Assembly (NCBI GenBank): GCA_963665845.2 | Contig: OY762492.1 | Coordinates: 352,001-416,000 of the forward strand | Length of the DNA stretch: 64,000 bases | Direction: 5' to 3' | Source: Candidatus Poribacteria bacterium | GTDB lineage: Bacteria; Poribacteria; WGA-4E; GCA-2687025 | Shown: positions 1 to 64,000 of the stretch, in pieces | Layout of the letters: each line of letters opens with the position of its first letter | Numbering within the stretch: the stretch's first letter is position 1 | The notes under the pieces: model-generated | What the model was told of the DNA's origin: nothing | Databases searched by the model: none | Seen by the model: only the letters and a program-made list of their open reading frames with translations | Program-made: the position numbers and the translations under genes

Positions 1-2
1 AC

Positions 3-2144
3 AGCCCCCACGCCGAAGAAAGGTACCACGCCTTAGAACGGTACGGGCGCGACTACACCGCCTTGGCTGAAGCCGGCAAATTGGACCCTGTCATCGGGCG
101 CGACGCGGAAATACGGCGCGTCATGCAGGCGCTCTCTAGACGCACGAAGAACAACCCGGCGCTCATCGGCGAACCGGGCGTCGGCAAGACGGCCATCGCG
201 GAAGGCTTAGCGCAGCGCATCGTCGCCGGCGACGTTCCCGAAAACTTAAAAAACAAAAAGCTGGTCGCGCTGGACATGGGCGCGCTCGTCGCCGGCGCCA
301 AGTTTCGCGGCGAATTTGAGGACCGCCTCAAAGCGCTGCTGAAAGAGATCAACAAGTCGGACGGGCAGATCATACTCTTTATCGATGAAATGCACACGAT
401 CGTCGGCGCCGGCGCGGCGGAAGGCGCCATGGACGCCTCCAACATGCTCAAACCGGCTCTGGCGCGCGGCGAACTGCGCTGCATCGGCGCGACGACGCTG
501 GACGAATACCGTAAACGCATCGAAAAAGACGCCGCTCTAGAGCGCCGCTTTCAGCCCGTCCTGGTGAACGAGCCGAATGTGGAAGAGACGGTCGCCATCC
601 TGCGCGGCTTGAAGGAACGGTATGAGGTGCATCACGGCGTTCGGATACAGGACTCGGCGCTTGTGGCGGCGGCGTCGCTTTCCCGCCGTTACATCTCCGA
701 CCGGTTCCTGCCCGACAAGGCGGTCGACCTGATGGACGAATCCGCCTCGCGTCTGCGCATGGAGATCGACAGCGTTCCGACGCCCATCGACGAGGTGGAC
801 AGGCGCATGATCCAGCTGGAGATCGAACGGCGCGCCCTTGAAAATGAAAAAGACGCCGCCTCCAGGGAACGGCTTGAACGGCTCAACAGCGAAACAGCGG
901 AACTGAAAGAGCGCGCCGCCGCGCTCAAATTGCGCTGGGAATCGGAAAAGCAGGCGATCCAAAACCAGCGCGAAACGATGGAGCGCATCGAACAGCTGAA
1001 AATCGACCTGGAGCAAGCGCAGAGAGAAGGCGACTTTGCCGAAGCGGGGCGCATCCAGTACGGCGACCTGCCTGAAGCGGAGCGGCAGCTGGAAAGCGCC
1101 ATGAAAGCGCAGGACGGAATCGAACCGATGCTCAAAGAGGAGGTGACGCCGGACGACATCGCCGAAGTGGTCGCCTCATGGACAGGCGTGCCGGTCTCGC
1201 GCCTCATGGAAGGCGAAACGAAAAAGCTGATACAGATGGAGAATATCCTGCGCAAAAGCGTCGTCGGACAGGACGAAGCGGTCGAAGCGCTCTCCAACGC
1301 GGTGCGAAGGGCGCGGGCGGGACTGCAAGACGCCGAACGCCCCATCGGTTCGTTCATCTTCTTGGGTCCAACCGGCGTCGGCAAAACGGAACTGGCAAAG
1401 ACGCTCGCCGACTTCCTGTTCGACTCCCCCAACGCCATGACCCGCATCGACATGAGCGAGTATATGGAGCGGCACTCCGTCGCGCGTCTGATTGGCGCGC
1501 CGCCCGGATATATCGGGCATGACGAGGGCGGACAGCTGACCGAAGCGGTGAGACGCAAGCCGTATTCGGTCGTCCTGTTTGACGAAATCGAAAAGGCGCA
1601 CCCGGAGACGCTGAACGCGCTGCTGCAGGTTCTGGACGACGGGCGCATGACCGACAGCCAAGGGCGCGTCGTCGACTTCCGAAACGCGGTCATCGTCATG
1701 ACCTCCAACATCGGCAGCCTGTGGATACAGGAGGCGGAGGATGCGGACGCGGCGCGCGAAAAGGCGGACGCGGAATTGAGATCGACCTTCAGACCTGAAT
1801 TCTTGAACCGCATTGACGAGATCATCTTCTTCAACCGCCTGACTCCGGAGGCGCTGGAGAAGATTGTCGACATTCAATTTGCGGAGCTGAAACAACGCGC
1901 GGCAGAGAAAAAGTTGACACTCTCGTTGACCGACGCGGCGCGCCGATGGATCGCTGAAAAAGGGTACGACCCCGCCTACGGCGCGCGTCCGCTCAAACGG
2001 CTCTTTCAACGCGAGATATTGAATCTGCTGGCGAAAAACATGTTAAAGGGCGAAGTGAAAGACGGCGCCGAAGTCGAAATCGACCTGAACGAAAGCGGGC
2101 AGATTGCCTTCAATGTGAACTATCCCGTTCAACAAGCCTCATGA
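3..2144 (+). CDS. clpB: ATP-dependent chaperone ClpB (5' end outside window)
   Basis: Two AAA+ modules (GEPGVGKT; [21 protein letters not shown]) and a long coiled-coil middle domain; frame is open from position 3. Confidence 0.97.
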
Positions 2145-2312
2145 CTAAAGTTGGAACAGCTGAACGAACAAACCCATTATGGATCCGAAAAAAGCGTTGT
2201 CAACCTGGTCGTCATTCCCGCCCCTGCGGTAAAACGTGCGGGAATCTAGAGGCGCCGCAGACGATGTCCGCATTCGCATCCAAGCATGTCCCAACTAAAG
2301 ACGTAAGGTCAG
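2132..2312 (-). mobile_element. MITE-like composite repeat (family A) with internal REP palindrome
   Basis: Reverse complement aligns by eye end to end with 50658-50825; subterminal inverted repeats AAAGTTGGAACA / TGTCCCAACTAAA; ends in AAGGTCAG. Confidence 0.7.
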
Positions 2313-2314
2313 TC

Positions 2315-5300
2315 ATGACGCTCCAAATGGAGCGGCCGTTCTTTTTTTGGGTTAAGGCGCTCCTGTTGATCCTTTGCCCGCTGTCCGCCGATGCGCAAAC
2401 GCTGCCTGCGCAGTGGCTCTCTGCGTCCCCCCTGTCGCTTCAAGGCGGACGCGCCGCGCATGCCGATATTGCCGCCGAGGGGGCGCATGCCGCGGTTGTG
2501 TGGAGCGGCGAAGCGTTCGGCGTCCAGACGCTGTTTTGGAGAGAAAGCCATGACCGAGGCGAGACATGGGAGCCGATAACGCTGCTGTTCCCGCCGGACG
2601 CTGAACGGAGCGAACCGAGCCTAGCGCACGACGGAACCGCGCTCTGGATCGCATGGACGCAGCGCGGCGCCGACGGCGAAACCGACATCTGGACGGCGCG
2701 CCAAACGCAGAACGGCTGGTCGACGCCGAAGCGCGCCTCCGCGGGCGGCTCTGCGGCGCGCCCGCGCCTTGCTGTCACGCGCTCAAGTCCGCGGCGCGTC
2801 GGGCTTGTGTATGAGGACAGGTCAAGCGCCTTCCCGCGCGCCATGCTTGTAGAATCGGACGACGGCGGCGCATGGTCGGCTCCGCGTCCGCTGGGAGACC
2901 CCGCCGCGCCGTCCGCTCAACCGGACATCGCCGTAACAAAAGGCGTCTTTCATCTGGTGTGGCAAGATTTTCAGACGCCTCAACCGCATCTGTATTACGC
3001 GGCGCGCGGCAGAGGATTCGCTTCCCCGATTCGCCGTCTGTCGCAAACGCCCGGCGTCCGTTCGCCGTTTATCGACGCCAGGGACGGCAAGCTGCTCGCC
3101 GTCTGGGAAAGGCGGTCGGACGCCGGCGGCTCCGACATCTACGCGGCTCTCGGCGATTCCAACACGCGCGAATGGACTCCCCCCTCCCCCTTGACAAACG
3201 CCGACTGGCAATCGGCGCGTCCAACAGGCGCCGTCTGGGGAGGAGGCGCTGTCGTCGTTTGGCAGGACGGCAGAAGCGGCAGGTTCGATCTTTACGCCGT
3301 CCAAATGCGGCAAGACGGATCTTGGGAAACCCCTTTCCCGCTTGTCGAATCGTCCGCTCCGTCGATGCATCCGAGAATGTCGGCGCCTGTCGATTTGCCA
3401 GGAGGACAGGCGCAGCTGGTATGGATCGAAAACGGCGCCGTTCTGCATTCCGCGCGCGACTCGATTTCGCCCGATCAACCCTCCCAGCCCGTCCATTTTG
3501 ATCTCTCCGCCAACGCGGGATGGGACGACGACGGAACGCTCCTGTTTCGATGGAAAGAAACGCCCGAAGCCCATGCCTATCAAGCCGACGTAACGATCAA
3601 CGGCGCCGAAACTCAAACCTTCATGCTGGACGCCCCAAACCTTACACTGACGCTGGCGGCGGGAACGGCGGCTTTAACCGTAACCGCCGTAGACGCTGTC
3701 GGAAACGCAAGCGAACCTTCCCTATCAAGCCTTCCTGTGCGCGTCGACTCGATCCCGCCGGCGCTGCGAATTCACCGCCCTGTCGACGGCGAACATCTTT
3801 TCACAGAATACGCCGCCCTGTTTTCATGCGTGGACGCGAATCTGATAGCATGCGTCGTTGAGATCGGCGACGGGGAGAACCCGTCCGAATGGACGCCGCT
3901 GGCAGGTCCGTTCATCGACTCGTTTGAGGAGCCGAAGTCGGCGCTGTTTCAAGTGAACAGGCGCGGCGGCGTCATAACGCTCCGCGTGCGCGCCGAAGAC
4001 GCCGCCGGCAACCTTTCCGAAGCGTTCGCGCGCGCCGTTGTGGATGTTGAGGAACCGCCGGCGGCGCAGATCGAAACCCACTCTCCGCTGTGGGAGGAGC
4101 CGACTTTAGACGCCGGCAGGCGGGATGTCGACTGGTCCGACGCGGCGCAGCGGCTCGCCTACATCTCGGATGAATCTGGAGCCGCCGATCTCTGGACGGC
4201 GCGGCTGGACGGCTCCGGCGCCTCTCCCGCGTCGGCGGACGCTTTTCTAGACGCCTCCCCGTCATGGCATCCGAACGGGAGATGGATCGCGTATGCGTCG
4301 CGGCGCGGCGGCGCGTGGCAGATCGCGGCGCGCGACTGGCGAACAGGCGAGGAACGCCCGCTCATCATGTCGGAATACGAGGACCGCGAACCGTCCTGGT
4401 CTCCCGACGGAAGCGCGCTGGCGTTTGTGAGCGCGCGAAACGGGCGCCATGAGATCTATCTGCTTGAAAACGCCGAGGAAACGCTGAACGGGGCGCCCCC
4501 GCTCATTCGGCGCGCCGCTCGAGGCGGCGTCCCCGGCAGACGCCCCAGTTGGCATCCGAACGGAACGAAGCTCATTTATGAAACGGTTCAAGGGGGCGCG
4601 CCGCATATCTGGACGCTAGACCTATACGAAGGCGCGCCCCGTCCGCTGATTCAGATTGCCGACTCCCGCGCCCCCGTTTACAGCCCTGACGGAAAGCGCG
4701 TCATGTTCACTCGATTGATCAACGGCTCCCCGTCGCTCTGGGTATGGAGCGCGTTGAGCGGCGACGTTCATCGACTCACCCCTGTAGGGCTAGAGGCGCA
4801 ATTCGGCGTCTGGACGGCGGGAGAGACAGCGGCGTTTGAAACGGTAGGCGGTTTGGCGTCCGCGCCGCTTATGGCGCCTACTCCTAAACTGGAAGCGCGC
4901 ATCGCGTCGCCGAGAAGCGGGTCAGTCGTCAGCGGACGGGTGGAGGTAACAGGCGCCGCGCGCGGCGAACGGTTCGATTCATACGATTTAACCTACGCGC
5001 CCGCCGACAACTCCGCCGCGCCGATCTCCATTACAGGCTCCGCCTCCTCGCCAGTGGAACGGGGCGGGTTCTTAGGTTTATGGAACGCGGAAGGTTTGTC
5101 GGGCGATTTCATTCTTCGGCTCATGGTGAACGGCGCGGAGGGTCAGCCCGCCGTATACGCCGAATCGCGCGTGTCGATTTTGGCGCCGTCCGCCGAGCTG
5201 GACATCCAGGAGCCGGGAAACGGCATGCAAACGTTGGAAAAGGAGATACGCCTGCGCGGGAGGGCGCGCGGTCTGCTGTCGGTCAACGGCGAACGCTTGC

Positions 5301-7312
5301 CGCTCAACGAAGAGGGTTACTTTGACGCGGTCTATCCGCTTCAACTGGGAGAGAACCTGCTGAAATTCGCCCTCCAGGACCAAGCGGGAAGAACGACCGC
5401 GGATGAGCGCGTCGTCCGGCGCGTCTCGCCGACGTTTGAAATACAGCTGGAGACGCCGTCCAACTTTGAGCTGCTTGAAACGCCGTATGCGCGCGTGTCG
5501 GGGCGGGCGGCGGAAGCGCAAACCGTTTGGATCAACGGAGAGACGGCGTCCCTCAGTGAAAACGGCGCCTTTGAACGGTGGACGTCGGCGCCGTTCGAGG
5601 GCGGATATATCGAGGCGCGCGCCGTTGACACTCTAGGCAGGGAGGCGTCTGTACGCCGATGGGTCGCCGTTCGCTCCGACGGCGGCGCGTCCTTGGTGGA
5701 TTCCATCCCGCCGGCGCTCGTGGATCCTAGCCCTCCGTTCAACGCCGTTTTGAGCGATTCGCGCCCTGTCTTCCAAGCGCGCATTTTAGACAACCGCCCG
5801 CTGGAAGGGTTGAGCCTGTCCCTGTTTTTAGACGGCGAGGAGATCGAAGAAGGCGGCTGGCAGCTGGACGCGCAAACGGGCGCCTTCCGCTTTGACCCGC
5901 CGACCGCCTTGCAAGACGGCGCGCATACGCTGCTGATAAAAGGCGCCGACGCCGCCGGCAACGCGCTCATCAACGGCGAATGGCGCGTGACGATCGACTC
6001 GGTTCCGTTGCTGGCGCGGGCGTCGCTTTTTCCCTCTTCTTCGGGCGAGTTCACGGCGGTTCTCTTAACCTCAAACCAGCCGCTGGAGCGCATCGAACGG
6101 GCGCAGCTGCGTCTCAACGGGCAAACCATCGGCGCGCCGTTCCAGTTAAACCGCATCGAAGAGGCGGCGCAATGGCAGGCGCTGTCGCCGTTTTTTGAGC
6201 GCGGCTCCGCCCAGTTTGCATACGCCGCGGTACTGAATGCGCGTCTGGCGGGCGGAGGCGCCGCGCACATCAAAGCGCGCGGGGAAGCGCGCGGACGGGG
6301 CGGAAACCAAGCGGCTGTCCTGTCGGGCGAATATGCGCGCGGGTCGTTGAGCCTTGACGAAACATTGAGCCTGCGTTTGATGAACGGCGTTCAGGCGGAT
6401 TTCTTACCCGCGCTAACAGGCGGAGAGGCGGTCATTCGCTCGGCGGACGGACTGGACGCCGATCTTGCCGTTTCGCAATGGCGCGGGGCGGCGGAGCGCG
6501 GCATGTCTCCAGACCCCCTCGGCGCCTTCACCTATTCCATTGAGACGACCGCGCCGGAAGCGCAGTTTCGGCTGTCGGCGCCGCCTGACTCGGACATGCC
6601 CCGCGCATGGATGCTCTGGGACCGCATACGCCGCCGATGGCGACCTATGCCGATGGTCATGACGGTTCAAGCGGGAGAGAGCGCCGAGGCGGCTCTTCTT
6701 GGAGATTCCCATCCGCCTTATTTGACGCGGGTTGATCTGCCCTCCGCCGCGGCGTCCCGTTTTTATTTGGAGGCGGAATTTGCGGACGACGGAGCCGGCA
6801 TCGACGCGCCGCGCATAACAGCGCAGCTGAACGATTTGCCGGCGCAGGCGGTCGTCCTGTCGGACGAAAATACGGCGCGCGTCCGCTTTATTCCGTCGGA
6901 TCTGCGGCGCGGCTTGCACACGCTCACCCTGAATGTGTACGACCGCGCCGGCAACCGCGCCTCCGAGTCGTTTGAGTTTTTTACGGAGGGCGGATTCGGG
7001 TTCGCCGCGTTTCAATTGGCCCCGAACCCGTCCGCCAACGGCGAAGGGCGCGTCCTGTTTCAACTGACGCAACGGGCAGACGTGACGATGGAGATCTACG
7101 CAATCGACGGGTCGCTCATCTATCGAGACAACCTGTCCGATGTAACAGGCGATTCGTTTGCGCAAAAAGATTGCCGCGAATGCTTTACTTGGGAATTCGT
7201 CAACAATGAGGGGCGGGCTGTCGCTCCAGGCGTGTATATCGTTCAGCTGACCGCGCGGAACGGGAGCGGACAAACAGCGCGCGTGACAGGCAAATGGGCG
7301 GCGCTTCGTTAA
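2315..7312 (+). CDS. Large secreted multidomain protein: BNR-like propeller, TolB/PD40 propeller, Ig-like repeats, C-terminal FlgD-Ig/T9SS-CTD-like domain
   Basis: Signal peptide after ATG 2315; SxDxGxTW, PSWHPNG/PSWSPDG, D.AGN motifs; C-terminus LAPNP...IYAIDGSL...VAPGVYIVQL. The ORF-track extension from 2141 runs through a repeat. Confidence 0.8.
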   Translation: MTLQMERPFFFWVKALLLILCPLSADAQTLPAQWLSASPLSLQGGRAAHADIAAEGAHAAVVWSGEAFGVQTLFWRESHDRGETWEPITLLFPPDAERSEPSLAHDGTALWIAWTQRGADGETDIWTARQTQNGWSTPKRASAGGSAARPRLAVTRSSPRRVGLVYEDRSSAFPRAMLVESDDGGAWSAPRPLGDPAAPSAQPDIAVTKGVFHLVWQDFQTPQPHLYYAARGRGFASPIRRLSQTPGVRSPFIDARDGKLLAVWERRSDAGGSDIYAALGDSNTREWTPPSPLTNADWQSARPTGAVWGGGAVVVWQDGRSGRFDLYAVQMRQDGSWETPFPLVESSAPSMHPRMSAPVDLPGGQAQLVWIENGAVLHSARDSISPDQPSQPVHFDLSANAGWDDDGTLLFRWKETPEAHAYQADVTINGAETQTFMLDAPNLTLTLAAGTAALTVTAVDAVGNASEPSLSSLPVRVDSIPPALRIHRPVDGEHLFTEYAALFSCVDANLIACVVEIGDGENPSEWTPLAGPFIDSFEEPKSALFQVNRRGGVITLRVRAEDAAGNLSEAFARAVVDVEEPPAAQIETHSPLWEEPTLDAGRRDVDWSDAAQRLAYISDESGAADLWTARLDGSGASPASADAFLDASPSWHPNGRWIAYASRRGGAWQIAARDWRTGEERPLIMSEYEDREPSWSPDGSALAFVSARNGRHEIYLLENAEETLNGAPPLIRRAARGGVPGRRPSWHPNGTKLIYETVQGGAPHIWTLDLYEGAPRPLIQIADSRAPVYSPDGKRVMFTRLINGSPSLWVWSALSGDVHRLTPVGLEAQFGVWTAGETAAFETVGGLASAPLMAPTPKLEARIASPRSGSVVSGRVEVTGAARGERFDSYDLTYAPADNSAAPISITGSASSPVERGGFLGLWNAEGLSGDFILRLMVNGAEGQPAVYAESRVSILAPSAELDIQEPGNGMQTLEKEIRLRGRARGLLSVNGERLPLNEEGYFDAVYPLQLGENLLKFALQDQAGRTTADERVVRRVSPTFEIQLETPSNFELLETPYARVSGRAAEAQTVWINGETASLSENGAFERWTSAPFEGGYIEARAVDTLGREASVRRWVAVRSDGGASLVDSIPPALVDPSPPFNAVLSDSRPVFQARILDNRPLEGLSLSLFLDGEEIEEGGWQLDAQTGAFRFDPPTALQDGAHTLLIKGADAAGNALINGEWRVTIDSVPLLARASLFPSSSGEFTAVLLTSNQPLERIERAQLRLNGQTIGAPFQLNRIEEAAQWQALSPFFERGSAQFAYAAVLNARLAGGGAAHIKARGEARGRGGNQAAVLSGEYARGSLSLDETLSLRLMNGVQADFLPALTGGEAVIRSADGLDADLAVSQWRGAAERGMSPDPLGAFTYSIETTAPEAQFRLSAPPDSDMPRAWMLWDRIRRRWRPMPMVMTVQAGESAEAALLGDSHPPYLTRVDLPSAAASRFYLEAEFADDGAGIDAPRITAQLNDLPAQAVVLSDENTARVRFIPSDLRRGLHTLTLNVYDRAGNRASESFEFFTEGGFGFAAFQLAPNPSANGEGRVLFQLTQRADVTMEIYAIDGSLIYRDNLSDVTGDSFAQKDCRECFTWEFVNNEGRAVAPGVYIVQLTARNGSGQTARVTGKWAALR

Positions 7313-7313
7313 C

Positions 7314-8756
7314 CTATCCGCTTTGAAATTGCGGTTTCTCTCCAGGGGCGGGCGAATTCGTGAAGGTTCCGCGTTTCAAGACCGCCTCTCTGCCGCCATG
7401 CTTTTCAATGAGCGCGCGCTGGTCGGCTTTCGCGCGGGCGTCCGTTTCCTCTGGGTTCAGTATCGACTGAAGACGCGCCTCGCATGCTCGCTCCGCCTCC
7501 TGATGCCGCGCCTCGCCCGCTAGGTTGATCGTCTCATGCGGGTCGTTTTCCAGATGAAACAGCAGCGGCGGATAGCCGACATGCCGAATATACTTATAAG
7601 CCCCCTCCCGAACCATGTAGCATCCGCACAGCGACGAAACCGCATGGTATTCGCTGATGGCATAGCCTTTAGACGCGCCGCCGTTGGCGACCGCCCACAA
7701 CGACTCGCCCGGCAGATCCGCTTCCGCCTCGTTTGGTTGAACGCCCAGCGCTTCTAGAAAGGTCGGATACATATCGATAAGTGAGACGATCTCATCGCTC
7801 GTTTCGCCTTCGGGGACGTCCGGACCCGCCATGATGAGCGGGACGCCCGCCGACTCCTCATACATCGTGAATTTCCCAAACAGCCCTCGGCTGCCGAGGC
7901 TTTCCCCGTGGTCGCTTGTGTAGATAACACGGGTTGTGTCGGTCAAGCCCGTCTCCTCCAGCGCGTTCAATACGCGCCCGATCTGCGCGTCCAGACAGGC
8001 GGTTGTGCCGTAATACGCCGCGGCGGCTCGGCGTATCTGCTCCTCGGTGAACGGCGCGTCATAACGAAACGCGGCGCGAAACTGATCTAACACCGGATGG
8101 CGCGGCCATTCAGCCTCCCGCCCTTGAACCGGCCCCGGCAGCTCCAGCTGCATAAAACGCTCAAACAGGTCGGGCGGAGCCGTGAACGGCGGATGCGGAC
8201 ATACAAAACCGATAAACAGCAGCCATGGCTTATTCGGAGGACGGGCGGACGCCTCTTGAAGCCAGCGGATCGTCTCATCGGCGATCTGTTCATCGTACTC
8301 AAGGTAGCTGCTCGTCCCCGGTCCCGCCTCCAAGACCGACTCGCGCGAGCCTTTGCGTATTGGCATGTCGTCCCGCACGGCGCCCATGAGATCGCCGATT
8401 CCGTCCACCACATTGAGCGGGATGATCTGTTCCCGAAAACCTTCCGCCGCGCCGACTCCTTTGTAATGCAGCTTGCCGATGGAATCGACCGCATGCCCCT
8501 CCTCCGCCAGCCGACGCCCCCATCCAGGCGCGGAGCCGTCGTACGGGAAGGCGTTGTCCCAGTTTCCGATCTGATGGACATACCGCCCCGTCGCCAGGCT
8601 CGCGCGGGCGGGGACGCAGATGGGGCAGTTGGTGTAAGCATTGCTGAATTGGACGCCCCGTTCGGCGAGCGCGGTCATATGGGGCGTTCCATCGGCGGTC
8701 ATGGCGTCCCGCCGGTGCTGGTCGGACAAGATGAAAAGCAGGTTGGTCGGTTTCAT
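7314..8756 (-). CDS. Sulfatase (choline-sulfatase-like)
   Basis: NLLFILSDQH, CVPARASLATG (CxPxR), GKLH, YTSDHG; start MKPTN with GAAAGAGG RBS. Confidence 0.92.
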   Translation of the reverse strand: MKPTNLLFILSDQHRRDAMTADGTPHMTALAERGVQFSNAYTNCPICVPARASLATGRYVHQIGNWDNAFPYDGSAPGWGRRLAEEGHAVDSIGKLHYKGVGAAEGFREQIIPLNVVDGIGDLMGAVRDDMPIRKGSRESVLEAGPGTSSYLEYDEQIADETIRWLQEASARPPNKPWLLFIGFVCPHPPFTAPPDLFERFMQLELPGPVQGREAEWPRHPVLDQFRAAFRYDAPFTEEQIRRAAAAYYGTTACLDAQIGRVLNALEETGLTDTTRVIYTSDHGESLGSRGLFGKFTMYEESAGVPLIMAGPDVPEGETSDEIVSLIDMYPTFLEALGVQPNEAEADLPGESLWAVANGGASKGYAISEYHAVSSLCGCYMVREGAYKYIRHVGYPPLLFHLENDPHETINLAGEARHQEAERACEARLQSILNPEETDARAKADQRALIEKHGGREAVLKRGTFTNSPAPGEKPQFQSG

Positions 8757-8775
8757 GCGCCTCTTTCGCGTTCGC
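8738..8775. repeat. 38-bp direct repeat, copy 1 (sulfatase RBS and first codons)
   Basis: GCAGGTTGGTCGGTTTCATGCGCCTCTTTCGCGTTCGC identical to 10088-10125. Confidence 0.95.
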
Positions 8776-8878
8776 GCCTGTTCGCCAAACGAGTCGGCGG
8801 GATACCCATGATGCTTTAAAACATCCGCGCGGCGCAACCTTAGCCGCAGTTGTTGAAGCGCAGGCGGAATCGACATGA

Positions 8879-8907
8879 TTGACGCATCGGCAAAAAAGAT
8901 GTAGACT
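8879..8907 (+). promoter_or_regulatory. Sigma70-type promoter for the 9001 gene
   Basis: TTGACG-17 nt-TAGACT. Confidence 0.65.
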
Positions 8908-9000
8908 CCGCTGTGAAGATACCCAGACCAGTGGTATGACGGCTGCAACAGCTCCACCTACAACCCATGAGGAACGCGCCTGCAGAAAGGAGATTCGACC

Positions 9001-10077
9001 ATGCAAGGAAGACAGCTCATTCCGCTTTCTCTTGCTTTCGCTGCGTTCTGCTTGTTCGCGCGGCCGCTTGCCGCCCAGGAGCCGAAACTGCCGAAGCCGT
9101 TGGTGGATGTGACGAAGATCGAACGGCCGACCGTCTGCTATACCGGCGGAAGCGAGGGAGGGCTTTGGCTGATCGATTGGGACGGAAAAAACAACAGGCT
9201 CTGGTTCGACAAAAGCTTGCGGTTTGTGAGTCCGGCGCACTTTAGTCCCAACGGCAAGCGGGCCGCTTTCGTCGCATACTCAAGACATTCAAGGGCGGGA
9301 TACTATATCTTCGTTCTGGATTTGAAAACAAAAAAAGCGGTGAATCTGACCGACCTGTTTGACGACCGCAAGCTCACGCTCACGGCGCCGCGCTGGTCGT
9401 CAGACGGGCAATGGCTCATCTGCCGCGGCGTCTCAAGCGACGGTCGGGCAGGGATCCCGTTAGACATCTACAAGGCGCATGCCGCGACGGGAAAAGTGAT
9501 CAACCTGACGAATTCGCCGGATGAAAGCGACGACTGGCCGTCGTTTTCGCCGGACGGCAAGAAGATCCTTTTCTCATCCCGGCACGGCGAAAATGAGAAC
9601 AGAACCTCTGACATCTACATCATGGACGCCAACGGAAGAAACAAGGTGAACCTGACCAACCATCCGGCATTTGACACCACCCCGGAGTGGTCGCCGGATG
9701 GCAAGAAGATCGCGTTCAAGTCCACTCCAAGAATTCGGTCGAATGGAGAGGGGGGGCATGACATCTACCTTATGAATCCGGACGGATCAGAAGTGGAAAG
9801 GCTCACGACCGACGAGCAGTCGAAGACCGTTCGAGGCTGGTCGCCGGACGGCAAGTGGATCTTGGCCGGCATTCGGCTTCCTGAGGTGCGGTATCGAATT
9901 CACCGCGTTCATGTGGAGACGAAGGAGATTGTTCGCATCACGCCGCTTGACGGGGTGAATTCCTCAAGCGCGTCCTGGGTTTTGGCGGGCAAAAGCCGCT
10001 TCCTCTCCGTCGATCCTGCGGGTAAAAAAAAAGCGCAGTGGGGAGCGGTGAAAGAAGCGGGCAGCGATGATGAATGA
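9001..10077 (+). CDS. Secreted TolB-like (PD40) beta-propeller with C-terminal SVDPAGKKKAQWGAVKE motif
   Basis: AAAGGAG RBS, signal peptide, repeated WSPDGK and NLTN motifs; paralog of 41469-42581. Confidence 0.88.
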   Translation: MQGRQLIPLSLAFAAFCLFARPLAAQEPKLPKPLVDVTKIERPTVCYTGGSEGGLWLIDWDGKNNRLWFDKSLRFVSPAHFSPNGKRAAFVAYSRHSRAGYYIFVLDLKTKKAVNLTDLFDDRKLTLTAPRWSSDGQWLICRGVSSDGRAGIPLDIYKAHAATGKVINLTNSPDESDDWPSFSPDGKKILFSSRHGENENRTSDIYIMDANGRNKVNLTNHPAFDTTPEWSPDGKKIAFKSTPRIRSNGEGGHDIYLMNPDGSEVERLTTDEQSKTVRGWSPDGKWILAGIRLPEVRYRIHRVHVETKEIVRITPLDGVNSSSASWVLAGKSRFLSVDPAGKKKAQWGAVKEAGSDDE

Positions 10078-10087
10078 CGGGCGGCGC

Positions 10088-10125
10088 GCAGGTTGGTCGG
10101 TTTCATGCGCCTCTTTCGCGTTCGC
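10088..10125. repeat. 38-bp direct repeat, copy 2
   Basis: Identical to 8738-8775; lies directly after the stop codon of the 10129-11778 gene. Confidence 0.95.
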
Positions 10126-10128
10126 CCG

Positions 10129-11778
10129 TCATTCGTTGTAAAACAAAGTGAAGCCCAAGCCGCAGCCGCCTTCCGCCTTCATGACATGCAAACCGTTGAA
10201 GTTGGCATGGTATACCCAACAGTTGAGAGAGCGTCCGTCCTCCCCGGCTCCCCATCCATTATTCCGATGGTATGCTTCGTTCTCCCCGTTAGACAGGTTA
10301 ATCTGCGTGATGCGGCGCTCTTTCATGTTCGTTCCGAGCGTTGCGCCGTCTCCAAAGCGGCCGCCGATCTGCCCTTTGTAGTAGTCTCCGCTGTATTCAC
10401 GGACGGCTATCTGGACGAATCCCGACTCGCGCGCTCTTGAGAGGACCGGATTCCCGTCCGTTTCAACCGTCAAGCTTGTGATGATTTCAGGTTCAGGTTG
10501 AGGCTCTCCTTCAACAATAAAAAAGACAGGGCGCGCCCAGCTCGTAATATGGAACGTGTGAACGCCCTCCGCCTTCACCTCCAGCTTCCAGCCTCTTGCG
10601 TTGACATCGGCTTCCGCCGACCAGACCCCGCTTGCGTCATGGGCGTAGAGAAGCGTTGAGTTGCGCGGCCATTCGAGGCGGGAGCTGGAATGGAACTTTG
10701 GCTGCATTTTCCCGTGGAGGCGGCGCGGCGCGGAGTCGGCGTCTCCAATAAAGGCGCCGCGTCGGCTGATAAACGCATACTGCGTTCCGTCCGGGCTGAA
10801 GCGCGCCGACCATCCTTCTCCCAGATCGCGCGGACCGCTCTCCGATTCCAGATTGGCGATGGCGACTCGGCGCTGTTTTGCGCCTGTCTCAAGCAGCATC
10901 CGTTTGCCGTCCGAAGAGAGCTGAAATGCGCGGACATTTTTCGTTGGATAAAACAGGCTCCATTCGGTATTGCGCGGGGTCGGGCTGAAGGGTCGGCGCC
11001 AGACGCCTTCGCTGTCATGGACATACAGCGCGCTTGAATCGGCGGACCAAACAGGCTGCGTCTCCGCATGGATTTTCGGCTGGCGCGCCGTTAGATAGGA
11101 AGGCGGCGCCGCTGGTTTCTTTGCGGGAAGCCATTTCAGACGACGAACGACATTCATTTTGGGAGTCTCGCCTTGAACGCTGACATACCTGTACGCCTCA
11201 TTTTCAGAGTGGACGCTCTCTTTTTCTAGATAGCGCAGATAGCCGCCGTCTTCGGAGAATTGGAGATTTCGTTTGACGGTTTTGACCGATTCATGTTGAC
11301 GCCAAGGGGCGACTGAAAAAGGGACATCGGGCGTACGGTTTTGGAATTTATGAGAATCCTCCTGAACGACGCCGAGAATATAGATGTCGTATTCATCCGA
11401 CGCTCCACCCAGCTCCTTCGTGAGATAGGCGATCACAGACGGATCGGGTCCTTCCACAACCTCGATATACTCAACCGTCAGAGGATATGTGTATCTTCTT
11501 TGCCCGAAATTGGCGTCGCCGAAAACGTACGCCGCCCGTTTCGCCTGACCGTTTGCCCATCGATCCGCGACGAACGCGAGCCAGTTGCCGTCCTGGGAAC
11601 CTGTTATGGCGCGCGTTACGGCGATAGGGGATTTGACGGGCGTTATGGGCGGCTTGTCCGTCTGCTTCTCGGTGGAGAGCGCCAACAGCAGCGCGCCTGA
11701 AAAAACTGCCAGCGCCGCAAGGGAGGCGATTCCCATGCCCAACATCTTTTGACGCCGAGGGCGCTTTCTGTTTATCAT
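10129..11778 (-). CDS. Membrane-anchored/secreted beta-propeller (WD40/TolB-like) protein
   Basis: N-terminal hydrophobic helix; SQDG, FSEDG, WSADS, LSSDG, FSPDG blade motifs. Confidence 0.7.
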   Translation of the reverse strand: MINRKRPRRQKMLGMGIASLAALAVFSGALLLALSTEKQTDKPPITPVKSPIAVTRAITGSQDGNWLAFVADRWANGQAKRAAYVFGDANFGQRRYTYPLTVEYIEVVEGPDPSVIAYLTKELGGASDEYDIYILGVVQEDSHKFQNRTPDVPFSVAPWRQHESVKTVKRNLQFSEDGGYLRYLEKESVHSENEAYRYVSVQGETPKMNVVRRLKWLPAKKPAAPPSYLTARQPKIHAETQPVWSADSSALYVHDSEGVWRRPFSPTPRNTEWSLFYPTKNVRAFQLSSDGKRMLLETGAKQRRVAIANLESESGPRDLGEGWSARFSPDGTQYAFISRRGAFIGDADSAPRRLHGKMQPKFHSSSRLEWPRNSTLLYAHDASGVWSAEADVNARGWKLEVKAEGVHTFHITSWARPVFFIVEGEPQPEPEIITSLTVETDGNPVLSRARESGFVQIAVREYSGDYYKGQIGGRFGDGATLGTNMKERRITQINLSNGENEAYHRNNGWGAGEDGRSLNCWVYHANFNGLHVMKAEGGCGLGFTLFYNE

Positions 11779-11866
11779 CGGTCGATTCCTTTCTCCGCCG
11801 CGCCGGTCTTGCGTCTATATACATCATAACATGAGCGGGGAGAAATGCGAACAGGCTGACCTTACG

Positions 11867-12022
11867 GGCAGTCTCTATAGACGATGATTTCGATTTTTAG
11901 AGCGTCGTTTTAGAATGCGGAGGCTGTCTGGAAAAACTCTGGATTCCCGCTTGCGCGGGAATGACGGTTTGGATCGGCGGGCTGCCGCGCAAAAATGAAC
12001 GTCATCGCCTGTAGAGACTGCC
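11867..12022. mobile_element. 156-bp MITE (family B), 21-bp imperfect TIRs, 8-bp target duplication ACCTTACG
   Basis: GGCAGTCTCTATAGACGATGA (11867-11887) / TCATCGCCTGTAGAGACTGCC (12002-12022); ACCTTACG at 11859-11866 and 12023-12030; REP at 11942-11965 inside. Confidence 0.8.
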
Positions 12023-12108
12023 ACCTTACGTCTTTAGTTGAGACATGCCGGCAGGCGAACGCGGACTGCCTCTAAGGCGCCTAAGATTCCCGCTTACGCG
12101 GGAATGAC
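12023..12108 (+). repeat. Half copy of family-A element with REP palindrome (12085-12108)
   Basis: Matches 50660-50747 by eye. Confidence 0.7.
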
Positions 12109-12900
12109 AGCCGGCGGCGCGAACGGACGCTCGCTCAAACAAACATAGAGACCCTCGACGGCGGACGCATGCGGATCCACCCGCGCCGCATACTGAATCG
12201 GTACCGCAAGCGATTCGCATACCCGCCGCGTCTCCTCTTTATTGCCAATCAGAAAACCGATGTCCGCCTCCAGCAGCGCCGGTATGTCGTTCAGGGCGTC
12301 CCCTACATAAACAACCCGACCCCCAGAAGCGCGCATCTGTTGAACGCAGGCGCGCTTGTCCATCGCCGAGACGATGCGCCTGCATAGGCGTCCCGTCGAG
12401 ACGCCGAACTGATCAAACTCCAGCGTGTTGGAGCGCACATCCTCAATGCCCGACCCTTCCCGCGCCAAATCTTCCGACCAGTTCGCCGAAACGACGACGG
12501 CGCGCCCTCCGCCGCGCACCCAGCGCTCCGCCATTTCGCGCGCGCCTTCTCGGGTCGGCGTTCTCCGCCCCGCTTCTTTTAATGCTGACCGCCGTATCCC
12601 CGCCAGAATGCCCGCCTCTTCAACGGCGTCCACGGCGCGCCGCTCATAAGCGTCCAAAACGGCGTAAAACTGCTCCACCCGCTCCTCCATCCGCCCGTCA
12701 GAATTGACGTCAGACAAAGCCGCTTCTATGACGCGCCGCCGCTCATGCCGGTATTCTTCAACGCCGCGCTCCCACAGCGCCCTCATCGCCTGCGCCTCCT
12801 TCGGCGGACGGCTGTCGATGGCAAGCTGGACGATGTCGCCTGTCGTGTCGCGCAGGGAGATCGTTTCGTCAAAATCAAAAGCGAGAATGGGAGCCTTCAT
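12094..12900 (-). CDS. HAD-superfamily hydrolase/phosphatase
   Basis: DFDETI motif I, VVSAN motif II, YVGDALND motif IV. Confidence 0.85.
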   Translation of the reverse strand: MKAPILAFDFDETISLRDTTGDIVQLAIDSRPPKEAQAMRALWERGVEEYRHERRRVIEAALSDVNSDGRMEERVEQFYAVLDAYERRAVDAVEEAGILAGIRRSALKEAGRRTPTREGAREMAERWVRGGGRAVVVSANWSEDLAREGSGIEDVRSNTLEFDQFGVSTGRLCRRIVSAMDKRACVQQMRASGGRVVYVGDALNDIPALLEADIGFLIGNKEETRRVCESLAVPIQYAARVDPHASAVEGLYVCLSERPFAPPAVIPA

Positions 12901-13012
12901 TGCGATTCCATGCCGCCGTTGCGCCGCGTCCTTCAGAATATGTTAGCCGTTTCAAGCGTTATATGGCATCATATTTGGCGGTCTGGCAATGAATTGCGAA
13001 AAGGAGACGCAT

Positions 13013-14467
13013 ATGAGCGCGCCGCGCGTTCGATTCGCCCCCTCGCCGACAGGCTCGCTTCACATCGGCAGCGCCCGAACGGCGCTCTTCAACTGGCTCT
13101 ACGCGAGGCGGCACGGCGGAACCTTCATCTTGCGCATTGACGACACTGACGCCGAACGCTCCACCGAAGAGTCAACCCGCTCCATCTTCGAGGCGATGGA
13201 ATGGCTGGGGCTGGACTGGGACGAGGGGCCGTACGCCCAATCGGACCGGCTGAAGCAGCATCAAGAACGGGCGCGGGAACTGATCGAGAACGGCGCGGCG
13301 TATTATTGCTACTGCACTAAAGAGGAGCTTGCCGCCAAACGCGAAGCCGCCCGAAAAGAAGGACGCCCCTACCGCTACGACGGAACATGCCGCAGCCTGT
13401 CCGACAGCGAACGCAAGCGGTTAGACGGCGAAGGGCGTTCAAAGGTCGCGCGGCTGAAAATTGAGCAGGACGAGAGCATCCTGACGCCAGATCTGATCCT
13501 CGGCGATGTGGTCTTCGACTCCTCAACGCTGGACGATTTCATCTTCATGAAGCCGAACTTCACGCCGCTTTACAATTTCAGCTCCGCCGTTGACGACGCC
13601 GATATGGAGATCACGCATGTGATCCGCGGGCAGGATCATCTCCCGAACACGCCGAAGCAGATACTCATCAGCAAGGCGCTTGGGATGGAGCCGCCGAAGT
13701 TTGCGCATCTTCCGATGGTGCATAACGCGCGCGGACAGAAGCTGAGCAAGCGGGACGGCGCTGTCGGGACGCTGGAGTTTCGGGAGATGGGCTTCTTGCC
13801 TGAAGCGCTGGTGAATTATCTGGCGCGCCTTGCATGGTCGGCGGAGGGCGAACAGGAGATCTTTACGACCGAGGAGCTGAAGGCGAAATTCGACCTGGAC
13901 AGGGTCGGCAAAAGCCCCTCCCGCTTCGATATGAAGAAGCTGACATGGTTGAACGGGCAGTATATGAACGAAATGCCGCTTGCTGAAAAGACGGACGGAT
14001 CGGCTCTTTTCTTGAAAAAGGCGGGTTATGAGACTGAAAACGTCCCGCGCGAACGCCTAGAGCGGATCGTGGAAGCGGTCGGCGACCGGCTCCACACCTG
14101 GCCGGACATCGTTACATACGGCTCCTATTTTTTTGAAGAGGACGGCGCGTACGAGTTTGATCCTGCGGCGGTCAAAAAATGGTTTCGTTCCGAGGCGGAG
14201 CTGGAAACAGTTCGCGCCGCCTCGCCTCTCATAGAGGGCATTGACCCGTTCGAAGTGGATGAGATCGACAAGCGAATGCGCGCCTGGGCGGAGGAGCGCG
14301 GCGAAAAGCTGATAAGGGTTCTACAGCCGCTGCGCGTCGCCGTCACAGGCAAGCAGGTTGGACCGAGCCTGTTTGAAACGCTGGAGATCTTAGGCAAAGA
14401 GTCGGTCTTGAACCGCTTGAAGCGCGCGTCAAAAGAGCTGCCGGACATGTACGCGCAAAAGGGCTGA
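13013..14467 (+). CDS. gltX: Glutamate--tRNA ligase
   Basis: RFAPSPTG, HIGS (HIGH), LRIDDTD, KLSKR (KMSKS); AAGGAG RBS. Confidence 0.95.
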   Translation: MSAPRVRFAPSPTGSLHIGSARTALFNWLYARRHGGTFILRIDDTDAERSTEESTRSIFEAMEWLGLDWDEGPYAQSDRLKQHQERARELIENGAAYYCYCTKEELAAKREAARKEGRPYRYDGTCRSLSDSERKRLDGEGRSKVARLKIEQDESILTPDLILGDVVFDSSTLDDFIFMKPNFTPLYNFSSAVDDADMEITHVIRGQDHLPNTPKQILISKALGMEPPKFAHLPMVHNARGQKLSKRDGAVGTLEFREMGFLPEALVNYLARLAWSAEGEQEIFTTEELKAKFDLDRVGKSPSRFDMKKLTWLNGQYMNEMPLAEKTDGSALFLKKAGYETENVPRERLERIVEAVGDRLHTWPDIVTYGSYFFEEDGAYEFDPAAVKKWFRSEAELETVRAASPLIEGIDPFEVDEIDKRMRAWAEERGEKLIRVLQPLRVAVTGKQVGPSLFETLEILGKESVLNRLKRASKELPDMYAQKG

Positions 14468-14479
14468 CGCTTCCGTCAA

Positions 14480-15057
14480 CCCTATCGCAGTATCGTATCT
14501 AACTTACGGGGCGCCGAGGGGCGGCTTTCCGTTCTGCCGCCGCCTCGACCCGCGCCGTAATCACTCGGCGAAACCGGTTGCCCGGCCGGGCTGTTTCAAA
14601 GCGTCATTGAAACGCCTTGCCGTTGCCGCTGCGCCTCCGCTCGGTCCCAAGCGCAAAGCCTTGGAAGCGGGCATATGAGGCGCCGCCGCGTTGGCAGCTT
14701 GTTTCGGACCTCTCCGAAACGACCCTGTGAAGAGGGCCCTCAACCGCTGACGCTCCGCCGGGGCGCGTCAACTGGCTCGCTTGACGGGGCGAACCGTTCG
14801 CGTTCGGTTCGCCGACCGTCCCAGATCAATCGGGCGGCTTGTCCGCGTCCGACGCAACAGGTCGTTGGCTGCATCTGCCTCGGAGTTCCGAAGCTCCCGT
14901 TCGGGTTGGTTCTGAGCCGCTCCGTCGCGCGTAGGAACGTTCAGCTCCGCGCCTCGCGAGGTTTCTTTCCGCCTTGGCGGTTGCCCCGCTGACCTGCCCG
15001 CCGCGTCCGACTGGATCATCGTCGAGCGTCAATAATGGATACGCAGGGCGTATAGGG
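14480..15057 (+). ncRNA. Candidate large (~580 nt) structured non-coding RNA, family unknown
   Basis: Ends pair with each other; second long-range helix; about 10 local hairpins; G-U wobbles favour the + strand; no credible ORF. Confidence 0.6.
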
Positions 15058-15160
15058 AGGGTTACAGGTTTTCGCGTTTTTTTTCTGCCGCATCCCAAAA
15101 AACGCTGTAAGCGGAAATCCGCGTATCTGCAGAAGGCGGACGTCGTCTGCGGCGCCTCTG

Positions 15161-15184
15161 GATTCCCGCTTGCGCGGGAATGAC
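15161..15184. repeat. REP-like palindrome GATTCCCGCTTGCGCGGGAATGAC
   Basis: One of about 13 copies in the window. Confidence 0.9.
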
Positions 15185-15214
15185 GACACGGTTGGCGCGG
15201 TCAGTCTCTGTCGG

Positions 15215-15243
15215 TTGAGAGCTCAACGCGCGCCATGTAAAAT
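15215..15243 (+). promoter_or_regulatory. Sigma70-type promoter of the six-paralog array
   Basis: TTGAGA-17 nt-TAAAAT. Confidence 0.6.
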
Positions 15244-15265
15244 GCGTTGAACAGGCATATCGATC

Positions 15266-17218
15266 ATGGAGGCGGAAATGAAAATGCGGCGCGTCTTGTG
15301 CGCGGCGTTCATGTTCTTTGCGGCGCGCGAATTGTGCGTCATGGCGTTTATGAACGAATACGGCGATATAGCGGTACTGTCCGGCGTTAAAATGTATCCG
15401 ACAATCTGGAGCAATCGCGGATATGCGATGCGGCGATTCAAGATTGAGAACAGGTCGCTGGATCAAACCTACCGCGTCACGCTGAGCATCCCGGCTGACA
15501 GGTTTGTTGGAAGAGCGTCCCCCGCTCCCCGACTTCATACCGTTTCTAAGACGATTGATGTTGAGCCTTCCACTATGGAATATGTGACGGTGTTTCAACC
15601 CGCTGTTTCTATGTTTGGATACGACTGCGCTGTGACGATTGACGGACAGCGGCAGGAGCAGCCCGTCGAAATGCTGACAGATCTGTATCGGTTTCACGCA
15701 GCTCCGATTTCCGCCCTGACAACATCCGCGACAACGCAGTTCGTCAGCTCGCCAGATCCGTACGAGCCGAAAATCTTCATGACCAATATCAACGCCGCCG
15801 CCTATCAAGCGACGATGAGCAATAAAGCGAGCGAGTACCTTTCCCGCTCAACAGCCGGCGGCAAAAAGTTGGCGCATCCAGTTTTCATCAGCGCCAACAG
15901 TTTTGAGAATCGTTTCAACTTCATGCTGTCTCGCAAAGCAGGAAAATTCACCGCCGGGAACAGCTCCAAAATCAGTTGGCTGCATTATTCCCCGCTTGAA
16001 GGCGTCGTCTATGACGATAGTTATGTGAATGAAATGACAGACCAAGCGCGCCTCGCTCTGTGGCGGTATGTGGAATGCGGCGGAACGCTCACTTTCATTG
16101 TGATTCGGGATGGGGTGGAGGTGGGAGATGGGACATCAAGGTATAGCAGTAAGAAGCTGCTCAGCGAATGGGCGTCTTTAGACTCTCGACTGAAGAATCG
16201 ACGCGTCTATAAGGATACGTATGAGCGGTTCGATGTTGGCTTTGGCGTGTTTCACCTGGTCGGACGGGACAGCTTCGGTTCCGTCGATATTGCCGATACG
16301 GGCGTCGCCGTACCGGAAACATGGTATGAAGCGAGAGCCGCTTGGCATCGGCAGCATACGGCATACGGCGCAAATCAGGTTCTGCCGATGACGGAGCCGG
16401 TCGATTCGCGCGGATCGTTTCAGCGTTTCTTTTTTCTAGCGTTTTTCCTTGCCGTTCTGATCGGACCCGCGCATCTTTATGTTTTAAAACGTATGAAGCG
16501 GCGCGGGTGGGTTTATTGGACGACGCCCGCGCTTGCGGCGCTGGCATGCGGCGCGTTTGTGTTGTATGCGTCTGTCGCGTTCGGTTGGAACCCGCAGACC
16601 CGCGTCGTAAGCTTGACGCATCTAGACCAGCAAACAGGGCGGGCGGCGACCATCGGCTGGGCGGCGTACTATTCCCCCATGACGAATGCCGCCGAGCTTC
16701 ATTTTGATGAAAATACGGAGCTGACGCCTCTAGTGTACGGCGATCAGCTGGTCGGCTCCATCGACTGGACAGACGGACAGCGGCTGACAGGCGGATGGCT
16801 TCCCGCCCGCGTCCCGCGGCACTTCAAGCTGCGCAAAAACGAAGACCGCCCTGAACGCATCGACATCAAAAGAGAGGGCGGCGCCTTAAAGGTCGTCAAC
16901 CGCCTCGGCGCGCGCGTCAAACATTTCTGGTATGCTGACCATGACGGCACACTGTATCGGGCGTCCGGCATCGGAAACGGCGCCGAAGCCGCTTTAACCA
17001 AAACAACAGGCGCGCCGATAGGATCGAAGAAGCTGCGCGATGTGTACGCCTCTCAAGACTGGGTTGACGAGATTGAGGCGGTCAAGGCGAAGCCCGCGGC
17101 GTATCTTCAGCCTGGGCAGTATTTTGCGGAGCTGAAAGAGAACGTGTTTGTGGAGAAGGCGCTGAAGGGCGCGAAGGCCAAGCCGTCCATATCGCTTGTG
17201 TTAGGTACCTTGGAGTAG
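15266..17218 (+). CDS. Array paralog 1: secreted N-domain, central two-TM hairpin, conserved C-domain; function unknown
   Basis: Signal peptide; LWRYVECGG; IGPAHLYVLKR..W.YWTTP; DWTDGQRL..GW..RVP.HFKLRK. Confidence 0.85.
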   Translation: MEAEMKMRRVLCAAFMFFAARELCVMAFMNEYGDIAVLSGVKMYPTIWSNRGYAMRRFKIENRSLDQTYRVTLSIPADRFVGRASPAPRLHTVSKTIDVEPSTMEYVTVFQPAVSMFGYDCAVTIDGQRQEQPVEMLTDLYRFHAAPISALTTSATTQFVSSPDPYEPKIFMTNINAAAYQATMSNKASEYLSRSTAGGKKLAHPVFISANSFENRFNFMLSRKAGKFTAGNSSKISWLHYSPLEGVVYDDSYVNEMTDQARLALWRYVECGGTLTFIVIRDGVEVGDGTSRYSSKKLLSEWASLDSRLKNRRVYKDTYERFDVGFGVFHLVGRDSFGSVDIADTGVAVPETWYEARAAWHRQHTAYGANQVLPMTEPVDSRGSFQRFFFLAFFLAVLIGPAHLYVLKRMKRRGWVYWTTPALAALACGAFVLYASVAFGWNPQTRVVSLTHLDQQTGRAATIGWAAYYSPMTNAAELHFDENTELTPLVYGDQLVGSIDWTDGQRLTGGWLPARVPRHFKLRKNEDRPERIDIKREGGALKVVNRLGARVKHFWYADHDGTLYRASGIGNGAEAALTKTTGAPIGSKKLRDVYASQDWVDEIEAVKAKPAAYLQPGQYFAELKENVFVEKALKGAKAKPSISLVLGTLE

Positions 17219-17223
17219 GTGAA

Positions 17224-19158
17224 ATGAAGCATGCGCGCGTTGCGTTGGCGTCGCTTTTTGCGTTGATTGCGGCGGATGTATTTGCCTCCCCGACCGTTTC
17301 GATGATCGGCGATATTGGGATCGTGACAAACTCGAGATCTTACGGTCGAGACGCGTTGAGCGGCTATGCGATGCATCGCATTGAGCTCTGGAACAACTCG
17401 TCCACCAAAACGCATCGGATTCATCTGCGCATTCCAGCAGAGCCGCGCGGTTTGCCCGGCGTCAACGCCTATCTTCACAGCGTCTCTAAGACGTTTGTCG
17501 TTCCGCCATCCTCTCGTATGGACGCGCTGATTCATCAACCGCCGCTGCCGATGCGCCGAGAGCCGACGATCGCTGTCACTGTCAACGGAAAGCTGGAAGG
17601 GAACGTTCGTCTTCGTATGCCGCATTCACATGCAGCCGCCGCGCCGAGACTGTTCTACCCCTCCGCCGCGCCGACAGCGAACTACATCTCCTTCGTCTCG
17701 TATGCGTTTGAACCGCGCGTCTTGATAAACGTATGGAGGAACTACGACGCATATGTCGTACTGGATCAAGCGGTTATCTCGTCCGCTTCTGCCGGCCGCG
17801 GAAGTTATGCGGCGCCTCCTAAGCCTGTCGAAGGCAGCCATTATGACGGGTTAAGAGCCGCCTATTATTATGTCCCGCCGGATGCAACGAGCGGTTTTTT
17901 CAAAGGCAACGGTTCCAAACCGGTCTGGCTCAATTACACAACATTTGAAGGCGTTGTCTATAGCGAAGAATACGCGCAGCATCTGACGCCGGCGGGCAGG
18001 AACGCGCTTTGGCGGTATGTGGATTGCGGAGGTTCGCTCGCCTATTTCGGCAGCGGAAAAATGCCGGCATGGTGGGCGGAGCTGGACCCGCGGCTGGCGG
18101 ACAAGGATCTCCAACATGGCGCGTTTGAGAAGTATGAGATCGGGTTCGGATCGCTCTATTTGGTCGGCGAGGTAGATGCGCCCGCGGCGTCAGATACTTC
18201 TACGGAAACGCATGAACTGCCGGACAGCGCCATCGACATCGCAAAGTCATGGTATGAGTCCCAACCGACGACAACGCGCCGATACACAGCGCAGGGAGCG
18301 GCAGATATTCTTCCTTTAGGGAAACGGTTCAACTTTACCGCGTCTCTACAACGCTTTTTTCTGATGGGGCTGCTTCTGGTCGTTCTGATGGGTCCGGCGC
18401 AGCTGTTCGTATTGAAACGCATCAAACGGCGCGAATGGGTTTATTGGACGACGCCCGCGCTCGCGGCCCTGGCATGCGGGGCGTTTGTGTTGTATGCGTC
18501 CATCGCGTTCGGCTGGAACCCGCAGACCCGCGTCGTCAGCTTGACGCATCTAGACCAGCAAACAGGGCGGGCGGCGACCATCGGCTGGGCGGCGTACTAT
18601 TCCCCCATGACGAATGCCGCCGAGCTTCATTTTGATGAAAATACGGAGCTGACGCCTCTAGTGTACGGCGATCAGCTGGTCGGCTCCATCGACTGGACAG
18701 ACGGGCAGCGGCTGACAGGCGGGTGGCTCCCCGCCCGCGTCCCGCGGCACTTCAAGCTGCGCAAAAACGAAGACCGCCCCGAACGCATCGACATCAAAAG
18801 AGAGAACGGGAAGATAAAGGTTGTCAACCGCCTCGGCGCGCGCGTCAAAAAATTCTGGTATGCTGACCATGATGGCAAACTGTATCGGGCGTCCGGCATC
18901 GGAAACGGCGCCGAAGCCGTTTTAACCGAACAAAAACCCGCGCCGATCGGCTTTAGGAAGCTGCGCCGCGATGTGTACGTCTCTCAAAACTGGGTGGACG
19001 AGATTGAGGCGGTCAAGGCATGGCCCTCGGTGTATCTTCAGCCTGGATGGTATTATGCGGAGCTGAAAGAGAATGTGTTTGTGGAGAAGGCGCTGAAAGG
19101 CGCGAAGGCGAAGCGGTCCACATGTCTTGCGCTGGGCGCATTGGAGGAATCGAAATGA
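17224..19158 (+). CDS. Array paralog 2
   Basis: Same architecture; post-TM block nearly identical to paralog 1. Confidence 0.85.
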   Translation: MKHARVALASLFALIAADVFASPTVSMIGDIGIVTNSRSYGRDALSGYAMHRIELWNNSSTKTHRIHLRIPAEPRGLPGVNAYLHSVSKTFVVPPSSRMDALIHQPPLPMRREPTIAVTVNGKLEGNVRLRMPHSHAAAAPRLFYPSAAPTANYISFVSYAFEPRVLINVWRNYDAYVVLDQAVISSASAGRGSYAAPPKPVEGSHYDGLRAAYYYVPPDATSGFFKGNGSKPVWLNYTTFEGVVYSEEYAQHLTPAGRNALWRYVDCGGSLAYFGSGKMPAWWAELDPRLADKDLQHGAFEKYEIGFGSLYLVGEVDAPAASDTSTETHELPDSAIDIAKSWYESQPTTTRRYTAQGAADILPLGKRFNFTASLQRFFLMGLLLVVLMGPAQLFVLKRIKRREWVYWTTPALAALACGAFVLYASIAFGWNPQTRVVSLTHLDQQTGRAATIGWAAYYSPMTNAAELHFDENTELTPLVYGDQLVGSIDWTDGQRLTGGWLPARVPRHFKLRKNEDRPERIDIKRENGKIKVVNRLGARVKKFWYADHDGKLYRASGIGNGAEAVLTEQKPAPIGFRKLRRDVYVSQNWVDEIEAVKAWPSVYLQPGWYYAELKENVFVEKALKGAKAKRSTCLALGALEESK

Positions 19159-20975
19159 GATTGGCGCGTGTTTTATGCGCGGCGGCCCTGTTCGGAGGCG
19201 CGCTGAACGGATCCGCGTTTTATCAGGATTACGGCGACATCTCGATCGAACTGATGAGCTCTATTAGCGGAGCCAGCGGATTTAAGACCCATGGCTACGC
19301 GGCTCTCCGCATTAAAGCAACCAATAGATCTCCCGACAAGGCGCATCGGGTCGAGATACGCTTCCCGAACGAAGGCGGCAGATCCTTCTGGGGTCCAGGG
19401 CAACTTAAAAGCTTTTCCAAGACGATTGATGTCGCTCCCGACTCAACCGCAGAAGCCTACTTTTATCAACCGTCGATACTCCTAGACGGCGACGCTCATG
19501 AAGCGGTTGTGTATATTGACGGAGAAAAGCAGGCTCAGAATATTCATGCGTTTGGCATATCCTCGCATGGCGCTGTCGGTACGTTCAGCAGTTCATCCGG
19601 CGGCTCATGGGTCAATCCTCGAGAAGAGCCGACCGTGTCGTTTGGCGCGATTCGAGAGAGCAGTATTCCCGGATCTTCCAAAGTCAACTCATGGGATCGC
19701 CGTTCATTTGATTCATTTGATTCAACCTGGCTCGCCTATTCTGGTTACGACGGCATTGTTCTGGCTCTTTCCGAAGCCAAAACGTTGAGCGCCGAGGAAC
19801 GCGCCGCGCTCTGGGAGTATGTGAAAGCCGGCGGGTCGCTCGCCGTCATGGGAATAGGGCAATTGCCCGATGACTGGGCGCGGTTGGACAGCCGTTTGGC
19901 AAATCGAGAACTGGTCATGGATGTTTCTGAGCGGTATGAAGTCGGGTTTGGAATTCTTTTTTTGGCGGGACCGCCGTTCTTTCCGACATCGTCCCGCCCC
20001 GCCGTTCATACCGCGATTTACGATTCATGGTTTGAAACGCAAAAGCCCTGGCTGCGAATCTACACCGCCGCCGGCGCCAACACAGCCCTTCCTGTCTCGA
20101 AGCCGGTCGACACACGAGCAAGTTTCCGCCGCATGTTTTTTCTGTCGCTTCTTTTTGCGGCGATTATCGGACCACTAAACATCGCCGTTCTGCGGCGAAA
20201 GAAACAGATGATGCGGCTTTACTGGACGACGCCCGCTATTTCCTTGACCGCCTGTTTGCTGTTCGTTCTTTATTTCGCCGTCTTTGAAGGTCCGGTCAAG
20301 TATATGCGCGTCGCCAGCTTGACGATGATTGACCAGGAGGCGCGCTTGGCGACGACGCTCGGCTGGCTCGGTTTCTATTCGCCGTTTGCGGAGCCTGAAG
20401 GGCTTCTCTTTGACGAAGTAACGGAGCTGACGCTGCAGCAGGAGGGGTTGCCCAGATTTGGCCCGATGGCGGTAGGTACGGCGGCAGGCATGGACAGGAC
20501 AGGTTCCGTTGACTGGACGGACGGACAGCGGTGGTCGGGCGGATGGATTCAGCCCCGCGTCCCGCTGCATTTCAAACTGCGCAAGAGTGAATCCCGCCCC
20601 GAACGCATTGACCTCAAAAGAGAGGGCGGCGATATAAAGGTCATCAACCGCCTCGGCGCCCGCGTCAAAGCGTTCTGGTACGCCGACGATGAAGGCGGAG
20701 TTTATCGAGCGGACGACATTCCGAAAGGCGCCGAAGCCGTTTTAACCAAAACAACAGGCGCGCCGATCGGCTCAAAGAAGCTGCGCGATGTGTACGCCCG
20801 CTGGGACTGGGTCGCCGAGATTGAAAAATTGAAGGCGTCGCCCGCGGCGTATCTTCAACATGGCTGGTATTTCGCCGAGCTGGAAGAGAACGTTTTTGTG
20901 GAGAAGGCGATGAAGGGCGCGGAGATGCTGCCGTCCACATGCCTTGTGTTGGGCGCATTGGAGGAATCGAAATGA
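19155..20975 (+). CDS. Array paralog 3
   Basis: GGAGG RBS, ATGA overlap with paralog 2 stop; same motifs. Confidence 0.85.
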   Translation: MRLARVLCAAALFGGALNGSAFYQDYGDISIELMSSISGASGFKTHGYAALRIKATNRSPDKAHRVEIRFPNEGGRSFWGPGQLKSFSKTIDVAPDSTAEAYFYQPSILLDGDAHEAVVYIDGEKQAQNIHAFGISSHGAVGTFSSSSGGSWVNPREEPTVSFGAIRESSIPGSSKVNSWDRRSFDSFDSTWLAYSGYDGIVLALSEAKTLSAEERAALWEYVKAGGSLAVMGIGQLPDDWARLDSRLANRELVMDVSERYEVGFGILFLAGPPFFPTSSRPAVHTAIYDSWFETQKPWLRIYTAAGANTALPVSKPVDTRASFRRMFFLSLLFAAIIGPLNIAVLRRKKQMMRLYWTTPAISLTACLLFVLYFAVFEGPVKYMRVASLTMIDQEARLATTLGWLGFYSPFAEPEGLLFDEVTELTLQQEGLPRFGPMAVGTAAGMDRTGSVDWTDGQRWSGGWIQPRVPLHFKLRKSESRPERIDLKREGGDIKVINRLGARVKAFWYADDEGGVYRADDIPKGAEAVLTKTTGAPIGSKKLRDVYARWDWVAEIEKLKASPAAYLQHGWYFAELEENVFVEKAMKGAEMLPSTCLVLGALEESK

Positions 20976-22792
20976 GATTGGCGCGCGTCTTGTGCGCGGC
21001 GGCGCTGCTCGGATGCGCGCTGAACGGATCCGCGTTTTATCAGGATTACGGCGACATCTCGATCGAACTGATGAGCTCTATTAGCGGAGCCAGCGGATTT
21101 AAGACCCATGGCTACGCGGCTCTCCGCATTAAAGCAACCAATAGATCTCCCGACAAGGCGCATCGGGTCGAGATACGCTTCCCGAACGAAGGCGGCAGAT
21201 CCTTCTGGGGTCCAGGGCAACTTAAAAGCTTTTCCAAGACGATTGATGTCGCTCCCGACTCAACCGCAGAAGCCTACTTTTATCAACCGTCGATACTCCT
21301 AGACGGCGACGCTCATGAAGCGGTTGTGTATATTGACGGAGAAAAGCAGGCTCAGAATATTCATGCGTTTGGCATATCCTCGCATGGCGCTGTCGGTACG
21401 TTCAGCAGTTCATCCGGCGGCTCATGGGTCAATCCTCGAGAAGAGCCGACCGTGTCGTTTGGCGCGATTCGAGAGAGCAGTATTCCCGGATCTTCCAAAG
21501 TCAACTCATGGGATCGCCGTTTATTTGATTCATTTGATTCAACCTGGCTCGCCTATTCTGGTTACGACGGCATTGTTCTGGCTCTTTCCGAAGCCAAAAC
21601 GTTGAGCGCCGAGGAACGCGCCGCGCTCTGGGAGTATGTGAAAGCCGGCGGATCGCTCGCCGTGATGGGAATAGGGCGGCTGTCCGATGATTGGGCGCGG
21701 CTGGACAGCCGTTTGACGAATCGAGAACTGGTCGGCGACACTTCTGAACAGTATGAAATCGGATTTGGACTGCTTTTTCTGTCGGGTCCGCCGTACTTTC
21801 CGACCGCGGCCCGCCCGACCATTCATACAGCGATTTACGATTCATGGCTTGAAACGCAAGGAACCTGGCTGCGAATCTACACCGCGTCCGGCGCCAACAC
21901 AGTTTTCCCTGTCGCCGAGCCGTTCGACACCCTGGCAAGTTTCCGCCGCATGTTTTTTCTGGCGCTTCTTTTTGCGGCGATTATCGGACCACTAAACATC
22001 GCCGTTCTGCGGCGAAAGAAACAGATGATGCGGCTTTACTGGACGACGCCCGCTATTTCCTTGACCGCCTGTTTGCTGTTCGTTCTTTATTTCGCCGTCT
22101 TTGAAGGTCCGGTCAAGTATATGCGCGTCGCCAGCTTGACGATGATTGACCAGGAGGCGCGCTTGGCGACGACGCTCGGCTGGCTCGGTTTCTATTCGCC
22201 GTTTGCGGAGCCTGAAGGGCTTCTCTTTGACGAAACGACCGAGCTGACGCTGCAGCAGGAGGGGCTGCGCAGATTCAGCCCGATGGCGATAGGCGCATCG
22301 ACAGGAATGGAAAGGGGAGGTTCCGTCGACTGGACGGAGGGGCAGCGGTGGTCGGGCGGATGGATTCAGCCCCGCGTCCCGCTGCATTTCAAACTGCGCA
22401 AGAGCGAATCCCGCCCCGAACGCATTGACCTCAAAAAAGAGGGCGGCGATATAAAGGTTGTCAACCGCCTCGGCGCTCGCGTCAAGACATTCTGGTACGC
22501 CGACGATGAAGGCGGAGTTTATCGAGCGGACGACATTCCGAAAGGCGCCGAAGCCGTTTTAACCAAAACAACAGGCGCGCCGATCGGGTTGAAAAAGCTG
22601 CGCGATGTGTACGCGCGCTGGGACTGGGTCGCCGAGATTGAGAGGGTGAAGGCGAAGCCCGCGGCGTATCTTCAACCTGGATGGTATTATGCGGAGCTGG
22701 AAGAGAACGTGTTTGTGGAGAAGGCGCTGAAGGGCGCGGAGATGATGCCGTCCACGTCGCTGGTCATCGGGCAAATGGAGGAGAAGAAATGA
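20972..22792 (+). CDS. Array paralog 4
   Basis: ATGA overlap; 5' ~700 bp nearly identical to paralog 3. Confidence 0.85.
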   Translation: MRLARVLCAAALLGCALNGSAFYQDYGDISIELMSSISGASGFKTHGYAALRIKATNRSPDKAHRVEIRFPNEGGRSFWGPGQLKSFSKTIDVAPDSTAEAYFYQPSILLDGDAHEAVVYIDGEKQAQNIHAFGISSHGAVGTFSSSSGGSWVNPREEPTVSFGAIRESSIPGSSKVNSWDRRLFDSFDSTWLAYSGYDGIVLALSEAKTLSAEERAALWEYVKAGGSLAVMGIGRLSDDWARLDSRLTNRELVGDTSEQYEIGFGLLFLSGPPYFPTAARPTIHTAIYDSWLETQGTWLRIYTASGANTVFPVAEPFDTLASFRRMFFLALLFAAIIGPLNIAVLRRKKQMMRLYWTTPAISLTACLLFVLYFAVFEGPVKYMRVASLTMIDQEARLATTLGWLGFYSPFAEPEGLLFDETTELTLQQEGLRRFSPMAIGASTGMERGGSVDWTEGQRWSGGWIQPRVPLHFKLRKSESRPERIDLKKEGGDIKVVNRLGARVKTFWYADDEGGVYRADDIPKGAEAVLTKTTGAPIGLKKLRDVYARWDWVAEIERVKAKPAAYLQPGWYYAELEENVFVEKALKGAEMMPSTSLVIGQMEEKK

Positions 22793-24606
22793 GGGCGCGT
22801 TGTTTCCTTACCGCGCTTCTTTGCGCGAGCTTCTTCTGGAGCGTACCCTCAATCGCGCAAGTTTACGGCGATATCGAGATTGAATGGGAGCCGATCTACT
22901 CTACCCGCAGGAGACCCGGCATCCACGGCTACGGTATGCATCGTTTCAAAGTTGTCAATCGTTCGGCGTCCAAAACCCGACGCGTCGCGATTCAGGTACC
23001 TGCTGAAAACATGCGGCGCGGCATGCTCTCCATCCGCAGCGTCTCCAGTACCGCCGCGGTGCCTCCCCAGACAACCATGAGAATAAAGCTCTTCCAGCCG
23101 CCTTATCGAATGGGCGGCGGCGCGCGCGTGTCTATCGATGGCAGCCTGCAAGCTACGCCCATCGCTCAATCTTCCAGGAGCGCTATCGAACACGGCATAT
23201 CGCGGTATTATCGGGAGTCTGAAAATTGGGCGTTGGTCTCTCGAAATATCAAATGGCTGGAGCCGCGCGTATTGCTGAACGAGAACCTTGCCATTTCCAC
23301 TACGATGGCAGGCGGTCCGAAAACAGCGTTTGTCAACGGAGTCGTGGACGAATCGAACTGGCTGGCATACACCCCGTACCATGGCGTCGTCATGACTATA
23401 GAGCAGGCTAAGAAATTGAACCGCGATCAGCTGACCGCCCTGCGCAGATATGTGGAATGCGGCGGCTCTCTTGCGGTGGAAGGGATATGGGAGGAGGACG
23501 CGCGCCTGCCCGATAGTTGGGCTGCATTGGACAGCAGATTCGCAAACAGAGCCATTGACGGCTTTGAGAAGTTTGAGATCGGCTTTGGCGTTGTTTTCTT
23601 GACAAGAAACTTCTGGTACATCATCGCCGGAAGAAGGGATGGAAAACCGTACTTTGCCACCGTCATTCCAACCTCATGGCATGACGGCGGCAAAGCGTGG
23701 TGGAGGACGCCCACCATACAGGGCGCCAATGCAATTTTCCCGATGACAACGGAGTTCCGCTACGAGGATGCGATGCGGCGCATGTTCTATTTCATGCTTC
23801 TCGCCGCTTTGTTGATGGGACCCTTGCATATTTATCTCCTCAATCGAAAGAAACGTCTTAAATGGCTCTATTGGACAACCCCGCTGCTTTCGGCGTTCGT
23901 ATGCCTGGGCGTCGTTCTCTTCGCGGCGATGGAACTAGGGCGGAATAAACAGATGCGCGTCGCGAGCGTTACCTTTTTAGACCAGCGCTTCCAGAGCGCC
24001 GCCACTATCGGCTGGCTCGGCTTCTATTCGCCCATGACGACCATCCATGAGCTTCGCTTCGAGAGCAGTACCGAGTTGACTCCTCTTCTCCTGGACGGAA
24101 GCGATCTGTTGATCCAAGTAGGCGCCTCGGTCGGTACGATCGACTGGACAGACGGGCAGCGGCTCGCCGGCGGATGGGTACAAGCGGGCGTCCCCCTCCA
24201 CTTCAAACTGCGCAAAAACGAAGACCGCCCCGAACGCATCGACATCAAAAGAGAGGGCGGCGATATAAAGGTTGTCAACCGGCTCGGCGCGCGCGTCAAA
24301 GCTTTCTGGTACGCCGACGCTGAAGGCGGGGTTTATCAAGCGGCTGACATTCCGAAAGGCGCCGAAGCCGTTTTAACGAAAACAACAGGCGTACAGATCG
24401 GCTCAAAGAAGCTGCGCAGCGTGTACGCCTCTCCAAACTGGGTTGATGAGATTGAAGCGGTCAAGGCGAAGCCCGCGGCGTATCTTCAACCTGGGCAGTA
24501 TTTCGCCGAGCTGGAAGAGAATGTGTTTGTGGAGAAGGCGCTGAAGGGCGCGGAGATGCTGCCGTCCACATGCCTTGTGTTGGGCGCATTGGAGGGATCG
24601 AAATGA
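22789..24606 (+). CDS. Array paralog 5
   Basis: ATGA overlap; divergent N-half, conserved C-domain. Confidence 0.85.
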   Translation: MRARCFLTALLCASFFWSVPSIAQVYGDIEIEWEPIYSTRRRPGIHGYGMHRFKVVNRSASKTRRVAIQVPAENMRRGMLSIRSVSSTAAVPPQTTMRIKLFQPPYRMGGGARVSIDGSLQATPIAQSSRSAIEHGISRYYRESENWALVSRNIKWLEPRVLLNENLAISTTMAGGPKTAFVNGVVDESNWLAYTPYHGVVMTIEQAKKLNRDQLTALRRYVECGGSLAVEGIWEEDARLPDSWAALDSRFANRAIDGFEKFEIGFGVVFLTRNFWYIIAGRRDGKPYFATVIPTSWHDGGKAWWRTPTIQGANAIFPMTTEFRYEDAMRRMFYFMLLAALLMGPLHIYLLNRKKRLKWLYWTTPLLSAFVCLGVVLFAAMELGRNKQMRVASVTFLDQRFQSAATIGWLGFYSPMTTIHELRFESSTELTPLLLDGSDLLIQVGASVGTIDWTDGQRLAGGWVQAGVPLHFKLRKNEDRPERIDIKREGGDIKVVNRLGARVKAFWYADAEGGVYQAADIPKGAEAVLTKTTGVQIGSKKLRSVYASPNWVDEIEAVKAKPAAYLQPGQYFAELEENVFVEKALKGAEMLPSTCLVLGALEGSK

Positions 24607-26396
24607 GATTGGCGCGCGTCTTGTGCGCGGCGGCGCTGCTCGGATGCGCGCTGAACGGATCCGCGTTTTATCAGGATTACGGCGACATCTCAATCGAATT
24701 GAACAGTTCTATTAGCGGAGCCGGCGGCTTTACGAGTCGCGGCTACGCCGCTGTCCGCATTACAGCGGCGAACAGCTCTCCCGACAAGGCGCATCGGGTC
24801 GAGATACGCTTCCCGCTCGAAGGAGGATTTTCCATTTCGGGGCCGGGGAGGCTCAAAAGTTTCTCCAAGACGATACAGATCGCTCCCGACTCAACCGCGG
24901 AAGTCTACATCTATCAACCGCGCATATTTCCAGACTTCGAATCCGCCGATGAAGGGGTTGTGTATATTGACGGAGAGAAGCAAGCGCAGAATGTGCGCGC
25001 GATGTTCTCTGGGGGCGGCGGTTGGCTCGCCAGTTCGGGCGGCGGCTCATGGACCGATTATCATATGGATCCGAGCGTGTCGTTTGGCGCGATTGATGTG
25101 AGCAGTTTTCCGGTAACTACTAAAATCAGCGCATGGACTCGCCGTTCATTCGATTCAACCTGGCTCGCTTATTCAGGTTATGACGGCATGGTACTGTCTC
25201 TTTCCGAAGCCAATACGTTGGGCGCCGATGAACGCGCCGCCCTCTGGGAGTATGTGAAAACCGGCGGGTCGCTCGCCGTGATGGGAATAGGGCGGCTGTC
25301 CGATGACTGGGCGCGGATGGACAGCCGTTTGACGAATCGAGAACTGGTCGGCGACGCTTCTGAACAGTATGAAATCGGGTTTGGACTGCTTTTTTTGTCG
25401 GGTCCGGCGTTCTTTCCGACCTCGTCCCGCCCCTCGATTCATACCGCAATTTACGATTCATGGCTTGAAACGCAAAAACCCTGGCTGCGAATCTACACCG
25501 CCGCCGGCGCAAACACAGCCCTTCCTGTCTCGGAGCCGGTCGACACCAGGGCAAGTTTCCGCCGCATGTTTTTCCTGTCGCTTCTGTTTGCGGCGATTAT
25601 CGGACCCTTGAACATCGCCCTTCTGCGGCGAAAGAAACAGATGACGCGGCTTTACTGGACGACGCCCGCCATTTCCTTGACCGCCTGTTTGCTGTTCGTT
25701 CTTTATTTCGCCGTTTTTGAAGGACCAAGGAAGTATATGCGCGTCTCCAGCTTAACGCTGATTGACCAGGAGTCGCGTTCGGCGGCGACGCTCGGCTGGA
25801 TCGGTTTCTATTCGCCGTTTGCGGAGCCTGAAGGGCTTCTCTTTGACGAAGTAACGGAGCTGACGCTGCAGCAGAAGGGGATGGACACATTCAGACCGAG
25901 AGCGATAGGCGCAGCGGCGGGCATGGACAGGGCAGGTTCCGTCGACTGGACGGAGGGGCAGCGGTGGTCGGGCGGATGGATTCAGCCCCGCGTCCCGCTG
26001 CATTTTAAACTGCGCAAGAGCGAATCCCGCCCCGAACGCATCGACATCAAAAAAGAGGACGGCGCCTTAAAGGTTGTCAACCGCCTCGGCGCGCGCGTCA
26101 AGACGTTCTGGTACGCCGACGCTGAAGGCGGGGTTTATCAAGCGGCTGACATCCCGAAAGGCGCCGAAGCCGCTTTAACCAAAACAACAGGCGCGCCCAT
26201 CGGCTCGAAGAAGCTGCGCGATGTGTACGTCTCCCAAGACTGGGTTGCCGAGATCGAGGCGGCGAGGAAATCTCCAGCGGCGTATCTTCAACCTGGATGG
26301 TATTTTGCCGAGCTGGAAGAGAACGTTTTTGTGGAGAAGGCGATGAGAGGCGCGGAGATGATGCCGTCCGCGTCGCTTGTCATCGGGAAGTTTTAA
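24603..26396 (+). CDS. Array paralog 6
   Basis: ATGA overlap; mosaic of paralog 3-like and 4-like blocks. Confidence 0.85.
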   Translation: MRLARVLCAAALLGCALNGSAFYQDYGDISIELNSSISGAGGFTSRGYAAVRITAANSSPDKAHRVEIRFPLEGGFSISGPGRLKSFSKTIQIAPDSTAEVYIYQPRIFPDFESADEGVVYIDGEKQAQNVRAMFSGGGGWLASSGGGSWTDYHMDPSVSFGAIDVSSFPVTTKISAWTRRSFDSTWLAYSGYDGMVLSLSEANTLGADERAALWEYVKTGGSLAVMGIGRLSDDWARMDSRLTNRELVGDASEQYEIGFGLLFLSGPAFFPTSSRPSIHTAIYDSWLETQKPWLRIYTAAGANTALPVSEPVDTRASFRRMFFLSLLFAAIIGPLNIALLRRKKQMTRLYWTTPAISLTACLLFVLYFAVFEGPRKYMRVSSLTLIDQESRSAATLGWIGFYSPFAEPEGLLFDEVTELTLQQKGMDTFRPRAIGAAAGMDRAGSVDWTEGQRWSGGWIQPRVPLHFKLRKSESRPERIDIKKEDGALKVVNRLGARVKTFWYADAEGGVYQAADIPKGAEAALTKTTGAPIGSKKLRDVYVSQDWVAEIEAARKSPAAYLQPGWYFAELEENVFVEKAMRGAEMMPSASLVIGKF

Positions 26397-26453
26397 CGCC
26401 CGCCCGTCAGCGCTACAATAGGTCTTCAGCCTAAAACGGAGCAGCGATGCGGC

Positions 26454-27560
26454 ATGTCTGAAATGGAACCGGAACGGGAGATATGGGCGGCGCAGTCCGT
26501 TTGGATGGGTTGGGCGTCTCTCGCCGCGGCGCTTGCCGCCGCCTTGACGGCGCCTCTGTTTGCGTTGTCGGGGCATTCCATTCCCGCCGCCGTTCTTATT
26601 CTCGCCGCGGTTGCCGCCGTGTCGCGCGCCGCTTGGAAACGCTCCGGCTACCGATACTCCATGACCGCCTTGACGCTGCGCAGGGAGCGGTTCTCCTTCC
26701 GCAAACATGACCGCGAAACGGCGTATCTTCCGCTTGCCGCCGTTGAGCGTCTAGAGATCAAGCGCAGCGCGTGGCAGCGGGCGTTGGGCGTCGGCGACAT
26801 ACTTCTATACGCGCACAGCGTCCCCTCCCCCGTGATGCGCCTGATCAATATCAGCGAGCCTGAAACAGCCGCCCGGCGCATTCAACATCAGATGAGCGGG
26901 ACGCCTGTAAAGGCTGTTCCGTCCGCCGCCGTCCATCCGCCTATCCCCGTTGAACAGCTTTTAGCGCGGGACGAGCGGCGCGTTCAACGCGCGCTGTCTA
27001 TTGCGGCCGCAGCGTTGGTATTGACGGGCGCCCTTGCCGCCGCGCTGTATGCCGTCTCTCAAAGGGAGAGCGGCATTCAGCCCGTCTACGCCGAAAACGA
27101 CCCGATCTACCATCCGGACGGGACGCGCAAGCCGTTCTTGTCGGTCAAGGCGTACATGCAGACCCGCGTCATGCCGTTCGCCAAAGAGGCGCTGGGTCCT
27201 GTCGTAGGCGATGAAAATGTGCGGTGCGAAACATGCCATGGAGAGAACCCGGAGGCGCGCCGATACCGCATGCCCGCCGTCGCCGCCCTGCCGAACAGCC
27301 GCCGTCCAGGGAAGTCGGCGCTGCGCTCCGCCGCCTCAACCGACCTGCAGATACACAACGCGATTGTCGGACATGCGCATGACTTTGAAAACGCGCCGAT
27401 TGCGGAACAGATGCGGCGCGTTGTGCTGCCGGGCATGGCAAAACTGCTCAATCGACCCGTCTACGACCGCGCCAAAACGTACCAGTTCAACAAAGCGAAC
27501 GCCGCCTTCGGCTGCTACCATTGCCATCAGCTGAATAAATCGCAAAGCGAAGAGAACTGA
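26454..27560 (+). CDS. Membrane protein: bacterial PH (bPH_2-like) domain fused to a di-heme c-type cytochrome domain
   Basis: Two N-terminal TMs, Y.MT...V..LEIKRSAWQRALGVGDI PH pattern, third TM, CETCH and CYHCH. Confidence 0.7.
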   Translation: MSEMEPEREIWAAQSVWMGWASLAAALAAALTAPLFALSGHSIPAAVLILAAVAAVSRAAWKRSGYRYSMTALTLRRERFSFRKHDRETAYLPLAAVERLEIKRSAWQRALGVGDILLYAHSVPSPVMRLINISEPETAARRIQHQMSGTPVKAVPSAAVHPPIPVEQLLARDERRVQRALSIAAAALVLTGALAAALYAVSQRESGIQPVYAENDPIYHPDGTRKPFLSVKAYMQTRVMPFAKEALGPVVGDENVRCETCHGENPEARRYRMPAVAALPNSRRPGKSALRSAASTDLQIHNAIVGHAHDFENAPIAEQMRRVVLPGMAKLLNRPVYDRAKTYQFNKANAAFGCYHCHQLNKSQSEEN

Positions 27561-27683
27561 CCTGGCGACCTGCAAACCGCCATTCTCCGGAAGCGGGAAT
27601 GACGAATCGCCGACGCGGACGCGCATGTCCGCGCGGAGGAGGGGATGACAGACGACGTTCGCGCGCTTTTGCGTTCAGCGGGC

Positions 27684-28508
27684 TTACAGATGGAACGCCT
27701 TGCGCAGCCGTTCCGCCGATTTCGGCGCCGCCGTATGCGCATCCTCCTTGCCTTCAAACTCGATGGAGATCCAGCCGTTGAAGCCGGCGTCCCGCAATAT
27801 CTGCGCGATGCGGGAGTAGTCCAAATCCAGCGAGTACCAGACGCCGCCGCCGTAGTAGGTCTTGGCGTGAACCAGTACCGCCGACGGGGCGATCTGTTCC
27901 AGTTTTTCATACGGCTCTTCCAAGAAGTTTCCGCAGTCCATCGCTCCCCTCAGCCATTCGGACGGCAGCGCCTTCAAGATGCGGTTGACCCCCTCCGGCT
28001 GCGAGGTCAACCCCCAGTGATTCTCCAGCGCCAGCAGTACCCCATGCCGCTCCGCATGCGGCAGGCATTTCTCGATGCTCTCGATGCACCAATCGAAAGC
28101 GTCGTCCTCTGTGTACCCGTCCAGAGCCGGCTCAACGCCGCCCAGCTCCATCAGCCGTGTGAACGATTTGACCGTCCCCCATCGCCCCGAATTGAGGCGG
28201 ATCGACGGAATGCCCATCTCATGCGCCAGCTCTATGCATCGACGTGTATGGTCGATATTTTTTTGGCGCGTTTCGGAAGAGGGCGAGACGAACCCTTGAT
28301 GAATCGAGAGCGCGTACAGGTCAAGCCCGTTCACAAAAGCGCGCCGTTTCAGCCGCTGCATGTAGCCGATCTCTTCCGATTCCATCTGCCGATGCAGTAT
28401 CTCCACCCCGTCCAGCCCGATGCGCGCCGCCTCATCGATCACATGCTCAATGGGCGTTTTTTCTGGGGTAAAGTGCCAGTAAGAGTATGTCGCCACGCCA
28501 AGTTTCAT
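27684..28508 (-). CDS. Sugar phosphate isomerase/epimerase (xylose isomerase-like TIM barrel)
   Basis: GLDGVE, LALENH, MDCGN, VHAK, SIEFEG. Confidence 0.88.
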
Positions 28509-30085
28509 GGCGTCGTCCTTTCTAAAATTTCGTAGATGCCGTATGCTCCGAACCGTTCGATTTCGCGGAACCGCGACGGATAGATTTCAATCAGCTGCGC
28601 GATATGCCCATGTCCTGGGCTTGCGACCGCATGCGTCCCGCCGACCCGCTCAATGGACGCCCATTTCATGTCATGCCGATCCTTTACCCACGGGACGGTG
28701 TAGGTCGGGCGCTCCGCCGTAATGATGCCGTACGGGGCGCGGTTTGCGATGAGTACCGCGTCGTCGGGAGCGTTCTCTTTAACCCAAACGAACGCCGCCA
28801 TGTAGTCCGCCATACCGCCTTGATAGTAAGGGACGGCGCGCTCCCGTTTGACCGCCGCGGAGAGGCTAGAGCCGTTTGAAAACAGAAAGCCGACCGCCGC
28901 CGCCGTCAAAAAAACGGCGATGGAGACGTTGCGAAACAGCGTACCCGCGAGCGTTTTAAAGCGCGACGCCGTCCATTCTAAAAGAGACGCAAACGGCGTC
29001 AACGCATAGAAAAAAATCATCGGAAGTATCGGAACCAGAAACCGCTCTCCCTGATTCGCCGGCCAAAGCAGGAAAACGGCGGCGTATAAAACGGCGTAAT
29101 ACTCCATAACGCCGCGCCGTCGAAACAGCGACAAAGCCCATCCAAGACATGCCAGCCCCGCCAACAGATACGCCGACGCGCCGCTTCGCGCCTTTCTGCC
29201 GGTCAAAAGGGAGGCGGTCAGGTTGATGTAGTGAACGGCGTTGCGTTTCAAGCGCGCTGCGAACTCTGCGCTGTTGATCGTTTCGGAGGTCGGGTCGGTC
29301 GCGCTGTTGACAATCAGCTCGCGTTCATAGGTGGCGGCTTCCCACAGCTCGGCGCCTTCGTCCGACTTGACCAGCGCGTTCCTGCCCATCCACGCGCAGA
29401 CAACGAGAGCCATGACGCCGAGGACGACGCCCGCCCGTTTCAAACGCTCCTGGATCGGCTCGTTCTCTTTCTCTTCGGCGCCCTCTTCTACGTTTTCCTC
29501 CGCGCTCCTTTTCATGTCGATAAGCAGGCTCAACGCAAACGCCGGGGCGAGTATGAACCCGACGATGCGTATCGAATAGCTGGCGGCGGCGAGAGCGGCC
29601 GCCGTCCAGAACATGCGCCGACTCGGTTCAGAACGGTACTTTTCCATCGCCAGCAGCGCGCCCAGCGACGCGAACATATACGGCAGATCGGACAGAACGC
29701 GCGTCGCCTCAAAATACATGGCGTAACAGACGGCGGTCATGACGGCTGCCGCCAGCGCGAACCCGAAAGAGGCGCTTTTGCGTATGAGAGAAAACGCCGC
29801 CGCGATGGATCCGACAGCGCACGCCGCGATGAGCGCGCGCATCAACAGATAATTTTTCCCAAAAAGAAACAGAATCGGCGTCAACAGCAGCGGAAAGCCC
29901 GGCGGATATTTCACATGCGGATCGCCCAGATACGAGTAACCCTTCCCCTCCGCCAACGACTGCGCAAGCGTGATATACGTTCCGCTGTCCCATGTCGGCT
30001 TCCAATACGGGACGACGAGAGGCGCGTACAGCGCGGCTGCCGCTATGAGTATCCAGAACGCCGGCATTTTATGTAAGCGTTTCAT
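28505..30085 (-). CDS. GT-C fold membrane glycosyltransferase (ArnT/PMT-like)
   Basis: [19 protein letters not shown], multiple TMs, ERFLVPILP. Confidence 0.82.
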
Positions 30086-30153
30086 ATCGTCCGCTCCTGC
30101 GCGTTCTTTCAGTATAGCCGCATTGCCGCTGTTGTTGAAGCGCGCCTCGTATC

Positions 30154-30177
30154 GTCATTCCCGTGAAAACGGGAATC
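30154..30177. repeat. REP-like palindrome
   Basis: GTCATTCCCGTGAAAACGGGAATC. Confidence 0.85.
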
Positions 30178-30285
30178 TTAAGGCTCCGCAAGATGCGTAA
30201 GATAGACGCGGAGCCGCCATTTGTGTAACATGGCGGCGCTGCGCAACCGCCTCGAAATGAACCTGAGCTGAACAAGGAGCGAGAA

Positions 30286-30813
30286 ATGCGAACGTTACAT
30301 CACAACATACGCCCCATGATCGCCTTGACGGTTCTACTGTTTGGCATCGGAGCGGCGCAAGGCTGCCGCGGCGGCGCCCCCGCGCAGGAGGAGCTGAAGA
30401 CGCAGGCGGCTGCCGCTCTAGATTCTCTGGTTGCCGAATTGGCGTCGGAGCGGCCGATCGACGCTGCCGCATATACGGAGCGGTTGCAGGCATACTTGGA
30501 GGCGCATCCAGCGTTCTACGGCTGCGCCGCCGCGCTGCTGGACGCGACAGGCGCCGTTGTCGCAAGCCCCTACGTCTACCGCGACGACGACAGCTTCCAG
30601 ACGATCGATCTTGCCCAGCCTGAATACAACATTCAGGAGCAAAAGTGGTTCACGATGCCGTTGGCGGCGGACGCGGGCATCTGGACGCCCCCCTATTTTG
30701 ACGAGGGCGGCGGCGGTATCTGGATGATTACGCGCTCGGTCCTGGCGCGCGACGCTGAAGGCGTCTTCGCCGTCGTCACCACCGATCTGCCTGTAGACGC
30801 TCCCGATCGGTGA
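30286..30813 (+). CDS. Stand-alone Cache/PDC-domain lipoprotein
   Basis: Lipobox-like AAQGC; QKWF..P....GIWTPPYFDEGGG..WMIT.S...GVFAVVTTD Cache signature. Confidence 0.75.
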   Translation: MRTLHHNIRPMIALTVLLFGIGAAQGCRGGAPAQEELKTQAAAALDSLVAELASERPIDAAAYTERLQAYLEAHPAFYGCAAALLDATGAVVASPYVYRDDDSFQTIDLAQPEYNIQEQKWFTMPLAADAGIWTPPYFDEGGGGIWMITRSVLARDAEGVFAVVTTDLPVDAPDR

Positions 30814-30865
30814 AACTTCCGATGTTAAAAACAGAAAGAGGCGCGCCGCTTTTTGGAGGCATCAA

Positions 30866-32056
30866 ATGAGCAAGCTGAACATTGCGCTGATCGGAGCGGG
30901 GCGGCGCGGAGCCGGGGCGCATCTGCCCGTCATACCCTTCTTGTCGGACATGTACCGCCTCGCCGCCGTCTGCGACATTGACGAAGAGACGGCGCAGAAA
31001 TACGCCCGCCAATACGGCGTCAACGCCTACACCGACATTCGCCGAATGGTCGCCGAAGAGGAGCTGGATATGGCGGATGTGACGGTTCCAGCGCCGGCGC
31101 ATCATGCGGTGTGCGTCTATCTGGCGCGGCAGGGGGTTAATATCCTGTGCGAAACGCCGATAGCGGTCACCCTCGCGCAGGCGGACATGATGATTGAGGC
31201 GGCGCATGAAAACGGAGTCGTTCTAGAGATCGCCGAAAATTACTACCGCGCGCCGATGGAGCGGTTCAAAACGGAACTGATCAAGCGCGGCGCCATCGGA
31301 AATGTATCGCGCATCTACCGCGTTTTTCAAGAGGGCGGCTACCACGGGATGAGCATGCTGCGTCTGCGGGCGGGCGGCAACCCTGTCTCCGTCCTGGGCT
31401 TGACCCATGAAACGCCCGTGATCCCGCATATTGACAGAATGAAGCGCCGGCACACCTCGGAGCGTTGGTCGCTCAGCTACATCGATTTTGACAGCGGCGC
31501 GGCGGCGGTCATGATGTATTCGAACGTCATTCATGGACGGACGCTGGGGCGCAAGGTGAACTCAACCAGTCAGATCCATGGGGAAAGCGGCGCGATCGTG
31601 GAAAACGATGTTTATGCGGTTCCGGCGGTGGAGCTGGAATCGGGCGCCGTCGCCCGCGCCTACACGCCGCGCCGAGTGACGAAGCGCATCGATGGGGTGG
31701 ACGCGCTGCAGCGCATTGAGCTGGAGCTGCCGGACGAAACGGTCGTCTGGGAGAACCCGCTCGCGCATCTGCCAATCGTGGAGGGGCGGGTCAATGTGGC
31801 GGATGAGCTGCTGTCGGCGGCGATGGCGGTACAGTCGGGCGAGCCGCCGGAATACGGCGCCGAGGCAGGGCGTCTTGACCAAGAGATGAACATAGCGGTC
31901 AACGAGTCGGCGCGCCGAGGGCGCGAGTCGATCTCCTTCCCGTTGACCGAAGAAACCGACGGGGAACGCGCAGCGCATGCGAGCTATCAAGCGAATTACG
32001 GGGTCGAGTGGAACGACATTGACGGCCTTTTGGATGTGTATTTCCCCCGCCGTTGA
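30866..32056 (+). CDS. Gfo/Idh/MocA family oxidoreductase
   Basis: IGAGRRG, AVCD, LCETPIA, AENY. Confidence 0.88.
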   Translation: MSKLNIALIGAGRRGAGAHLPVIPFLSDMYRLAAVCDIDEETAQKYARQYGVNAYTDIRRMVAEEELDMADVTVPAPAHHAVCVYLARQGVNILCETPIAVTLAQADMMIEAAHENGVVLEIAENYYRAPMERFKTELIKRGAIGNVSRIYRVFQEGGYHGMSMLRLRAGGNPVSVLGLTHETPVIPHIDRMKRRHTSERWSLSYIDFDSGAAAVMMYSNVIHGRTLGRKVNSTSQIHGESGAIVENDVYAVPAVELESGAVARAYTPRRVTKRIDGVDALQRIELELPDETVVWENPLAHLPIVEGRVNVADELLSAAMAVQSGEPPEYGAEAGRLDQEMNIAVNESARRGRESISFPLTEETDGERAAHASYQANYGVEWNDIDGLLDVYFPRR

Positions 32057-32076
32057 CAAAAGAACCGCGATGATCA

Positions 32077-32492
32077 GCGGGAATCCAGAAGCGCAGGCGT
32101 ACCAAATCGTCATTCCCGCGCAAGCGGGAATCCAGAAGCGCAGGCGTACCAAATCGTCATTCCCGCGCAAGCGGGAATCTTAGGCGTCGCCGTTGCCGTC
32201 TGAACTAGGATTGCCAGGATTGAAAAGATTTACTTGAGGTTTGCGAAAGCCGATACGCCCCGCCCCCAGTTCGTCATTCCCGCGCAAGCGGGAATCCAGA
32301 GGCGGCGCAGAAACCGTCTGAACTAGGATTGCCAGGATTGAAAAGATTTACTTGAGGTTTGCGAAAGCCGATACGCCCCGCCCCCAGTTCGTCATTCCCG
32401 CCCCTGCGGTAAAACGCGCGGGAATCCAGAGGCGGCGCAGAAACCGTCCGCGTTCGCCAGACGGAATGTCCCAACTTTAAGGGCAAGGTCAG
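32077..32492. repeat. REP cluster with 47-bp and 118-bp period tandem duplications, ending in a family-A arm
   Basis: REPs at 32109, 32156, 32273, 32391; units 32077-32123/32124-32170 and units starting 32196/32314. Confidence 0.9.
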
Positions 32493-32579
32493 TATTTTGG
32501 CGCTACAAAACGCTCTCAAAATCGCCTACACTGAAGAAAGCAAGCGGCGCAGGCATGAAGGCGAGTTGGATACGATCCC

Positions 32580-34013
32580 ATGGCGCAAAACTTTCCCGAC
32601 AACGCGCTCTACCAGATGGACAACCTAGACGTCCTACGCGGCATGAACAGCGAAACGGTTGATCTGATCGCGACCGATCCGCCCTTCAACACGAAGCGCA
32701 ACCGCGCAGGTTCGGCGGGCTTCTATGTCGACAACTGGAAGTGGGGCAACACGGGAATCCTGCCCGACCAGTGGCGCTGGAACGAAGTCCACCCCAAGTG
32801 GCTGGAGGAGATCAAGGACGGGCATATGGAGCTGTACCACGCCATTGACGCGGCGAAACATTGTCAAGGCGAGGACACGACAGCCTTCCTCTGCTTTTTG
32901 AGCGTCCGGCTGCTTGAAATGCATCGCGTCCTGAAGCCGACAGGTTCGATTTATTTGCATTGCGACCCGACAGCGAGCCACTACATTAAAATGTGCATGG
33001 ACGCCATCTGGGGCAAGAAGAACTTTCGGAATGAAGTTGTGTGGCGCTATAAGTCTGGCGGCGCAACGACCAGATACTTCGCAAAAAAGCACGATGTTAT
33101 TTTGTTTTATAGTAAAAAGAGCAACTATAAATTTAATGCGATCAAGGAGAAAAGTTATCAAGGCGTCGGATATAACACAGGAAACAAAAATGTGCGTTTA
33201 TATGAAGATGAACACGCTAACACTCTGGGACCGCATACATTGGTGAATCTCAAAGACTGGTGGCAGATAAAAATGTTAGCGACATCCTCAAACGAACGGA
33301 CAGGTTCGCCTGACCAGAAACCGCTAGAGCTCTATGAGCGCATCGTCAAGGCGGCCTCCAACGAAGGCGATCTGGTCTTGGATCCGTTCTGCGGCTGCGC
33401 GACGACGATCATCGCCGCGAACAACCTGAACCGCCGCTGGGTCGGCATCGACCGCCGAGTGGACGCGCGGTACCATATCATTACGCGGTTGATGGGCGCC
33501 ACGCGCAAGGAGCGGCAGTACTTTGAGAAGTTTGCGACCGACAAAGAGTGGCTTGATCAACAGATGCGCCAGTTCGAGATGCATTACCAGACGGAGCCGC
33601 CGACCCGCGACGACGACGCGGCAGACGCCCCGCCCGAGCTGGAGCAGGTGTACCATGTCCGCCCGGAAAAGCTGCATACGCATGCGGAAATGCATGAGAT
33701 TCTTGTGAACCAGTTTGGGCTGAAATGCTGGGGATGCAACTTTGAGCCGCCCGATAAACGTTATCTGCATCTAGACCATATCATTCCGAAGAGCGACGGC
33801 GGAACGAATCATATCGACAACCGCGCCCTGCTGTGCCAGCCGTGCAACAGCAAGAAATCGAACGCGATGAGTTTGAGCGCGCTTCGCAGAGCGAATAAGC
33901 GGGAAGGGTATATGCAGGACGGCGATCCCGTCAATCTCATGTCGGCGCTTTACTGGACGAGAGAGCGGCTGATCGAGAAGGTGCGGGAGACGCCGAGACA
34001 ATACAGCTATTGA
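32580..34013 (+). CDS. Amino-DNA methyltransferase (beta order) fused to a C-terminal HNH endonuclease
   Basis: Motif IV DPPF precedes motif I VLDPFCGCATT; C-terminal CWGC...HLDHIIPKSDGGTN..DN..LLCQPCNSKK. Confidence 0.88.
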   Translation: MAQNFPDNALYQMDNLDVLRGMNSETVDLIATDPPFNTKRNRAGSAGFYVDNWKWGNTGILPDQWRWNEVHPKWLEEIKDGHMELYHAIDAAKHCQGEDTTAFLCFLSVRLLEMHRVLKPTGSIYLHCDPTASHYIKMCMDAIWGKKNFRNEVVWRYKSGGATTRYFAKKHDVILFYSKKSNYKFNAIKEKSYQGVGYNTGNKNVRLYEDEHANTLGPHTLVNLKDWWQIKMLATSSNERTGSPDQKPLELYERIVKAASNEGDLVLDPFCGCATTIIAANNLNRRWVGIDRRVDARYHIITRLMGATRKERQYFEKFATDKEWLDQQMRQFEMHYQTEPPTRDDDAADAPPELEQVYHVRPEKLHTHAEMHEILVNQFGLKCWGCNFEPPDKRYLHLDHIIPKSDGGTNHIDNRALLCQPCNSKKSNAMSLSALRRANKREGYMQDGDPVNLMSALYWTRERLIEKVRETPRQYSY

Positions 34014-34045
34014 ATAAGTCTGGCGGCTGAAGCGCACCATCCATG

Positions 34046-34126
34046 ACTCCCCCTTGAAAAGGGGGGCTGGGGGGTTTTAGCGGCGCGCGGCGGCGATGGC
34101 TTAAGATTCCCGCTTGCGCGGGAATG
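34046..34126 (+). repeat. Composite repeat: CCCCCTTGAAAAGGGGG hairpin plus REP
   Basis: Homologous to the reverse complement of 55272-55357. Confidence 0.75.
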
Positions 34127-34292
34127 CATGTCCTCGCGGAAGCGGGGAACGATCTGGTTGGGGCGCTTCCGTTAAGTTTGACCTTCGGGCATCGCTCTGA
34201 CATACTTATTAGACGGCAAATTATGTTGAAAACGTCCGGCGTATCGGTCGGCTAACGATGATTTTATGTCGTCTTTTTTGAAGGAGTTTCGA

Positions 34293-35306
34293 ATGCCTGT
34301 GCGTATCGGCATCAACGGGTTTGGGCGCATCGGCCGAAATTCGTTTCGGTCTATGTTGAACAAACATGCGGACAATATCGAGATCGCGGCGGTGAACGAT
34401 CTGACGCCGTCCAGCGTCAGCGCCCATCTGCTGCGTTACGATTCAAACTACGGCCCCTTCCAAGGAACCGTAGAAGAGGGGGAGAACGCGCTCGTCGTCA
34501 ACGGAAAAACGGTGCATTGCTTCGCTGAAGCTGACCCAGCGAAGATACCTTGGGACGACGCCGGCGTTGAAATCGTCGTGGAATCGACCGGCTTTTTCAC
34601 GGACGCCGAAAAAGCCGCCGGACATCTCGGCGGAAGCGTCCAAAAAACGATCATCAGCGCCCCCGCCTCCAACGAAGACCTGACCGTCGTCATCGGCGTC
34701 AACGAGGATGCTTACGACCCCGATCAGCACCATGTCGTCTCCAACGCTTCCTGCACAACAAACTGTCTCGCCCCCGTCGGCAAGGTTCTGCTCGATTCGT
34801 TCGGCATTGAAAAAGGTTTTATGACGACCGTTCACGCCTACACTGGCGACCAGAAGCTGCAGGACATTGGGCATAAAGACCTGCGACGCGCGCGCGCCGC
34901 CGCCGCCAACATCATCCCGACAACGACCGGCGCGGCAAAAGCGATCAGCCTTGTCATTCCAGAGCTGGAAGGCAAGATGCATGGGCTTTCGATGCGCGTT
35001 CCGACCTCGACCGTATCCATCGTCGACCTTGTCGTCGAAACCAGCAGGGATACGACGGAAGACGAGGTGAACGAGGCGCTCAAGGCGGCAGCCGAAGGGC
35101 GCATGGCGGGCGTGTTGGACGTATGCGGCGAAAAGCTGGTCTCCGCCGACTTCAAAGGCAGCGAGTTCTCCTCGATAGTGGACGCGCTTTCGACGCTGGT
35201 TCTGCAGGGCAACCTTGTCAAGATTCTTTCCTGGTACGACAACGAATGGGGCTATTCAACGCGCGTCGGCGATCTGGTTCATTACATTGCGCAGAAGGGT
35301 CTGTAA
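34293..35306 (+). CDS. gap: Type I glyceraldehyde-3-phosphate dehydrogenase
   Basis: GINGFGRIGR, SNASCTTNCL, WYDNEWGY. Confidence 0.97.
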   Translation: MPVRIGINGFGRIGRNSFRSMLNKHADNIEIAAVNDLTPSSVSAHLLRYDSNYGPFQGTVEEGENALVVNGKTVHCFAEADPAKIPWDDAGVEIVVESTGFFTDAEKAAGHLGGSVQKTIISAPASNEDLTVVIGVNEDAYDPDQHHVVSNASCTTNCLAPVGKVLLDSFGIEKGFMTTVHAYTGDQKLQDIGHKDLRRARAAAANIIPTTTGAAKAISLVIPELEGKMHGLSMRVPTSTVSIVDLVVETSRDTTEDEVNEALKAAAEGRMAGVLDVCGEKLVSADFKGSEFSSIVDALSTLVLQGNLVKILSWYDNEWGYSTRVGDLVHYIAQKGL

Positions 35307-35310
35307 CGGC

Positions 35311-36501
35311 GTGGCGCGCAAATGGAATGTTCATGATCTGAACGCGGCGGGCAAGACGGTTTTGGCGCGCGTCGATTTCAATGCGCCGTTGAACGGCGGC
35401 AAGGTTGTTGACGATACGCGCATCCGCGCCGCTCTTCCGACGATCCGCGCGCTTCAAAAACAGGGCGCGAAGATCGTTCTCGCGTCGCATCTCGGACGCC
35501 CAAAGGGGCGGCGGAATCTGGAGTATACGCTGGCGCCGATTGCGGAGCGTTTGAGCGCTCTTCTGGGTGAAACGGCGCGCTTCGTTCCCGACTGCGTCGG
35601 TCCGAGCGTCTCCGAGGCGGTGGAGCGGCTTGAACCGGGCGGCGTTTTATTGCTTGAAAACGTGCGCTTTTACCCGGGCGAGGAGGCGAACGATCCCGAA
35701 TTTGCCCGTCAGCTGGCGTCATACGCCGATCTGTATGTCAACGACGCCTTCGGAGCCGCGCACCGCGCGCATGCCTCCACGGTCGGCGCCGCGCAGATAC
35801 TGCGCCCCGCGGCGGTGGGCTTGCTCATGGAGCGGGAGCTGACCTATCTGAGCAGGGCGTTTGACCATCCGCCCCGTCCGTTTTACGCCGTTCTCGGCGG
35901 CGCGAAAGTGTCGGACAAGATCGGGGTTCTGCGCGCTCTCATGGACTCCGCCGACGCGATCCTGATCGGAGGCGCTATGGCGTACACCTTCCTTGTGGCG
36001 CTTGGACGGCAGGTCGGCAATTCGCTTGTTGAACCGAACAAGATCGAGACGGCGCGCGAGCTGATTGTGCAGTCGATGGTGAAACGCGCGCCGCTGTATC
36101 TCCCGATTGACCATATCATTGCGAAGGAGCTGTCGCCGGACGCCGAGGCGGCCGCCGCCTGGCGCGACACGATCCCTGAAGACTGCGAGGCGCTGGACAT
36201 CGGACCCGCGACCCTTGAAATGTACGCGCTCATCCTTCAGCGGGCGAAGACGATTGTATGGAACGGCCCGCTCGGCGTATACGAGATGGACGCCTTTGCG
36301 GGGGGAACGCTCGGCATGGCGCGCGCGCTGGCGGGAATGGACGCCGAAACGATCATCGGCGGAGGCGACTGCGCGGCGGCGGTTGAAAAAGCGGGCGTCG
36401 CCGACCGCATGACGCATGTCAGCACAGGCGGGGGCGCCGCGCTTGAATTTTTAGAAGGCCGCGAGCTGCCGGGCGTTGCGGCGTTGACCGATAAAATGTA
36501 A
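35311..36501 (+). CDS. pgk: Phosphoglycerate kinase
   Basis: RVDFN, SHLGRP, LLENVRF, GGAKVSDK, STGGGA; GTG start inferred. Confidence 0.96.
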   Translation: MARKWNVHDLNAAGKTVLARVDFNAPLNGGKVVDDTRIRAALPTIRALQKQGAKIVLASHLGRPKGRRNLEYTLAPIAERLSALLGETARFVPDCVGPSVSEAVERLEPGGVLLLENVRFYPGEEANDPEFARQLASYADLYVNDAFGAAHRAHASTVGAAQILRPAAVGLLMERELTYLSRAFDHPPRPFYAVLGGAKVSDKIGVLRALMDSADAILIGGAMAYTFLVALGRQVGNSLVEPNKIETARELIVQSMVKRAPLYLPIDHIIAKELSPDAEAAAAWRDTIPEDCEALDIGPATLEMYALILQRAKTIVWNGPLGVYEMDAFAGGTLGMARALAGMDAETIIGGGDCAAAVEKAGVADRMTHVSTGGGAALEFLEGRELPGVAALTDKM

Positions 36502-36517
36502 TATAGAAAAGAGAACG

Positions 36518-37285
36518 ATGCGAAGACCGATCATAGCCGGCAACTGGAAGATGAACATGACGCCCTCCGAGTCGGCTGCGTTTATAGAGGCGTTGTCGCC
36601 GTTGATTGCGGAAGCGGGAGACGCGGAGATTGTGGTCGCGCCGCCGTTTCCTGCGCTGTACGCGGTCGCGCTGTTGACAAAGGGCGGGGCGGTCAGCCGT
36701 CCCATACGGCTCGCCGCGCAGAACCTGCACTGGGAAGAGAAGGGCGCCTACACCGGCGAGGTTTCCGCCGAGATGCTTGCCGACATCGGCTGCGATTACG
36801 CGATTGTGGCGCACTCGGAACGGCGGCAGTACTTCGGCGAAACGAACGAAACGGCGGCGCTCAAAATCAAGGCGGCGTTGAAATGCGGAATCGCGCCGAT
36901 TTACTGTATCGGCGAGACGCTGGAAGAGCGCGAAGCGGGACAGGTTGAGGCGGTCTTGAAGGCGCAGTTGCGCGGCGGACTGGACGGCTTAACAGCGGAG
37001 CAGGCGCGATCCGCGACGGTCGCTTATGAGCCTGTCTGGGCGATCGGAACGGGAAAGACGGCGTCAGAGGAGCAGGCGCAGGAGGCGCACGCCCTCATAC
37101 GCGCGGAGCTTGCGGAGATGTTTGACGATAAAACTGCGCAGACGATACGTATACAGTACGGCGGCAGCATGAAGCCGGAGAACGCAGGCGGACTGCTGGC
37201 GCAGCCGGATATTGACGGCGGGTTGATCGGCGGCGCCAGCTTGGACGCCGACTCGTTCGCCCGCATTGTGATGGCAGCAAAGTGA
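36518..37285 (+). CDS. tpiA: Triose-phosphate isomerase
   Basis: AGNWKMN, HSERR, AYEPVWAIGTG, YGGS. Confidence 0.97.
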   Translation: MRRPIIAGNWKMNMTPSESAAFIEALSPLIAEAGDAEIVVAPPFPALYAVALLTKGGAVSRPIRLAAQNLHWEEKGAYTGEVSAEMLADIGCDYAIVAHSERRQYFGETNETAALKIKAALKCGIAPIYCIGETLEEREAGQVEAVLKAQLRGGLDGLTAEQARSATVAYEPVWAIGTGKTASEEQAQEAHALIRAELAEMFDDKTAQTIRIQYGGSMKPENAGGLLAQPDIDGGLIGGASLDADSFARIVMAAK

Positions 37286-37311
37286 TGGCAGCAAACCGTT
37301 TGGAATAACGA

Positions 37312-37770
37312 ATGCCGATTTTAGAAGGAACCTTGACCGTCCTATTTGTGATCGTTTGCGTCATGATGATTCTTGCGATCCTGATTCAGCCGGGGAAAGG
37401 CGAAGGACTCGGAGCTATCGCCGGCATGTCGACTCAGACCTTTGGAGGGGCGGGTCCGACCTCGTTTCTGTCCAAGTTGACGGCGGGCATCGCTGTCGCC
37501 TATATGGTCATTGTGATTGCTCTCGGCAGGGTGACCGGCGGGGGAGCCGACATCACGCCGGCGACTGAAGAGCCGGAGATTCAAGCTGTCGAAACGGAGA
37601 ACGGAGAAACGGAAGCGACTGAAGACGCGGAAGAGAACGGCGAGACGGAAACGGAAGAAGGCGCTGATACGGACGATTCAAGCGACACGGAAAACGGAGA
37701 AACGGACGACGCGCAGCCCGCAGAATCGACCGAAACGGACGGCGCCGACGGCGCAGAAACAGATGAGTAA
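37312..37770 (+). CDS. secG: Preprotein translocase SecG with long acidic tail
   Basis: Two TMs, ILIQPGKGEGLG..FGG..FLSKLT; position after tpiA. Confidence 0.88.
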   Translation: MPILEGTLTVLFVIVCVMMILAILIQPGKGEGLGAIAGMSTQTFGGAGPTSFLSKLTAGIAVAYMVIVIALGRVTGGGADITPATEEPEIQAVETENGETEATEDAEENGETETEEGADTDDSSDTENGETDDAQPAESTETDGADGAETDE

Positions 37771-38200
37771 CGTTCAGAAGGCGGCGCATGAATGGACGGC
37801 GCTGCCGGCGGCGGACCGTAAAGCGGTTTCCGCGGCGGTGGCGGCGGGCGCGGTAGGGATTTCATGCGCGGTCGGCGCGTTCTACGGGGCGTTTTTCGGT
37901 TTTTTATCGGCGGCGCTGCTCTTTGGCGGGACGGCGTCCCACTGGGTTCCGCGCCGTTATTCGGCGTTTCAAGATCGGCTGGAGGTGCGGTATCCGTTTT
38001 GGCCGCGCCCCGCCTCTTACGGCTGGAGTCAGTTTCGCGGTTGTCTGCGGGCGGGAGAATCGTTTTTGTTGAGTCGCCAGCCGGCCGACGCGGCGTTGGC
38101 GCGCCTTCGAGGCTTGCGCGTCGTCCTACCAAAAAACAGCGACTCTGAGGCGGAATGGATGCGCAGGCGCATTGAAAGCGCAGACGATAACCCAGCATGA
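37763..38200 (+). CDS. Small hypothetical membrane protein
   Basis: Overlaps secG stop; two hydrophobic segments. Confidence 0.65.
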   Translation: MSNVQKAAHEWTALPAADRKAVSAAVAAGAVGISCAVGAFYGAFFGFLSAALLFGGTASHWVPRRYSAFQDRLEVRYPFWPRPASYGWSQFRGCLRAGESFLLSRQPADAALARLRGLRVVLPKNSDSEAEWMRRRIESADDNPA

Positions 38201-38559
38201 ACGACCCGAAGCCGATCTACGCAAACGAGATACCGACCGAACGGCGCGAACGGCTGTTGAACGGCGCCGCGCGCGGGATTGTGAACCGCCGGCTTGCAGG
38301 CGCGGCGCTGGTCGTCCTGGAAACGTGCAAGCCGCTCAACTTTGTCGGCTCTCAATTCATGCTGGCGCTGCATCCGCTTGTCTCCATTTTTTTTAAATAC
38401 AGAGCGGACGACTACCGCAACATGGCGCTGATACTGGAATCGGACGCGCATTTTGAGGAGCTGATCGACCGCATTGAAACGCTGGAGCAAAGGCGCCGAA
38501 ACGGAAAGCCTCAAGAAAAACCGCAAGAGAAAAACGAAGAGGAAACGCATGGCGGATAA
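38197..38559 (+). CDS. Hypothetical protein
   Basis: ATGA coupling to upstream gene, overlaps downstream start; LETCKPLNFVGSQ core. Confidence 0.7.
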   Translation: MNDPKPIYANEIPTERRERLLNGAARGIVNRRLAGAALVVLETCKPLNFVGSQFMLALHPLVSIFFKYRADDYRNMALILESDAHFEELIDRIETLEQRRRNGKPQEKPQEKNEEETHGG

Positions 38560-40321
38560 CAGGCTCCGCTCCATTTTAGCGACCGACTGCGGCAGCACGA
38601 CGACGAAGGCGATTCTGATCGAATATGTCGAGGAGGGGGAGGGCGGATCGTATCGGCTCATTGCGCGCGGCGAGTCGCCCACAACGGTGGAGGCGCCGGT
38701 TGAGGATGTGACGGTCGGCGCGCTGAACGCCGTCACCGAAACGCAGGAGATCGCCGGGCGTACCTTGACGCGCGATGGACGCATTTTGAAATCGAACGGC
38801 GGCGGCGAGGGCGTTGACATCTACATCTCAACAAGCAGCGCGGGGGGCGGCTTGCAGATGATGGTCGCCGGCGTCGTCCGCGCCATGACCGCTGAAAGCG
38901 CCGAACGGGCGGCGCTCGGCGCCGGGGCGATCGTCATGGACGTTGTCGCCTCAAACGACCGCCGACTTCCCCATGAAAAAATCGAACAGATTCGCCGTTT
39001 GAGACCTGACATGATCCTGCTTTCCGGCGGCGTTGACGGAGGGACGATCTCCCATGTCGCCGAACTGGCGGAGCTGATTGCGGCGGCGAACCCGACCGCG
39101 CGCCTCGGCGCCGGGTACGATCTCCCGATCATCTACGCCGGGAACGTGGACGCGCGGGAACTGGTGACGGAGCGGCTCGGAAAGCGCATGTCCCTGGAGA
39201 TTGTGGACAATCTGCGCCCCGTCCTTGAAAAAGAGAATCTGCTGCCCGCCCGTAAAATGATACAGTCCAAATTCTTAGAGCATGTCATGGCGCATGCCCC
39301 CGGCTACAAAAACTTGATGGAATGGACAGACGCGGACATCATGCCGACGCCGGGCGCGGTCGGTTATATGATGCAGACCATCGCGGAGGGGCGCGGCGTC
39401 AACATTTTAGGCGTCGACATCGGCGGCGCCACAACCGATGTGTTCTCCGTCTTCGACGGCGTCTTCAACCGAACCGTCAGCGCGAACCTCGGCATGAGCT
39501 ACAGCGTCTCCAACGTTCTGGCTGAAGCGGGCATTGACGACACGCTGCGCTGGATACCTTTTGAGGTGGACAAACGCGCGCTCCATAACAGCGTCAAAAA
39601 CAAAATGGTGCGCCCGACCACGATCCCGCAAACCGTCGACGACCTTGTCATAGAGCAGGCGATCGCCCGCGAAGCGCTGCGCCTCGCGTTTGAACAGCAT
39701 AAACTGTTGGCGACAGGGCTGCGCGGCGTTCAGCAGCAGCGCACCATCAGCGAAGCGTTCACGCAGACGGCGGCAGGCGAAACGCTGGTCGATATGGAAG
39801 CGCTGGATCTGATTGTCGGGAGCGGGGGCGTGTTGTCGCATGCGCCGAGACGGATTCAGTCCGCGGCGATGATGATCGATGCGTTTCAGCCGGTCGGAAT
39901 GACGCAGCTCGCCGTCGATTCGATCTTCATGATGCCGCAGCTGGGCGTACTTGCGCAGGTGGACGCGAAGGCGGCGATGGATGTGTTTGAACGCGACTGC
40001 CTCATCCCGCTCGGAACGGTCATCGCGCCGAACGGGGCGGCGGACGCGCGCTCCTCGCTCCATGTCAGCGGAACCTTCCCAGACGGCTCCCCCCTGGACG
40101 AGACGCTTCCGTCCTGCGCGATACGGCAATGGACGCTGGAGGCGGGCAGCAGCATGGAGGTGCGGTGCGTACCCAGCGGGTCGTTCAGCTTCGGCGAAGG
40201 GCGCGAGCGCGCCGCAACCTTTGAGGCGACGGGCGGCGCGGCGGGGCTGATTGTGGACGCGCGCGGACGACCCATGCGAGGCGTCCCCGGACAACTGAAC
40301 CTTTACCCGAACCGAAAGTGA
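38549..40321 (+). CDS. GlmL/MutL-type (glutamate mutase accessory) ASKHA ATPase
   Basis: TDCGSTTTKA, SSAGGGL, LLSGGVDGG, MPTPGAV, VDIGGATTDVFS, RTVSANLGMSYS. Confidence 0.82.
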   Translation: MADNRLRSILATDCGSTTTKAILIEYVEEGEGGSYRLIARGESPTTVEAPVEDVTVGALNAVTETQEIAGRTLTRDGRILKSNGGGEGVDIYISTSSAGGGLQMMVAGVVRAMTAESAERAALGAGAIVMDVVASNDRRLPHEKIEQIRRLRPDMILLSGGVDGGTISHVAELAELIAAANPTARLGAGYDLPIIYAGNVDARELVTERLGKRMSLEIVDNLRPVLEKENLLPARKMIQSKFLEHVMAHAPGYKNLMEWTDADIMPTPGAVGYMMQTIAEGRGVNILGVDIGGATTDVFSVFDGVFNRTVSANLGMSYSVSNVLAEAGIDDTLRWIPFEVDKRALHNSVKNKMVRPTTIPQTVDDLVIEQAIAREALRLAFEQHKLLATGLRGVQQQRTISEAFTQTAAGETLVDMEALDLIVGSGGVLSHAPRRIQSAAMMIDAFQPVGMTQLAVDSIFMMPQLGVLAQVDAKAAMDVFERDCLIPLGTVIAPNGAADARSSLHVSGTFPDGSPLDETLPSCAIRQWTLEAGSSMEVRCVPSGSFSFGEGRERAATFEATGGAAGLIVDARGRPMRGVPGQLNLYPNRK

Positions 40322-40328
40322 GCTGACG

Positions 40329-41441
40329 ATGGCGCAAGCATACACGCCGGGTTTGACGGTCGCGCGGCGGGCGGCGGTGCGGAAGATGCGCAAGCTGCCG
40401 TTGCCGGGCGAAACGCTTGTGAAGGTCGGCGACGCGGTCGAGGCGGACTCGGTTGTCGCGCGGACAAATCTTCCAGGGGACGCGCATCCGTTGAACCTGT
40501 CGCGCGCGTTGAACGTTCCCGAATCGGATGTGGAGCGGCATCTGCTGGTGAAGCTGGGCGAGCCGTTTCAAAAAGGCGCGCTCATCGCCGAGACGAAGGG
40601 CTTTTTTGGTCTGTTTAAATCGCGCTGCGCCGCCCCCGTGGACGGCTCGCTTGAAACCGTCTCGACCGTGACGGGGCAGGCGATCCTGCGCGAACCGCCC
40701 AAGCCGCTGGAGGCGCGCGCCTATGTGAAAGGCGTTGTCGTCGAGACGCTGGAGGACGAAGGCGCCGTCGTTGAAATGGAGGGCGCGTTCATTCAGGGCA
40801 TTCTGGGCGTCGGCGGAGAAACGCATGGCGAGCTGGTCCTGGCAGCTGAACGCGGCGAGGAACTGACCGCCGAGAAGGTGTCGCCGATGCATGAAGGAAA
40901 AGTACTCATCGTCGGCGGAAGCGTCCGCGCGGACGCTCTAGAAAAGGCGGCTGAAATCGGGGCGGCGGGGATCGCGGCGGGATGCATCGACGCGGCGGAC
41001 CTGCGCGATTGCCTCGGATATGAGCTGGGAGTCGCTGTCACAGGCGCGGAAGAGATTGGGCTGACCGCCATCGTCACGGAAGGGTTTGGACGCATCGACA
41101 TGGCGGAAAAAACCTTTCAGCTGTTGACCTCGCTGGAAGGGCGCCCGGCGTCCATGAACGGCGCGACGCAGATACGCGCCGGCGTGACCCGACCGGAGAT
41201 CCTGGTTCCGATGGAGGGGGAGGGCGAAGCGTATTCGGCGTCCGCGCTGACGCTTGAGACGGGGGCGGCGGCGCGCGTCATTCGGGAGCCGCGCTTCGGC
41301 GAAACGGGCGAAATTGCGGAGCTGCCGGTTGAGCTGCAGGAGATCGAGACGGGCGCGCGGGTGCGCGTCGCGGTGGTGCGTCTGCAGAACGGCGACGAAA
41401 TCGCGCTCCCAAGAGCGAACATTGAACTGATTGGCGGCTAG
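40329..41441 (+). CDS. Hypothetical protein, probable GlmL partner
   Basis: Adjacent to glmL-like gene; VKVGDAV and APVDG barrel-sandwich-like motifs, TEGFG. Confidence 0.7.
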   Translation: MAQAYTPGLTVARRAAVRKMRKLPLPGETLVKVGDAVEADSVVARTNLPGDAHPLNLSRALNVPESDVERHLLVKLGEPFQKGALIAETKGFFGLFKSRCAAPVDGSLETVSTVTGQAILREPPKPLEARAYVKGVVVETLEDEGAVVEMEGAFIQGILGVGGETHGELVLAAERGEELTAEKVSPMHEGKVLIVGGSVRADALEKAAEIGAAGIAAGCIDAADLRDCLGYELGVAVTGAEEIGLTAIVTEGFGRIDMAEKTFQLLTSLEGRPASMNGATQIRAGVTRPEILVPMEGEGEAYSASALTLETGAAARVIREPRFGETGEIAELPVELQEIETGARVRVAVVRLQNGDEIALPRANIELIGG

Positions 41442-41468
41442 CAAGGGAAGGGACGCCCCGCCGGCGCG

Positions 41469-42581
41469 TCATTCGCTGTCTTGCGAAGTTGAACTATTCG
41501 GGCTGCTGTCCGCTTCTTTCAACGCTCCCCATGGCGCTTTTTTTTTACCCGCTGGATCAACGGAGAGAAAGCGGCTCTTGCCCGCCAAGACCCATGTTGC
41601 ATTGATTGCTGCTACGCCTTGCTTGATGAGATGAATCTCCTTCGTCTCAATATGCATGCGGTACAGCCCGCCAAGACGCCCCCCGTCCGCTTGACGAGAG
41701 TAGTGACTGTAAACAAGCCATTTGCTGTCCGGCGACCAACACTTCGGAAAATCTCCGGTGTCGTTGAAGGTGAGCCGCTGGACATTGGAGCCGTCAGGAC
41801 GCATCACATACATCTCCGCAGAATCAGGGGTTTCGCTGAAGGGAGCCTCCGGCAGATAAGACTGAAACGCGATCCATTTCCCGTCCGGCGACCATACCGC
41901 CGGCTCTGAGGAGAGCGGCATATTCGTCAGCTTGACGCGGTTTTTGCCGTCCGCCGCGTCGATCGTGTAGATGTCCCGGTACAACTCCGTGGTAGCGTCA
42001 AACGCGATTTTTTTACCGTCCGGCGACCAGTTGGGGCGCCAGTTGGAAGCGGACCGCTTACGAGTCAAATTGACCAACCTGCCGGTGTCAACGCGCAGTT
42101 TGTAGATGTCGGAGCCGCGTCCAATGCGCGCCGTGCCTGCCATCGCAAGCCATCTGCCGTCCGGCGACCAGTTGAGATGGATAAAATCCAAATCGCGCGG
42201 AAGCAGGTCATAGAGGCTCGTTTCTTTCCCCCTTTCTAAATCAAGGATGTACGGCGCATAGACTCCTTTAATGGAATCGATCGCGACGACCGCCGCCCGT
42301 TTCCCATCCAGCGACCATTGCGGCGCGAAAGACAACCCGACCTCTCTAGTTCCGCGCATCCAGAGCCGGTCGTTTTGCCCGTCCAGATCCACCAGCCGAA
42401 TCTCTTCTATGTACGGGTCGTCAACAGCTCTTGCAAAATATGAGATGGTCGGCTTGTCCAGCGTCGTCACATCCTCAAGCACTCTCGCCAACGGAGGTAC
42501 CCCGACCGCCTGCGGCGCGCTGAGCCATAGCAAAGCGGACGCCGCCGCTCCAAGACGAAGAAAGCGAACGAGAAACCGCAT
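41469..42581 (-). CDS. Secreted TolB-like (PD40) propeller with C-terminal SVDPAGKKKAPWGALKE motif
   Basis: AGGAG RBS, signal peptide, WSPDG repeats; paralog of 9001-10077. Confidence 0.87.
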   Translation of the reverse strand: MRFLVRFLRLGAAASALLWLSAPQAVGVPPLARVLEDVTTLDKPTISYFARAVDDPYIEEIRLVDLDGQNDRLWMRGTREVGLSFAPQWSLDGKRAAVVAIDSIKGVYAPYILDLERGKETSLYDLLPRDLDFIHLNWSPDGRWLAMAGTARIGRGSDIYKLRVDTGRLVNLTRKRSASNWRPNWSPDGKKIAFDATTELYRDIYTIDAADGKNRVKLTNMPLSSEPAVWSPDGKWIAFQSYLPEAPFSETPDSAEMYVMRPDGSNVQRLTFNDTGDFPKCWSPDSKWLVYSHYSRQADGGRLGGLYRMHIETKEIHLIKQGVAAINATWVLAGKSRFLSVDPAGKKKAPWGALKEADSSPNSSTSQDSE

Positions 42582-42594
42582 GGTTCTTCTCCTG

Positions 42595-43758
42595 TCATTT
42601 GAGAGCGTCAGGGAGGTTGGGGTTGAGGCTTTCTTCTTCCTTGCCTGTCGGAATCGGAAGCGGGTCCGACGCATCTGGATCGTAGAACGCTTTTTCGCTT
42701 TCCACCTCTGCAGCCTGATTGCCTTCGCCAAAATTTGTGTAGGCAAAAACATGGTACTCCTTGTCTGGTTTCAATATCTGCGGTGTGTCCATCGGCAATG
42801 GCTCGCTCTCCCAGAATGATGGCGCTGCGGAGAACAACTTATCTTTCGAAAAGTTCAATAAATCAACAGGATCTCCATTTTCATACCACCCGGCTTTGCG
42901 CCGCAATGTCAAATCATTCGGACGCCCGTCGTAATAGTATTCGATGATGTGACCGCTCGTGAAAACGTACTCGTGGTTAGGATGTTTGGAAAAACTCTCA
43001 ACCCGCGAGACCATGCGGCGCCACAGAAAACCGTAGCCGGAGAACACGGTGACAGTGATTTCGTCGTCGTCGCTGGGGAGGGGACCATTCGTGTTGATCC
43101 CGTAAACGACCGCTTCGACCTTGACAACTTTGCCGTTTCGATTGCCGCTCGAAAATGTCCATGTCAGCTCGCTTCTTAAAGCGGGGCCTGAGTCCGTTCT
43201 CTGGTATTTTCCGTCAACATACCAGTTGACGTACCAGAAGCCGACATCTGTCTCGATGGATAAGTCGAGAGAGTTGCTCCTAACGATGCGGGAGTCAGAC
43301 GTTTTCGAAAGAATGCTGATGGATTTCGACGACGACCAAGCGTTAAAGGTGATCGAATTGGACGCTGTGTTGCCGTGTAAGTCGGTCACTTTTGCCGTGA
43401 TCTTGACAGGTTTTCCTCGAGGTCCGCCGAATCCGTCGTAGGCGCGCGTAAAAGTGCTTGACAATTCGAGACCGTGCTGTATTTTAGACGGGTTTTCATC
43501 ATCGTTAATGAACCATTCGACTTTCACATAAAACCCGCGCGCCCTGACCGTTGTTGTGTGCATATAGCTTTCAATGACCTCTTCCTCAGACACCGTCATT
43601 GTTAAGGGCCCAAGAGCGGCGCTCGGTTGCGCGCAGACGAAGAAAACGCCCGACGCCGCAACGAGGAAGATCAGAGCGGCTTCAGTCAGCCGACTGACGC
43701 GAGAAGGGGGTCCAGCGGACACATCATGACGGTCGGTTCGTCCGAGAAGCGCGAACAT
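42595..43758 (-). CDS. Secreted beta-rich (Ig-like) hypothetical protein; start uncertain
   Basis: Hydrophobic signal then two similar modules (VEWFIND / VNWYVDG); lower GC than flanks. Confidence 0.6.
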   Translation of the reverse strand: MFALLGRTDRHDVSAGPPSRVSRLTEAALIFLVAASGVFFVCAQPSAALGPLTMTVSEEEVIESYMHTTTVRARGFYVKVEWFINDDENPSKIQHGLELSSTFTRAYDGFGGPRGKPVKITAKVTDLHGNTASNSITFNAWSSSKSISILSKTSDSRIVRSNSLDLSIETDVGFWYVNWYVDGKYQRTDSGPALRSELTWTFSSGNRNGKVVKVEAVVYGINTNGPLPSDDDEITVTVFSGYGFLWRRMVSRVESFSKHPNHEYVFTSGHIIEYYYDGRPNDLTLRRKAGWYENGDPVDLLNFSKDKLFSAAPSFWESEPLPMDTPQILKPDKEYHVFAYTNFGEGNQAAEVESEKAFYDPDASDPLPIPTGKEEESLNPNLPDALK

Positions 43759-43973
43759 GAGTTTTTCAGGCGTTTCATTTGATCGTCGTACTTTTCGGCG
43801 TTTGACTTTGGATGCATACGGCTCATCCGTCTGTACATATCCTGCCATAAGTTGTTCTCCCGTGTCAACGTCTTTCAATGCGAGCGAATCAAGCCGCGTT
43901 TGCCGTTCAGCCGTCGGCGCTGTATCATATATGCAGCGAATCGCAGCCCGAAGCTTCAAACGAAAGAGCGTTC

Positions 43974-45101
43974 TTGTTAGCAGCTTTTGACGCCCATTTG
44001 ACCCAGCGCGTCGTCTTCGGAGACGGCGCCGTCTCGCAGCTCGGCAGCCTCGTCAAAGAAATGGGGGCGCGGCGCATCCTGCTCGTCTCCGACATGGGCA
44101 TCGTCCAGGCGGGCATACTCCACAGAGCGCAGGATTCCTTAGACAAATCGAAGATCGAACATGCCGACTTCAAAGAAACGGAGCCGAATCCCGAAGCCTG
44201 TCAAGTGGAGCGCGCCGCGCAATTCGCGCGCGACGCCGGCCCCTTCGACCTGATTGCCGCCGTCGGCGGCGGAAGCGTTATGGACTGCGCAAAGGGGGTC
44301 AACTTTCTGCTCGCCAACGGCGGAACGATGCGCGATTACTGGGGCTTCGGCAAAGCGAATAAGCCGATGCTCCCCTCCATCGGCGTCCCGACCACCGCCG
44401 GAACCGGCAGCGAGGCGCAGTCGTACGCGATCATCTCGGACGACAAAACGAAACGCAAGATGGCATGCGGCGACCCGAAGGCGCGCTTCCATGCCGTCAT
44501 CCTGGACCCGTCCCTCGCCGCGAGCGCGCCTAGGGGCGTCTCTGCCGCCGCGGGAATCGACGCCGTCTCCCATGCGCTTGAAAGCTATGTTTGCTTGCGC
44601 CGCAATCCGCTGTCGCAGATGTATTCGCGCGAGGCATGGCGGCTCATGGAAAAAAACCTTGAAACGGCGCTTGCCGACCCGTCCAACATACAGGCGCGCG
44701 CGGGAACGCTTCTCGGCGCGTATTACGCCGGCATGGGCATCGAACTCTCCATGCTCGGCGCCGCGCATGCGATGGCGAATCCGCTCACGGCGCGGTATCG
44801 GATCGCGCACGGGGAGGCCGTCGCTTTGACACTTCCGCCCGTCATCCGCCACAACCGGCAAACCGCCGGCGATCTTTACGACGAGCTGGCGCAGACGGCG
44901 GGCATCGCTTGCCCCGTTGAGGAGCGTTTTTTGGAATTGCGAGCCGCCGCGCAGCTGACGGAACGGCTGCGCGACCGAGGCATACCTTCAGCCGACCTGC
45001 CTGACCTTGCCGCCCGCGCGGCAGAAGAGTGGACAGCCAACTTCAACCCGCATCCCGTCGATTCGACCTCGCTGCGCTGTCTCTATGAACAAGCGTATTA
45101 A
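43974..45101 (+). CDS. Iron-containing alcohol dehydrogenase
   Basis: GGGSVMDCAK, PTTAGTGSE, DAVSHALE, HAMANPL, HGEA; TTG start inferred. Confidence 0.9.
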   Translation: MLAAFDAHLTQRVVFGDGAVSQLGSLVKEMGARRILLVSDMGIVQAGILHRAQDSLDKSKIEHADFKETEPNPEACQVERAAQFARDAGPFDLIAAVGGGSVMDCAKGVNFLLANGGTMRDYWGFGKANKPMLPSIGVPTTAGTGSEAQSYAIISDDKTKRKMACGDPKARFHAVILDPSLAASAPRGVSAAAGIDAVSHALESYVCLRRNPLSQMYSREAWRLMEKNLETALADPSNIQARAGTLLGAYYAGMGIELSMLGAAHAMANPLTARYRIAHGEAVALTLPPVIRHNRQTAGDLYDELAQTAGIACPVEERFLELRAAAQLTERLRDRGIPSADLPDLAARAAEEWTANFNPHPVDSTSLRCLYEQAY

Positions 45102-46233
45102 ACAGCAGGCAAACGCGCTTCTGGCGCTTCTCTTCTTGACGCTGTCGGCGTCCGCGGAGGAGAGCAAAGACAGCTGGCTCAACTTTCGAGGCGGACCGCA
45201 ATTAAAAGGAGCCGCCCAAAGCGAACTGCCCGATCAACTGGAGCGGATCTGGACATTCATGACGAAAGGAAGCGTTGAATCGACCGCGGCGATCCATGAC
45301 GGAACGGTCTATGTCGGCTCCGGCGATGGCAAACTGTACGCGCTTCATCTTTCGGACGGTACCGAAAAATGGCATTTTGACGCGGGCAGCCCCGTCAACT
45401 CCTCCCCGACCTACCATGAAGGCGCGCTCTATTTCGGCAGCGAGGAGGGCCTCTTTTTTGCCGTCCATGCCGAGAGCGGCGGAGAGATATGGCGCGTTGA
45501 AACGGCGGGCGAGATCTACTCCGGCGCGCTTGTCGTGAAAGAGCGCGTCCTCTTTGGATCGTACGACGGATACCTGCGCGGCGTCTCCATTGAAAACGGC
45601 GACGAAATTTGGAAAGTAGAAACGGACAATTACATCCATGCCAGCCCCGCGTCTTCTGATCTGGGCGCGGTCGTCGCGGGCTGCGACGGCGTCCTGCGCG
45701 CCGTGGATCCGATCACCGGCGCGGAAACACTGAACCTGAACCTGGAAGATTACATCGGCTCCAGCGCCGCAGTGGACGGAAAGACCGCCTTTCTCGCCTC
45801 TTACGGCGCGCGCGCTCTCGCCGTCGATCTGGAGAAAGCGGACATTCTTTGGGAATACCAACATCCGACGCGCCAGTTTCCGTTCCTCGCCTCCGGCGCC
45901 TTGACCGATAAACTATATATCGTCGGCGGACGCGACAAGACGATGCATGCCATCGACCGCAAGACTGGACAGCCTGTATGGACGAAACCTGTCGGCTCCA
46001 AGATCGACTCCTCGCCTGTGACGGCGGGCGGGCGCGTCTTTTTTGGAACGGCGGGCGGCGAATTAACGGCGCTGCGTTTGACAGACGGCGAGATGGTGTG
46101 GCAATATGAAATTGGCGCCGACATCGCCGCTTCGCCGAGCGTCGCGTCCAATAAACTGGTCATCGGCGCCGACGACGGCGTCGTCTACTGCTTTGGAAGC
46201 TTAAAAAATGAAGGAAACTCTGAATATCGTTAA
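45085..46233 (+). CDS. Secreted PQQ-type beta-propeller protein
   Basis: Signal peptide, W..FRG; repeated YAL...G...W blades with SSP. Confidence 0.85.
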   Translation: MNKRIKQQANALLALLFLTLSASAEESKDSWLNFRGGPQLKGAAQSELPDQLERIWTFMTKGSVESTAAIHDGTVYVGSGDGKLYALHLSDGTEKWHFDAGSPVNSSPTYHEGALYFGSEEGLFFAVHAESGGEIWRVETAGEIYSGALVVKERVLFGSYDGYLRGVSIENGDEIWKVETDNYIHASPASSDLGAVVAGCDGVLRAVDPITGAETLNLNLEDYIGSSAAVDGKTAFLASYGARALAVDLEKADILWEYQHPTRQFPFLASGALTDKLYIVGGRDKTMHAIDRKTGQPVWTKPVGSKIDSSPVTAGGRVFFGTAGGELTALRLTDGEMVWQYEIGADIAASPSVASNKLVIGADDGVVYCFGSLKNEGNSEYR

Positions 46234-47569
46234 GCCGGAACCGGCGACCACGCGGCTCGATTCCAAAACAACGGACATCGGCAGCGTCTTCGTCTCGAAC
46301 TATCCGCCGTATTCGTTTTGGAACGCGGACGCCGTTTCAGAAGCGCATGCCGTTCTGAACGCGCCGCCGCCTGAGGACGCGCCCGCGCCGCTTCTCGGCC
46401 TCTACATGCATATCCCGTTCTGCCGTAAGCGGTGCAAGTTCTGCTACTTCCGCGTTTATACCGACAAAAACGCGCGGGATATTGAAACCTACACGAACGC
46501 GCTGGCGGCTGAAGTCGAGACCTACGCCGCGCTTCCGCGCATCGAGAACCGACCGCTTCATTTTGTGTATTTCGGCGGAGGGACGCCTTCTTACATCAGC
46601 TCGCGCCATTTGAAGCAGCTGACGGATCGGGTCAAGGCGGTCATGCCGTGGGACAAAGCGGAGGAGGTCGCTTTTGAATGCGAGCCAGGGACGCTGACGC
46701 AATCGAAGGTCGCCGCGATCAAGGATATTGGCGTTACGAGGTTGAGCCTCGGCGTTGAAAACCTGAACGACGACATCCTGCGCGAAAACGGACGCGCGCA
46801 CATCTCTAAAGAGGTGTACCGCGTCATGCCCTGGGTTCTGGACGCGCAGTTTGACCAGCTGAACGTCGACCTCATCGCGGGGATGATTGGGGAAACCTGG
46901 GAGAACTGGCGCGATACGGTTCAAAAAACCATCGATCTGAACGCGGACAGCGTGACGGTTTATCAGCTGGAGCTGCCGCACAACACGGTCTATTCGCGCG
47001 ATCTCAAAACGGGCGAAATGGTGGAGACGGCGGTCGCCACATGGGACGAGAAGCGGGAATGGCACGCTCACGCTTTTGAGCAGTTTTGCGCCGCCGGGTA
47101 TGAGATTTCCAGCGCCTATACGGTCATCAAAAAAGAGAACGCGCATGGGTTCGTTTATCGGGACGCGGTCTGGACAGGGCAAGACCTGATGGGCGCGGGC
47201 GTCGCGTCTTTCTCGCATGTCGGCGGCGTTCATTTTCAGAATGCGCCGCACTGGGACGGGTATCTGGAGCCGGCGGCGGAAGGACGGCTGCCGATTCAGC
47301 GCGCCTTCAAGCCGACCGAGGAGGAGCGGGTCGCGCGGCAGATGATTCTTCAGCTGAAACTGGGACAGCTGGAGGCGCAGCCGTTCCGCGACCAGTTCGG
47401 CGTCGACATCATTGAACGCAACCGAGAGCCGCTAGAACGGCTGCGCGAGGAAGGCATGCTGGAATTCGACACGGAGCGAATCCAGCTGACGCATGCGGGC
47501 TTCCTGCGCGTCGACCAGCTGTTGCCGGAGTTTTACGCCGAAAAATACCGCAACTCGCGCTACACCTGA
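46208..47569 (+). CDS. HemN-like radical SAM enzyme (possible class C methyltransferase)
   Basis: YMHIPFCRKRCKFC, YFGGGTPS, RLSLGV, NVDLI. Confidence 0.88.
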   Translation: MKETLNIVKPEPATTRLDSKTTDIGSVFVSNYPPYSFWNADAVSEAHAVLNAPPPEDAPAPLLGLYMHIPFCRKRCKFCYFRVYTDKNARDIETYTNALAAEVETYAALPRIENRPLHFVYFGGGTPSYISSRHLKQLTDRVKAVMPWDKAEEVAFECEPGTLTQSKVAAIKDIGVTRLSLGVENLNDDILRENGRAHISKEVYRVMPWVLDAQFDQLNVDLIAGMIGETWENWRDTVQKTIDLNADSVTVYQLELPHNTVYSRDLKTGEMVETAVATWDEKREWHAHAFEQFCAAGYEISSAYTVIKKENAHGFVYRDAVWTGQDLMGAGVASFSHVGGVHFQNAPHWDGYLEPAAEGRLPIQRAFKPTEEERVARQMILQLKLGQLEAQPFRDQFGVDIIERNREPLERLREEGMLEFDTERIQLTHAGFLRVDQLLPEFYAEKYRNSRYT

Positions 47570-48813
47570 TCAACCGCCGAAGCGGAGCGGAGAAAGGCGT
47601 TCAAGCCTGTGAGCGCCGTTTCCACTTCGTCCGTATAAACATATCCGCTCAATATGTCGGCGACGCCCATTCGGCATTCGGGGCGCTCCGTGAGGAAACG
47701 GGAGAAGCTGAACTCTTTCATGTAAAAGGCGTAGATCAGCTGGCGAAACGCTTCCATCCCTTCGTCCAGTTTCGCGCCGAACGCGCCGAGGCGTTCGGCG
47801 GAGAGATCGCCCGTTTGAATCGCGTCAACCGCCGCGTCCGCCGCCCATTCGCCCGACTGCAGCGCCAGATAGACGCCGGACGAGTAGATCGGGTCAAGAA
47901 AGCCGTATGCGTCTCCGATCAACACCCAGCCTGGACCGGCAATCTGACTGGAGCGGTAGGAAAAATCTTTCGTCGTCTTCATCGGAAAGGCTTGTCGGGA
48001 ACCGTTCAGCCGTTCTTGCAGCGGCTTGCACTTTTCTAATTCGCGCTGAAAAATCTGCTCGGCGCTCAAGGAGCGGTCGCTGAAAAGATCGTCGATGGAA
48101 CCGACGGCGCCGACGCTCACATGATCGCGCGGCAGCGGAATATACCAGAACCAGGAATCTTTGCCGCGCGCGCTGAGAATCAACGTCGCTCCTTCGTCAA
48201 TACCTTCATCCCGATGCGCGCCGATAAAATGCGTGTACACCGCCGCCTTGCGCAGCCGCGGATCTGGTTCGCAGATCTTCATACGGCGCGGCGTCAAGGC
48301 GCTTTGCCCCGTCGCGTCCATGAGAACCTTTGAACCTATCTCCGTTTCCTCTCCGTTCGGGAGCTTCGCGCGGACGCCGACAGCGCGTTCGCCGTCAAAA
48401 AGGGCGTTCAAAACACGCGCCCCTTGTACGACGCATGCGCCTTTCTCGACAGCGTTTTGAAGCAGCATTTCGTCAAAATCGGCGCGAAGAACCTGCCACG
48501 TTACGGACTGGTCGCCGGGTCGGCTTTCAAAAAAATAGAACGGGCGGGACGCTTTCCCGGAACTGGAGAAAAACTGAACGCTGTATTTACGGGGAAACTC
48601 CGCCGCGTTCAGCTTCTCCACCATGCCGAGGCGTTTTAATGTGGCGTAGGTGCCTGGTATGAGCGATTCGCCCACTTTGAAGGTTGGCTGTTGAGAGCGC
48701 TCCAGCAGCAGCGTTTGAACGCCCGCTTCAGCCGCCAGCGCCGCCGCGGTGGAACCTGCCGGCCCGCCGCCGGCGACAATCAGATCGTACCTGTTTTCGA
48801 TGGGCGTGTTCAT
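47560..48813 (-). CDS. Flavin-dependent halogenase-like oxidoreductase
   Basis: GGGPAG, KVGES, FPRKYS (catalytic-Lys position), WFWYIP (WxWxIP), GDAYGFLDPIYSSGV. Confidence 0.82.
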   Translation of the reverse strand: MNTPIENRYDLIVAGGGPAGSTAAALAAEAGVQTLLLERSQQPTFKVGESLIPGTYATLKRLGMVEKLNAAEFPRKYSVQFFSSSGKASRPFYFFESRPGDQSVTWQVLRADFDEMLLQNAVEKGACVVQGARVLNALFDGERAVGVRAKLPNGEETEIGSKVLMDATGQSALTPRRMKICEPDPRLRKAAVYTHFIGAHRDEGIDEGATLILSARGKDSWFWYIPLPRDHVSVGAVGSIDDLFSDRSLSAEQIFQRELEKCKPLQERLNGSRQAFPMKTTKDFSYRSSQIAGPGWVLIGDAYGFLDPIYSSGVYLALQSGEWAADAAVDAIQTGDLSAERLGAFGAKLDEGMEAFRQLIYAFYMKEFSFSRFLTERPECRMGVADILSGYVYTDEVETALTGLNAFLRSASAVDQV

Positions 48814-50054
48814 GTTGTCTCCGCGCGTTTATCCGTTACGCGGCGCGCCTTCAACTCAAAGCGGGGCAGTTCTCCCGCCGCCGCCCGCTCCACTGCCGCG
48901 CTCAATCCCAAGGCGGAGCGGAACGCATGACCTATTTTTTCAAGCGTCTCTCCGCCCCCTTCTTTCAGCTCAACGCGCAGCGTTACAACGTCCAACGCGC
49001 CTGGGCGGCTGACCTCCACCGCATACTCTGCAACCTGCGGAAAACGGCGGACGACCGCCTCGATAGAGCTTGGAAAGACGACGACGCCGCGTATCAAAAG
49101 CGCGTCGTCCACCCGCCCGACGACGCCGCCGTCCAGCCTACGGGAGCCGTCTTCCTTCAACCAGCGGACATGATCGCCTGTGCGGTAACGGATGATCGGC
49201 ATGCCGATGCGCCCAAGGTTCGTTACGATCAGCTCGCCTTCGTTTGCCTGCTCCCCTGTTTCTGGATCGATGATCTCAAAGATGAACTCCGCCTCGTTCA
49301 GACGCATTCCCGCTTCCGCCTCGCTGGTGTAGCCCCATGCGCCGACCTCCGTCGCGCCGGCGTGGTCAAAACATTTGGCGCCCCATGCCGTTTCAATCGC
49401 CTTTTTCGCGGCAGGGATGGAGGCGCCCGGCTCTCCCGCGTGTATCGTTGCGCGGACGGCGGACGAGGCGATGTCCATGCCGCCCGCTTCGGCGACTTCA
49501 GCCAAACGCAGCGCATAGGTGGGCGTCGAGATTAAAACGGTCGCTTCGTTGGAGAGAATCGCGTCGATGCGCTGTTCGGAGGACATCGCGCCGCCGGGCA
49601 GCGCCAGCGCGCCGATGCGCCGCGCGCCCTCATACGCGCTCCAAAACCCGATGAACGGCCCAAACGAAAAGGCGAAAAAGACGCGGTCATGGCGCGTCAC
49701 GCCGGCGGCGCGGTACACCTCCGCCCAGCAGTCGCCCCACCAGTTCCAGCTCTCTTCGGTGTCAAGCCAGCGCAGCGGCCGCCCCGTTGTGCCGGAGGTT
49801 TTATGAATGCGGATATACGCATCGGGCGCGTAAGTCAGATTCGTTCCGTAGGGCGGATGTTGAATCTGGTCGTCTGACAGCTCCGTTTTTTCGGTGAAGG
49901 GAAGTTGTCGGTACGCCTCCATCGAGTCGACGCGCGCGTCCGCGCCAAGCTTGCGCTTGTAAAAGGCGTTCGACGGCAAAATGCGCTCAAGAGCGGCGTT
50001 CAGCCGTTTCAGTTGACGCCGTTCAATGTCATCCCTGCCGCGCAGTTCAGTCAT
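48810..50054 (-). CDS. Phenylacetate-CoA ligase (PaaK)-family aryl-CoA ligase
   Basis: KTSGTTGRP, AGEPG, HAGATE, RYRTGD, GRVDD. Confidence 0.88.
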   Translation of the reverse strand: MTELRGRDDIERRQLKRLNAALERILPSNAFYKRKLGADARVDSMEAYRQLPFTEKTELSDDQIQHPPYGTNLTYAPDAYIRIHKTSGTTGRPLRWLDTEESWNWWGDCWAEVYRAAGVTRHDRVFFAFSFGPFIGFWSAYEGARRIGALALPGGAMSSEQRIDAILSNEATVLISTPTYALRLAEVAEAGGMDIASSAVRATIHAGEPGASIPAAKKAIETAWGAKCFDHAGATEVGAWGYTSEAEAGMRLNEAEFIFEIIDPETGEQANEGELIVTNLGRIGMPIIRYRTGDHVRWLKEDGSRRLDGGVVGRVDDALLIRGVVVFPSSIEAVVRRFPQVAEYAVEVSRPGALDVVTLRVELKEGGGETLEKIGHAFRSALGLSAAVERAAAGELPRFELKARRVTDKRAETT

Positions 50055-50611
50055 GGAGATTCAGCGAGATTCAGCGGAAACCGTTCAACAATCACCATGA
50101 GCGGCCGTCCTCGGTTGATCATGCGGTAGGAGCGGCAGATATGCGGATCATGGGGGTTCTCCATGCCGGGGGAAGGGGGCGCGTCCGCCGGCTCCATGCC
50201 ATGCCAGAGCAGCTCGCGGTAGGTCTCGGCGCGGTTCTGCCGAAGCAGCCGTCCAAGCGATTCCTCCGCGCCCTCCACGCCCGTCAACAAAGCCCCCTCA
50301 AGCCTCTCCGGCGCGATGAGCGACGTTCCATAGGCGTACACCGCGCCGGTCTTTGCGCCTTTCAATAACACATCCCGCGCCATGACGCTCGCCCCGCTCT
50401 CCGCCTCAAGCCAGCGATGCGGCTGCGTCAAGACGCGCCGTTTTTGGCTTAAGCATGTTACGTCAACCCGCTCCGCCGTGTACGCCTCGATGAACTGCGT
50501 CACCGTTCCGTCGATGACAAGCAGCGCGCGCTGAAACGGCGTCAAGGCGTCCGCGTCCAGATCGCAGAGACCGTCAGGGCGCGATTCTTGGGCGATAAAC
50601 AGCGCGTTCAT
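50051..50611 (-). CDS. Chorismate pyruvate-lyase-like protein (UbiC/Rv2949c-type)
   Basis: LLVIDGTVTQFIEAY, RDVLL, SLGRLL, RSY....GRPLMVIVERFP. Confidence 0.78.
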   Translation of the reverse strand: MNALFIAQESRPDGLCDLDADALTPFQRALLVIDGTVTQFIEAYTAERVDVTCLSQKRRVLTQPHRWLEAESGASVMARDVLLKGAKTGAVYAYGTSLIAPERLEGALLTGVEGAEESLGRLLRQNRAETYRELLWHGMEPADAPPSPGMENPHDPHICRSYRMINRGRPLMVIVERFPLNLAESP

Positions 50612-50657
50612 GCGGCGCGCGGGAAACGTATGCGACGTTGACTTAGCATCTCAATTG

Positions 50658-50825
50658 CTGACTTTACGTCTTTAGTTGGAACAAGCCGGCGGGCGAACCC
50701 GGACGGTTTCGGCGGCGCCCCTAGATTCCCGCTTACGCGGGAATGACGGTCTGGTTGGCTGCGCTTTTTTCCCATGAGTAAGGGCTTTATTCGTCCAAAT
50801 GTCCCAACTTTACACATGAGGTTGG
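50658..50825 (+). mobile_element. Full-length family-A MITE-like element with REP (50724-50747)
   Basis: Flanked by TCAATTG direct repeats (50651-50657, 50826-50832); homologous to 2132-2312. Confidence 0.75.
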
Positions 50826-51773
50826 TCAATTGCTCTTGACCCGAACCTCGTCTTTCGTCAAGGTTCGCCCCAGCGCCGCGTCCCAGTTCATGTTCGCTTC
50901 CGGCGGCGTCGTCTGAACGCAGTCAGGATAAAGCCGCCCGCAGACATACATTTCAGGCGTCCCCCACTCTTCCGTTCCAGGTACGATCCACCGCTTGCCC
51001 TCGATATGCTGAATCGTCGATTTCATGTAATGGACGACATAGGCGCGGCGGTATCGGTCGGAGCGGTTTTGATGGCTGCCGTGAAAGAGCGCGTTGTTGA
51101 AAAAGATGAGCGACCCTTTTGGTACCTCGACAGGAATCGCCTGCTCCGCCGTCTCATCCGTCATGGTGAGCCGTTTTTGCAGGAAATACCCCTCGCTTTC
51201 CACTTGCCCATGATCAACGACGCCGAGATGGTGGCTCCCTGGGACGACCCAAAGGCAGCCGTTCTGCTCATCCGCATCGTCCAGAGCCATCCATGTGCCG
51301 ATCGTGGAGAGGTCGATGTCCTCGCCGACGCTGCTTATATAGGTGTTGCGAAAATACCAGGAGTCCTGATGCCACGCGACAGGGCGCCCCGTTCCCGGCG
51401 GTTTTAAAAAGTACAGGTCGTTTGGACAAAACAGATCATGCCCGACAATATCCTGCACAGGCGCCAGCCGCCGTTCGTCGCGGATATGCGCGCGCACAAA
51501 CGCGCTGAAGGTGTGTATGCGGTACATGTTGTCCAGCGGAAGCGTACCCGCCGTCTCCTTTGTCTGATCGGGGCGGCGCAGTATTGTTCGTTTCTGCTGA
51601 TCGGTCAGCGCGTCGGACGCTTCAACCAGCTCCGCAATCTCATCAGCCCGCGCGCGCAGGGCGTCCATTTCGTCGGCGCCGAACATTTTGGGGCGGATGA
51701 AGTAACCATCCTCCTCATACTGCCGCCGCTCCTTGTCAGTCAGCCGCTGCGCGCTCTTGCCATTGCTTGGCAT
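50826..51773 (-). CDS. Phytanoyl-CoA dioxygenase (PhyH) family Fe(II)/2OG oxygenase
   Basis: FLKPPG, WHQD, WMALDD...NGCL.VVPGSH, HGS..NRS; GGAGG RBS. Confidence 0.9.
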   Translation of the reverse strand: MPSNGKSAQRLTDKERRQYEEDGYFIRPKMFGADEMDALRARADEIAELVEASDALTDQQKRTILRRPDQTKETAGTLPLDNMYRIHTFSAFVRAHIRDERRLAPVQDIVGHDLFCPNDLYFLKPPGTGRPVAWHQDSWYFRNTYISSVGEDIDLSTIGTWMALDDADEQNGCLWVVPGSHHLGVVDHGQVESEGYFLQKRLTMTDETAEQAIPVEVPKGSLIFFNNALFHGSHQNRSDRYRRAYVVHYMKSTIQHIEGKRWIVPGTEEWGTPEMYVCGRLYPDCVQTTPPEANMNWDAALGRTLTKDEVRVKSN

Positions 51774-51774
51774 C

Positions 51775-53931
51775 TTATCCTCCATAACCCCATTCAACCG
51801 AGAGGAGAGTCTCCCGCGGGTTGCCGGGGATGAGCGACAGCCCGCCAAACCCCCACATCTCGTATTCTGTGTCGGTCAGGTTTTTGCCGGTCAAACGGAC
51901 GCGGAAACCCTCATACTCATAAAACGCCGAGGCGTCCAGCAGCGAGTATGCGTCCATCTCGTAGGCGTTGTCCGGCGCGATGAACTGCGCGCCGACATAT
52001 CTCCAGCCCGCCGAGACGCCTAAGCCCTCCATCAACATCTTTTCTGTCCATAGGCTCAACAGATGCGTCGGGGCGAATTGCGGAACGTTGCCCGCATAAT
52101 CGATCTCGGTCGGAACGAATGAGCCGTCCGGCATCGGTATCGGGAGCGTCCGCTTCAGCTCCGTATATTCAGCGTCGGTGAAGGCGTAAGCGGCGCTTGC
52201 CGTCCACCCCGGCTTCAGTTCAGCGGCGATGTCGATCTCCGCCCCCTGCGAGAGCTGCGTCCCTGTTTGAGACAGGACGCCTGAATCGTCCGGCAGACTG
52301 ATGTCTTTCTCGATCCTGAACAGCGCGAGCGACATTTGCGCCTTGCCGTCCATGAGCAGATGTTTGGTTCCAACCTCCGCCTGCGTTGCCGTTTCCGCTT
52401 CCGGTTCCCCGGCGACGCGCGCCGAGGGCGGCGCAAAGCTTTGGCTGAAGCTGGCGTAGACCGAACCGCCTTCGCCCAACGAATAGACCGCGCCCGCCAA
52501 CGGGCTAAGCTGCGAGTAGCTGCGCTCCGTCTCCGTCTTTGGATCTTCATAGCTGATCGAGTCGAACCGCGCGCCGAGGAAGACCTGGATGTCCCTCGTC
52601 AGATACAGTCGATCCACAACATACGGCGCCAAGATAAGCGAGGATGCGTCCGCCCCTAGCGATTGATTCGGCTGCGGAATCGGATCCATCGGGAAGGTGA
52701 ATAAATCGTAGACGCCCATAGGCGAAATCGCCGAGACGTCAATAGTGAATTCGTCTGTCCATTGCGCCGTTTCCAGTCCAATCAGAAACTGATGCGGTAC
52801 CGGACCGGTCTTGACCGACAGCAGCGCTTCCAGCTGATTTCCGATGACCGTTTGCGCGTCGTCCAGCGCCGTTGTAATGCGGTAGGCGTCGATGAGGCCG
52901 GGGCCTCTCTCCATGCCGAAACCCGCAAAGAGCGTCCCCGACGAATCCCACTTAAAATCGGTGAAGTACAGCTTGTCCCGAATCGTGAGCTGGTCGTTTA
53001 TCTCCGTTTCAAGATTGACCTGGGCGCGCAGCGTCGTCTGTTCAGACAGATCGTCTTCCGATTGGTAGGAGGTCGTCCGCTCCACATCCGGCAAAACATT
53101 CGGCGACTGCGACGTTCCTTGACCCAGCATGATGTCCGGCAACAGCGGAATTCCCGCGTCCGATTTGCGTTCGACGATAGAGACTTCCAGCTCCGCCCCG
53201 ATCGTTGTCGACTCGTTCAGCTGGTACAGTAAGGACGGATTTGCGGCGACTGCATTGCTTTCCTTGTCGTCGCGGTAACGGTCGGACTGCTCCCACATCG
53301 TGTTCAAGCGTACGCTGACAGGACTCTGCGCTTCTTTTCCTCCCCATCCGAAATCCCCCGCCGCCCGCATCGCGTTGAATTGTCCATAGCCGAAGCGGAA
53401 ACGCGCGAACGTATCGCCGGTCGGCTTTTTTCGCGCTAGGTTGACCGTTCCGGACAGAGCGTTTCCGCCGTAGAGAAACGCGCCCGGTCCTTTCAACACC
53501 TCAACCCGTTCAATGTTGTAAAGATCGTAAAAGCCGACCTCCGGTTCGGGGGAGCCGTCTGTCATGACGAGACCGCTGCTAAGCGACTCAAAGCCGCGGA
53601 TGATGAACGTTTCAAACACGCCGAAGCCGCCCTGCGCCTGCGCGCCGCTCACATTCTTGAGCGCGTCGCCCAAGCCGACCGCCGACTGGCTTTCCAGAAG
53701 ACCGCTGGATACGACGCCGACGCTCAACGGCGTCTCCAAAAAAGAGAGCGGCGTTTTGACCGCGATGGAGGAAAGCCTTTCGTTCTCAACGACCACCTCT
53801 TCCAGCGCCACCTCTTCCATTTCGCCGGCTTCGGTTTCCGTCTCCCCGCCATGCGCGTCGCCGAGAGCGGCGGACGACCAGCCGAACGTCAGAAGCAGCG
53901 CGGCGGATATTGTTACCGCATATCGATACAT
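51775..53931 (-). CDS. TonB-dependent receptor
   Basis: Signal peptide, EEVVV TonB-box-like, IRGF, IERVEVLKGP.A.LYG, NLTD..Y, PGNPR. Confidence 0.92.
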   Translation of the reverse strand: MYRYAVTISAALLLTFGWSSAALGDAHGGETETEAGEMEEVALEEVVVENERLSSIAVKTPLSFLETPLSVGVVSSGLLESQSAVGLGDALKNVSGAQAQGGFGVFETFIIRGFESLSSGLVMTDGSPEPEVGFYDLYNIERVEVLKGPGAFLYGGNALSGTVNLARKKPTGDTFARFRFGYGQFNAMRAAGDFGWGGKEAQSPVSVRLNTMWEQSDRYRDDKESNAVAANPSLLYQLNESTTIGAELEVSIVERKSDAGIPLLPDIMLGQGTSQSPNVLPDVERTTSYQSEDDLSEQTTLRAQVNLETEINDQLTIRDKLYFTDFKWDSSGTLFAGFGMERGPGLIDAYRITTALDDAQTVIGNQLEALLSVKTGPVPHQFLIGLETAQWTDEFTIDVSAISPMGVYDLFTFPMDPIPQPNQSLGADASSLILAPYVVDRLYLTRDIQVFLGARFDSISYEDPKTETERSYSQLSPLAGAVYSLGEGGSVYASFSQSFAPPSARVAGEPEAETATQAEVGTKHLLMDGKAQMSLALFRIEKDISLPDDSGVLSQTGTQLSQGAEIDIAAELKPGWTASAAYAFTDAEYTELKRTLPIPMPDGSFVPTEIDYAGNVPQFAPTHLLSLWTEKMLMEGLGVSAGWRYVGAQFIAPDNAYEMDAYSLLDASAFYEYEGFRVRLTGKNLTDTEYEMWGFGGLSLIPGNPRETLLSVEWGYGG

Positions 53932-55130
53932 GCGATCTCCTCCAGGCTGCGGATAAACAGGAACCCGTTCGACAACGACGGGCTTGTCCAACCTTTATTT
54001 TTTGTTTCAAGCGCCATCGCATGGGCATGCTCGTTGTAAGCGTCCGGCGAGGCGTCCGCGACAGCGAGGTTGCCCTGTTCACCCAGAATGATCAGCTTGT
54101 CGCTTGCCAAGATGACCGTTCCGCGCCCAAATGTGCGCCCTTTAGCCCAGCTTTCATCGCCCGTGTCGGCGTTGATGCATTTCAACGTTCCGCCGTCGAA
54201 TCCGTAGATGTAGCCGTCTTTATAGACAGGCGACGCCATCTGGCTTTTCAGAACCTTGTTTGTCCAGACGCCGTTGGCGGCGTAGGAGCCGTTGTCCTTT
54301 GCGATCTCCACCACCGATGTCCCTTTGTCGTATCCGGACGCGAGCAGCAGGCGGCTGTCGTTCAGTTGAAGCGGGGTCGCTGAATTGACATCGTAGCTTG
54401 TTTTCCATGGATATGACCAGAGCGGTTCGCCCTCAAGCGAGACTCCGACGGCGCCGTCCGCCGGGAAGAAGACCAGCTGCTCCGTTCCCGCCAAGTTCAT
54501 GAGCGCCGGCGTGGCGTAGCCCGGCTTGCTGGAGTTGGATGTCCAAAGGGTGTCGCCCCTCTTTGCGTCTAGCGCCACGAAGCATTGATCGTCGGCGCCG
54601 CCCGCTTCGGCGTAGACGACGTTGTCGATGATGAGCGGGGAGCCAGAGTACCCCCAGTACGGTTTTCTGCCGGAATAGACCTTGACCAGGTCTTTCATCC
54701 ATGCAGGCGCGCCCGATTCGGCGTTCATTGCATGCAGCTTGCCATGCGCCGAGATCGTATAGACCATGCCGTTGACGACGGCTGGCGTGGCGCGCGGACC
54801 GTCGCCGCCCTGCCTGTCTTTGAAGATCTCGTCGGTGCGCTGCCGCCAGTGTTCGTCGCCTGTCTTGGCGTCTAAGCAGATCAGATATTCGCTTTCATCG
54901 TCGGAGGTCATCGTATAGGCGCGGTCGCCGACAACCGAGACGGCGGAAAATCCGTCGCCGAAATCCATGCGCCAGACCGTTTTCAGCTCGCCGCTGAGCC
55001 AGCCGATCGATTCGACGGTGGTTCCGTCGCGGTTCGGTCCGCGCCATTCAGGCCAATCGCCCGCAAGACTGTTCGCCGTTGCAGAAAGGAAGACAGCGGT
55101 CAAACCCGCCGCCAAGAGTATTCGTTTCAT
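53913..55130 (-). CDS. Secreted PQQ-type beta-propeller protein
   Basis: Signal peptide, DWPEWRGPNRDG, GPRATP, GYSGSP, repeated G...W blades. Confidence 0.87.
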   Translation of the reverse strand: MKRILLAAGLTAVFLSATANSLAGDWPEWRGPNRDGTTVESIGWLSGELKTVWRMDFGDGFSAVSVVGDRAYTMTSDDESEYLICLDAKTGDEHWRQRTDEIFKDRQGGDGPRATPAVVNGMVYTISAHGKLHAMNAESGAPAWMKDLVKVYSGRKPYWGYSGSPLIIDNVVYAEAGGADDQCFVALDAKRGDTLWTSNSSKPGYATPALMNLAGTEQLVFFPADGAVGVSLEGEPLWSYPWKTSYDVNSATPLQLNDSRLLLASGYDKGTSVVEIAKDNGSYAANGVWTNKVLKSQMASPVYKDGYIYGFDGGTLKCINADTGDESWAKGRTFGRGTVILASDKLIILGEQGNLAVADASPDAYNEHAHAMALETKNKGWTSPSLSNGFLFIRSLEEIACIDMR

Positions 55131-55170
55131 GGACAACTCCCACTCGCATAGTTACTTTCGCCGCCTTACT

Positions 55171-55199
55171 ATTTTAGCCGCTATAGAAGGAAAGCGCAA
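55171..55199 (-). promoter_or_regulatory. Sigma70-type promoter heading the minus-strand propeller/TBDR/halogenase operon
   Basis: TTGCGC-17 nt-TAAAAT on the minus strand. Confidence 0.55.
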
Positions 55200-55216
55200 G
55201 CGCATTTGCTGACGGG

Positions 55217-55357
55217 CAGTATGATCATACGATGAATTTCATTTGACCCTAAAGCGTCGGCGCCGCCTGACGTCATTCCCGCGCAAGCGGGAATCTTAAG
55301 GCATCGCAGCCGCCGCGCCCGTCCTTCAAACCTCCTAACCCCCTTTCAAGGGGAATC
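55217..55357. repeat. Composite repeat: degenerate family-B end, REP (55272-55295), CCCCTTTCAAGGGG hairpin
   Basis: GGCAGT...ACGATGA resembles the 11867 TIR; remainder is the reverse of 34046-34126. Confidence 0.7.
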
Positions 55358-55387
55358 GGACGCGACATTTAGAGAGGCGCGGTCGGT

Positions 55388-57382
55388 TTAATGTGGAAGC
55401 CCCCAGTAGGAGACGCCTGTTTTCAACCCGATGAACGCCCACAGCGCCGCCATCACATATTCCCCCAAAATAAGCCCGATGAAGACGGGGCGCGTCCGGC
55501 GGTAGAGGCCGAAGCCGCCGAATTTTAACAGCGTCAACTTCAAAGCCCAGCCCAGCAGCGTTGAAAACCAGAGATGAAACGGCGCCCACGTAACGCCCAG
55601 CGCATATCCGATCGGATGAAAGGGCCACCATAGAAACCGATGGCGCATCCAGAGAAGGAACGCCATGACGCCGCCGCCCGCCGCCGCGCTCATGACGCCG
55701 GGGCCGTTCGGCGGCTGCGGATTGATGACGGAGCGCGCGATCTTGTTCATCTGAAACGGGCCGAGGCCGCGGTAGATCCACCCCTCAAAGTTGAGCGCGC
55801 CTTCCGCGTGCGTCCAGAACATCGTCGAGACGAACGCCGCGGCGACCGCGACCAGAACCGCCAAGCTCATCCACCGCCCAAGGCGCAGCGGACGCGCCGC
55901 CAAACCATGCGCCTCCGTCAACCGAAAGTTCTGAATCGCATACGGCATGAGCGACTCGGAGCTCCAGTGCGGTATGGAGGAGCGCTCAAACGCCAGGAAC
56001 GCGAGATTCCGCGCCCCGACGCGCCGCGCCCCCAGCATCGTCAAAAAAAACTGATGCGGCGAAAAACCGACATTCACCAGCAGCAGCCCCGCGTTGGAAA
56101 CATACCACGCCGCCGCGGTCGCCAGTATCCAGAGCAGCGTCAGAAATCCGATCGTCATCCAGAGCGACATCCCCGCCCAGAGGCACATGAGCGCCATGCC
56201 GCCCAGCCCCAGAAGCGTCCCAGCGAACGCGCCGCGGTAGGAAAGCGGCTCGTCCGCGTCGCTGATGGAAGGGTCGTTTGGGTTCAGCGCTTTTTTCAGG
56301 ACGTCGTTTAAGTGGCGGCGCGCCTGCCATGCCGAGAAGAGCGCCAGAACGAGAACGGCGCCCATCACCTGATTCTGCGTGTTGACCGCTGTAACGGCGA
56401 AGGCGCGGAAAAATACCTGCTGAAATTTATAAAACGCAAAGAAAAACCAGAGGCTCAACGACACATCCAGCCGCAAAAAATAGGTCACGCCGATGACCGA
56501 AAAGTAGACGCGAGGCCAAAGCGGCCATCCCTGAACAAGCGCGTTCCAAGGCGGATTTGGAAACAGATGCCGTATGGAAAAGATGACAGGGATCGACGGA
56601 ACGGACGGATCCAGCCGATGAAGTCCGCGCAGCCCATGCAGAACGACCATGCAGAGCGCCGCGATCCAGAATCCTGACGAGCGGAAGGTTGCGTTGTAGG
56701 CGCGTCCGGACGGATCGGTCTGCGTCATATGCTGCGCGACCTGGACAAGCGGAAACGAATAACGTTCCCGCTCCGACCATTGCCTGCGCAGGATCGCCGC
56801 CCAGCAGCCGACCGCAAAGAAAAACAGAAGCCCAAAGCCGATCCCAAACGCGGCGGGCTTCAACCATGCGCCCCAAGGAATCAGCCGGAGGTCGTCGATG
56901 CCTTCAAAGAACGCCTGCGCCGCCTTTAGATCGGAGACGTAAAGCCATTCTTTGAGATGCGGAAGAACCGCCTCCGCCCATTGATTTTCAGGGGTCGCGT
57001 AATAAAGCGGGGAGGCAAGATACGGGAAGAGAAACTCCATCAGCCCGTAACCTGGAACGGCGGAGGCCGCCGTTGTCATCGCCCAGACGACGGTCAACTC
57101 CGCCGCGTTGAGCCTCCCTTTAGGGCTGACGCGCGACAGGAGCGGGTTGACGGCAAAGACCAGAAACGCGAGAAAGAAAAGCGCGCCCATCGGGAGATGA
57201 TTCGACGCCATCTGCCCGATGGACGCGCCATGCATATATCCGCCGAGAGCGCCCTGAACGGCAGACCAGACAAGCGACAGCGCCACAACGCGCCCCGCCC
57301 GGACGCGCGGAGCGGCAGCCCCAGGGCGGTTTTTATTCTTCAGCGCTCTCGCCGTCCTCCGCCGAATAGAACGGGTCGTCAT
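55388..57382 (-). CDS. Polytopic membrane protein, DUF6785/DUF6784-like (putative transporter)
   Basis: Many TMs; LRRQWSERERYSFPL, WWPFHPIGY, R..RPVFIGLILG; start uncertain. Confidence 0.72.
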   Translation of the reverse strand: MTTRSIRRRTARALKNKNRPGAAAPRVRAGRVVALSLVWSAVQGALGGYMHGASIGQMASNHLPMGALFFLAFLVFAVNPLLSRVSPKGRLNAAELTVVWAMTTAASAVPGYGLMEFLFPYLASPLYYATPENQWAEAVLPHLKEWLYVSDLKAAQAFFEGIDDLRLIPWGAWLKPAAFGIGFGLLFFFAVGCWAAILRRQWSERERYSFPLVQVAQHMTQTDPSGRAYNATFRSSGFWIAALCMVVLHGLRGLHRLDPSVPSIPVIFSIRHLFPNPPWNALVQGWPLWPRVYFSVIGVTYFLRLDVSLSLWFFFAFYKFQQVFFRAFAVTAVNTQNQVMGAVLVLALFSAWQARRHLNDVLKKALNPNDPSISDADEPLSYRGAFAGTLLGLGGMALMCLWAGMSLWMTIGFLTLLWILATAAAWYVSNAGLLLVNVGFSPHQFFLTMLGARRVGARNLAFLAFERSSIPHWSSESLMPYAIQNFRLTEAHGLAARPLRLGRWMSLAVLVAVAAAFVSTMFWTHAEGALNFEGWIYRGLGPFQMNKIARSVINPQPPNGPGVMSAAAGGGVMAFLLWMRHRFLWWPFHPIGYALGVTWAPFHLWFSTLLGWALKLTLLKFGGFGLYRRTRPVFIGLILGEYVMAALWAFIGLKTGVSYWGLPH

Positions 57383-60300
57383 CTGCCGTCTCGTCCAGCG
57401 GATAGTCCGCGCTGTCTTCTTGCGAGACAGCGTTCAGGACGCTGAACAGCGCCGCGTCGATGCTGTCGTCAACGTTCTCATCAACGCTGTCGGCTTCGGT
57501 CTCCTCGGGGTCTTCCGGCGGGAGCTGCGGGATGGCGTCCTGCCGCATGATGCGCTCAACAGGCTGCGCTTCCACCTGCCGGTTTGAGGGGATGCCGGTA
57601 CCCGCCGGTATGAGCCTGCCCATGATCAGGTTCTCTTTCAGCCCTGTGAGCGCGTCCCATCTGCCGTATGCCGCCGCGTTTGCCAGGACGCGCGTCGTCT
57701 CTTCAAAGGAAGCCGCCGAGATGAACGAGTCGGTGCTGAGCGAAGCGCGCTTGATGCCCTGCAGTATCGGCATCGCCTGGGCGGGGCGCGCCTCCTGTTC
57801 CAAGACCAATGTCACCTCGCTCACATACGGCTTTTCGATGGCGACCTGGATCGTTTCGACAGCGGGAAGCTCCCTGTACGCTTCAAGCGTTTCAATCGCA
57901 TCGCGCCGCAGCTGCTGCGCCAGACTCTTGGTGATGACATCCCCCTTTTTCGCAAGGAAAAAGCCTTCAGGCGCCGCCGCGTCTACCGGCAGCGTCGACT
58001 GGTAATGCTCTTTCTCCGCCTCCGTTAGAGAAACGGCAATGATCTGCGTTCCCGACTCCTCCGATTCTGCGGCGACCTCAAGCGTCTTTTCGCCAGCCTT
58101 GCGCAGCCGCGTAATCAGCTTCTTCGTGAGAACGCTCCCCTTTTCAGCGAAAAGGTAACCCGCCGGCGCCGGAATGTCCGCCGCGATCTTGCAATCCCGG
58201 TATTCGTTCTCCGCCGCGTCAACGCTGATCTGTTCAGGAGTGTCGGCGACAACCTGCTTGCCGAGCATCTCAACCAGCTTCTTCGTGACGGAGGCGCCAT
58301 TCTCTGCCAGAACGGTTCCGTCCGGCAACACAACATCCTCCGCCAGCTTCGACTGGTAGTAAGTCGTTTCCGCCTCCTCCAGCGTCGCCGTTTCGATGCG
58401 CTCCGGGATGGACGCCCTTCGCAGCTGCTGAATCAGCTTCTTCGTCATCTTGTCGCCCTTGCGCGCCAGGATGCCGCCCGCCGGATTGTCCACATCTTCC
58501 GCCAGCACTCCGCCCAGGTGGCCGTCCTGAATATCGTCGATGGAGATCGTTTCTTCGCGCGAGATCTTCGTTCCGAGGATGCGCCGATTCTCCCGCTGAA
58601 ACGCGCCGTGCGTCGCCATCTCGCCGACGAGAAAGTCGCTGTCCCCGCGGTCGGTGATCTGAACTTTCCGCATCATTTGACGAATGATCACCTCCACATG
58701 CTTGTCGTTGATCCGTTCGCCTTGGCGCCTGTAGACGGCTTTGATTTCGCGCACAAGGTGCCTGTAGGTTTCGTCGCGCCCCTTCACATCCAGCAGGTCA
58801 TGCGGGTTTTCAAGCCCTTCGGTCAACTTGTCGCCGGCGACGACATGGTCGCCTTCCTGGACGCGGATGAATTTTCCGATCGATATTTTGTATTCGCGGA
58901 AGTTGTCGGGCGCGTCCTTCGGCGTGACGCGGACAATCTGCTGGTTGCGGACGCGCCGGTCAAAAGAGACCTCCCCGTCGATCTCGGTGATGATCGCCGG
59001 ATCCTTCGGCTTGCTCGCTTCAAACAGCGCCTGAACGCGCGGCAGACCGGAGACGATGTCCGACGTCTTCGCCGTTTCCAGCGGAACGCGCGCCAGCGTG
59101 TCCCCAGGCGAGACCGACTCGCCCTCCTTCACCGAGAGACGCGCATGCGTCGGAAGAATGTACGATTCGATTTCATTGCCGGCGTTCTCGCCATGCTCCG
59201 CCACAATTTTGATGCGCGGAATCTTTTCTCTGTATTCGGTGATGACAAGGTCGCGCTGCCCCGTCGCTTCGTCGATCGATTCCTCCATCGTGTCGCCCTG
59301 GATGATTTCCTCGAACCGTACGATTCCCGCCGTTTTTGTTAAGACAGGGACATAGTCCGGCTCGCGGAAGAGCGGCATCTCTTTTTCGACGCGCTGCCCG
59401 TCCTGAACCTGCAGAACGGAGCCGGCAGGGACGCGCCTGTTCTCTATTTCGCGCCCTCCGTCGCCTTCTACGATGAGCCGTCCGTTGCGGAGCGCGATCA
59501 GATCGCCGTTCGGGCGTTCCGCGGTTTCGAGATTTCTAAAGACCGCCCTGCCTTCGCGCGCGCGGACGCGCACGACCGCCTCTTCCCCCGTCCCGGCGGT
59601 CGCGGCTCCGCCCGTGTGGAAGGTTCGCATCGTCAGCTGCGTTCCAGGTTCGCCGATCGATTGCGCGGCGATGATCCCGACCGCTTCGCCGATGTCGACA
59701 AGGCGGTGCGTCGACAGATCGGCGCCGTAGCACATGCGGCAGACGCCGGTCGCCGCTTCGCAGTTGAGCGGGGAGCGGAATGTCGCTTCATACACCTCCG
59801 CGTCGTCGATTCGTTTCGCCTTCTCCGCGGTGACCAGTTCGCCCGCCTCAATCAGAACGCTGCCGTCCGCGGGGTCGAGAATATCCTTCGCGGCGACTCT
59901 GCCGATGGCGACGTTCGCCAAGGTGCTGCCTTCCTCGTCCGCCTCGATCATCGTCTTGAGGACGCCGTCCATCGCGCCGCAATCCTCTTCGGTGACGATC
60001 ACATCCTGCGCGACGTCAACCAGTTTGCGCGTCAGGTATCCTGATTGGGAGGTTTTGACAGCGGTGTCCGCGAGACCCTTGCGGGCGCCGTGCGTCGAGA
60101 TGAAAAACTCCAGTACCGACAGCCCCTCCCGCAGCGATGTGAAGATCGGGGTTTCAATGATGCTTCCGTCCGGCTTCGCCATGAGTCCGCGCATGCCGGA
60201 GATTTGCCGCATCTGGTCGTATCGGGCGCGCGCCCCGGAGTCCGCCATGATATGTTCAGGGTTGAAGCCGCGGGCGTACGATTCATCGGCAGAGAGCGCG

Positions 60301-62672
60301 CCATCGACAGGCTGCGGCAGGTTCATTCCCGTCTCGCCGTTTCCGCCTTTGCCGTCTCCAGTCGGGAGCGCCGGGGCGCCTGTCTCGCCGTCCCCGCCTC
60401 CCGGGAGCGCGGACGGGGCTTCCCCCGGCAGTTCTGGAGTATCGCTCAACGGCAGGGACGGAATGCGCTGCTCCGGCGTGCTTTTCTGAAGCGTCTGAAA
60501 CAGGCTGTCCTGGACATCTTCGGTCAACTTCGCCCAGACGCCGACGGTGCGGTTGTACCGCTCGCCGTCGCTGATTTCGCCCGCTTGATACTGCTCCTGA
60601 ATCTGCCGCACCTCCTCTTCTGCCTGACTGCGCAGAGCCGCCTTGTCGACAGGCAGCACAAAGTCGGTGATTGCAAGCGACAGCCCCGAAATGGTCGCAT
60701 ATTTGAACCCGATGTCTTTCAGATGGTCAAGCATCTCCACGGCGCGCCGGTTGCCAAGCTGCTCAAAACAGTCCGAGACCAGCCTGTCCAGCTCCTTGGT
60801 TTTCATTTCACGGTTGATGAACGGCAGTCGAACCGTTTCGCCGTGTATGTCCTCGCACTCCCACAGCATCTCTTTTGGAAGGTTCTGATTGAACAGAACC
60901 CTGCCGGGCGTCGTCTGAATGACGCCGCTGTACCCGTCCGAGTCGATGCGCACATTGACCCATTCATGGATGCCGATCTTGTTGGTCTCGTAGGCGTAGA
61001 TCACATCTTCGGGGTTGGCGAAGCTGAGCGTTCGTTTCTCTTCGCTGCCGTCCGTTTCCCCGTCGATATGCCCGCCCCGCCCCAGCCTGTATTTGGAGTT
61101 CTTTTCCACATCTTTGGTGAGGTAGTTGCATCCAAGCACCATGTCCAGCTCTGGGACGGCGACGGGGTTGCCATGCGCGGGCTTCAAAATGTTCCGCGTG
61201 GACGAAAGCAGGAATTTCGCCTCAATCTGCGCTTCCGGCGAGAGCGGAACATGGACGGCCATCTGATCGCCGTCAAAATCCGCATTGAACGCCGAGCAGA
61301 CGAGCGGATGAATCCGTATCGCCTTTCCTTCCACCAGATGCGGTTGAAACGCCTGGATGCCGAGGCGGTGCAGCGTCGGCGCCCTGTTTAGAAGAACAGG
61401 ATGCTCCTCAATCACCTCCTCCAGAGCCTCCCAGACTTCGTCGTCCAGATCCTCTACCATGTTCTTGGCGTGCTTGATCGTGACGTTGTGGTCGCGCTCC
61501 TGGAGCTTGCGTATGACGAACGGCTTGAACAGGTCCAGCGCCATCTTTTTCGGCAGCCCGCACTGATGCAGTTTCAGTTCCGGACCGACGACGATGACGG
61601 CGCGCCCCGAATAGTCGACCCGTTTTCCGAGCAGGTTTTGTCGGAACCGCCCCTGTTTGCCTTTCAGCATGACGCTCAACGATTTCATCGGGCGGTTGTT
61701 ATGCCCCTTGATTTCGCGTCCATGTTTTCCGTTGTCGATGATCGCATCAACCGATTCTTGCAGCATGCGCCGTTCGTTGCGCAGGATCAGGTCCGGCGCG
61801 CTCATGCCGGACAGCTTGCGCAGCCGGTTGTTTCGGTTGATGATGCGCCTGTACAGGTCGTTCAGGTCGGAGCTGGCGAATCGGCCGCCGTCCAGGGCGA
61901 CGAGCGGGCGCAGCTCCGGCGGCATGACCGGCAGCGATTCGATGATCATCCATGAGGGATGGTTTCCGCTTTTTTGAAAGGCGCGCAGCGCGCCGAGGCG
62001 CTTGCGTATCTTCTGCTGCTTCATCTTGGAGGCGGTCGCGGCAAGCTCCGCTTCCAGATCCGCCGTTTCCTCCTCAAGCGACATGTTGTCGAGAGCTTCC
62101 TTGACAGCGGCGGCGCCCGTGTCGACGCGGAAGCGGAAGCCTTGCTTCAGCAGCTCTTGGCGCCGTTCGTCCGTGATGATCTCTTTGACCTCCAGCGGGC
62201 TGTCGCCGGGGTCCAGCGTCAAATACGCCTCGTAATAGACGACCCGCTCCAGCTCTTTGGGGGACATGTCCATGAGAAGGCTCAGGTAGCTCGGATAGCC
62301 CCTGAAGAACCAGATATGCGTCACCGGCGCGGCGAGCTGGATGTACCCCATCTTGCGCCGCCGCACATCCGATTTCGTCACCTCGACTCCGCACCGTTCG
62401 CAGACCACATCCTTATGCTTCACGCGCTTATATTTGCCGCAGTAGCATTCCCAGTCTTTGACCGGCCCGAAGATCGCCTCGCAAAAAAGGCCGTCCCGTT
62501 CGGGCTTGAAGGTCCGGTAGTTGATCGTTTCGGGCTTTTTCACCTCGCCGGTGTTGAACGAGCGCGGGTTGGCAGGTTTTGCCCATTCCCGTATCATTTC
62601 AGGGGACGCCAGATGTATTCCGATGGCGTCAAATCGACGCGCGCTGCGGGTCGTTAAAAATCGGTCCAACAT
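57333..62672 (-). CDS. rpoC: RNA polymerase beta' subunit with lineage-specific insertions
   Basis: KPETINYRT, Zn finger, [34 protein letters not shown]. Confidence 0.98.
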
Positions 62673-62702
62673 GAATCATCTCTCCTTATGTTACGACTGG
62701 GT

Positions 62703-64000
62703 TCAATCGCCTGCCGCAATCTGCGAATCTTCAAACGGCGACTCCGTCTCTTCTTCCGCGTCAGGCTCTCTGCTCATCCGCTCCGCGCCAGGCTCCTCAA
62801 GCGTCACATCCAAGCACAAGCTCTGAAGCTCCTTCACCAACACATTGAACGACTCCGGTATGCCGGGGTCGGGCGTGTTTTCGCCTTTCACCATCGCCTC
62901 ATAGACGCGCGCTCTGCCGCCGACATCGTCCGATTTGATTGTCAACAGCTCCTGAAGCAGATGCGAAGCGCCGTACGCTTCCAAAGCCCACACCTCCATT
63001 TCGCCGAACCGCTGCCCGCCGAGCTGCGCCTTCCCGCCGAGCGGCTGCTGCGTCACCAGCGAATACGGACCGATCGCGCGCGCATGCAGCTTGTCTGCGG
63101 CAAGATGGTTCAGCTTCAAAATGTAATGAACGCCGACTGCCACCTTCTGATGAAACGCCTCGCCGGTGCGCCCGTCGTAAAGCGTCACTTTACCGCTCGG
63201 CGGCAAGCCCGCTTTGACCAGCTCCTCCTGAATCTCCGTCTCGCTGGCGCCATCAAATACCGGCGTGGACACTTTGAAGCCCCGCCGCTCCGCCGCCCAG
63301 CCCAGATGCGTTTCCAAAATTTGCCCGACATTCATGCGTCCAGGCACGCCAAGCGGGTTCAGCACCATGTCCACCGGCTGCCCGTCCTCCAGATACGGCA
63401 TGTCCTCAATCGGCAGTATCTTGGCGATGACGCCTTTGTTGCCGTGCCGACCCGACAGCTTGTCGCCGACCGAAATTTTGCGTTTGGCGGCGATATACGC
63501 CTTGACCAGCTTGAGAACGCCCGGCTTCAGCTCGTCGCCCTTGCGTATCTTTTCGATCTTTTCGTTTTTTTCTTCATTGACCTCTCGGATGCGCGCGTTG
63601 GCGAATTGACGCGCCTGGCGCACCTGATCCATCGCCTCCCGGTCGGCGACAGCGATATGGTCAATGTCCTGCGCCGCTTCGATCATCTCGTCCGTGACCG
63701 TCTCGCCCGGCTCTCCGATGTCGCCTTTTCCGTCCATCGCCGGCGCCGGCGCGGACAGCGTTTCGCCAATCAACAGCCGTTTCATATGCTGGCGCAGACC
63801 CTGGCGAATCAGCGAGACGCGGTTTTGGCACTGCTGCTCCGCCTCCATGACCGCCGCCTCTTCGCGCAGCTCGCTTTGGCGGTCGCGGTCGCGCTCTTTT
63901 CGGGCGAAGACGCGCGTGTCGATGACGACCCCCTCCGCGCCGGGACGCGCTTCAAGCGAGGCGTCTTTATACTCTTTCACCTTGTCGCCGAAAATGGCGC
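62703..64000 (-). CDS. rpoB: RNA polymerase beta subunit (3' part; 5' end outside window)
   Basis: [33 protein letters not shown]. Confidence 0.98.

What the first reader, a model, noticed from the sequence alone, without database searches (positions are those of the whole stretch)
14480..15057. Candidate undescribed ~580-nt ornate structured RNA downstream of gltX
Seen: this intergenic stretch folds by eye into a closed, nested structure. Terminal stem: CCCTAT-CGC (14480-88) and CGTATC (14494-99) pair with GATACG (15038-43) and GCG-T-ATAGGG (15048-57). A separate long hairpin spans 14504-14560. A long-range helix pairs 14564-14591 with 14996-15026 (CTCGGCGA/TCGTCGAG, CCGGTTG/CGACTGG, CGG.CGGGC/GCCCGCCG). 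It encloses successive hairpins: GTTTCAA/TTGAAAC (14593-14613), GCGCCTC/GAGGCGC with inner CCGCT and CCAAG stems (14631-14682), TGTTTCGGA/TCCGAAACG (14700-21), CCCT/AGGG, TGACGC/GCGTCA (14748-70), GACGG.GGCGAACCG/CGGTTCGCC.CCGTC (14783-14820), GGAGTT/AGCTCC (14882-97), GCGCG/CGCGC, GCCTC/GAGGT and CCGC-CTTG-GCGG. Several imperfect pairs are G-U only on the + strand, which points to an RNA of that polarity. I see no RNase P, tmRNA, SRP or group I/II intron signatures. Inference: a large ornate ncRNA, comparable in size to OLE/ROOL but without motifs I recognise from them.
Basis: partly seen in the sequence, partly recalled or inferred. Interest (0 to 1): 0.85.

Follow-up and report, generated by a model that had tools for sequence, protein, structure and literature searches.

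The report
Hyper-abundant orphan RNA of Poribacteria
A single-copy non-coding stretch beside gltX in a sponge-symbiont (Poribacteria-type) genome gives a discrete RNA of about 456 bases that is far more abundant than its neighbouring genes in sponge metatranscriptomes and matches no catalogued RNA family; it likely acts as a stable protein-binding regulator, but its strand, fold and job are untested.

Summary
The interval is non-coding, single-copy and without an Rfam match. The new result is expression. Contigs of four sponge metatranscriptomes from three studies cover only 14562-15017. Summed word depth reaches about 165,000, against 0-6 over gltX and 0 over the downstream ORF. Three contigs from two studies start at exactly 14562, so a discrete RNA of about 456 nt exists. 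That is shorter than the proposed 578 nt and lacks the outer stem and the 14504-14560 hairpin.

The RNA was found only in the window's genome and its one congener: 2 of 176 phylum genomes by BLAST, and 2 of 151 plus 2 of 8 by covariance model. It diverges at 10.5% (core 14695-14865: 4.1%), against 18-25% at third codon positions of six nearby genes.

There is no compensatory double substitution. Substitutions break fewer minus-strand pairs than random placement predicts (6 against 13.3, P about 0.002). On the plus strand they do not (13 against 16.7).

Function is unknown. My best guess is a stable protein-sequestering RNA, possibly a 6S/Ms1/CoRP analogue. The finding is real and new as a family, but the ornate fold is unproven.

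The parts
14562..15017 (-). Body of the abundant non-coding RNA, about 456 nt. The strand is inferred, not measured. The left end at 14562 is sharp. The right end is at 15017 or a few bases beyond.
   Evidence: a 456-nt contig of X22 lies on 14565-15017 with its first 3 bases unaligned. Two X10 contigs start at 14562, and a 371-nt X21 contig lies on 14640-15003. Depth reaches 164,614 (X11), against 0-5.8 over gltX and 0 over 15264-16000. Strand.
14695..14865 (-). Most conserved core, holding four local hairpins (14699-14722, 14724-14736, 14746-14772, 14783-14820) and invariant linkers.
   Evidence: 6 substitutions and one 2-nt indel in 171 nt; divergence 0.041. The changes lie in loops (14710, 14761, 14797, TC insertion) or a bulge (14814), or turn a C.A (plus) / U.G (minus) pair into C-G (14771). 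One (14861) is unassigned.
14616..14692 (-). Fast-evolving segment, where the predicted compound hairpin 14631-14683 is not maintained in the congener.
   Evidence: 80% identity in 14600-14699; most of the broken pairs lie here, at 14636-14640 / 14671-14678.
14504..14560 (.). Very stable GC-rich hairpin between the gltX stop codon and the RNA's sharp end. It is not part of the abundant RNA. It is possibly a U-less terminator shared by the two convergent genes (inferred).
   Evidence: hairpin in MFE and centroid; the congener differs only in the loop; depth 0 in bin 14424-14507.
14480..14499 (.). Left arm of the flanking inverted repeat (CCCTAT..CGTATC), outside the mature RNA.
   Evidence: The 6-nt blocks are conserved in the congener, with one change (C14488G) that breaks a proposed pair. 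It is not repeated elsewhere in the genome.
15038..15057 (.). Right arm of the flanking inverted repeat (GATACG..ATAGGG), outside the mature RNA.
   Evidence: The right flank 15021-15121 diverges at 0.188, about the neutral rate.

Best explanation
Window 14562-15017 is a single-copy gene for a discrete, very abundant non-coding RNA of about 456 nt that matches no Rfam family. It is probably read from the minus strand, and it would act as a stable protein-sequestering RNA, most likely on RNA polymerase in the manner of 6S, Ms1 or CoRP RNA.

Shown: non-coding; single copy; under purifying selection; a discrete RNA with a sharp end at 14562; depth thousands of times that of the flanking genes.

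Inferred: minus polarity, convergent with gltX (about 70%); a chain of roughly ten local hairpins rather than a proven closed 'ornate' fold; maturation from a longer precursor, since the flanking hairpin and inverted-repeat arms are conserved but absent from the RNA.

Guessed: the binding partner. I put the RNA polymerase reading at about 0.25-0.3. That the RNA gene is real I put at about 0.9.
For: Expression: four RNA runs from three studies. Contigs end at 14562 (X10 twice; X22 after 3 clipped bases) and at 15017 (X22). Summed word depth reaches 10,363 (X10) and 164,614 (X11), against 0-5.8 over gltX and 0 over 15264-16000.

Non-coding: every ORF of 40 aa or more differs in extent between the two genomes. 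1-2-nt indels lie at 14592, 14671-72, 14802 and 14971. Substitutions show no 3-periodicity, 18/19/17.

Selection: divergence is 0.105 for the RNA and 0.041 for the core. Third codon positions of six nearby genes are at 0.176-0.25, and the right flank is at 0.188.

Uniqueness: 1 hit in the own genome by BLAST and by nhmmer. There is no plasmid, phage or viral-contig match.

Strand and structure: the congener's 43 substitutions break 6 pairs of the window-only minus-strand centroid, against 13.3 expected (P 0.002). With the MFE it is 11 against 16.7 (P 0.018). On the plus strand it is 13 against 16.7 (P 0.11) and 19 against 19.6 (P 0.47). The z-score is -3.63 on minus and -1.91 on plus. The minus strand is purine-rich, like the sense strands of this genome's RNase P RNA, tmRNA and gltX.

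Partner: RNase P RNA and tmRNA lie elsewhere. No 6S was found in this genome, in the other 7 genomes of the order, or beside the 5-FTHF cyclo-ligase gene. CoRP is a 516-nt, genus-restricted, abundant RNA polymerase-binding RNA, and its authors propose that each species has one such RNA (PMC11077062, abstract and sections 27 and 33 read).
Against: Strand was not measured, because contigs carry no strand. No convincing sigma-70-type promoter or intrinsic terminator lies at either end on either strand.

There is no compensatory double substitution in either strand's consensus. Depletion of substitutions in MFE-paired positions is not significant in any third of the RNA (best P 0.085). With stricter pair sets the minus-strand signal weakens (P 0.07 and 0.15). 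Only two full sequences exist, and they are 89% alike.

The Rfam 6S model rings in only 5 of 14 control genomes, so failing to find 6S is weak evidence. Nothing ties the RNA to RNA polymerase: no rod-with-bubble shape is evident and no binding data exist. Other Poribacteria genera show no homologue. If this were a core regulator, they would need unrecognisably diverged counterparts.

Confidence: 0.35

Rival explanations
1. It is a plus-strand RNA co-transcribed with gltX and cut out of the 3' UTR. It would accumulate only because it is far more stable than the mRNA, and could act as a 3'UTR-derived regulatory RNA.
For: No own promoter was found upstream of 14562. The 94 nt between the gltX stop codon and 14561 are conserved (divergence 0.074). 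The hairpin 14504-14560 could protect the gltX 3' end after cleavage at 14561/14562. A few wobble positions fit only the plus strand, namely T14700.G14721 and T14641.G14670.
Against: The plus-strand fold of the RNA span is barely better than shuffles (z -1.91). Plus-strand pairs are broken at the chance rate. Composition flips to pyrimidine-rich on the plus strand right after gltX, unlike gltX, RNase P RNA and tmRNA. The depth ratio to gltX of more than 1,000 would have to come from stability alone.
Confidence: 0.25
2. It is a large 'ornate' structural RNA in the sense of OLE, ROOL or GOLLD. That would be a scaffold of a ribonucleoprotein or a self-assembling particle, not a sequestering regulator.
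For: It has the size (about 456 nt), many GC-rich hairpins, and high abundance. Several loops or segments hold GC palindromes kept in the congener: CGCG in the 14797-14804 loop, CGCGCG in 14924-14933, and GCCCGGCCGGGC at 14581-14592.
Against: No Rfam model of these families matches. There is no covariation. The distribution is one genus, whereas the named families are broad. GC palindromes are expected by chance at 65% G+C and were not tested against shuffles.
Confidence: 0.1
3. It is a base-pairing regulator or RNA sponge that titrates other transcripts or small RNAs.
For: Invariant single-stranded linkers of 36-50 nt (14712-14761, 14818-14862, 14913-14955, 14983-15020) are conserved beyond what the hairpins need.
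Against: No second genomic site shares significant similarity or complementarity with the element. No repeated loop motif of the CsrB type is visible (by eye on the folds). At 456 nt and this abundance it is atypical for base-pairing sRNAs.
Confidence: 0.12
4. It is a stable by-product without a function of its own, for example a nuclease-resistant remnant of a spacer or a decayed mobile-element remnant bounded by inverted repeats.
For: It is flanked by imperfect 20-nt inverted repeats. It is absent downstream of gltX in four other genera, where a glyoxalase, aminotransferase or methylase gene follows. So it looks like an insertion in this genus.
Against: It is single-copy, and the arms occur nowhere else. 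No target-site duplication is visible. Divergence is half the third-position rate overall and one fifth in the core. That indicates selection on the sequence.
Confidence: 0.1

Closest known systems
CoRP RNA of Corynebacterium (RNA polymerase-binding RNA, 516 nt; PMC11077062, sections 27 and 33 read)
   Same: Both are large (516 against about 456 nt). Both are intergenic and very abundant, restricted to one genus at sequence level, and found in a lineage where neither 6S nor Ms1 is detectable. CoRP is cleaved into 318- and 198-nt pieces. Here, depth is much higher over 14592-14760 than over 14928-15011. That is only a hint, because contig depth cannot rank parts.
   Different: RNA polymerase binding is untested here. 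The phyla are unrelated. CoRP lies between tRNA genes, whereas this RNA lies between gltX and a paralogous gene array.
6S RNA (Rfam RF00013) and Ms1 RNA
   Same: They are abundant, stable, non-essential regulators that pile up in slow-growing cells. No other 6S candidate was found in this genome or its order.
   Different: 6S is about 185 nt and is a rod with a central bubble. This RNA is about 456 nt and predicted to be multi-hairpin. There is no match to the 6S model.
OLE, ROOL, GOLLD, HEARO and raiA large structured RNAs (Rfam families; names recalled)
   Same: They are hundreds of nucleotides long, non-coding and hairpin-rich, and some are very abundant in metatranscriptomes.
   Different: No model matches. 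Those families are defined by strong covariation over many genomes, while this RNA has two genomes and no covariation. Their hosts and gene contexts are different.
3' maturation of E. coli RNase P RNA by removal of its terminator hairpin (recalled, not read here)
   Same: A stable RNA whose mature end lies just before a strong hairpin that is absent from the mature molecule. Here that is 14562 against the hairpin 14504-14560.
   Different: This is only an analogy for processing. This genome's own RNase P RNA is elsewhere.

Membership tests
Any Rfam 15 family (4227 models, including RNase P, tmRNA, SRP, 6S, OLE, ROOL, GOLLD, HEARO, raiA, group I/II introns) | Covariance-model score at or above the family's gathering threshold | tested here: not met
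   0 matches in the 64-kb window; 7 matches with E up to 10 in 14300-15300, the best at 20.1 bits against a cut-off of 42.
6S RNA | Length of about 180-200 nt, with a rod-like fold and a large central bubble | tested here: not met
   The RNA spans about 456 nt. Predicted folds are multi-branched chains of hairpins.
6S RNA | Binds the sigma-70 holoenzyme and templates pRNA | not testable with these tools
   This needs RIP-seq, gradient or in vitro binding.
Ms1 / CoRP-type RNA polymerase-binding RNAs | Co-purifies with RNA polymerase core or holoenzyme | not testable with these tools
   These RNAs are defined by RIP-seq and pull-down in PMC11077062. No such data exist for this uncultured organism.
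Ms1 / CoRP-type RNA polymerase-binding RNAs | The single most abundant non-housekeeping RNA, 300-520 nt, in a lineage without 6S | tested here: inconclusive
   Abundance and size fit. 6S was not found in 8 of 8 genomes of the order, but the model rings in only 5 of 14 controls. Whether this is the most abundant such RNA of the organism was not measured.
Structured ('ornate') non-coding RNA as a class | Base pairs supported by covariation or by avoidance of disruptive changes | tested here: inconclusive
   There are 0 compensatory pairs. Minus-strand pairs broken: 6 against 13.3 expected (P 0.002), but P 0.07-0.15 with stricter pair sets. Plus strand: not different from chance.
MITE or other dispersed mobile element | Several copies per genome, with terminal inverted repeats and a target-site duplication | tested here: not met
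   One copy by BLAST and by nhmmer, and the arms are unique. No duplication flanks the arms. The site is the same in the congener.
Protein-coding gene or pseudogene | A conserved open frame with codon-position bias of substitutions | tested here: not met
   Frame-breaking indels are present, substitutions fall 18/19/17 by frame, and ORFs are not shared. There are no Pfam hits for 3 ORFs inside it.

The most novel reading that the evidence does not exclude
Poribacteria of this genus carry their own class of hyper-abundant RNA of about 456 nt. It takes the place of 6S RNA as the cell's RNA polymerase-sequestering regulator. That would make it a fourth type after 6S, Ms1 and CoRP, found in an uncultured sponge-symbiont phylum and readable directly from sponge metatranscriptomes.
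Probability: 0.2. Interest if true: 0.8.

Novelty: new variant of a known kind. Interest (0 to 1): 0.62.

Why it matters
Poribacteria are uncultured, dominant sponge symbionts, and I found no paper describing their non-coding RNAs. Searches gave nothing relevant. Supplements of the large RNA-motif surveys were not examined. An RNA that outnumbers neighbouring mRNAs by thousands in host tissue is likely central to how these slow-growing cells run. If it is the lineage's polymerase-binding RNA, it supports the proposal that every bacterium has one such RNA in lineage-specific form. It also gives a marker transcript for this symbiont in sponge RNA data.

Tried and rejected
- **DNA-run control and more variants.** It remains unshown that DNA coverage runs evenly through 14562 and 15017.
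- **More homologues.** A metagenome-contig scan anchored on GltX returned 80 loci, the best at 65% identity, and none held the element. BLAST over 41 and 176 genomes gave only short matches of 23-56 nt apart from the congener. The best of these (L003) is a 43-nt intergenic patch after an unrelated gene. Covariance model R1 of the core found nothing new in 151 plus 8 genomes, nor with filters off beside gltX of other genera.
- **Promoters and terminators.** The scan found only the downstream ORF's promoter-like site (15215-15243) and two terminator-like sites at the chance rate. Comparison with the upstream regions of rnpB and ssrA gave no shared box. Folds of both flanks are unremarkable except for the 14504-14560 hairpin.
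- **Strand from wobble counts in local hairpins.** The count was 9 against 9, so uninformative.
- **Paired against unpaired substitutions.** The test on MFE structures of three segments was not significant.
- **6S by synteny.** There is no room and no hit next to the 5-FTHF cyclo-ligase gene.
- **Depth gradient.** Depth falls along the RNA in X10 and X11 (150,000 down to 1,000). Contig depth cannot rank parts of a gene, so I treat this only as a hint of a more stable 14562-14780 part.
- **Unlaid runs.** The 16 of 24 listed runs with a share under 0.2 that I did not lay are not used as evidence of habitat or expression.
- **IS200/IS605 mini-element idea.** This came from an earlier finding. I rejected it on copy number and on the lack of any other similarity in the genome.

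Full report
**Setting.** The interval lies between gltX (12989-14467, plus strand; Pfam tRNA-synt_1c and Anticodon_2) and a 650-aa ORF without Pfam match (15266-17218, plus). That ORF has its own promoter-like site at 15215-15243. Record titles of the nearest relatives of the GltX protein name Candidatus Poribacteria MAGs. The closest (93% protein identity) is the congener G001. The order holds only 8 genomes in the collection searched.

**Is the observation there?** Yes, as sequence. The 578-nt interval folds better than dinucleotide shuffles on both strands: z -4.13 on plus, z -5.23 on minus. No Rfam family reaches its threshold anywhere in the window, and the best sub-threshold hit in 14300-15300 has E 0.26.

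The element is single-copy in its 3.98-Mb genome by BLAST and by nhmmer, and its flanking arms occur nowhere else. It has no match in the plasmid, phage or viral-contig collections. It is therefore not a MITE or a known RNA.

It is not coding either:
- No ORF of 40 aa or more keeps its extent between the two genomes.
- There are 1-2-nt indels at 14592, 14671-72, 14802 and 14971.
- Substitutions fall 18/19/17 over the three frames.

**Expression, the main new fact.** A search of sequencing runs listed 24 runs from 14 studies that hold the stretch or part of it. Many are labelled sponge metagenome, and 6 are RNA libraries. I laid four RNA runs from three studies on 13500-16000.
- Contigs cover 14562-15017, plus a short dispersed repeat at 15154-15186, and almost nothing else.
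- Summed word depth over the element reaches 10,363 in X10 and 164,614 in X11. It is 107 in X21 and 15 in X22.
- gltX has depth 0 in three runs and 0-5.8 in X11. The downstream ORF has 0 in all four runs.
- X22 holds one 456-nt contig that lies on 14565-15017, with its first three bases unaligned. Two X10 contigs begin at 14562. X21 holds a 371-nt contig on 14640-15003.

So three contigs of two studies and two sequence lineages start at the same base, 14562. The right end is at 15017 or a little beyond. The flanks serve as the silent control against DNA carry-over.

The abundant molecule is therefore about 456 nt, not 578 nt.

**Distribution and selection.** Apart from the window's own genome, the element was found only in the congener G001, at the same site and 89-90% identical.
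- BLAST of the core over 176 genomes of the phylum gave otherwise only 23-56-nt chance-level matches.
- A covariance model of the best conserved 171 nt found 2 of 151 and 2 of 8 genomes, in each case the window's genome and G001.
- It found nothing beside gltX in four other genera, with filters off. There a glyoxalase, aminotransferase or methylase gene follows gltX.
- The metagenome contig collection held no close relative of this gltX, the best being 65%.

Against G001, the RNA diverges at 0.105 and its core 14695-14865 at 0.041. Third codon positions of six nearby genes diverge at 0.176-0.25, and the right flank 15021-15121 at 0.188. The sequence is thus under clear purifying selection. The 94 nt between the gltX stop codon and 14561 are conserved too (0.074).

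**Structure.** The evidence is mixed, and I report both sides.

Against:
- RNAalifold finds no pair with changes on both sides, on either strand.
- With structures predicted from the window alone, G001's changes are not depleted in plus-strand paired positions (18 observed against 20.2 expected). They break 12 of the 16 pairs they touch.
- Tests per third of the RNA are not significant; the best is P 0.085.
- The fast-evolving stretch 14616-14692 does not keep its predicted compound hairpin.

For:
- In the core, 5 of 7 events lie in hairpin loops or a bulge, and one turns a mismatch or wobble into C-G.
- Counting broken pairs against 3,000-5,000 random placements of the same substitution types gives a minus-strand signal. 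The centroid loses 6 pairs against 13.3 expected (P 0.002), and the MFE loses 11 against 16.7 (P 0.018).
- That signal weakens with stricter pair sets (P 0.07 and 0.15).
- The plus strand never departs from chance (P 0.11-0.51).

I conclude that a set of local hairpins is probably conserved. The closed 'ornate' architecture is unproven, and it shifts with the chosen ends.

**Polarity.** Contigs carry no strand. Four indirect lines favour minus:
- the substitution test above;
- z -3.63 on minus against -1.91 on plus for 14562-15020;
- the minus strand is purine-rich (GC skew +0.06, AT skew +0.21), like the sense strands of this genome's RNase P RNA, tmRNA and gltX, and the skew flips right after gltX;
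- single changes that are G.U on minus but C.A on plus in the clearest hairpins: 14595, 14607, 14771, 14892, and 14679 in X22.

Against this, two wobbles fit only the plus strand, and the overall wobble count is 9 against 9. No good promoter or terminator is seen on either strand. I put minus at about 0.7.

**What it is not, and what it may be.** RNase P RNA (263 bits) and tmRNA (190 bits) lie elsewhere in the genome. The Rfam 6S model finds nothing in this genome or in the other 7 genomes of the order. There is also nothing beside the 5-FTHF cyclo-ligase gene, where 6S often sits. That model rings in only 5 of 14 control genomes, so this is weak.

The closest analogue in print that I read is CoRP RNA (PMC11077062: abstract, sections 27 and 33). 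CoRP is 516 nt, intergenic, genus-restricted and very abundant. It binds RNA polymerase core and holoenzyme, and it is cleaved into two pieces. It occurs in a lineage lacking 6S and Ms1. Its authors propose that each species has one abundant polymerase-binding RNA that may escape bioinformatic detection.

The present RNA fits that profile in size, abundance, narrow distribution and the lack of a 6S candidate. Nothing here tests binding. I therefore commit to 'stable protein-sequestering RNA, most likely on RNA polymerase', but at only about 0.25-0.3 for the partner. That a discrete, abundant, selected non-coding RNA gene exists I hold at about 0.9.

The conserved hairpin and inverted-repeat arms outside the mature RNA suggest maturation from a longer precursor. 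This is inferred.

**Literature.** Four full-text searches found no description of a Poribacteria non-coding RNA or of this RNA: Poribacteria with ncRNA terms; sponge symbiont metatranscriptome noncoding RNA; 'Poribacteria-1'. I recall a 'Poribacteria-1' motif from the 2017 survey of RNA motifs. I did not check that it is among the 4227 families held; if it is, searches show that it does not match here. Supplements of such surveys were not seen.

**Verdict.** This is a real and interesting orphan RNA.

Noticed in passing
window 15154-15186: A palindromic hairpin repeat of about 32 nt (core ATTCCC..8 nt..GGGAAT). A 20-nt core pattern with up to 2 mismatches hits 427 forward and 462 reverse places in the genome (the pattern is near-palindromic, so the two counts overlap). 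In RNA contigs it appears with many different flanks. It is missing at this site in the congener G001. It matches the dRS3/NTS-like repeats noted earlier for this genome.
   Followed up: partly
window 15266 to about 27560: The unknown 650-aa and 644-aa ORFs downstream belong to a tandem array of paralogous genes. BLAST against the congener gives many cross-matches of 76-84% among 16320-27562. The two ORFs tested have no Pfam family. They evolve fast: 30-40% divergence at all codon positions for the first ORF.
   Followed up: partly
window 15059-15120: A conserved A/T-rich inverted repeat (GCGTTTTTT ... AAAAAACGC, with a 14-nt loop) lies in the otherwise fast-changing spacer. The congener's one stem change (G to A) is a wobble only on the minus strand. 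Its role is unknown; a promoter or terminator element of the RNA gene is possible.
   Followed up: no
window 15122-15200: This part of the spacer, including the hairpin repeat, is absent from the congener. It looks like a recent repeat insertion between the RNA gene and the downstream promoter.
   Followed up: no
L008 2993-3499 and L009 2985-3986 (other Poribacteria genera): In two other genera a convergent glyoxalase-family gene follows gltX directly where this genus has the RNA gene. The RNA locus is therefore a genus-level novelty at this site.
   Followed up: partly

Follow-up and report, generated by a model that had tools for sequence, protein, structure and literature searches.

Do the nine neighbouring genes at positions 43974 to 55130 of a 64,000-nucleotide stretch of Candidatus Poribacteria DNA (contig OY762492.1; the whole stretch is called the window here) form a pathway, and what might that pathway make? 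A preliminary description had read them as a biosynthetic cluster. We find that eight of the nine are part of a real pathway of ~17 genes that are passed on together in several poorly studied bacterial phyla. The cluster thus belongs to a genuine system, but it is only half of it, and a central EhpF/EhpG-like pair lies outside the window. The order, strands and families of the nine reading frames were confirmed by ORF and profile checks, and the features are the following:

43974..45101, plus strand: iron-containing alcohol dehydrogenase (Fe-ADH), 375 residues from an inferred TTG start
45085..46233, plus strand: PQQ1, exported eight-bladed BamB-like beta-propeller (PF13570/PF13360)
46208..47569, plus strand: radical SAM enzyme, HemN-like and class C-type (PF04055 and PF06969)
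47560..48813, minus strand: halogenase-like flavoprotein, predicted PltA/CndH-type (PF04820), with K76, WFWYIP and YSSG
48810..50054, minus strand: PaaK-like aryl acid ligase, optional, co-inherited with the lyase
50051..50611, minus strand: chorismate-lyase-fold protein, Rv2949c/DUF98-type (PF01947, E 3.5e-16), optional
50725..50744, strand not applicable: palindromic repeat copy, ATTCCC-N8-GGGAAT, inside the PhyH-lyase gap
50826..51773, minus strand: PhyH-family Fe/2-oxoglutarate dioxygenase (PF05721), between receptor and lyase
51775..53931, minus strand: TonB-dependent receptor (TIGR01783, above cut-off), optional, position conserved
53913..55130, minus strand: PQQ2, another exported propeller of the PQQ_2 family, in most cases directly upstream of the receptor

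With the starts chosen here (the longest Fe-ADH frame starts at 43878), Fe-ADH and PQQ1 overlap by 17 nt, PQQ1 and the radical SAM gene by 26 nt, and the receptor and PQQ2 by 19 nt. The halogenase-ligase and ligase-lyase overlaps are 4 nt each, PhyH lies 1 nt from the receptor, and the convergent radical SAM and halogenase genes share 10 nt. One junction alone is loose, with 214 nt separating PhyH from the lyase (only ~40 nt in G001), and this gap is occupied by a genome-wide palindromic repeat that is no part of the system; G000 holds 868 copies, of which 866 lie on C1, where 0.19 would be expected. One contig from run X2, possibly the source sample, spans positions 43724-50747 with 0 differences, and the convergent layout recurs in G001, a second genome of the genus (protein identity 82-93%). 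The convergence of a plus-strand and a minus-strand run is therefore real, but it reflects a local rearrangement; the operon is otherwise co-directional.

Where is the rest of the system? The remaining genes lie at four other sites of the same Poribacteria genome and encode two more propellers, an EhpF/EhpG-like acid reductase, a thioesterase, a GT4 enzyme, a symporter and a LolD/FtsX exporter. The window genes are, in rearranged form, the central and rear portion of this conserved system, and the presence of all the missing genes, though scattered, is the pattern of a retained housekeeping pathway. Over 80 loci, several partners recur no more than 10 kb from the radical SAM gene: PQQ1 (76 loci), Fe-ADH (72), the halogenase (54), the ligase (49), PQQ2 (24) and the TonB receptor (22), a clustering far above chance. 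Loci of this kind also occur in Latescibacterota and Gemmatimonadota. The expectation that no PKS or NRPS takes part was borne out: the loci contain none, nor do their gene maps show an acyl or peptidyl carrier protein, the motif scan returning only four unrelated or opposite-strand ORFs.

Are the genes inherited together? The co-occurrence check was run in 41 Poribacteria and 201 Acidobacteriota genomes, kin being not independent in any count, and the radical SAM enzyme, the halogenase and EhpF do travel together. In Poribacteria, the radical SAM gene occurs in 33 genomes, EhpF in the same 33, the halogenase in 32 of those and the lyase in 26 of those; the other 8 genomes have none of the four. 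In Acidobacteriota, the radical SAM gene was found in 47 genomes, the halogenase in 46 (45 of them shared) and EhpF in 55, including 47/47 radical SAM-positive genomes; 8 genomes (5 rechecked) have EhpF without radical SAM or halogenase orthologs. The lyase occurs in 21 Acidobacteriota, 20 of them radical SAM-positive, and the ligase in 23, of which 18 also have the lyase. Among the 47 radical SAM-positive Acidobacteriota, 17 have both, 25 have neither and 5 are discordant; the lyase is undetectable in 27 and a ligase ortholog absent in 28, and four of five such genomes tested have no PaaK-family gene whatever. The lyase is also absent from 6/6 genomes of Poribacteria family f2 (5 rechecked with a wider profile). 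The pattern is modular, with an obligate EhpF core, a radical SAM-halogenase pair and an optional lyase-ligase pair, and it tells which enzymes deserve assay first.

The proposed link between chorismate lyase and ligase is consequently real, as an optional pair that is found almost only where the system occurs and is dispensable to it. The lyase is a stand-alone domain (PF01947, 59.9 bits against a cut-off of 22) whose best fold match is AF1396 (TM 0.75); UTRA sensor domains ranked level with UbiC in the fold search, the lyase fold being common to both. Its R79, R160 and E176 are invariant in 14/14 sequences and may be the counterparts of the Arg/Arg/Glu product-binding set of UbiC, which would set a lyase apart from UTRA sensors. 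The ligase reaches 211 bits against the TIGR02155 cut-off of 646 and has FSFGPFIGFW where the PaaK pocket has SYGYGLFTGGL; the missed cut-off and the different phenylacetate pocket rule out a true PaaK phenylacetate-CoA ligase. Importers adjoin the lyase, too, in some loci, and hence they do not simply replace it.

Could the optional pair serve a different part of the product? The core (EhpF/EhpG, Fe-ADH, halogenase, radical SAM enzyme and GT4) might act on a different, imported or housekeeping acid, to which lyase and ligase, as an optional cassette, would add a 4-hydroxybenzoyl ester or amide. The joint gain and loss of the pair around a constant core fits such a two-part product, as does the direct amide formation or CoA thioester synthesis proposed for the PaaK-like BagE and YtkN in the accessible part of one study (bioRxiv 10.64898/2026.08.03.742642). 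On the other hand, the lyase sits between the radical SAM and halogenase genes in G088, G115 and G176 (radical SAM, lyase, halogenase, thioesterase) or directly before ligase and halogenase in G005 and G007 (receptor, lyase, ligase, halogenase, propeller, DUF3311, symporter, GT4, membrane protein, thioesterase), and 6 further Poribacteria have it no more than 10 kb from EhpF. These arrangements tie the lyase to the core, and the neighbourhoods show no other recurrent precursor enzyme, so that we regard a two-part product as unlikely.

Is the flavoprotein a halogenase or, as had to be considered, a GGR-type reductase? The halogenase assignment held: the top ten matches in a PDB profile search (E 1e-96 to 3e-60) include nine named halogenases by profile ranking, and GGR follows at 1e-25. 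K76, W221, W223, I225 and P226 are kept in 82/82 sequences, the lysine aligning to K76 of the PltA chain, which we take to be native K73. We thus predict a PltA/CndH-type flavin-dependent halogenase-like enzyme. Its closest solved sequences are PltA, CndH, ChlB4 and Bmp2-type halogenases, which share the lysine and WxWxIP. A Bmp5-type brominase was rejected on the profile ranking, and BaaB is set apart by its description in the part of the source available. PltA/CndH-type enzymes act on carrier-tethered aromatics, whereas no carrier protein is found in these loci, which leaves CoA or an enzyme as the presumed tether. Aryl-CoA made by PaaK, as first supposed, cannot be the universal halogenase substrate, because 27/46 halogenase-positive Acidobacteriota lack a ligase ortholog.

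Alternatively, the flavoprotein might hydroxylate, as QhpG does, and the outcome would be a redox cofactor of the catechol or quinone kind, either free or incorporated in a propeller protein. QhpG, LodB and GoxB models do score on it (126, 108 and 93 bits), but far under their cut-offs and below CmlS (181 bits). QhpG has a halogenase-like fold and structural likeness to halogenases, according to the available text of PMC7876137, yet no QhpG entry is among the 29 PDB matches at E<=1e-12, and the halogenase lysine is invariant. PF01613 flavin reductase was not found in G000 (90% complete) or G001 (it was found in 3/5 genomes), and in G220, G229 and G238 EhpF is immediately preceded by a larger gene of the PQQ-dehydrogenase family; both observations would suit a hydroxylase. 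The propellers, however, carry Sec-type signal peptides (read by eye), and cytoplasmic enzymes would therefore not meet folded propellers. On balance, hydroxylation seems decidedly improbable, and halogenation is kept as the predicted activity.

The radical SAM enzyme has the CxxxCxxC cysteines C72/C76/C79 in 122/122 sequences, and Y66, R178 and D221, aligned to HemN Y56, NocN R153 and NocN D196, are invariant in 26/26. These residues match the second-SAM site of class C enzymes; the predicted reaction would be C1 transfer to an sp2 carbon, as opposed to decarboxylation or haem binding. The enzyme stays under every NCBIfam cut-off (HutW 188/400, HemN 178/325, HemW 174/205), its family comprises at least 7,969 clusters at 90% identity, and the host genome has a separate, more distant HemN-family match. 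Genes of this family in the system are routinely annotated as coproporphyrinogen oxidase.

What, then, is the end product? It had been described as a CoA thioester derivative, which fits less well with the most constant partner of the system, the EhpF/EhpG-like pair outside the window; its constancy makes a reduced, glycosylated product more likely. EhpF is an adenylating enzyme (profile match E 1e-43), nearly always followed by a divergent ALDH-fold protein with Cys288 in 47/47, and the two are predicted to form an aryl-acid reductase. Fe-ADH matches PF00465 (E 2e-46) and PF25137 and lies under every NCBIfam cut-off. Aromatic catabolism typically employs such importers, alcohol dehydrogenases, ALDH-fold proteins, CoA ligases and thioesterases, and a catabolic or detoxifying route would have receptor and symporter import aromatics, the dehydrogenases oxidise them and the ligase feed CoA metabolism. 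Such a route is very improbable: chorismate lyase, halogenase, class C-type radical SAM enzyme, GT4 and exporter are of a biosynthetic type, the neighbourhoods read show no recurrent enzyme for ring cleavage or ring reduction, and the ALDH-fold protein, which nearly always follows EhpF, is only very remotely related to true ALDHs (E 1e-8).

The propellers had been called PQQ-type. The PQQ1 model (357 residues, eight regular blades, pLDDT 95.7) is instead compact and BamB-like; designed propellers and BamB rank first among fold matches and methanol dehydrogenase appears from rank 47. A PQQ-dependent dehydrogenase was rejected, as PQQ1 is without the 550-600 residue size and the cofactor-enclosing insertions. 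GSYD, GCD (Cys200) and G-x-D are invariant and YVH and RDK near-invariant, at equivalent loop positions of the blades. pqqC matched in 0/5 genomes, and the control genomes gave no match either; propeller counts did not follow the system in 5 Poribacteria. Cofactor supply for acido-empty-quinoproteins was also rejected, since the system does not track that family (TIGR04528 above cut-off in 11/201 Acidobacteriota, 2/11 radical SAM-positive and 3/11 EhpF-positive). The TonB receptor occurs in 6/41 Poribacteria, all of the host's own family, and beside the radical SAM gene in 14/14 Latescibacterota loci. Co-conservation of the nine genes thus held for eight and failed for PhyH, probably a passenger gene: it is a genus-level insertion, with an ortholog beside the system only in G001, is not between receptor and lyase in G004, G005, G006 and G007, and has 24 tblastn matches in the host genome.

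Taken together, we propose, with somewhat less than even confidence, that a carrier-protein-free system starts from 4-hydroxybenzoate and makes the glycoside of a halogenated, C1-modified hydroxybenzyl alcohol, which would be delivered to exported propellers. The model starts from the observed gene set, families, catalytic motifs and co-inheritance, from which we infer the chemical steps; the closest solved relatives of the enzymes act on aromatic acids or tethered aromatics. 4-Hydroxybenzoate would be made from chorismate by the lyase or imported by a symporter or TRAP carrier, and activated as a thioester by the PaaK-like ligase or, where that is missing, by the always-present EhpF-like enzyme. 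The flavoprotein would halogenate the ring beside the hydroxyl, the radical SAM enzyme would add a SAM-derived carbon, and the 4HBT-type thioesterase might release or proofread. EhpF/EhpG would then reduce the acid to the aldehyde and Fe-ADH the aldehyde to the alcohol, GT4 would add a sugar, the LolD/FtsX transporter would export the product and the propellers would bind or use it; the TonB receptor may let some lineages take product or precursor from neighbours. The weakest parts are the order of halogenation and C1 addition, thioesterase action, reduction, and glycosylation and export, and the role of propellers and receptor.

The same chemistry could also give a secreted, defensive or signalling bromophenol-like product, with propellers and transporters for export, resistance or sensing. 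Chorismate lyase and flavin brominase give brominated aromatics in bmp and, as proposed, baa (bioRxiv 10.1101/723874, available part), and sponge halogenase-adenylation clusters have been read in this way (bioRxiv 10.64898/2026.08.03.742642, likewise). However, near-universal retention of the radical SAM gene within whole Poribacteria families (17/17 and 6/6), persistence after the operon was split over five sites and EhpF identity of 58-79% between phyla look more like core physiology, and BaaB is, by its partial description, Bmp5-like and thus another halogenase type. We consider secretion quite unlikely.

Could the product of our proposed pathway be a cofactor? An undescribed halogenated aromatic compound that leaves the cell, passes between cells via the TonB receptor and is loaded, as cofactor or ligand, on periplasmic BamB-like propellers, which would then be a new enzyme class, is conceivable, if rather unlikely. 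In that event, a PltA-type halogenase and a class C radical SAM enzyme would for the first time be seen to act, without a carrier protein, on hydroxybenzoate tethered to CoA or to an enzyme, and organohalogens would be formed routinely by Acidobacteriota common in soil and by symbionts of marine sponges. The system is common (47/201 Acidobacteriota, 33/41 Poribacteria). Were hydroxybenzoate halogenation a housekeeping trait, it would bear on the origin of natural organohalogens in soil and sponges and would supply a role for the many PQQ-like propellers that now lack an explanation.

How does the system compare with known ones? EhpF/EhpG act in D-alanylgriseoluteic acid biosynthesis in Pantoea (PDB 3l2k/3hgu) and GriC/GriD in that of grixazone. 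As in the present system, an ANL enzyme of the EhpF type comes before an ALDH-fold protein whose cysteine is invariant, but no phenazine or aminohydroxybenzoate genes recur here, where the partners are the halogenase, radical SAM enzyme, GT4, exporter and propellers. The PQQ system and the acido-empty-quinoproteins follow the same logic of a small-molecule pathway with exported propellers and a TonB receptor, although PQQ1 is compact and BamB-like. Class C radical SAM enzymes (MenK, NosN/NocN, ChuW/HutW, HemN) share the HemN fold, CxxxCxxC and second-SAM residues, as far as the available text goes (PMC10114718, PMC12871812); the enzyme here is a separate family.

In bmp (Bmp6/Bmp5) and the proposed baaA/baaB of planctomycete strain 10988, a chorismate lyase-like gene adjoins a flavin halogenase with no megasynthase; in the part of the report available, BaaB is ~44% similar to Bmp5 and the authors' model has a free acid substrate (bioRxiv 10.1101/723874). 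Here, in contrast, the halogenase is PltA/CndH-type and the lyase Rv2949c/DUF98-type, and the system further includes activation, reduction, radical SAM chemistry, GT4 and propellers. Halo_AMP pseudoclass clusters of sponge microbiomes, listed as uncharacterised in Poribacteria, Latescibacterota and Acidobacteriota, share the halogenase with a stand-alone adenylation enzyme, and frequent PQQ-like domains, radical SAM enzyme, TonB receptor, glycosyltransferase and thioesterase (bioRxiv 10.64898/2026.08.03.742642). Halo_AMP denotes a rule for mining rather than a pathway; the accessible text is without the EhpF/EhpG core, the lyase-ligase pair and a product, and its focus cluster CC A has P450s, whereas the system here has none. 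Compared by description in that text rather than gene by gene, some Halo_AMP clusters are probably this system.

All nine open reading frames (ORFs) of the preliminary description were found in the Poribacteria genome (G000), in the order and of the families described: a HemN-like radical SAM gene (rSAM), an Fe-ADH, two exported propellers (PQQ1 and PQQ2), a TonB receptor, PhyH, an Rv2949c-like lyase, a PaaK-like ligase and a halogenase-type flavoprotein (the halogenase). Adjacent ORFs overlap by 4 to 26 nt except around PhyH, where a gap of 1 nt precedes the gene and one of 214 nt, holding a repeat copy, follows it. At the ortholog level, the enzymes and the receptor are present as one copy each, and the rSAM protein is 93% identical to its nearest titled record. 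A promoter and terminator scan did no better than on shuffled sequence, no plasmid copy was found at E ≤ 1e-40, and one RNA library gave short contigs ~90–95% alike across several genes, which is no demonstration of transcription. The same window also contains the following features:

15266-26396 (+): six tandem paralogous ORFs of ~610–650 aa, 40–91% identical mutually, whose starts resemble signal peptides; none matches Pfam at E ≤ 1e-6, and more copies lie near C1:704833 and C1:3554832-3560750 (C1, a contig of G000)
32580-34013 (+): fusion of a DNA methylase with an HNH endonuclease domain, located where GC is lower
38474-41441 (+): GlmL/MutL-family (PF13941) gene, then a 370-aa ORF without a family match
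42595-43959 (-): orphan ORF (454 aa at most) running divergently from the Fe-ADH gene, of lower GC, with two paralogs in G000, no Pfam or NCBIfam match, and not seen at this position in the same-genus genome G001
50725, 55275 and eight other sites: palindromic ATTCCC-N8-GGGAAT repeat, with 868 copies in the genome against ~0.2 expected, resembling the Neisseria dRS3/REP type

Convergence of the two gene runs recurs in G001, but most loci that we read are co-directional, and a meaning of the convergent layout was rejected. Furthermore, in four genomes of the same family (G004–G007), the receptor, lyase and ligase are adjacent with no PhyH between them. Convergence is, therefore, a local rearrangement and PhyH a genus-level insertion, so that PhyH, counted earlier as part of the cluster, was ruled out as a pathway member. 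It gave 24 tblastn matches in G000, and according to PMC3909097, phyH genes are numerous in Poribacteria.

We read the neighborhoods of rSAM orthologs, up to 10 kb on each side, at 100 loci in sets of 20 and 80, with at least two genomes in both sets and some contigs being short. Among the 80 loci (41 Poribacteria, 14 Latescibacterota, 3 Gemmatimonadota, 19 Acidobacteriota and 3 other), strict orthologs near rSAM numbered 76 for PQQ1, 72 for Fe-ADH, 54 for the halogenase, 49 for the ligase, 34 for an EhpG-like protein, 25 each for an EhpF-like protein and a GT4 glycosyltransferase, 24 for PQQ2, 22 for the receptor and 4 for the lyase. The fullest loci, which are co-directional, run from a large propeller through a second propeller, the EhpF-like protein, the ALDH-fold EhpG-like protein, Fe-ADH and PQQ1 to rSAM, followed by PQQ2, the receptor, ligase, halogenase, GT4, a membrane protein, a 4HBT-type thioesterase, a LolD-type ATPase and an FtsX-type permease. 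The halogenase is often followed by a DUF3311/sodium symporter or by a TAXI-type binding protein. The nine-gene cluster is, thus, half of a larger system, and the G000 genes missing from the window lie at four sites:

C1:1382750-1387564: site 1
C1:969704-971167: site 2
C1:3361808-3364556: site 3
C1:3770752-3775638: site 4

In the front half of the operon, some Poribacteria have inserted genes for a benzoylformate-decarboxylase-like TPP enzyme, at 7 loci, and for a creatininase/MftE-like hydrolase, at 9, as at L058:3407-5158 and 6958-7704. Separately, the GT4 of the system (L133:5809-7101 in G000) and its orthologs share an N-terminal CxxC, invariant in 38 of 38 sequences, a motif that is unusual for GT4 and may bind metal.

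Are these genes inherited together? Orthologs of rSAM (at least 58% identity) occur in 33 of 41 Poribacteria genomes, a count that omits a 34th match at 27% identity, taken to be a different HemN-family gene. EhpF was found in the same 33 genomes and the halogenase in 32, the sole rSAM-positive genome without it being 61% complete, while the lyase was found in 26 and the receptor in 6. None of these five genes was found in the other 8 Poribacteria, a group that includes 4 genomes with a completeness of 90% or more. Among 201 Acidobacteriota genomes, rSAM was present in 47 and the halogenase in 46 (45 in common; the single halogenase-only genome, G068, is unpublished and has a borderline match at 39% identity, on which no conclusion depends), and EhpF was present in 55, covering all 47, with two weak matches at 33–37% omitted. 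The lyase was present in 21 (20 with rSAM) and the ligase in 23 (19 with rSAM), with both in 18 genomes, where the genes are often adjacent. Pfam alone recovered only 4 acidobacterial lyases because a divergent form scores below Pfam. The lyase, seen at 5 of 100 loci, had at first been taken for a local add-on, an idea dropped after the whole-genome searches. All these counts come from sampled genomes that are related to each other and so are no independent trials. A three-layer pattern is observed: an obligate EhpF/EhpG core, an rSAM–halogenase pair, and optional supply and uptake genes. Co-conservation is supported for eight of the nine genes, all but PhyH, with the lyase, ligase and receptor being optional. 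In one Atlas cluster, Verrucomicrobiota was the commonest phylum (9 members with a record), the sole hint for that phylum.

Eight Acidobacteriota loci (L202–L209) have the core but no orthologs of rSAM or the halogenase, and in about half of them GT4 and the LolD/FtsX exporter are neighbors; they possibly represent a non-halogenated version of the pathway. The rSAM–halogenase pair is almost never split, and the distances of the two proteins correlate (rho 0.92, 26 pairs), which is explained by shared ancestry. A second, diverged two-gene cassette (~40–45% identity) exists in G005–G007, with large secreted proteins coming after it in two cases, one typed DUF3160:

L162:10444-13271: second rSAM–halogenase cassette
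L163:6293-9118: second rSAM–halogenase cassette
L164:7756-10550: second rSAM–halogenase cassette

The best solved relatives of the flavoprotein are halogenases (PDB 8zop, PltA, CndH-type 3e1t, ChlB4 and CmlS), and both K76, which aligns with the lysine of PltA, and WxWxIP are kept in 82 of 82 family members; that it is instead a hydroxylase making a quinone-type cofactor seems distinctly unlikely. Halogenases of the PltA/CndH kind usually act on tethered aromatics. Gene maps and a motif scan revealed no carrier protein encoded in the system loci, and a PF01613 flavin reductase was not found in G000 or G001. In the rSAM enzyme, CxxxCxxC is retained together with residues that correspond to the second-SAM site in HemN and NocN, but no named-family cut-off was passed. 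Methylation is its likely reaction, and only likely because HemN-like enzymes, which parts of the literature describe as using a common SAM-methylene radical, also include cross-linkers and decarboxylases besides methylases. The lyase model best matched AF1396/DUF98, then UTRA domains and UbiC alike; UbiC itself (PF04345) was not found in five genomes, with a positive control in E. coli. The EhpF-like protein matches Pantoea EhpF, and the EhpG-like protein paired with it, a highly diverged ALDH, has an invariant cysteine. Pairs of this EhpF/EhpG type convert aryl acids into aldehydes by reduction.

The ligase resembles PaaK and has an invariant pocket of its own. In G000 (48810-50054 (-)), residues 244-252 lack a Cys and a His kept by most orthologs, which we take, by other PaaK structures, to be a possible zinc site. 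PaaK-made aryl-CoA had been put forward as the halogenase substrate; with the ligase in just 19 of the 47 rSAM-positive Acidobacteriota, PaaK cannot be the universal loader. More than half of the copies in Acidobacteriota have neither lyase nor ligase, which is the chief difficulty for the route that we infer below. Either EhpF would then serve as loader too, or the core would work on a different acid and the lyase/ligase pair would add an optional hydroxybenzoyl group; we consider the second reading unlikely.

From the gene content, motifs, folds and co-inheritance documented here, we infer a route that is our best model, tentatively and at a little short of an even chance. 4-Hydroxybenzoate, supplied by the lyase or by import, would be activated and then halogenated beside the hydroxyl; a SAM-derived carbon would be added, with subsequent release by the thioesterase. 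EhpF/EhpG and Fe-ADH would reduce the product to a benzyl alcohol, which would be glycosylated and exported to the propellers. That the product is a secreted natural product is quite unlikely, and a role of the genes in catabolism is highly improbable.

Could the product be a new cofactor, shared between cells, for propeller enzymes of a new class? We regard this as rather unlikely. The PQQ1 model is a compact propeller of eight blades, to which designed propellers and BamB come closest and not quinoprotein dehydrogenases. Its conserved polar residues (GSYD, YVH, GCD and GRDK) occupy equivalent loop positions in blades 3-6. This arrangement is suggestive of a pocket on a single face, the face being judged from the repeat register. 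Many acidic and histidine residues are invariant in the operon's second propeller, too. Such proteins are few in G000, with 5 PF13360 matches at 4 sites, 3 of them belonging to this system. In three genomes, the gene immediately upstream of EhpF is a larger one of the PQQ-dehydrogenase family. A search for pqqC gave no match in five genomes, but control genomes gave none either. The system as a cofactor source for TIGR04528, the acidobacterial 'empty quinoprotein' family, was rejected, as only 2 of 11 TIGR04528 genomes were rSAM-positive. First-look candidate counts, a crude by-product of that search confounded by kinship and not copy numbers, had a median of 59 in 31 EhpF-positive versus 5 in 32 EhpF-negative genomes (63 of 201 rows, among the matches listed). 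Five Poribacteria did not have this pattern, with 5 and 14 matches where the system is present and 1, 7 and 13 where it is absent.

Taken as a whole, the observations of the preliminary description stand, and its interpretation is only partly supported. Apart from the Halo_AMP preprint (bioRxiv 10.64898/2026.08.03.742642), parts of which describe halogenase and adenylation clusters from the same phyla and note PQQ-like domains with the pathway not defined, the pathway is described nowhere in the open-licence literature searched. It is a real, widespread and uncharacterised pathway, to which our tests add the layered presence/absence pattern, a coupling of lyase and ligase, the removal of PhyH from the set and a negative result for TIGR04528. 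Membership in bmp/baa (chorismate lyase plus brominase pathways), PaaK or PQQ dehydrogenase systems failed on the features tested, and the likeness is to a bmp/baa-type lyase and halogenase route joined to an EhpF/EhpG-type reductase.
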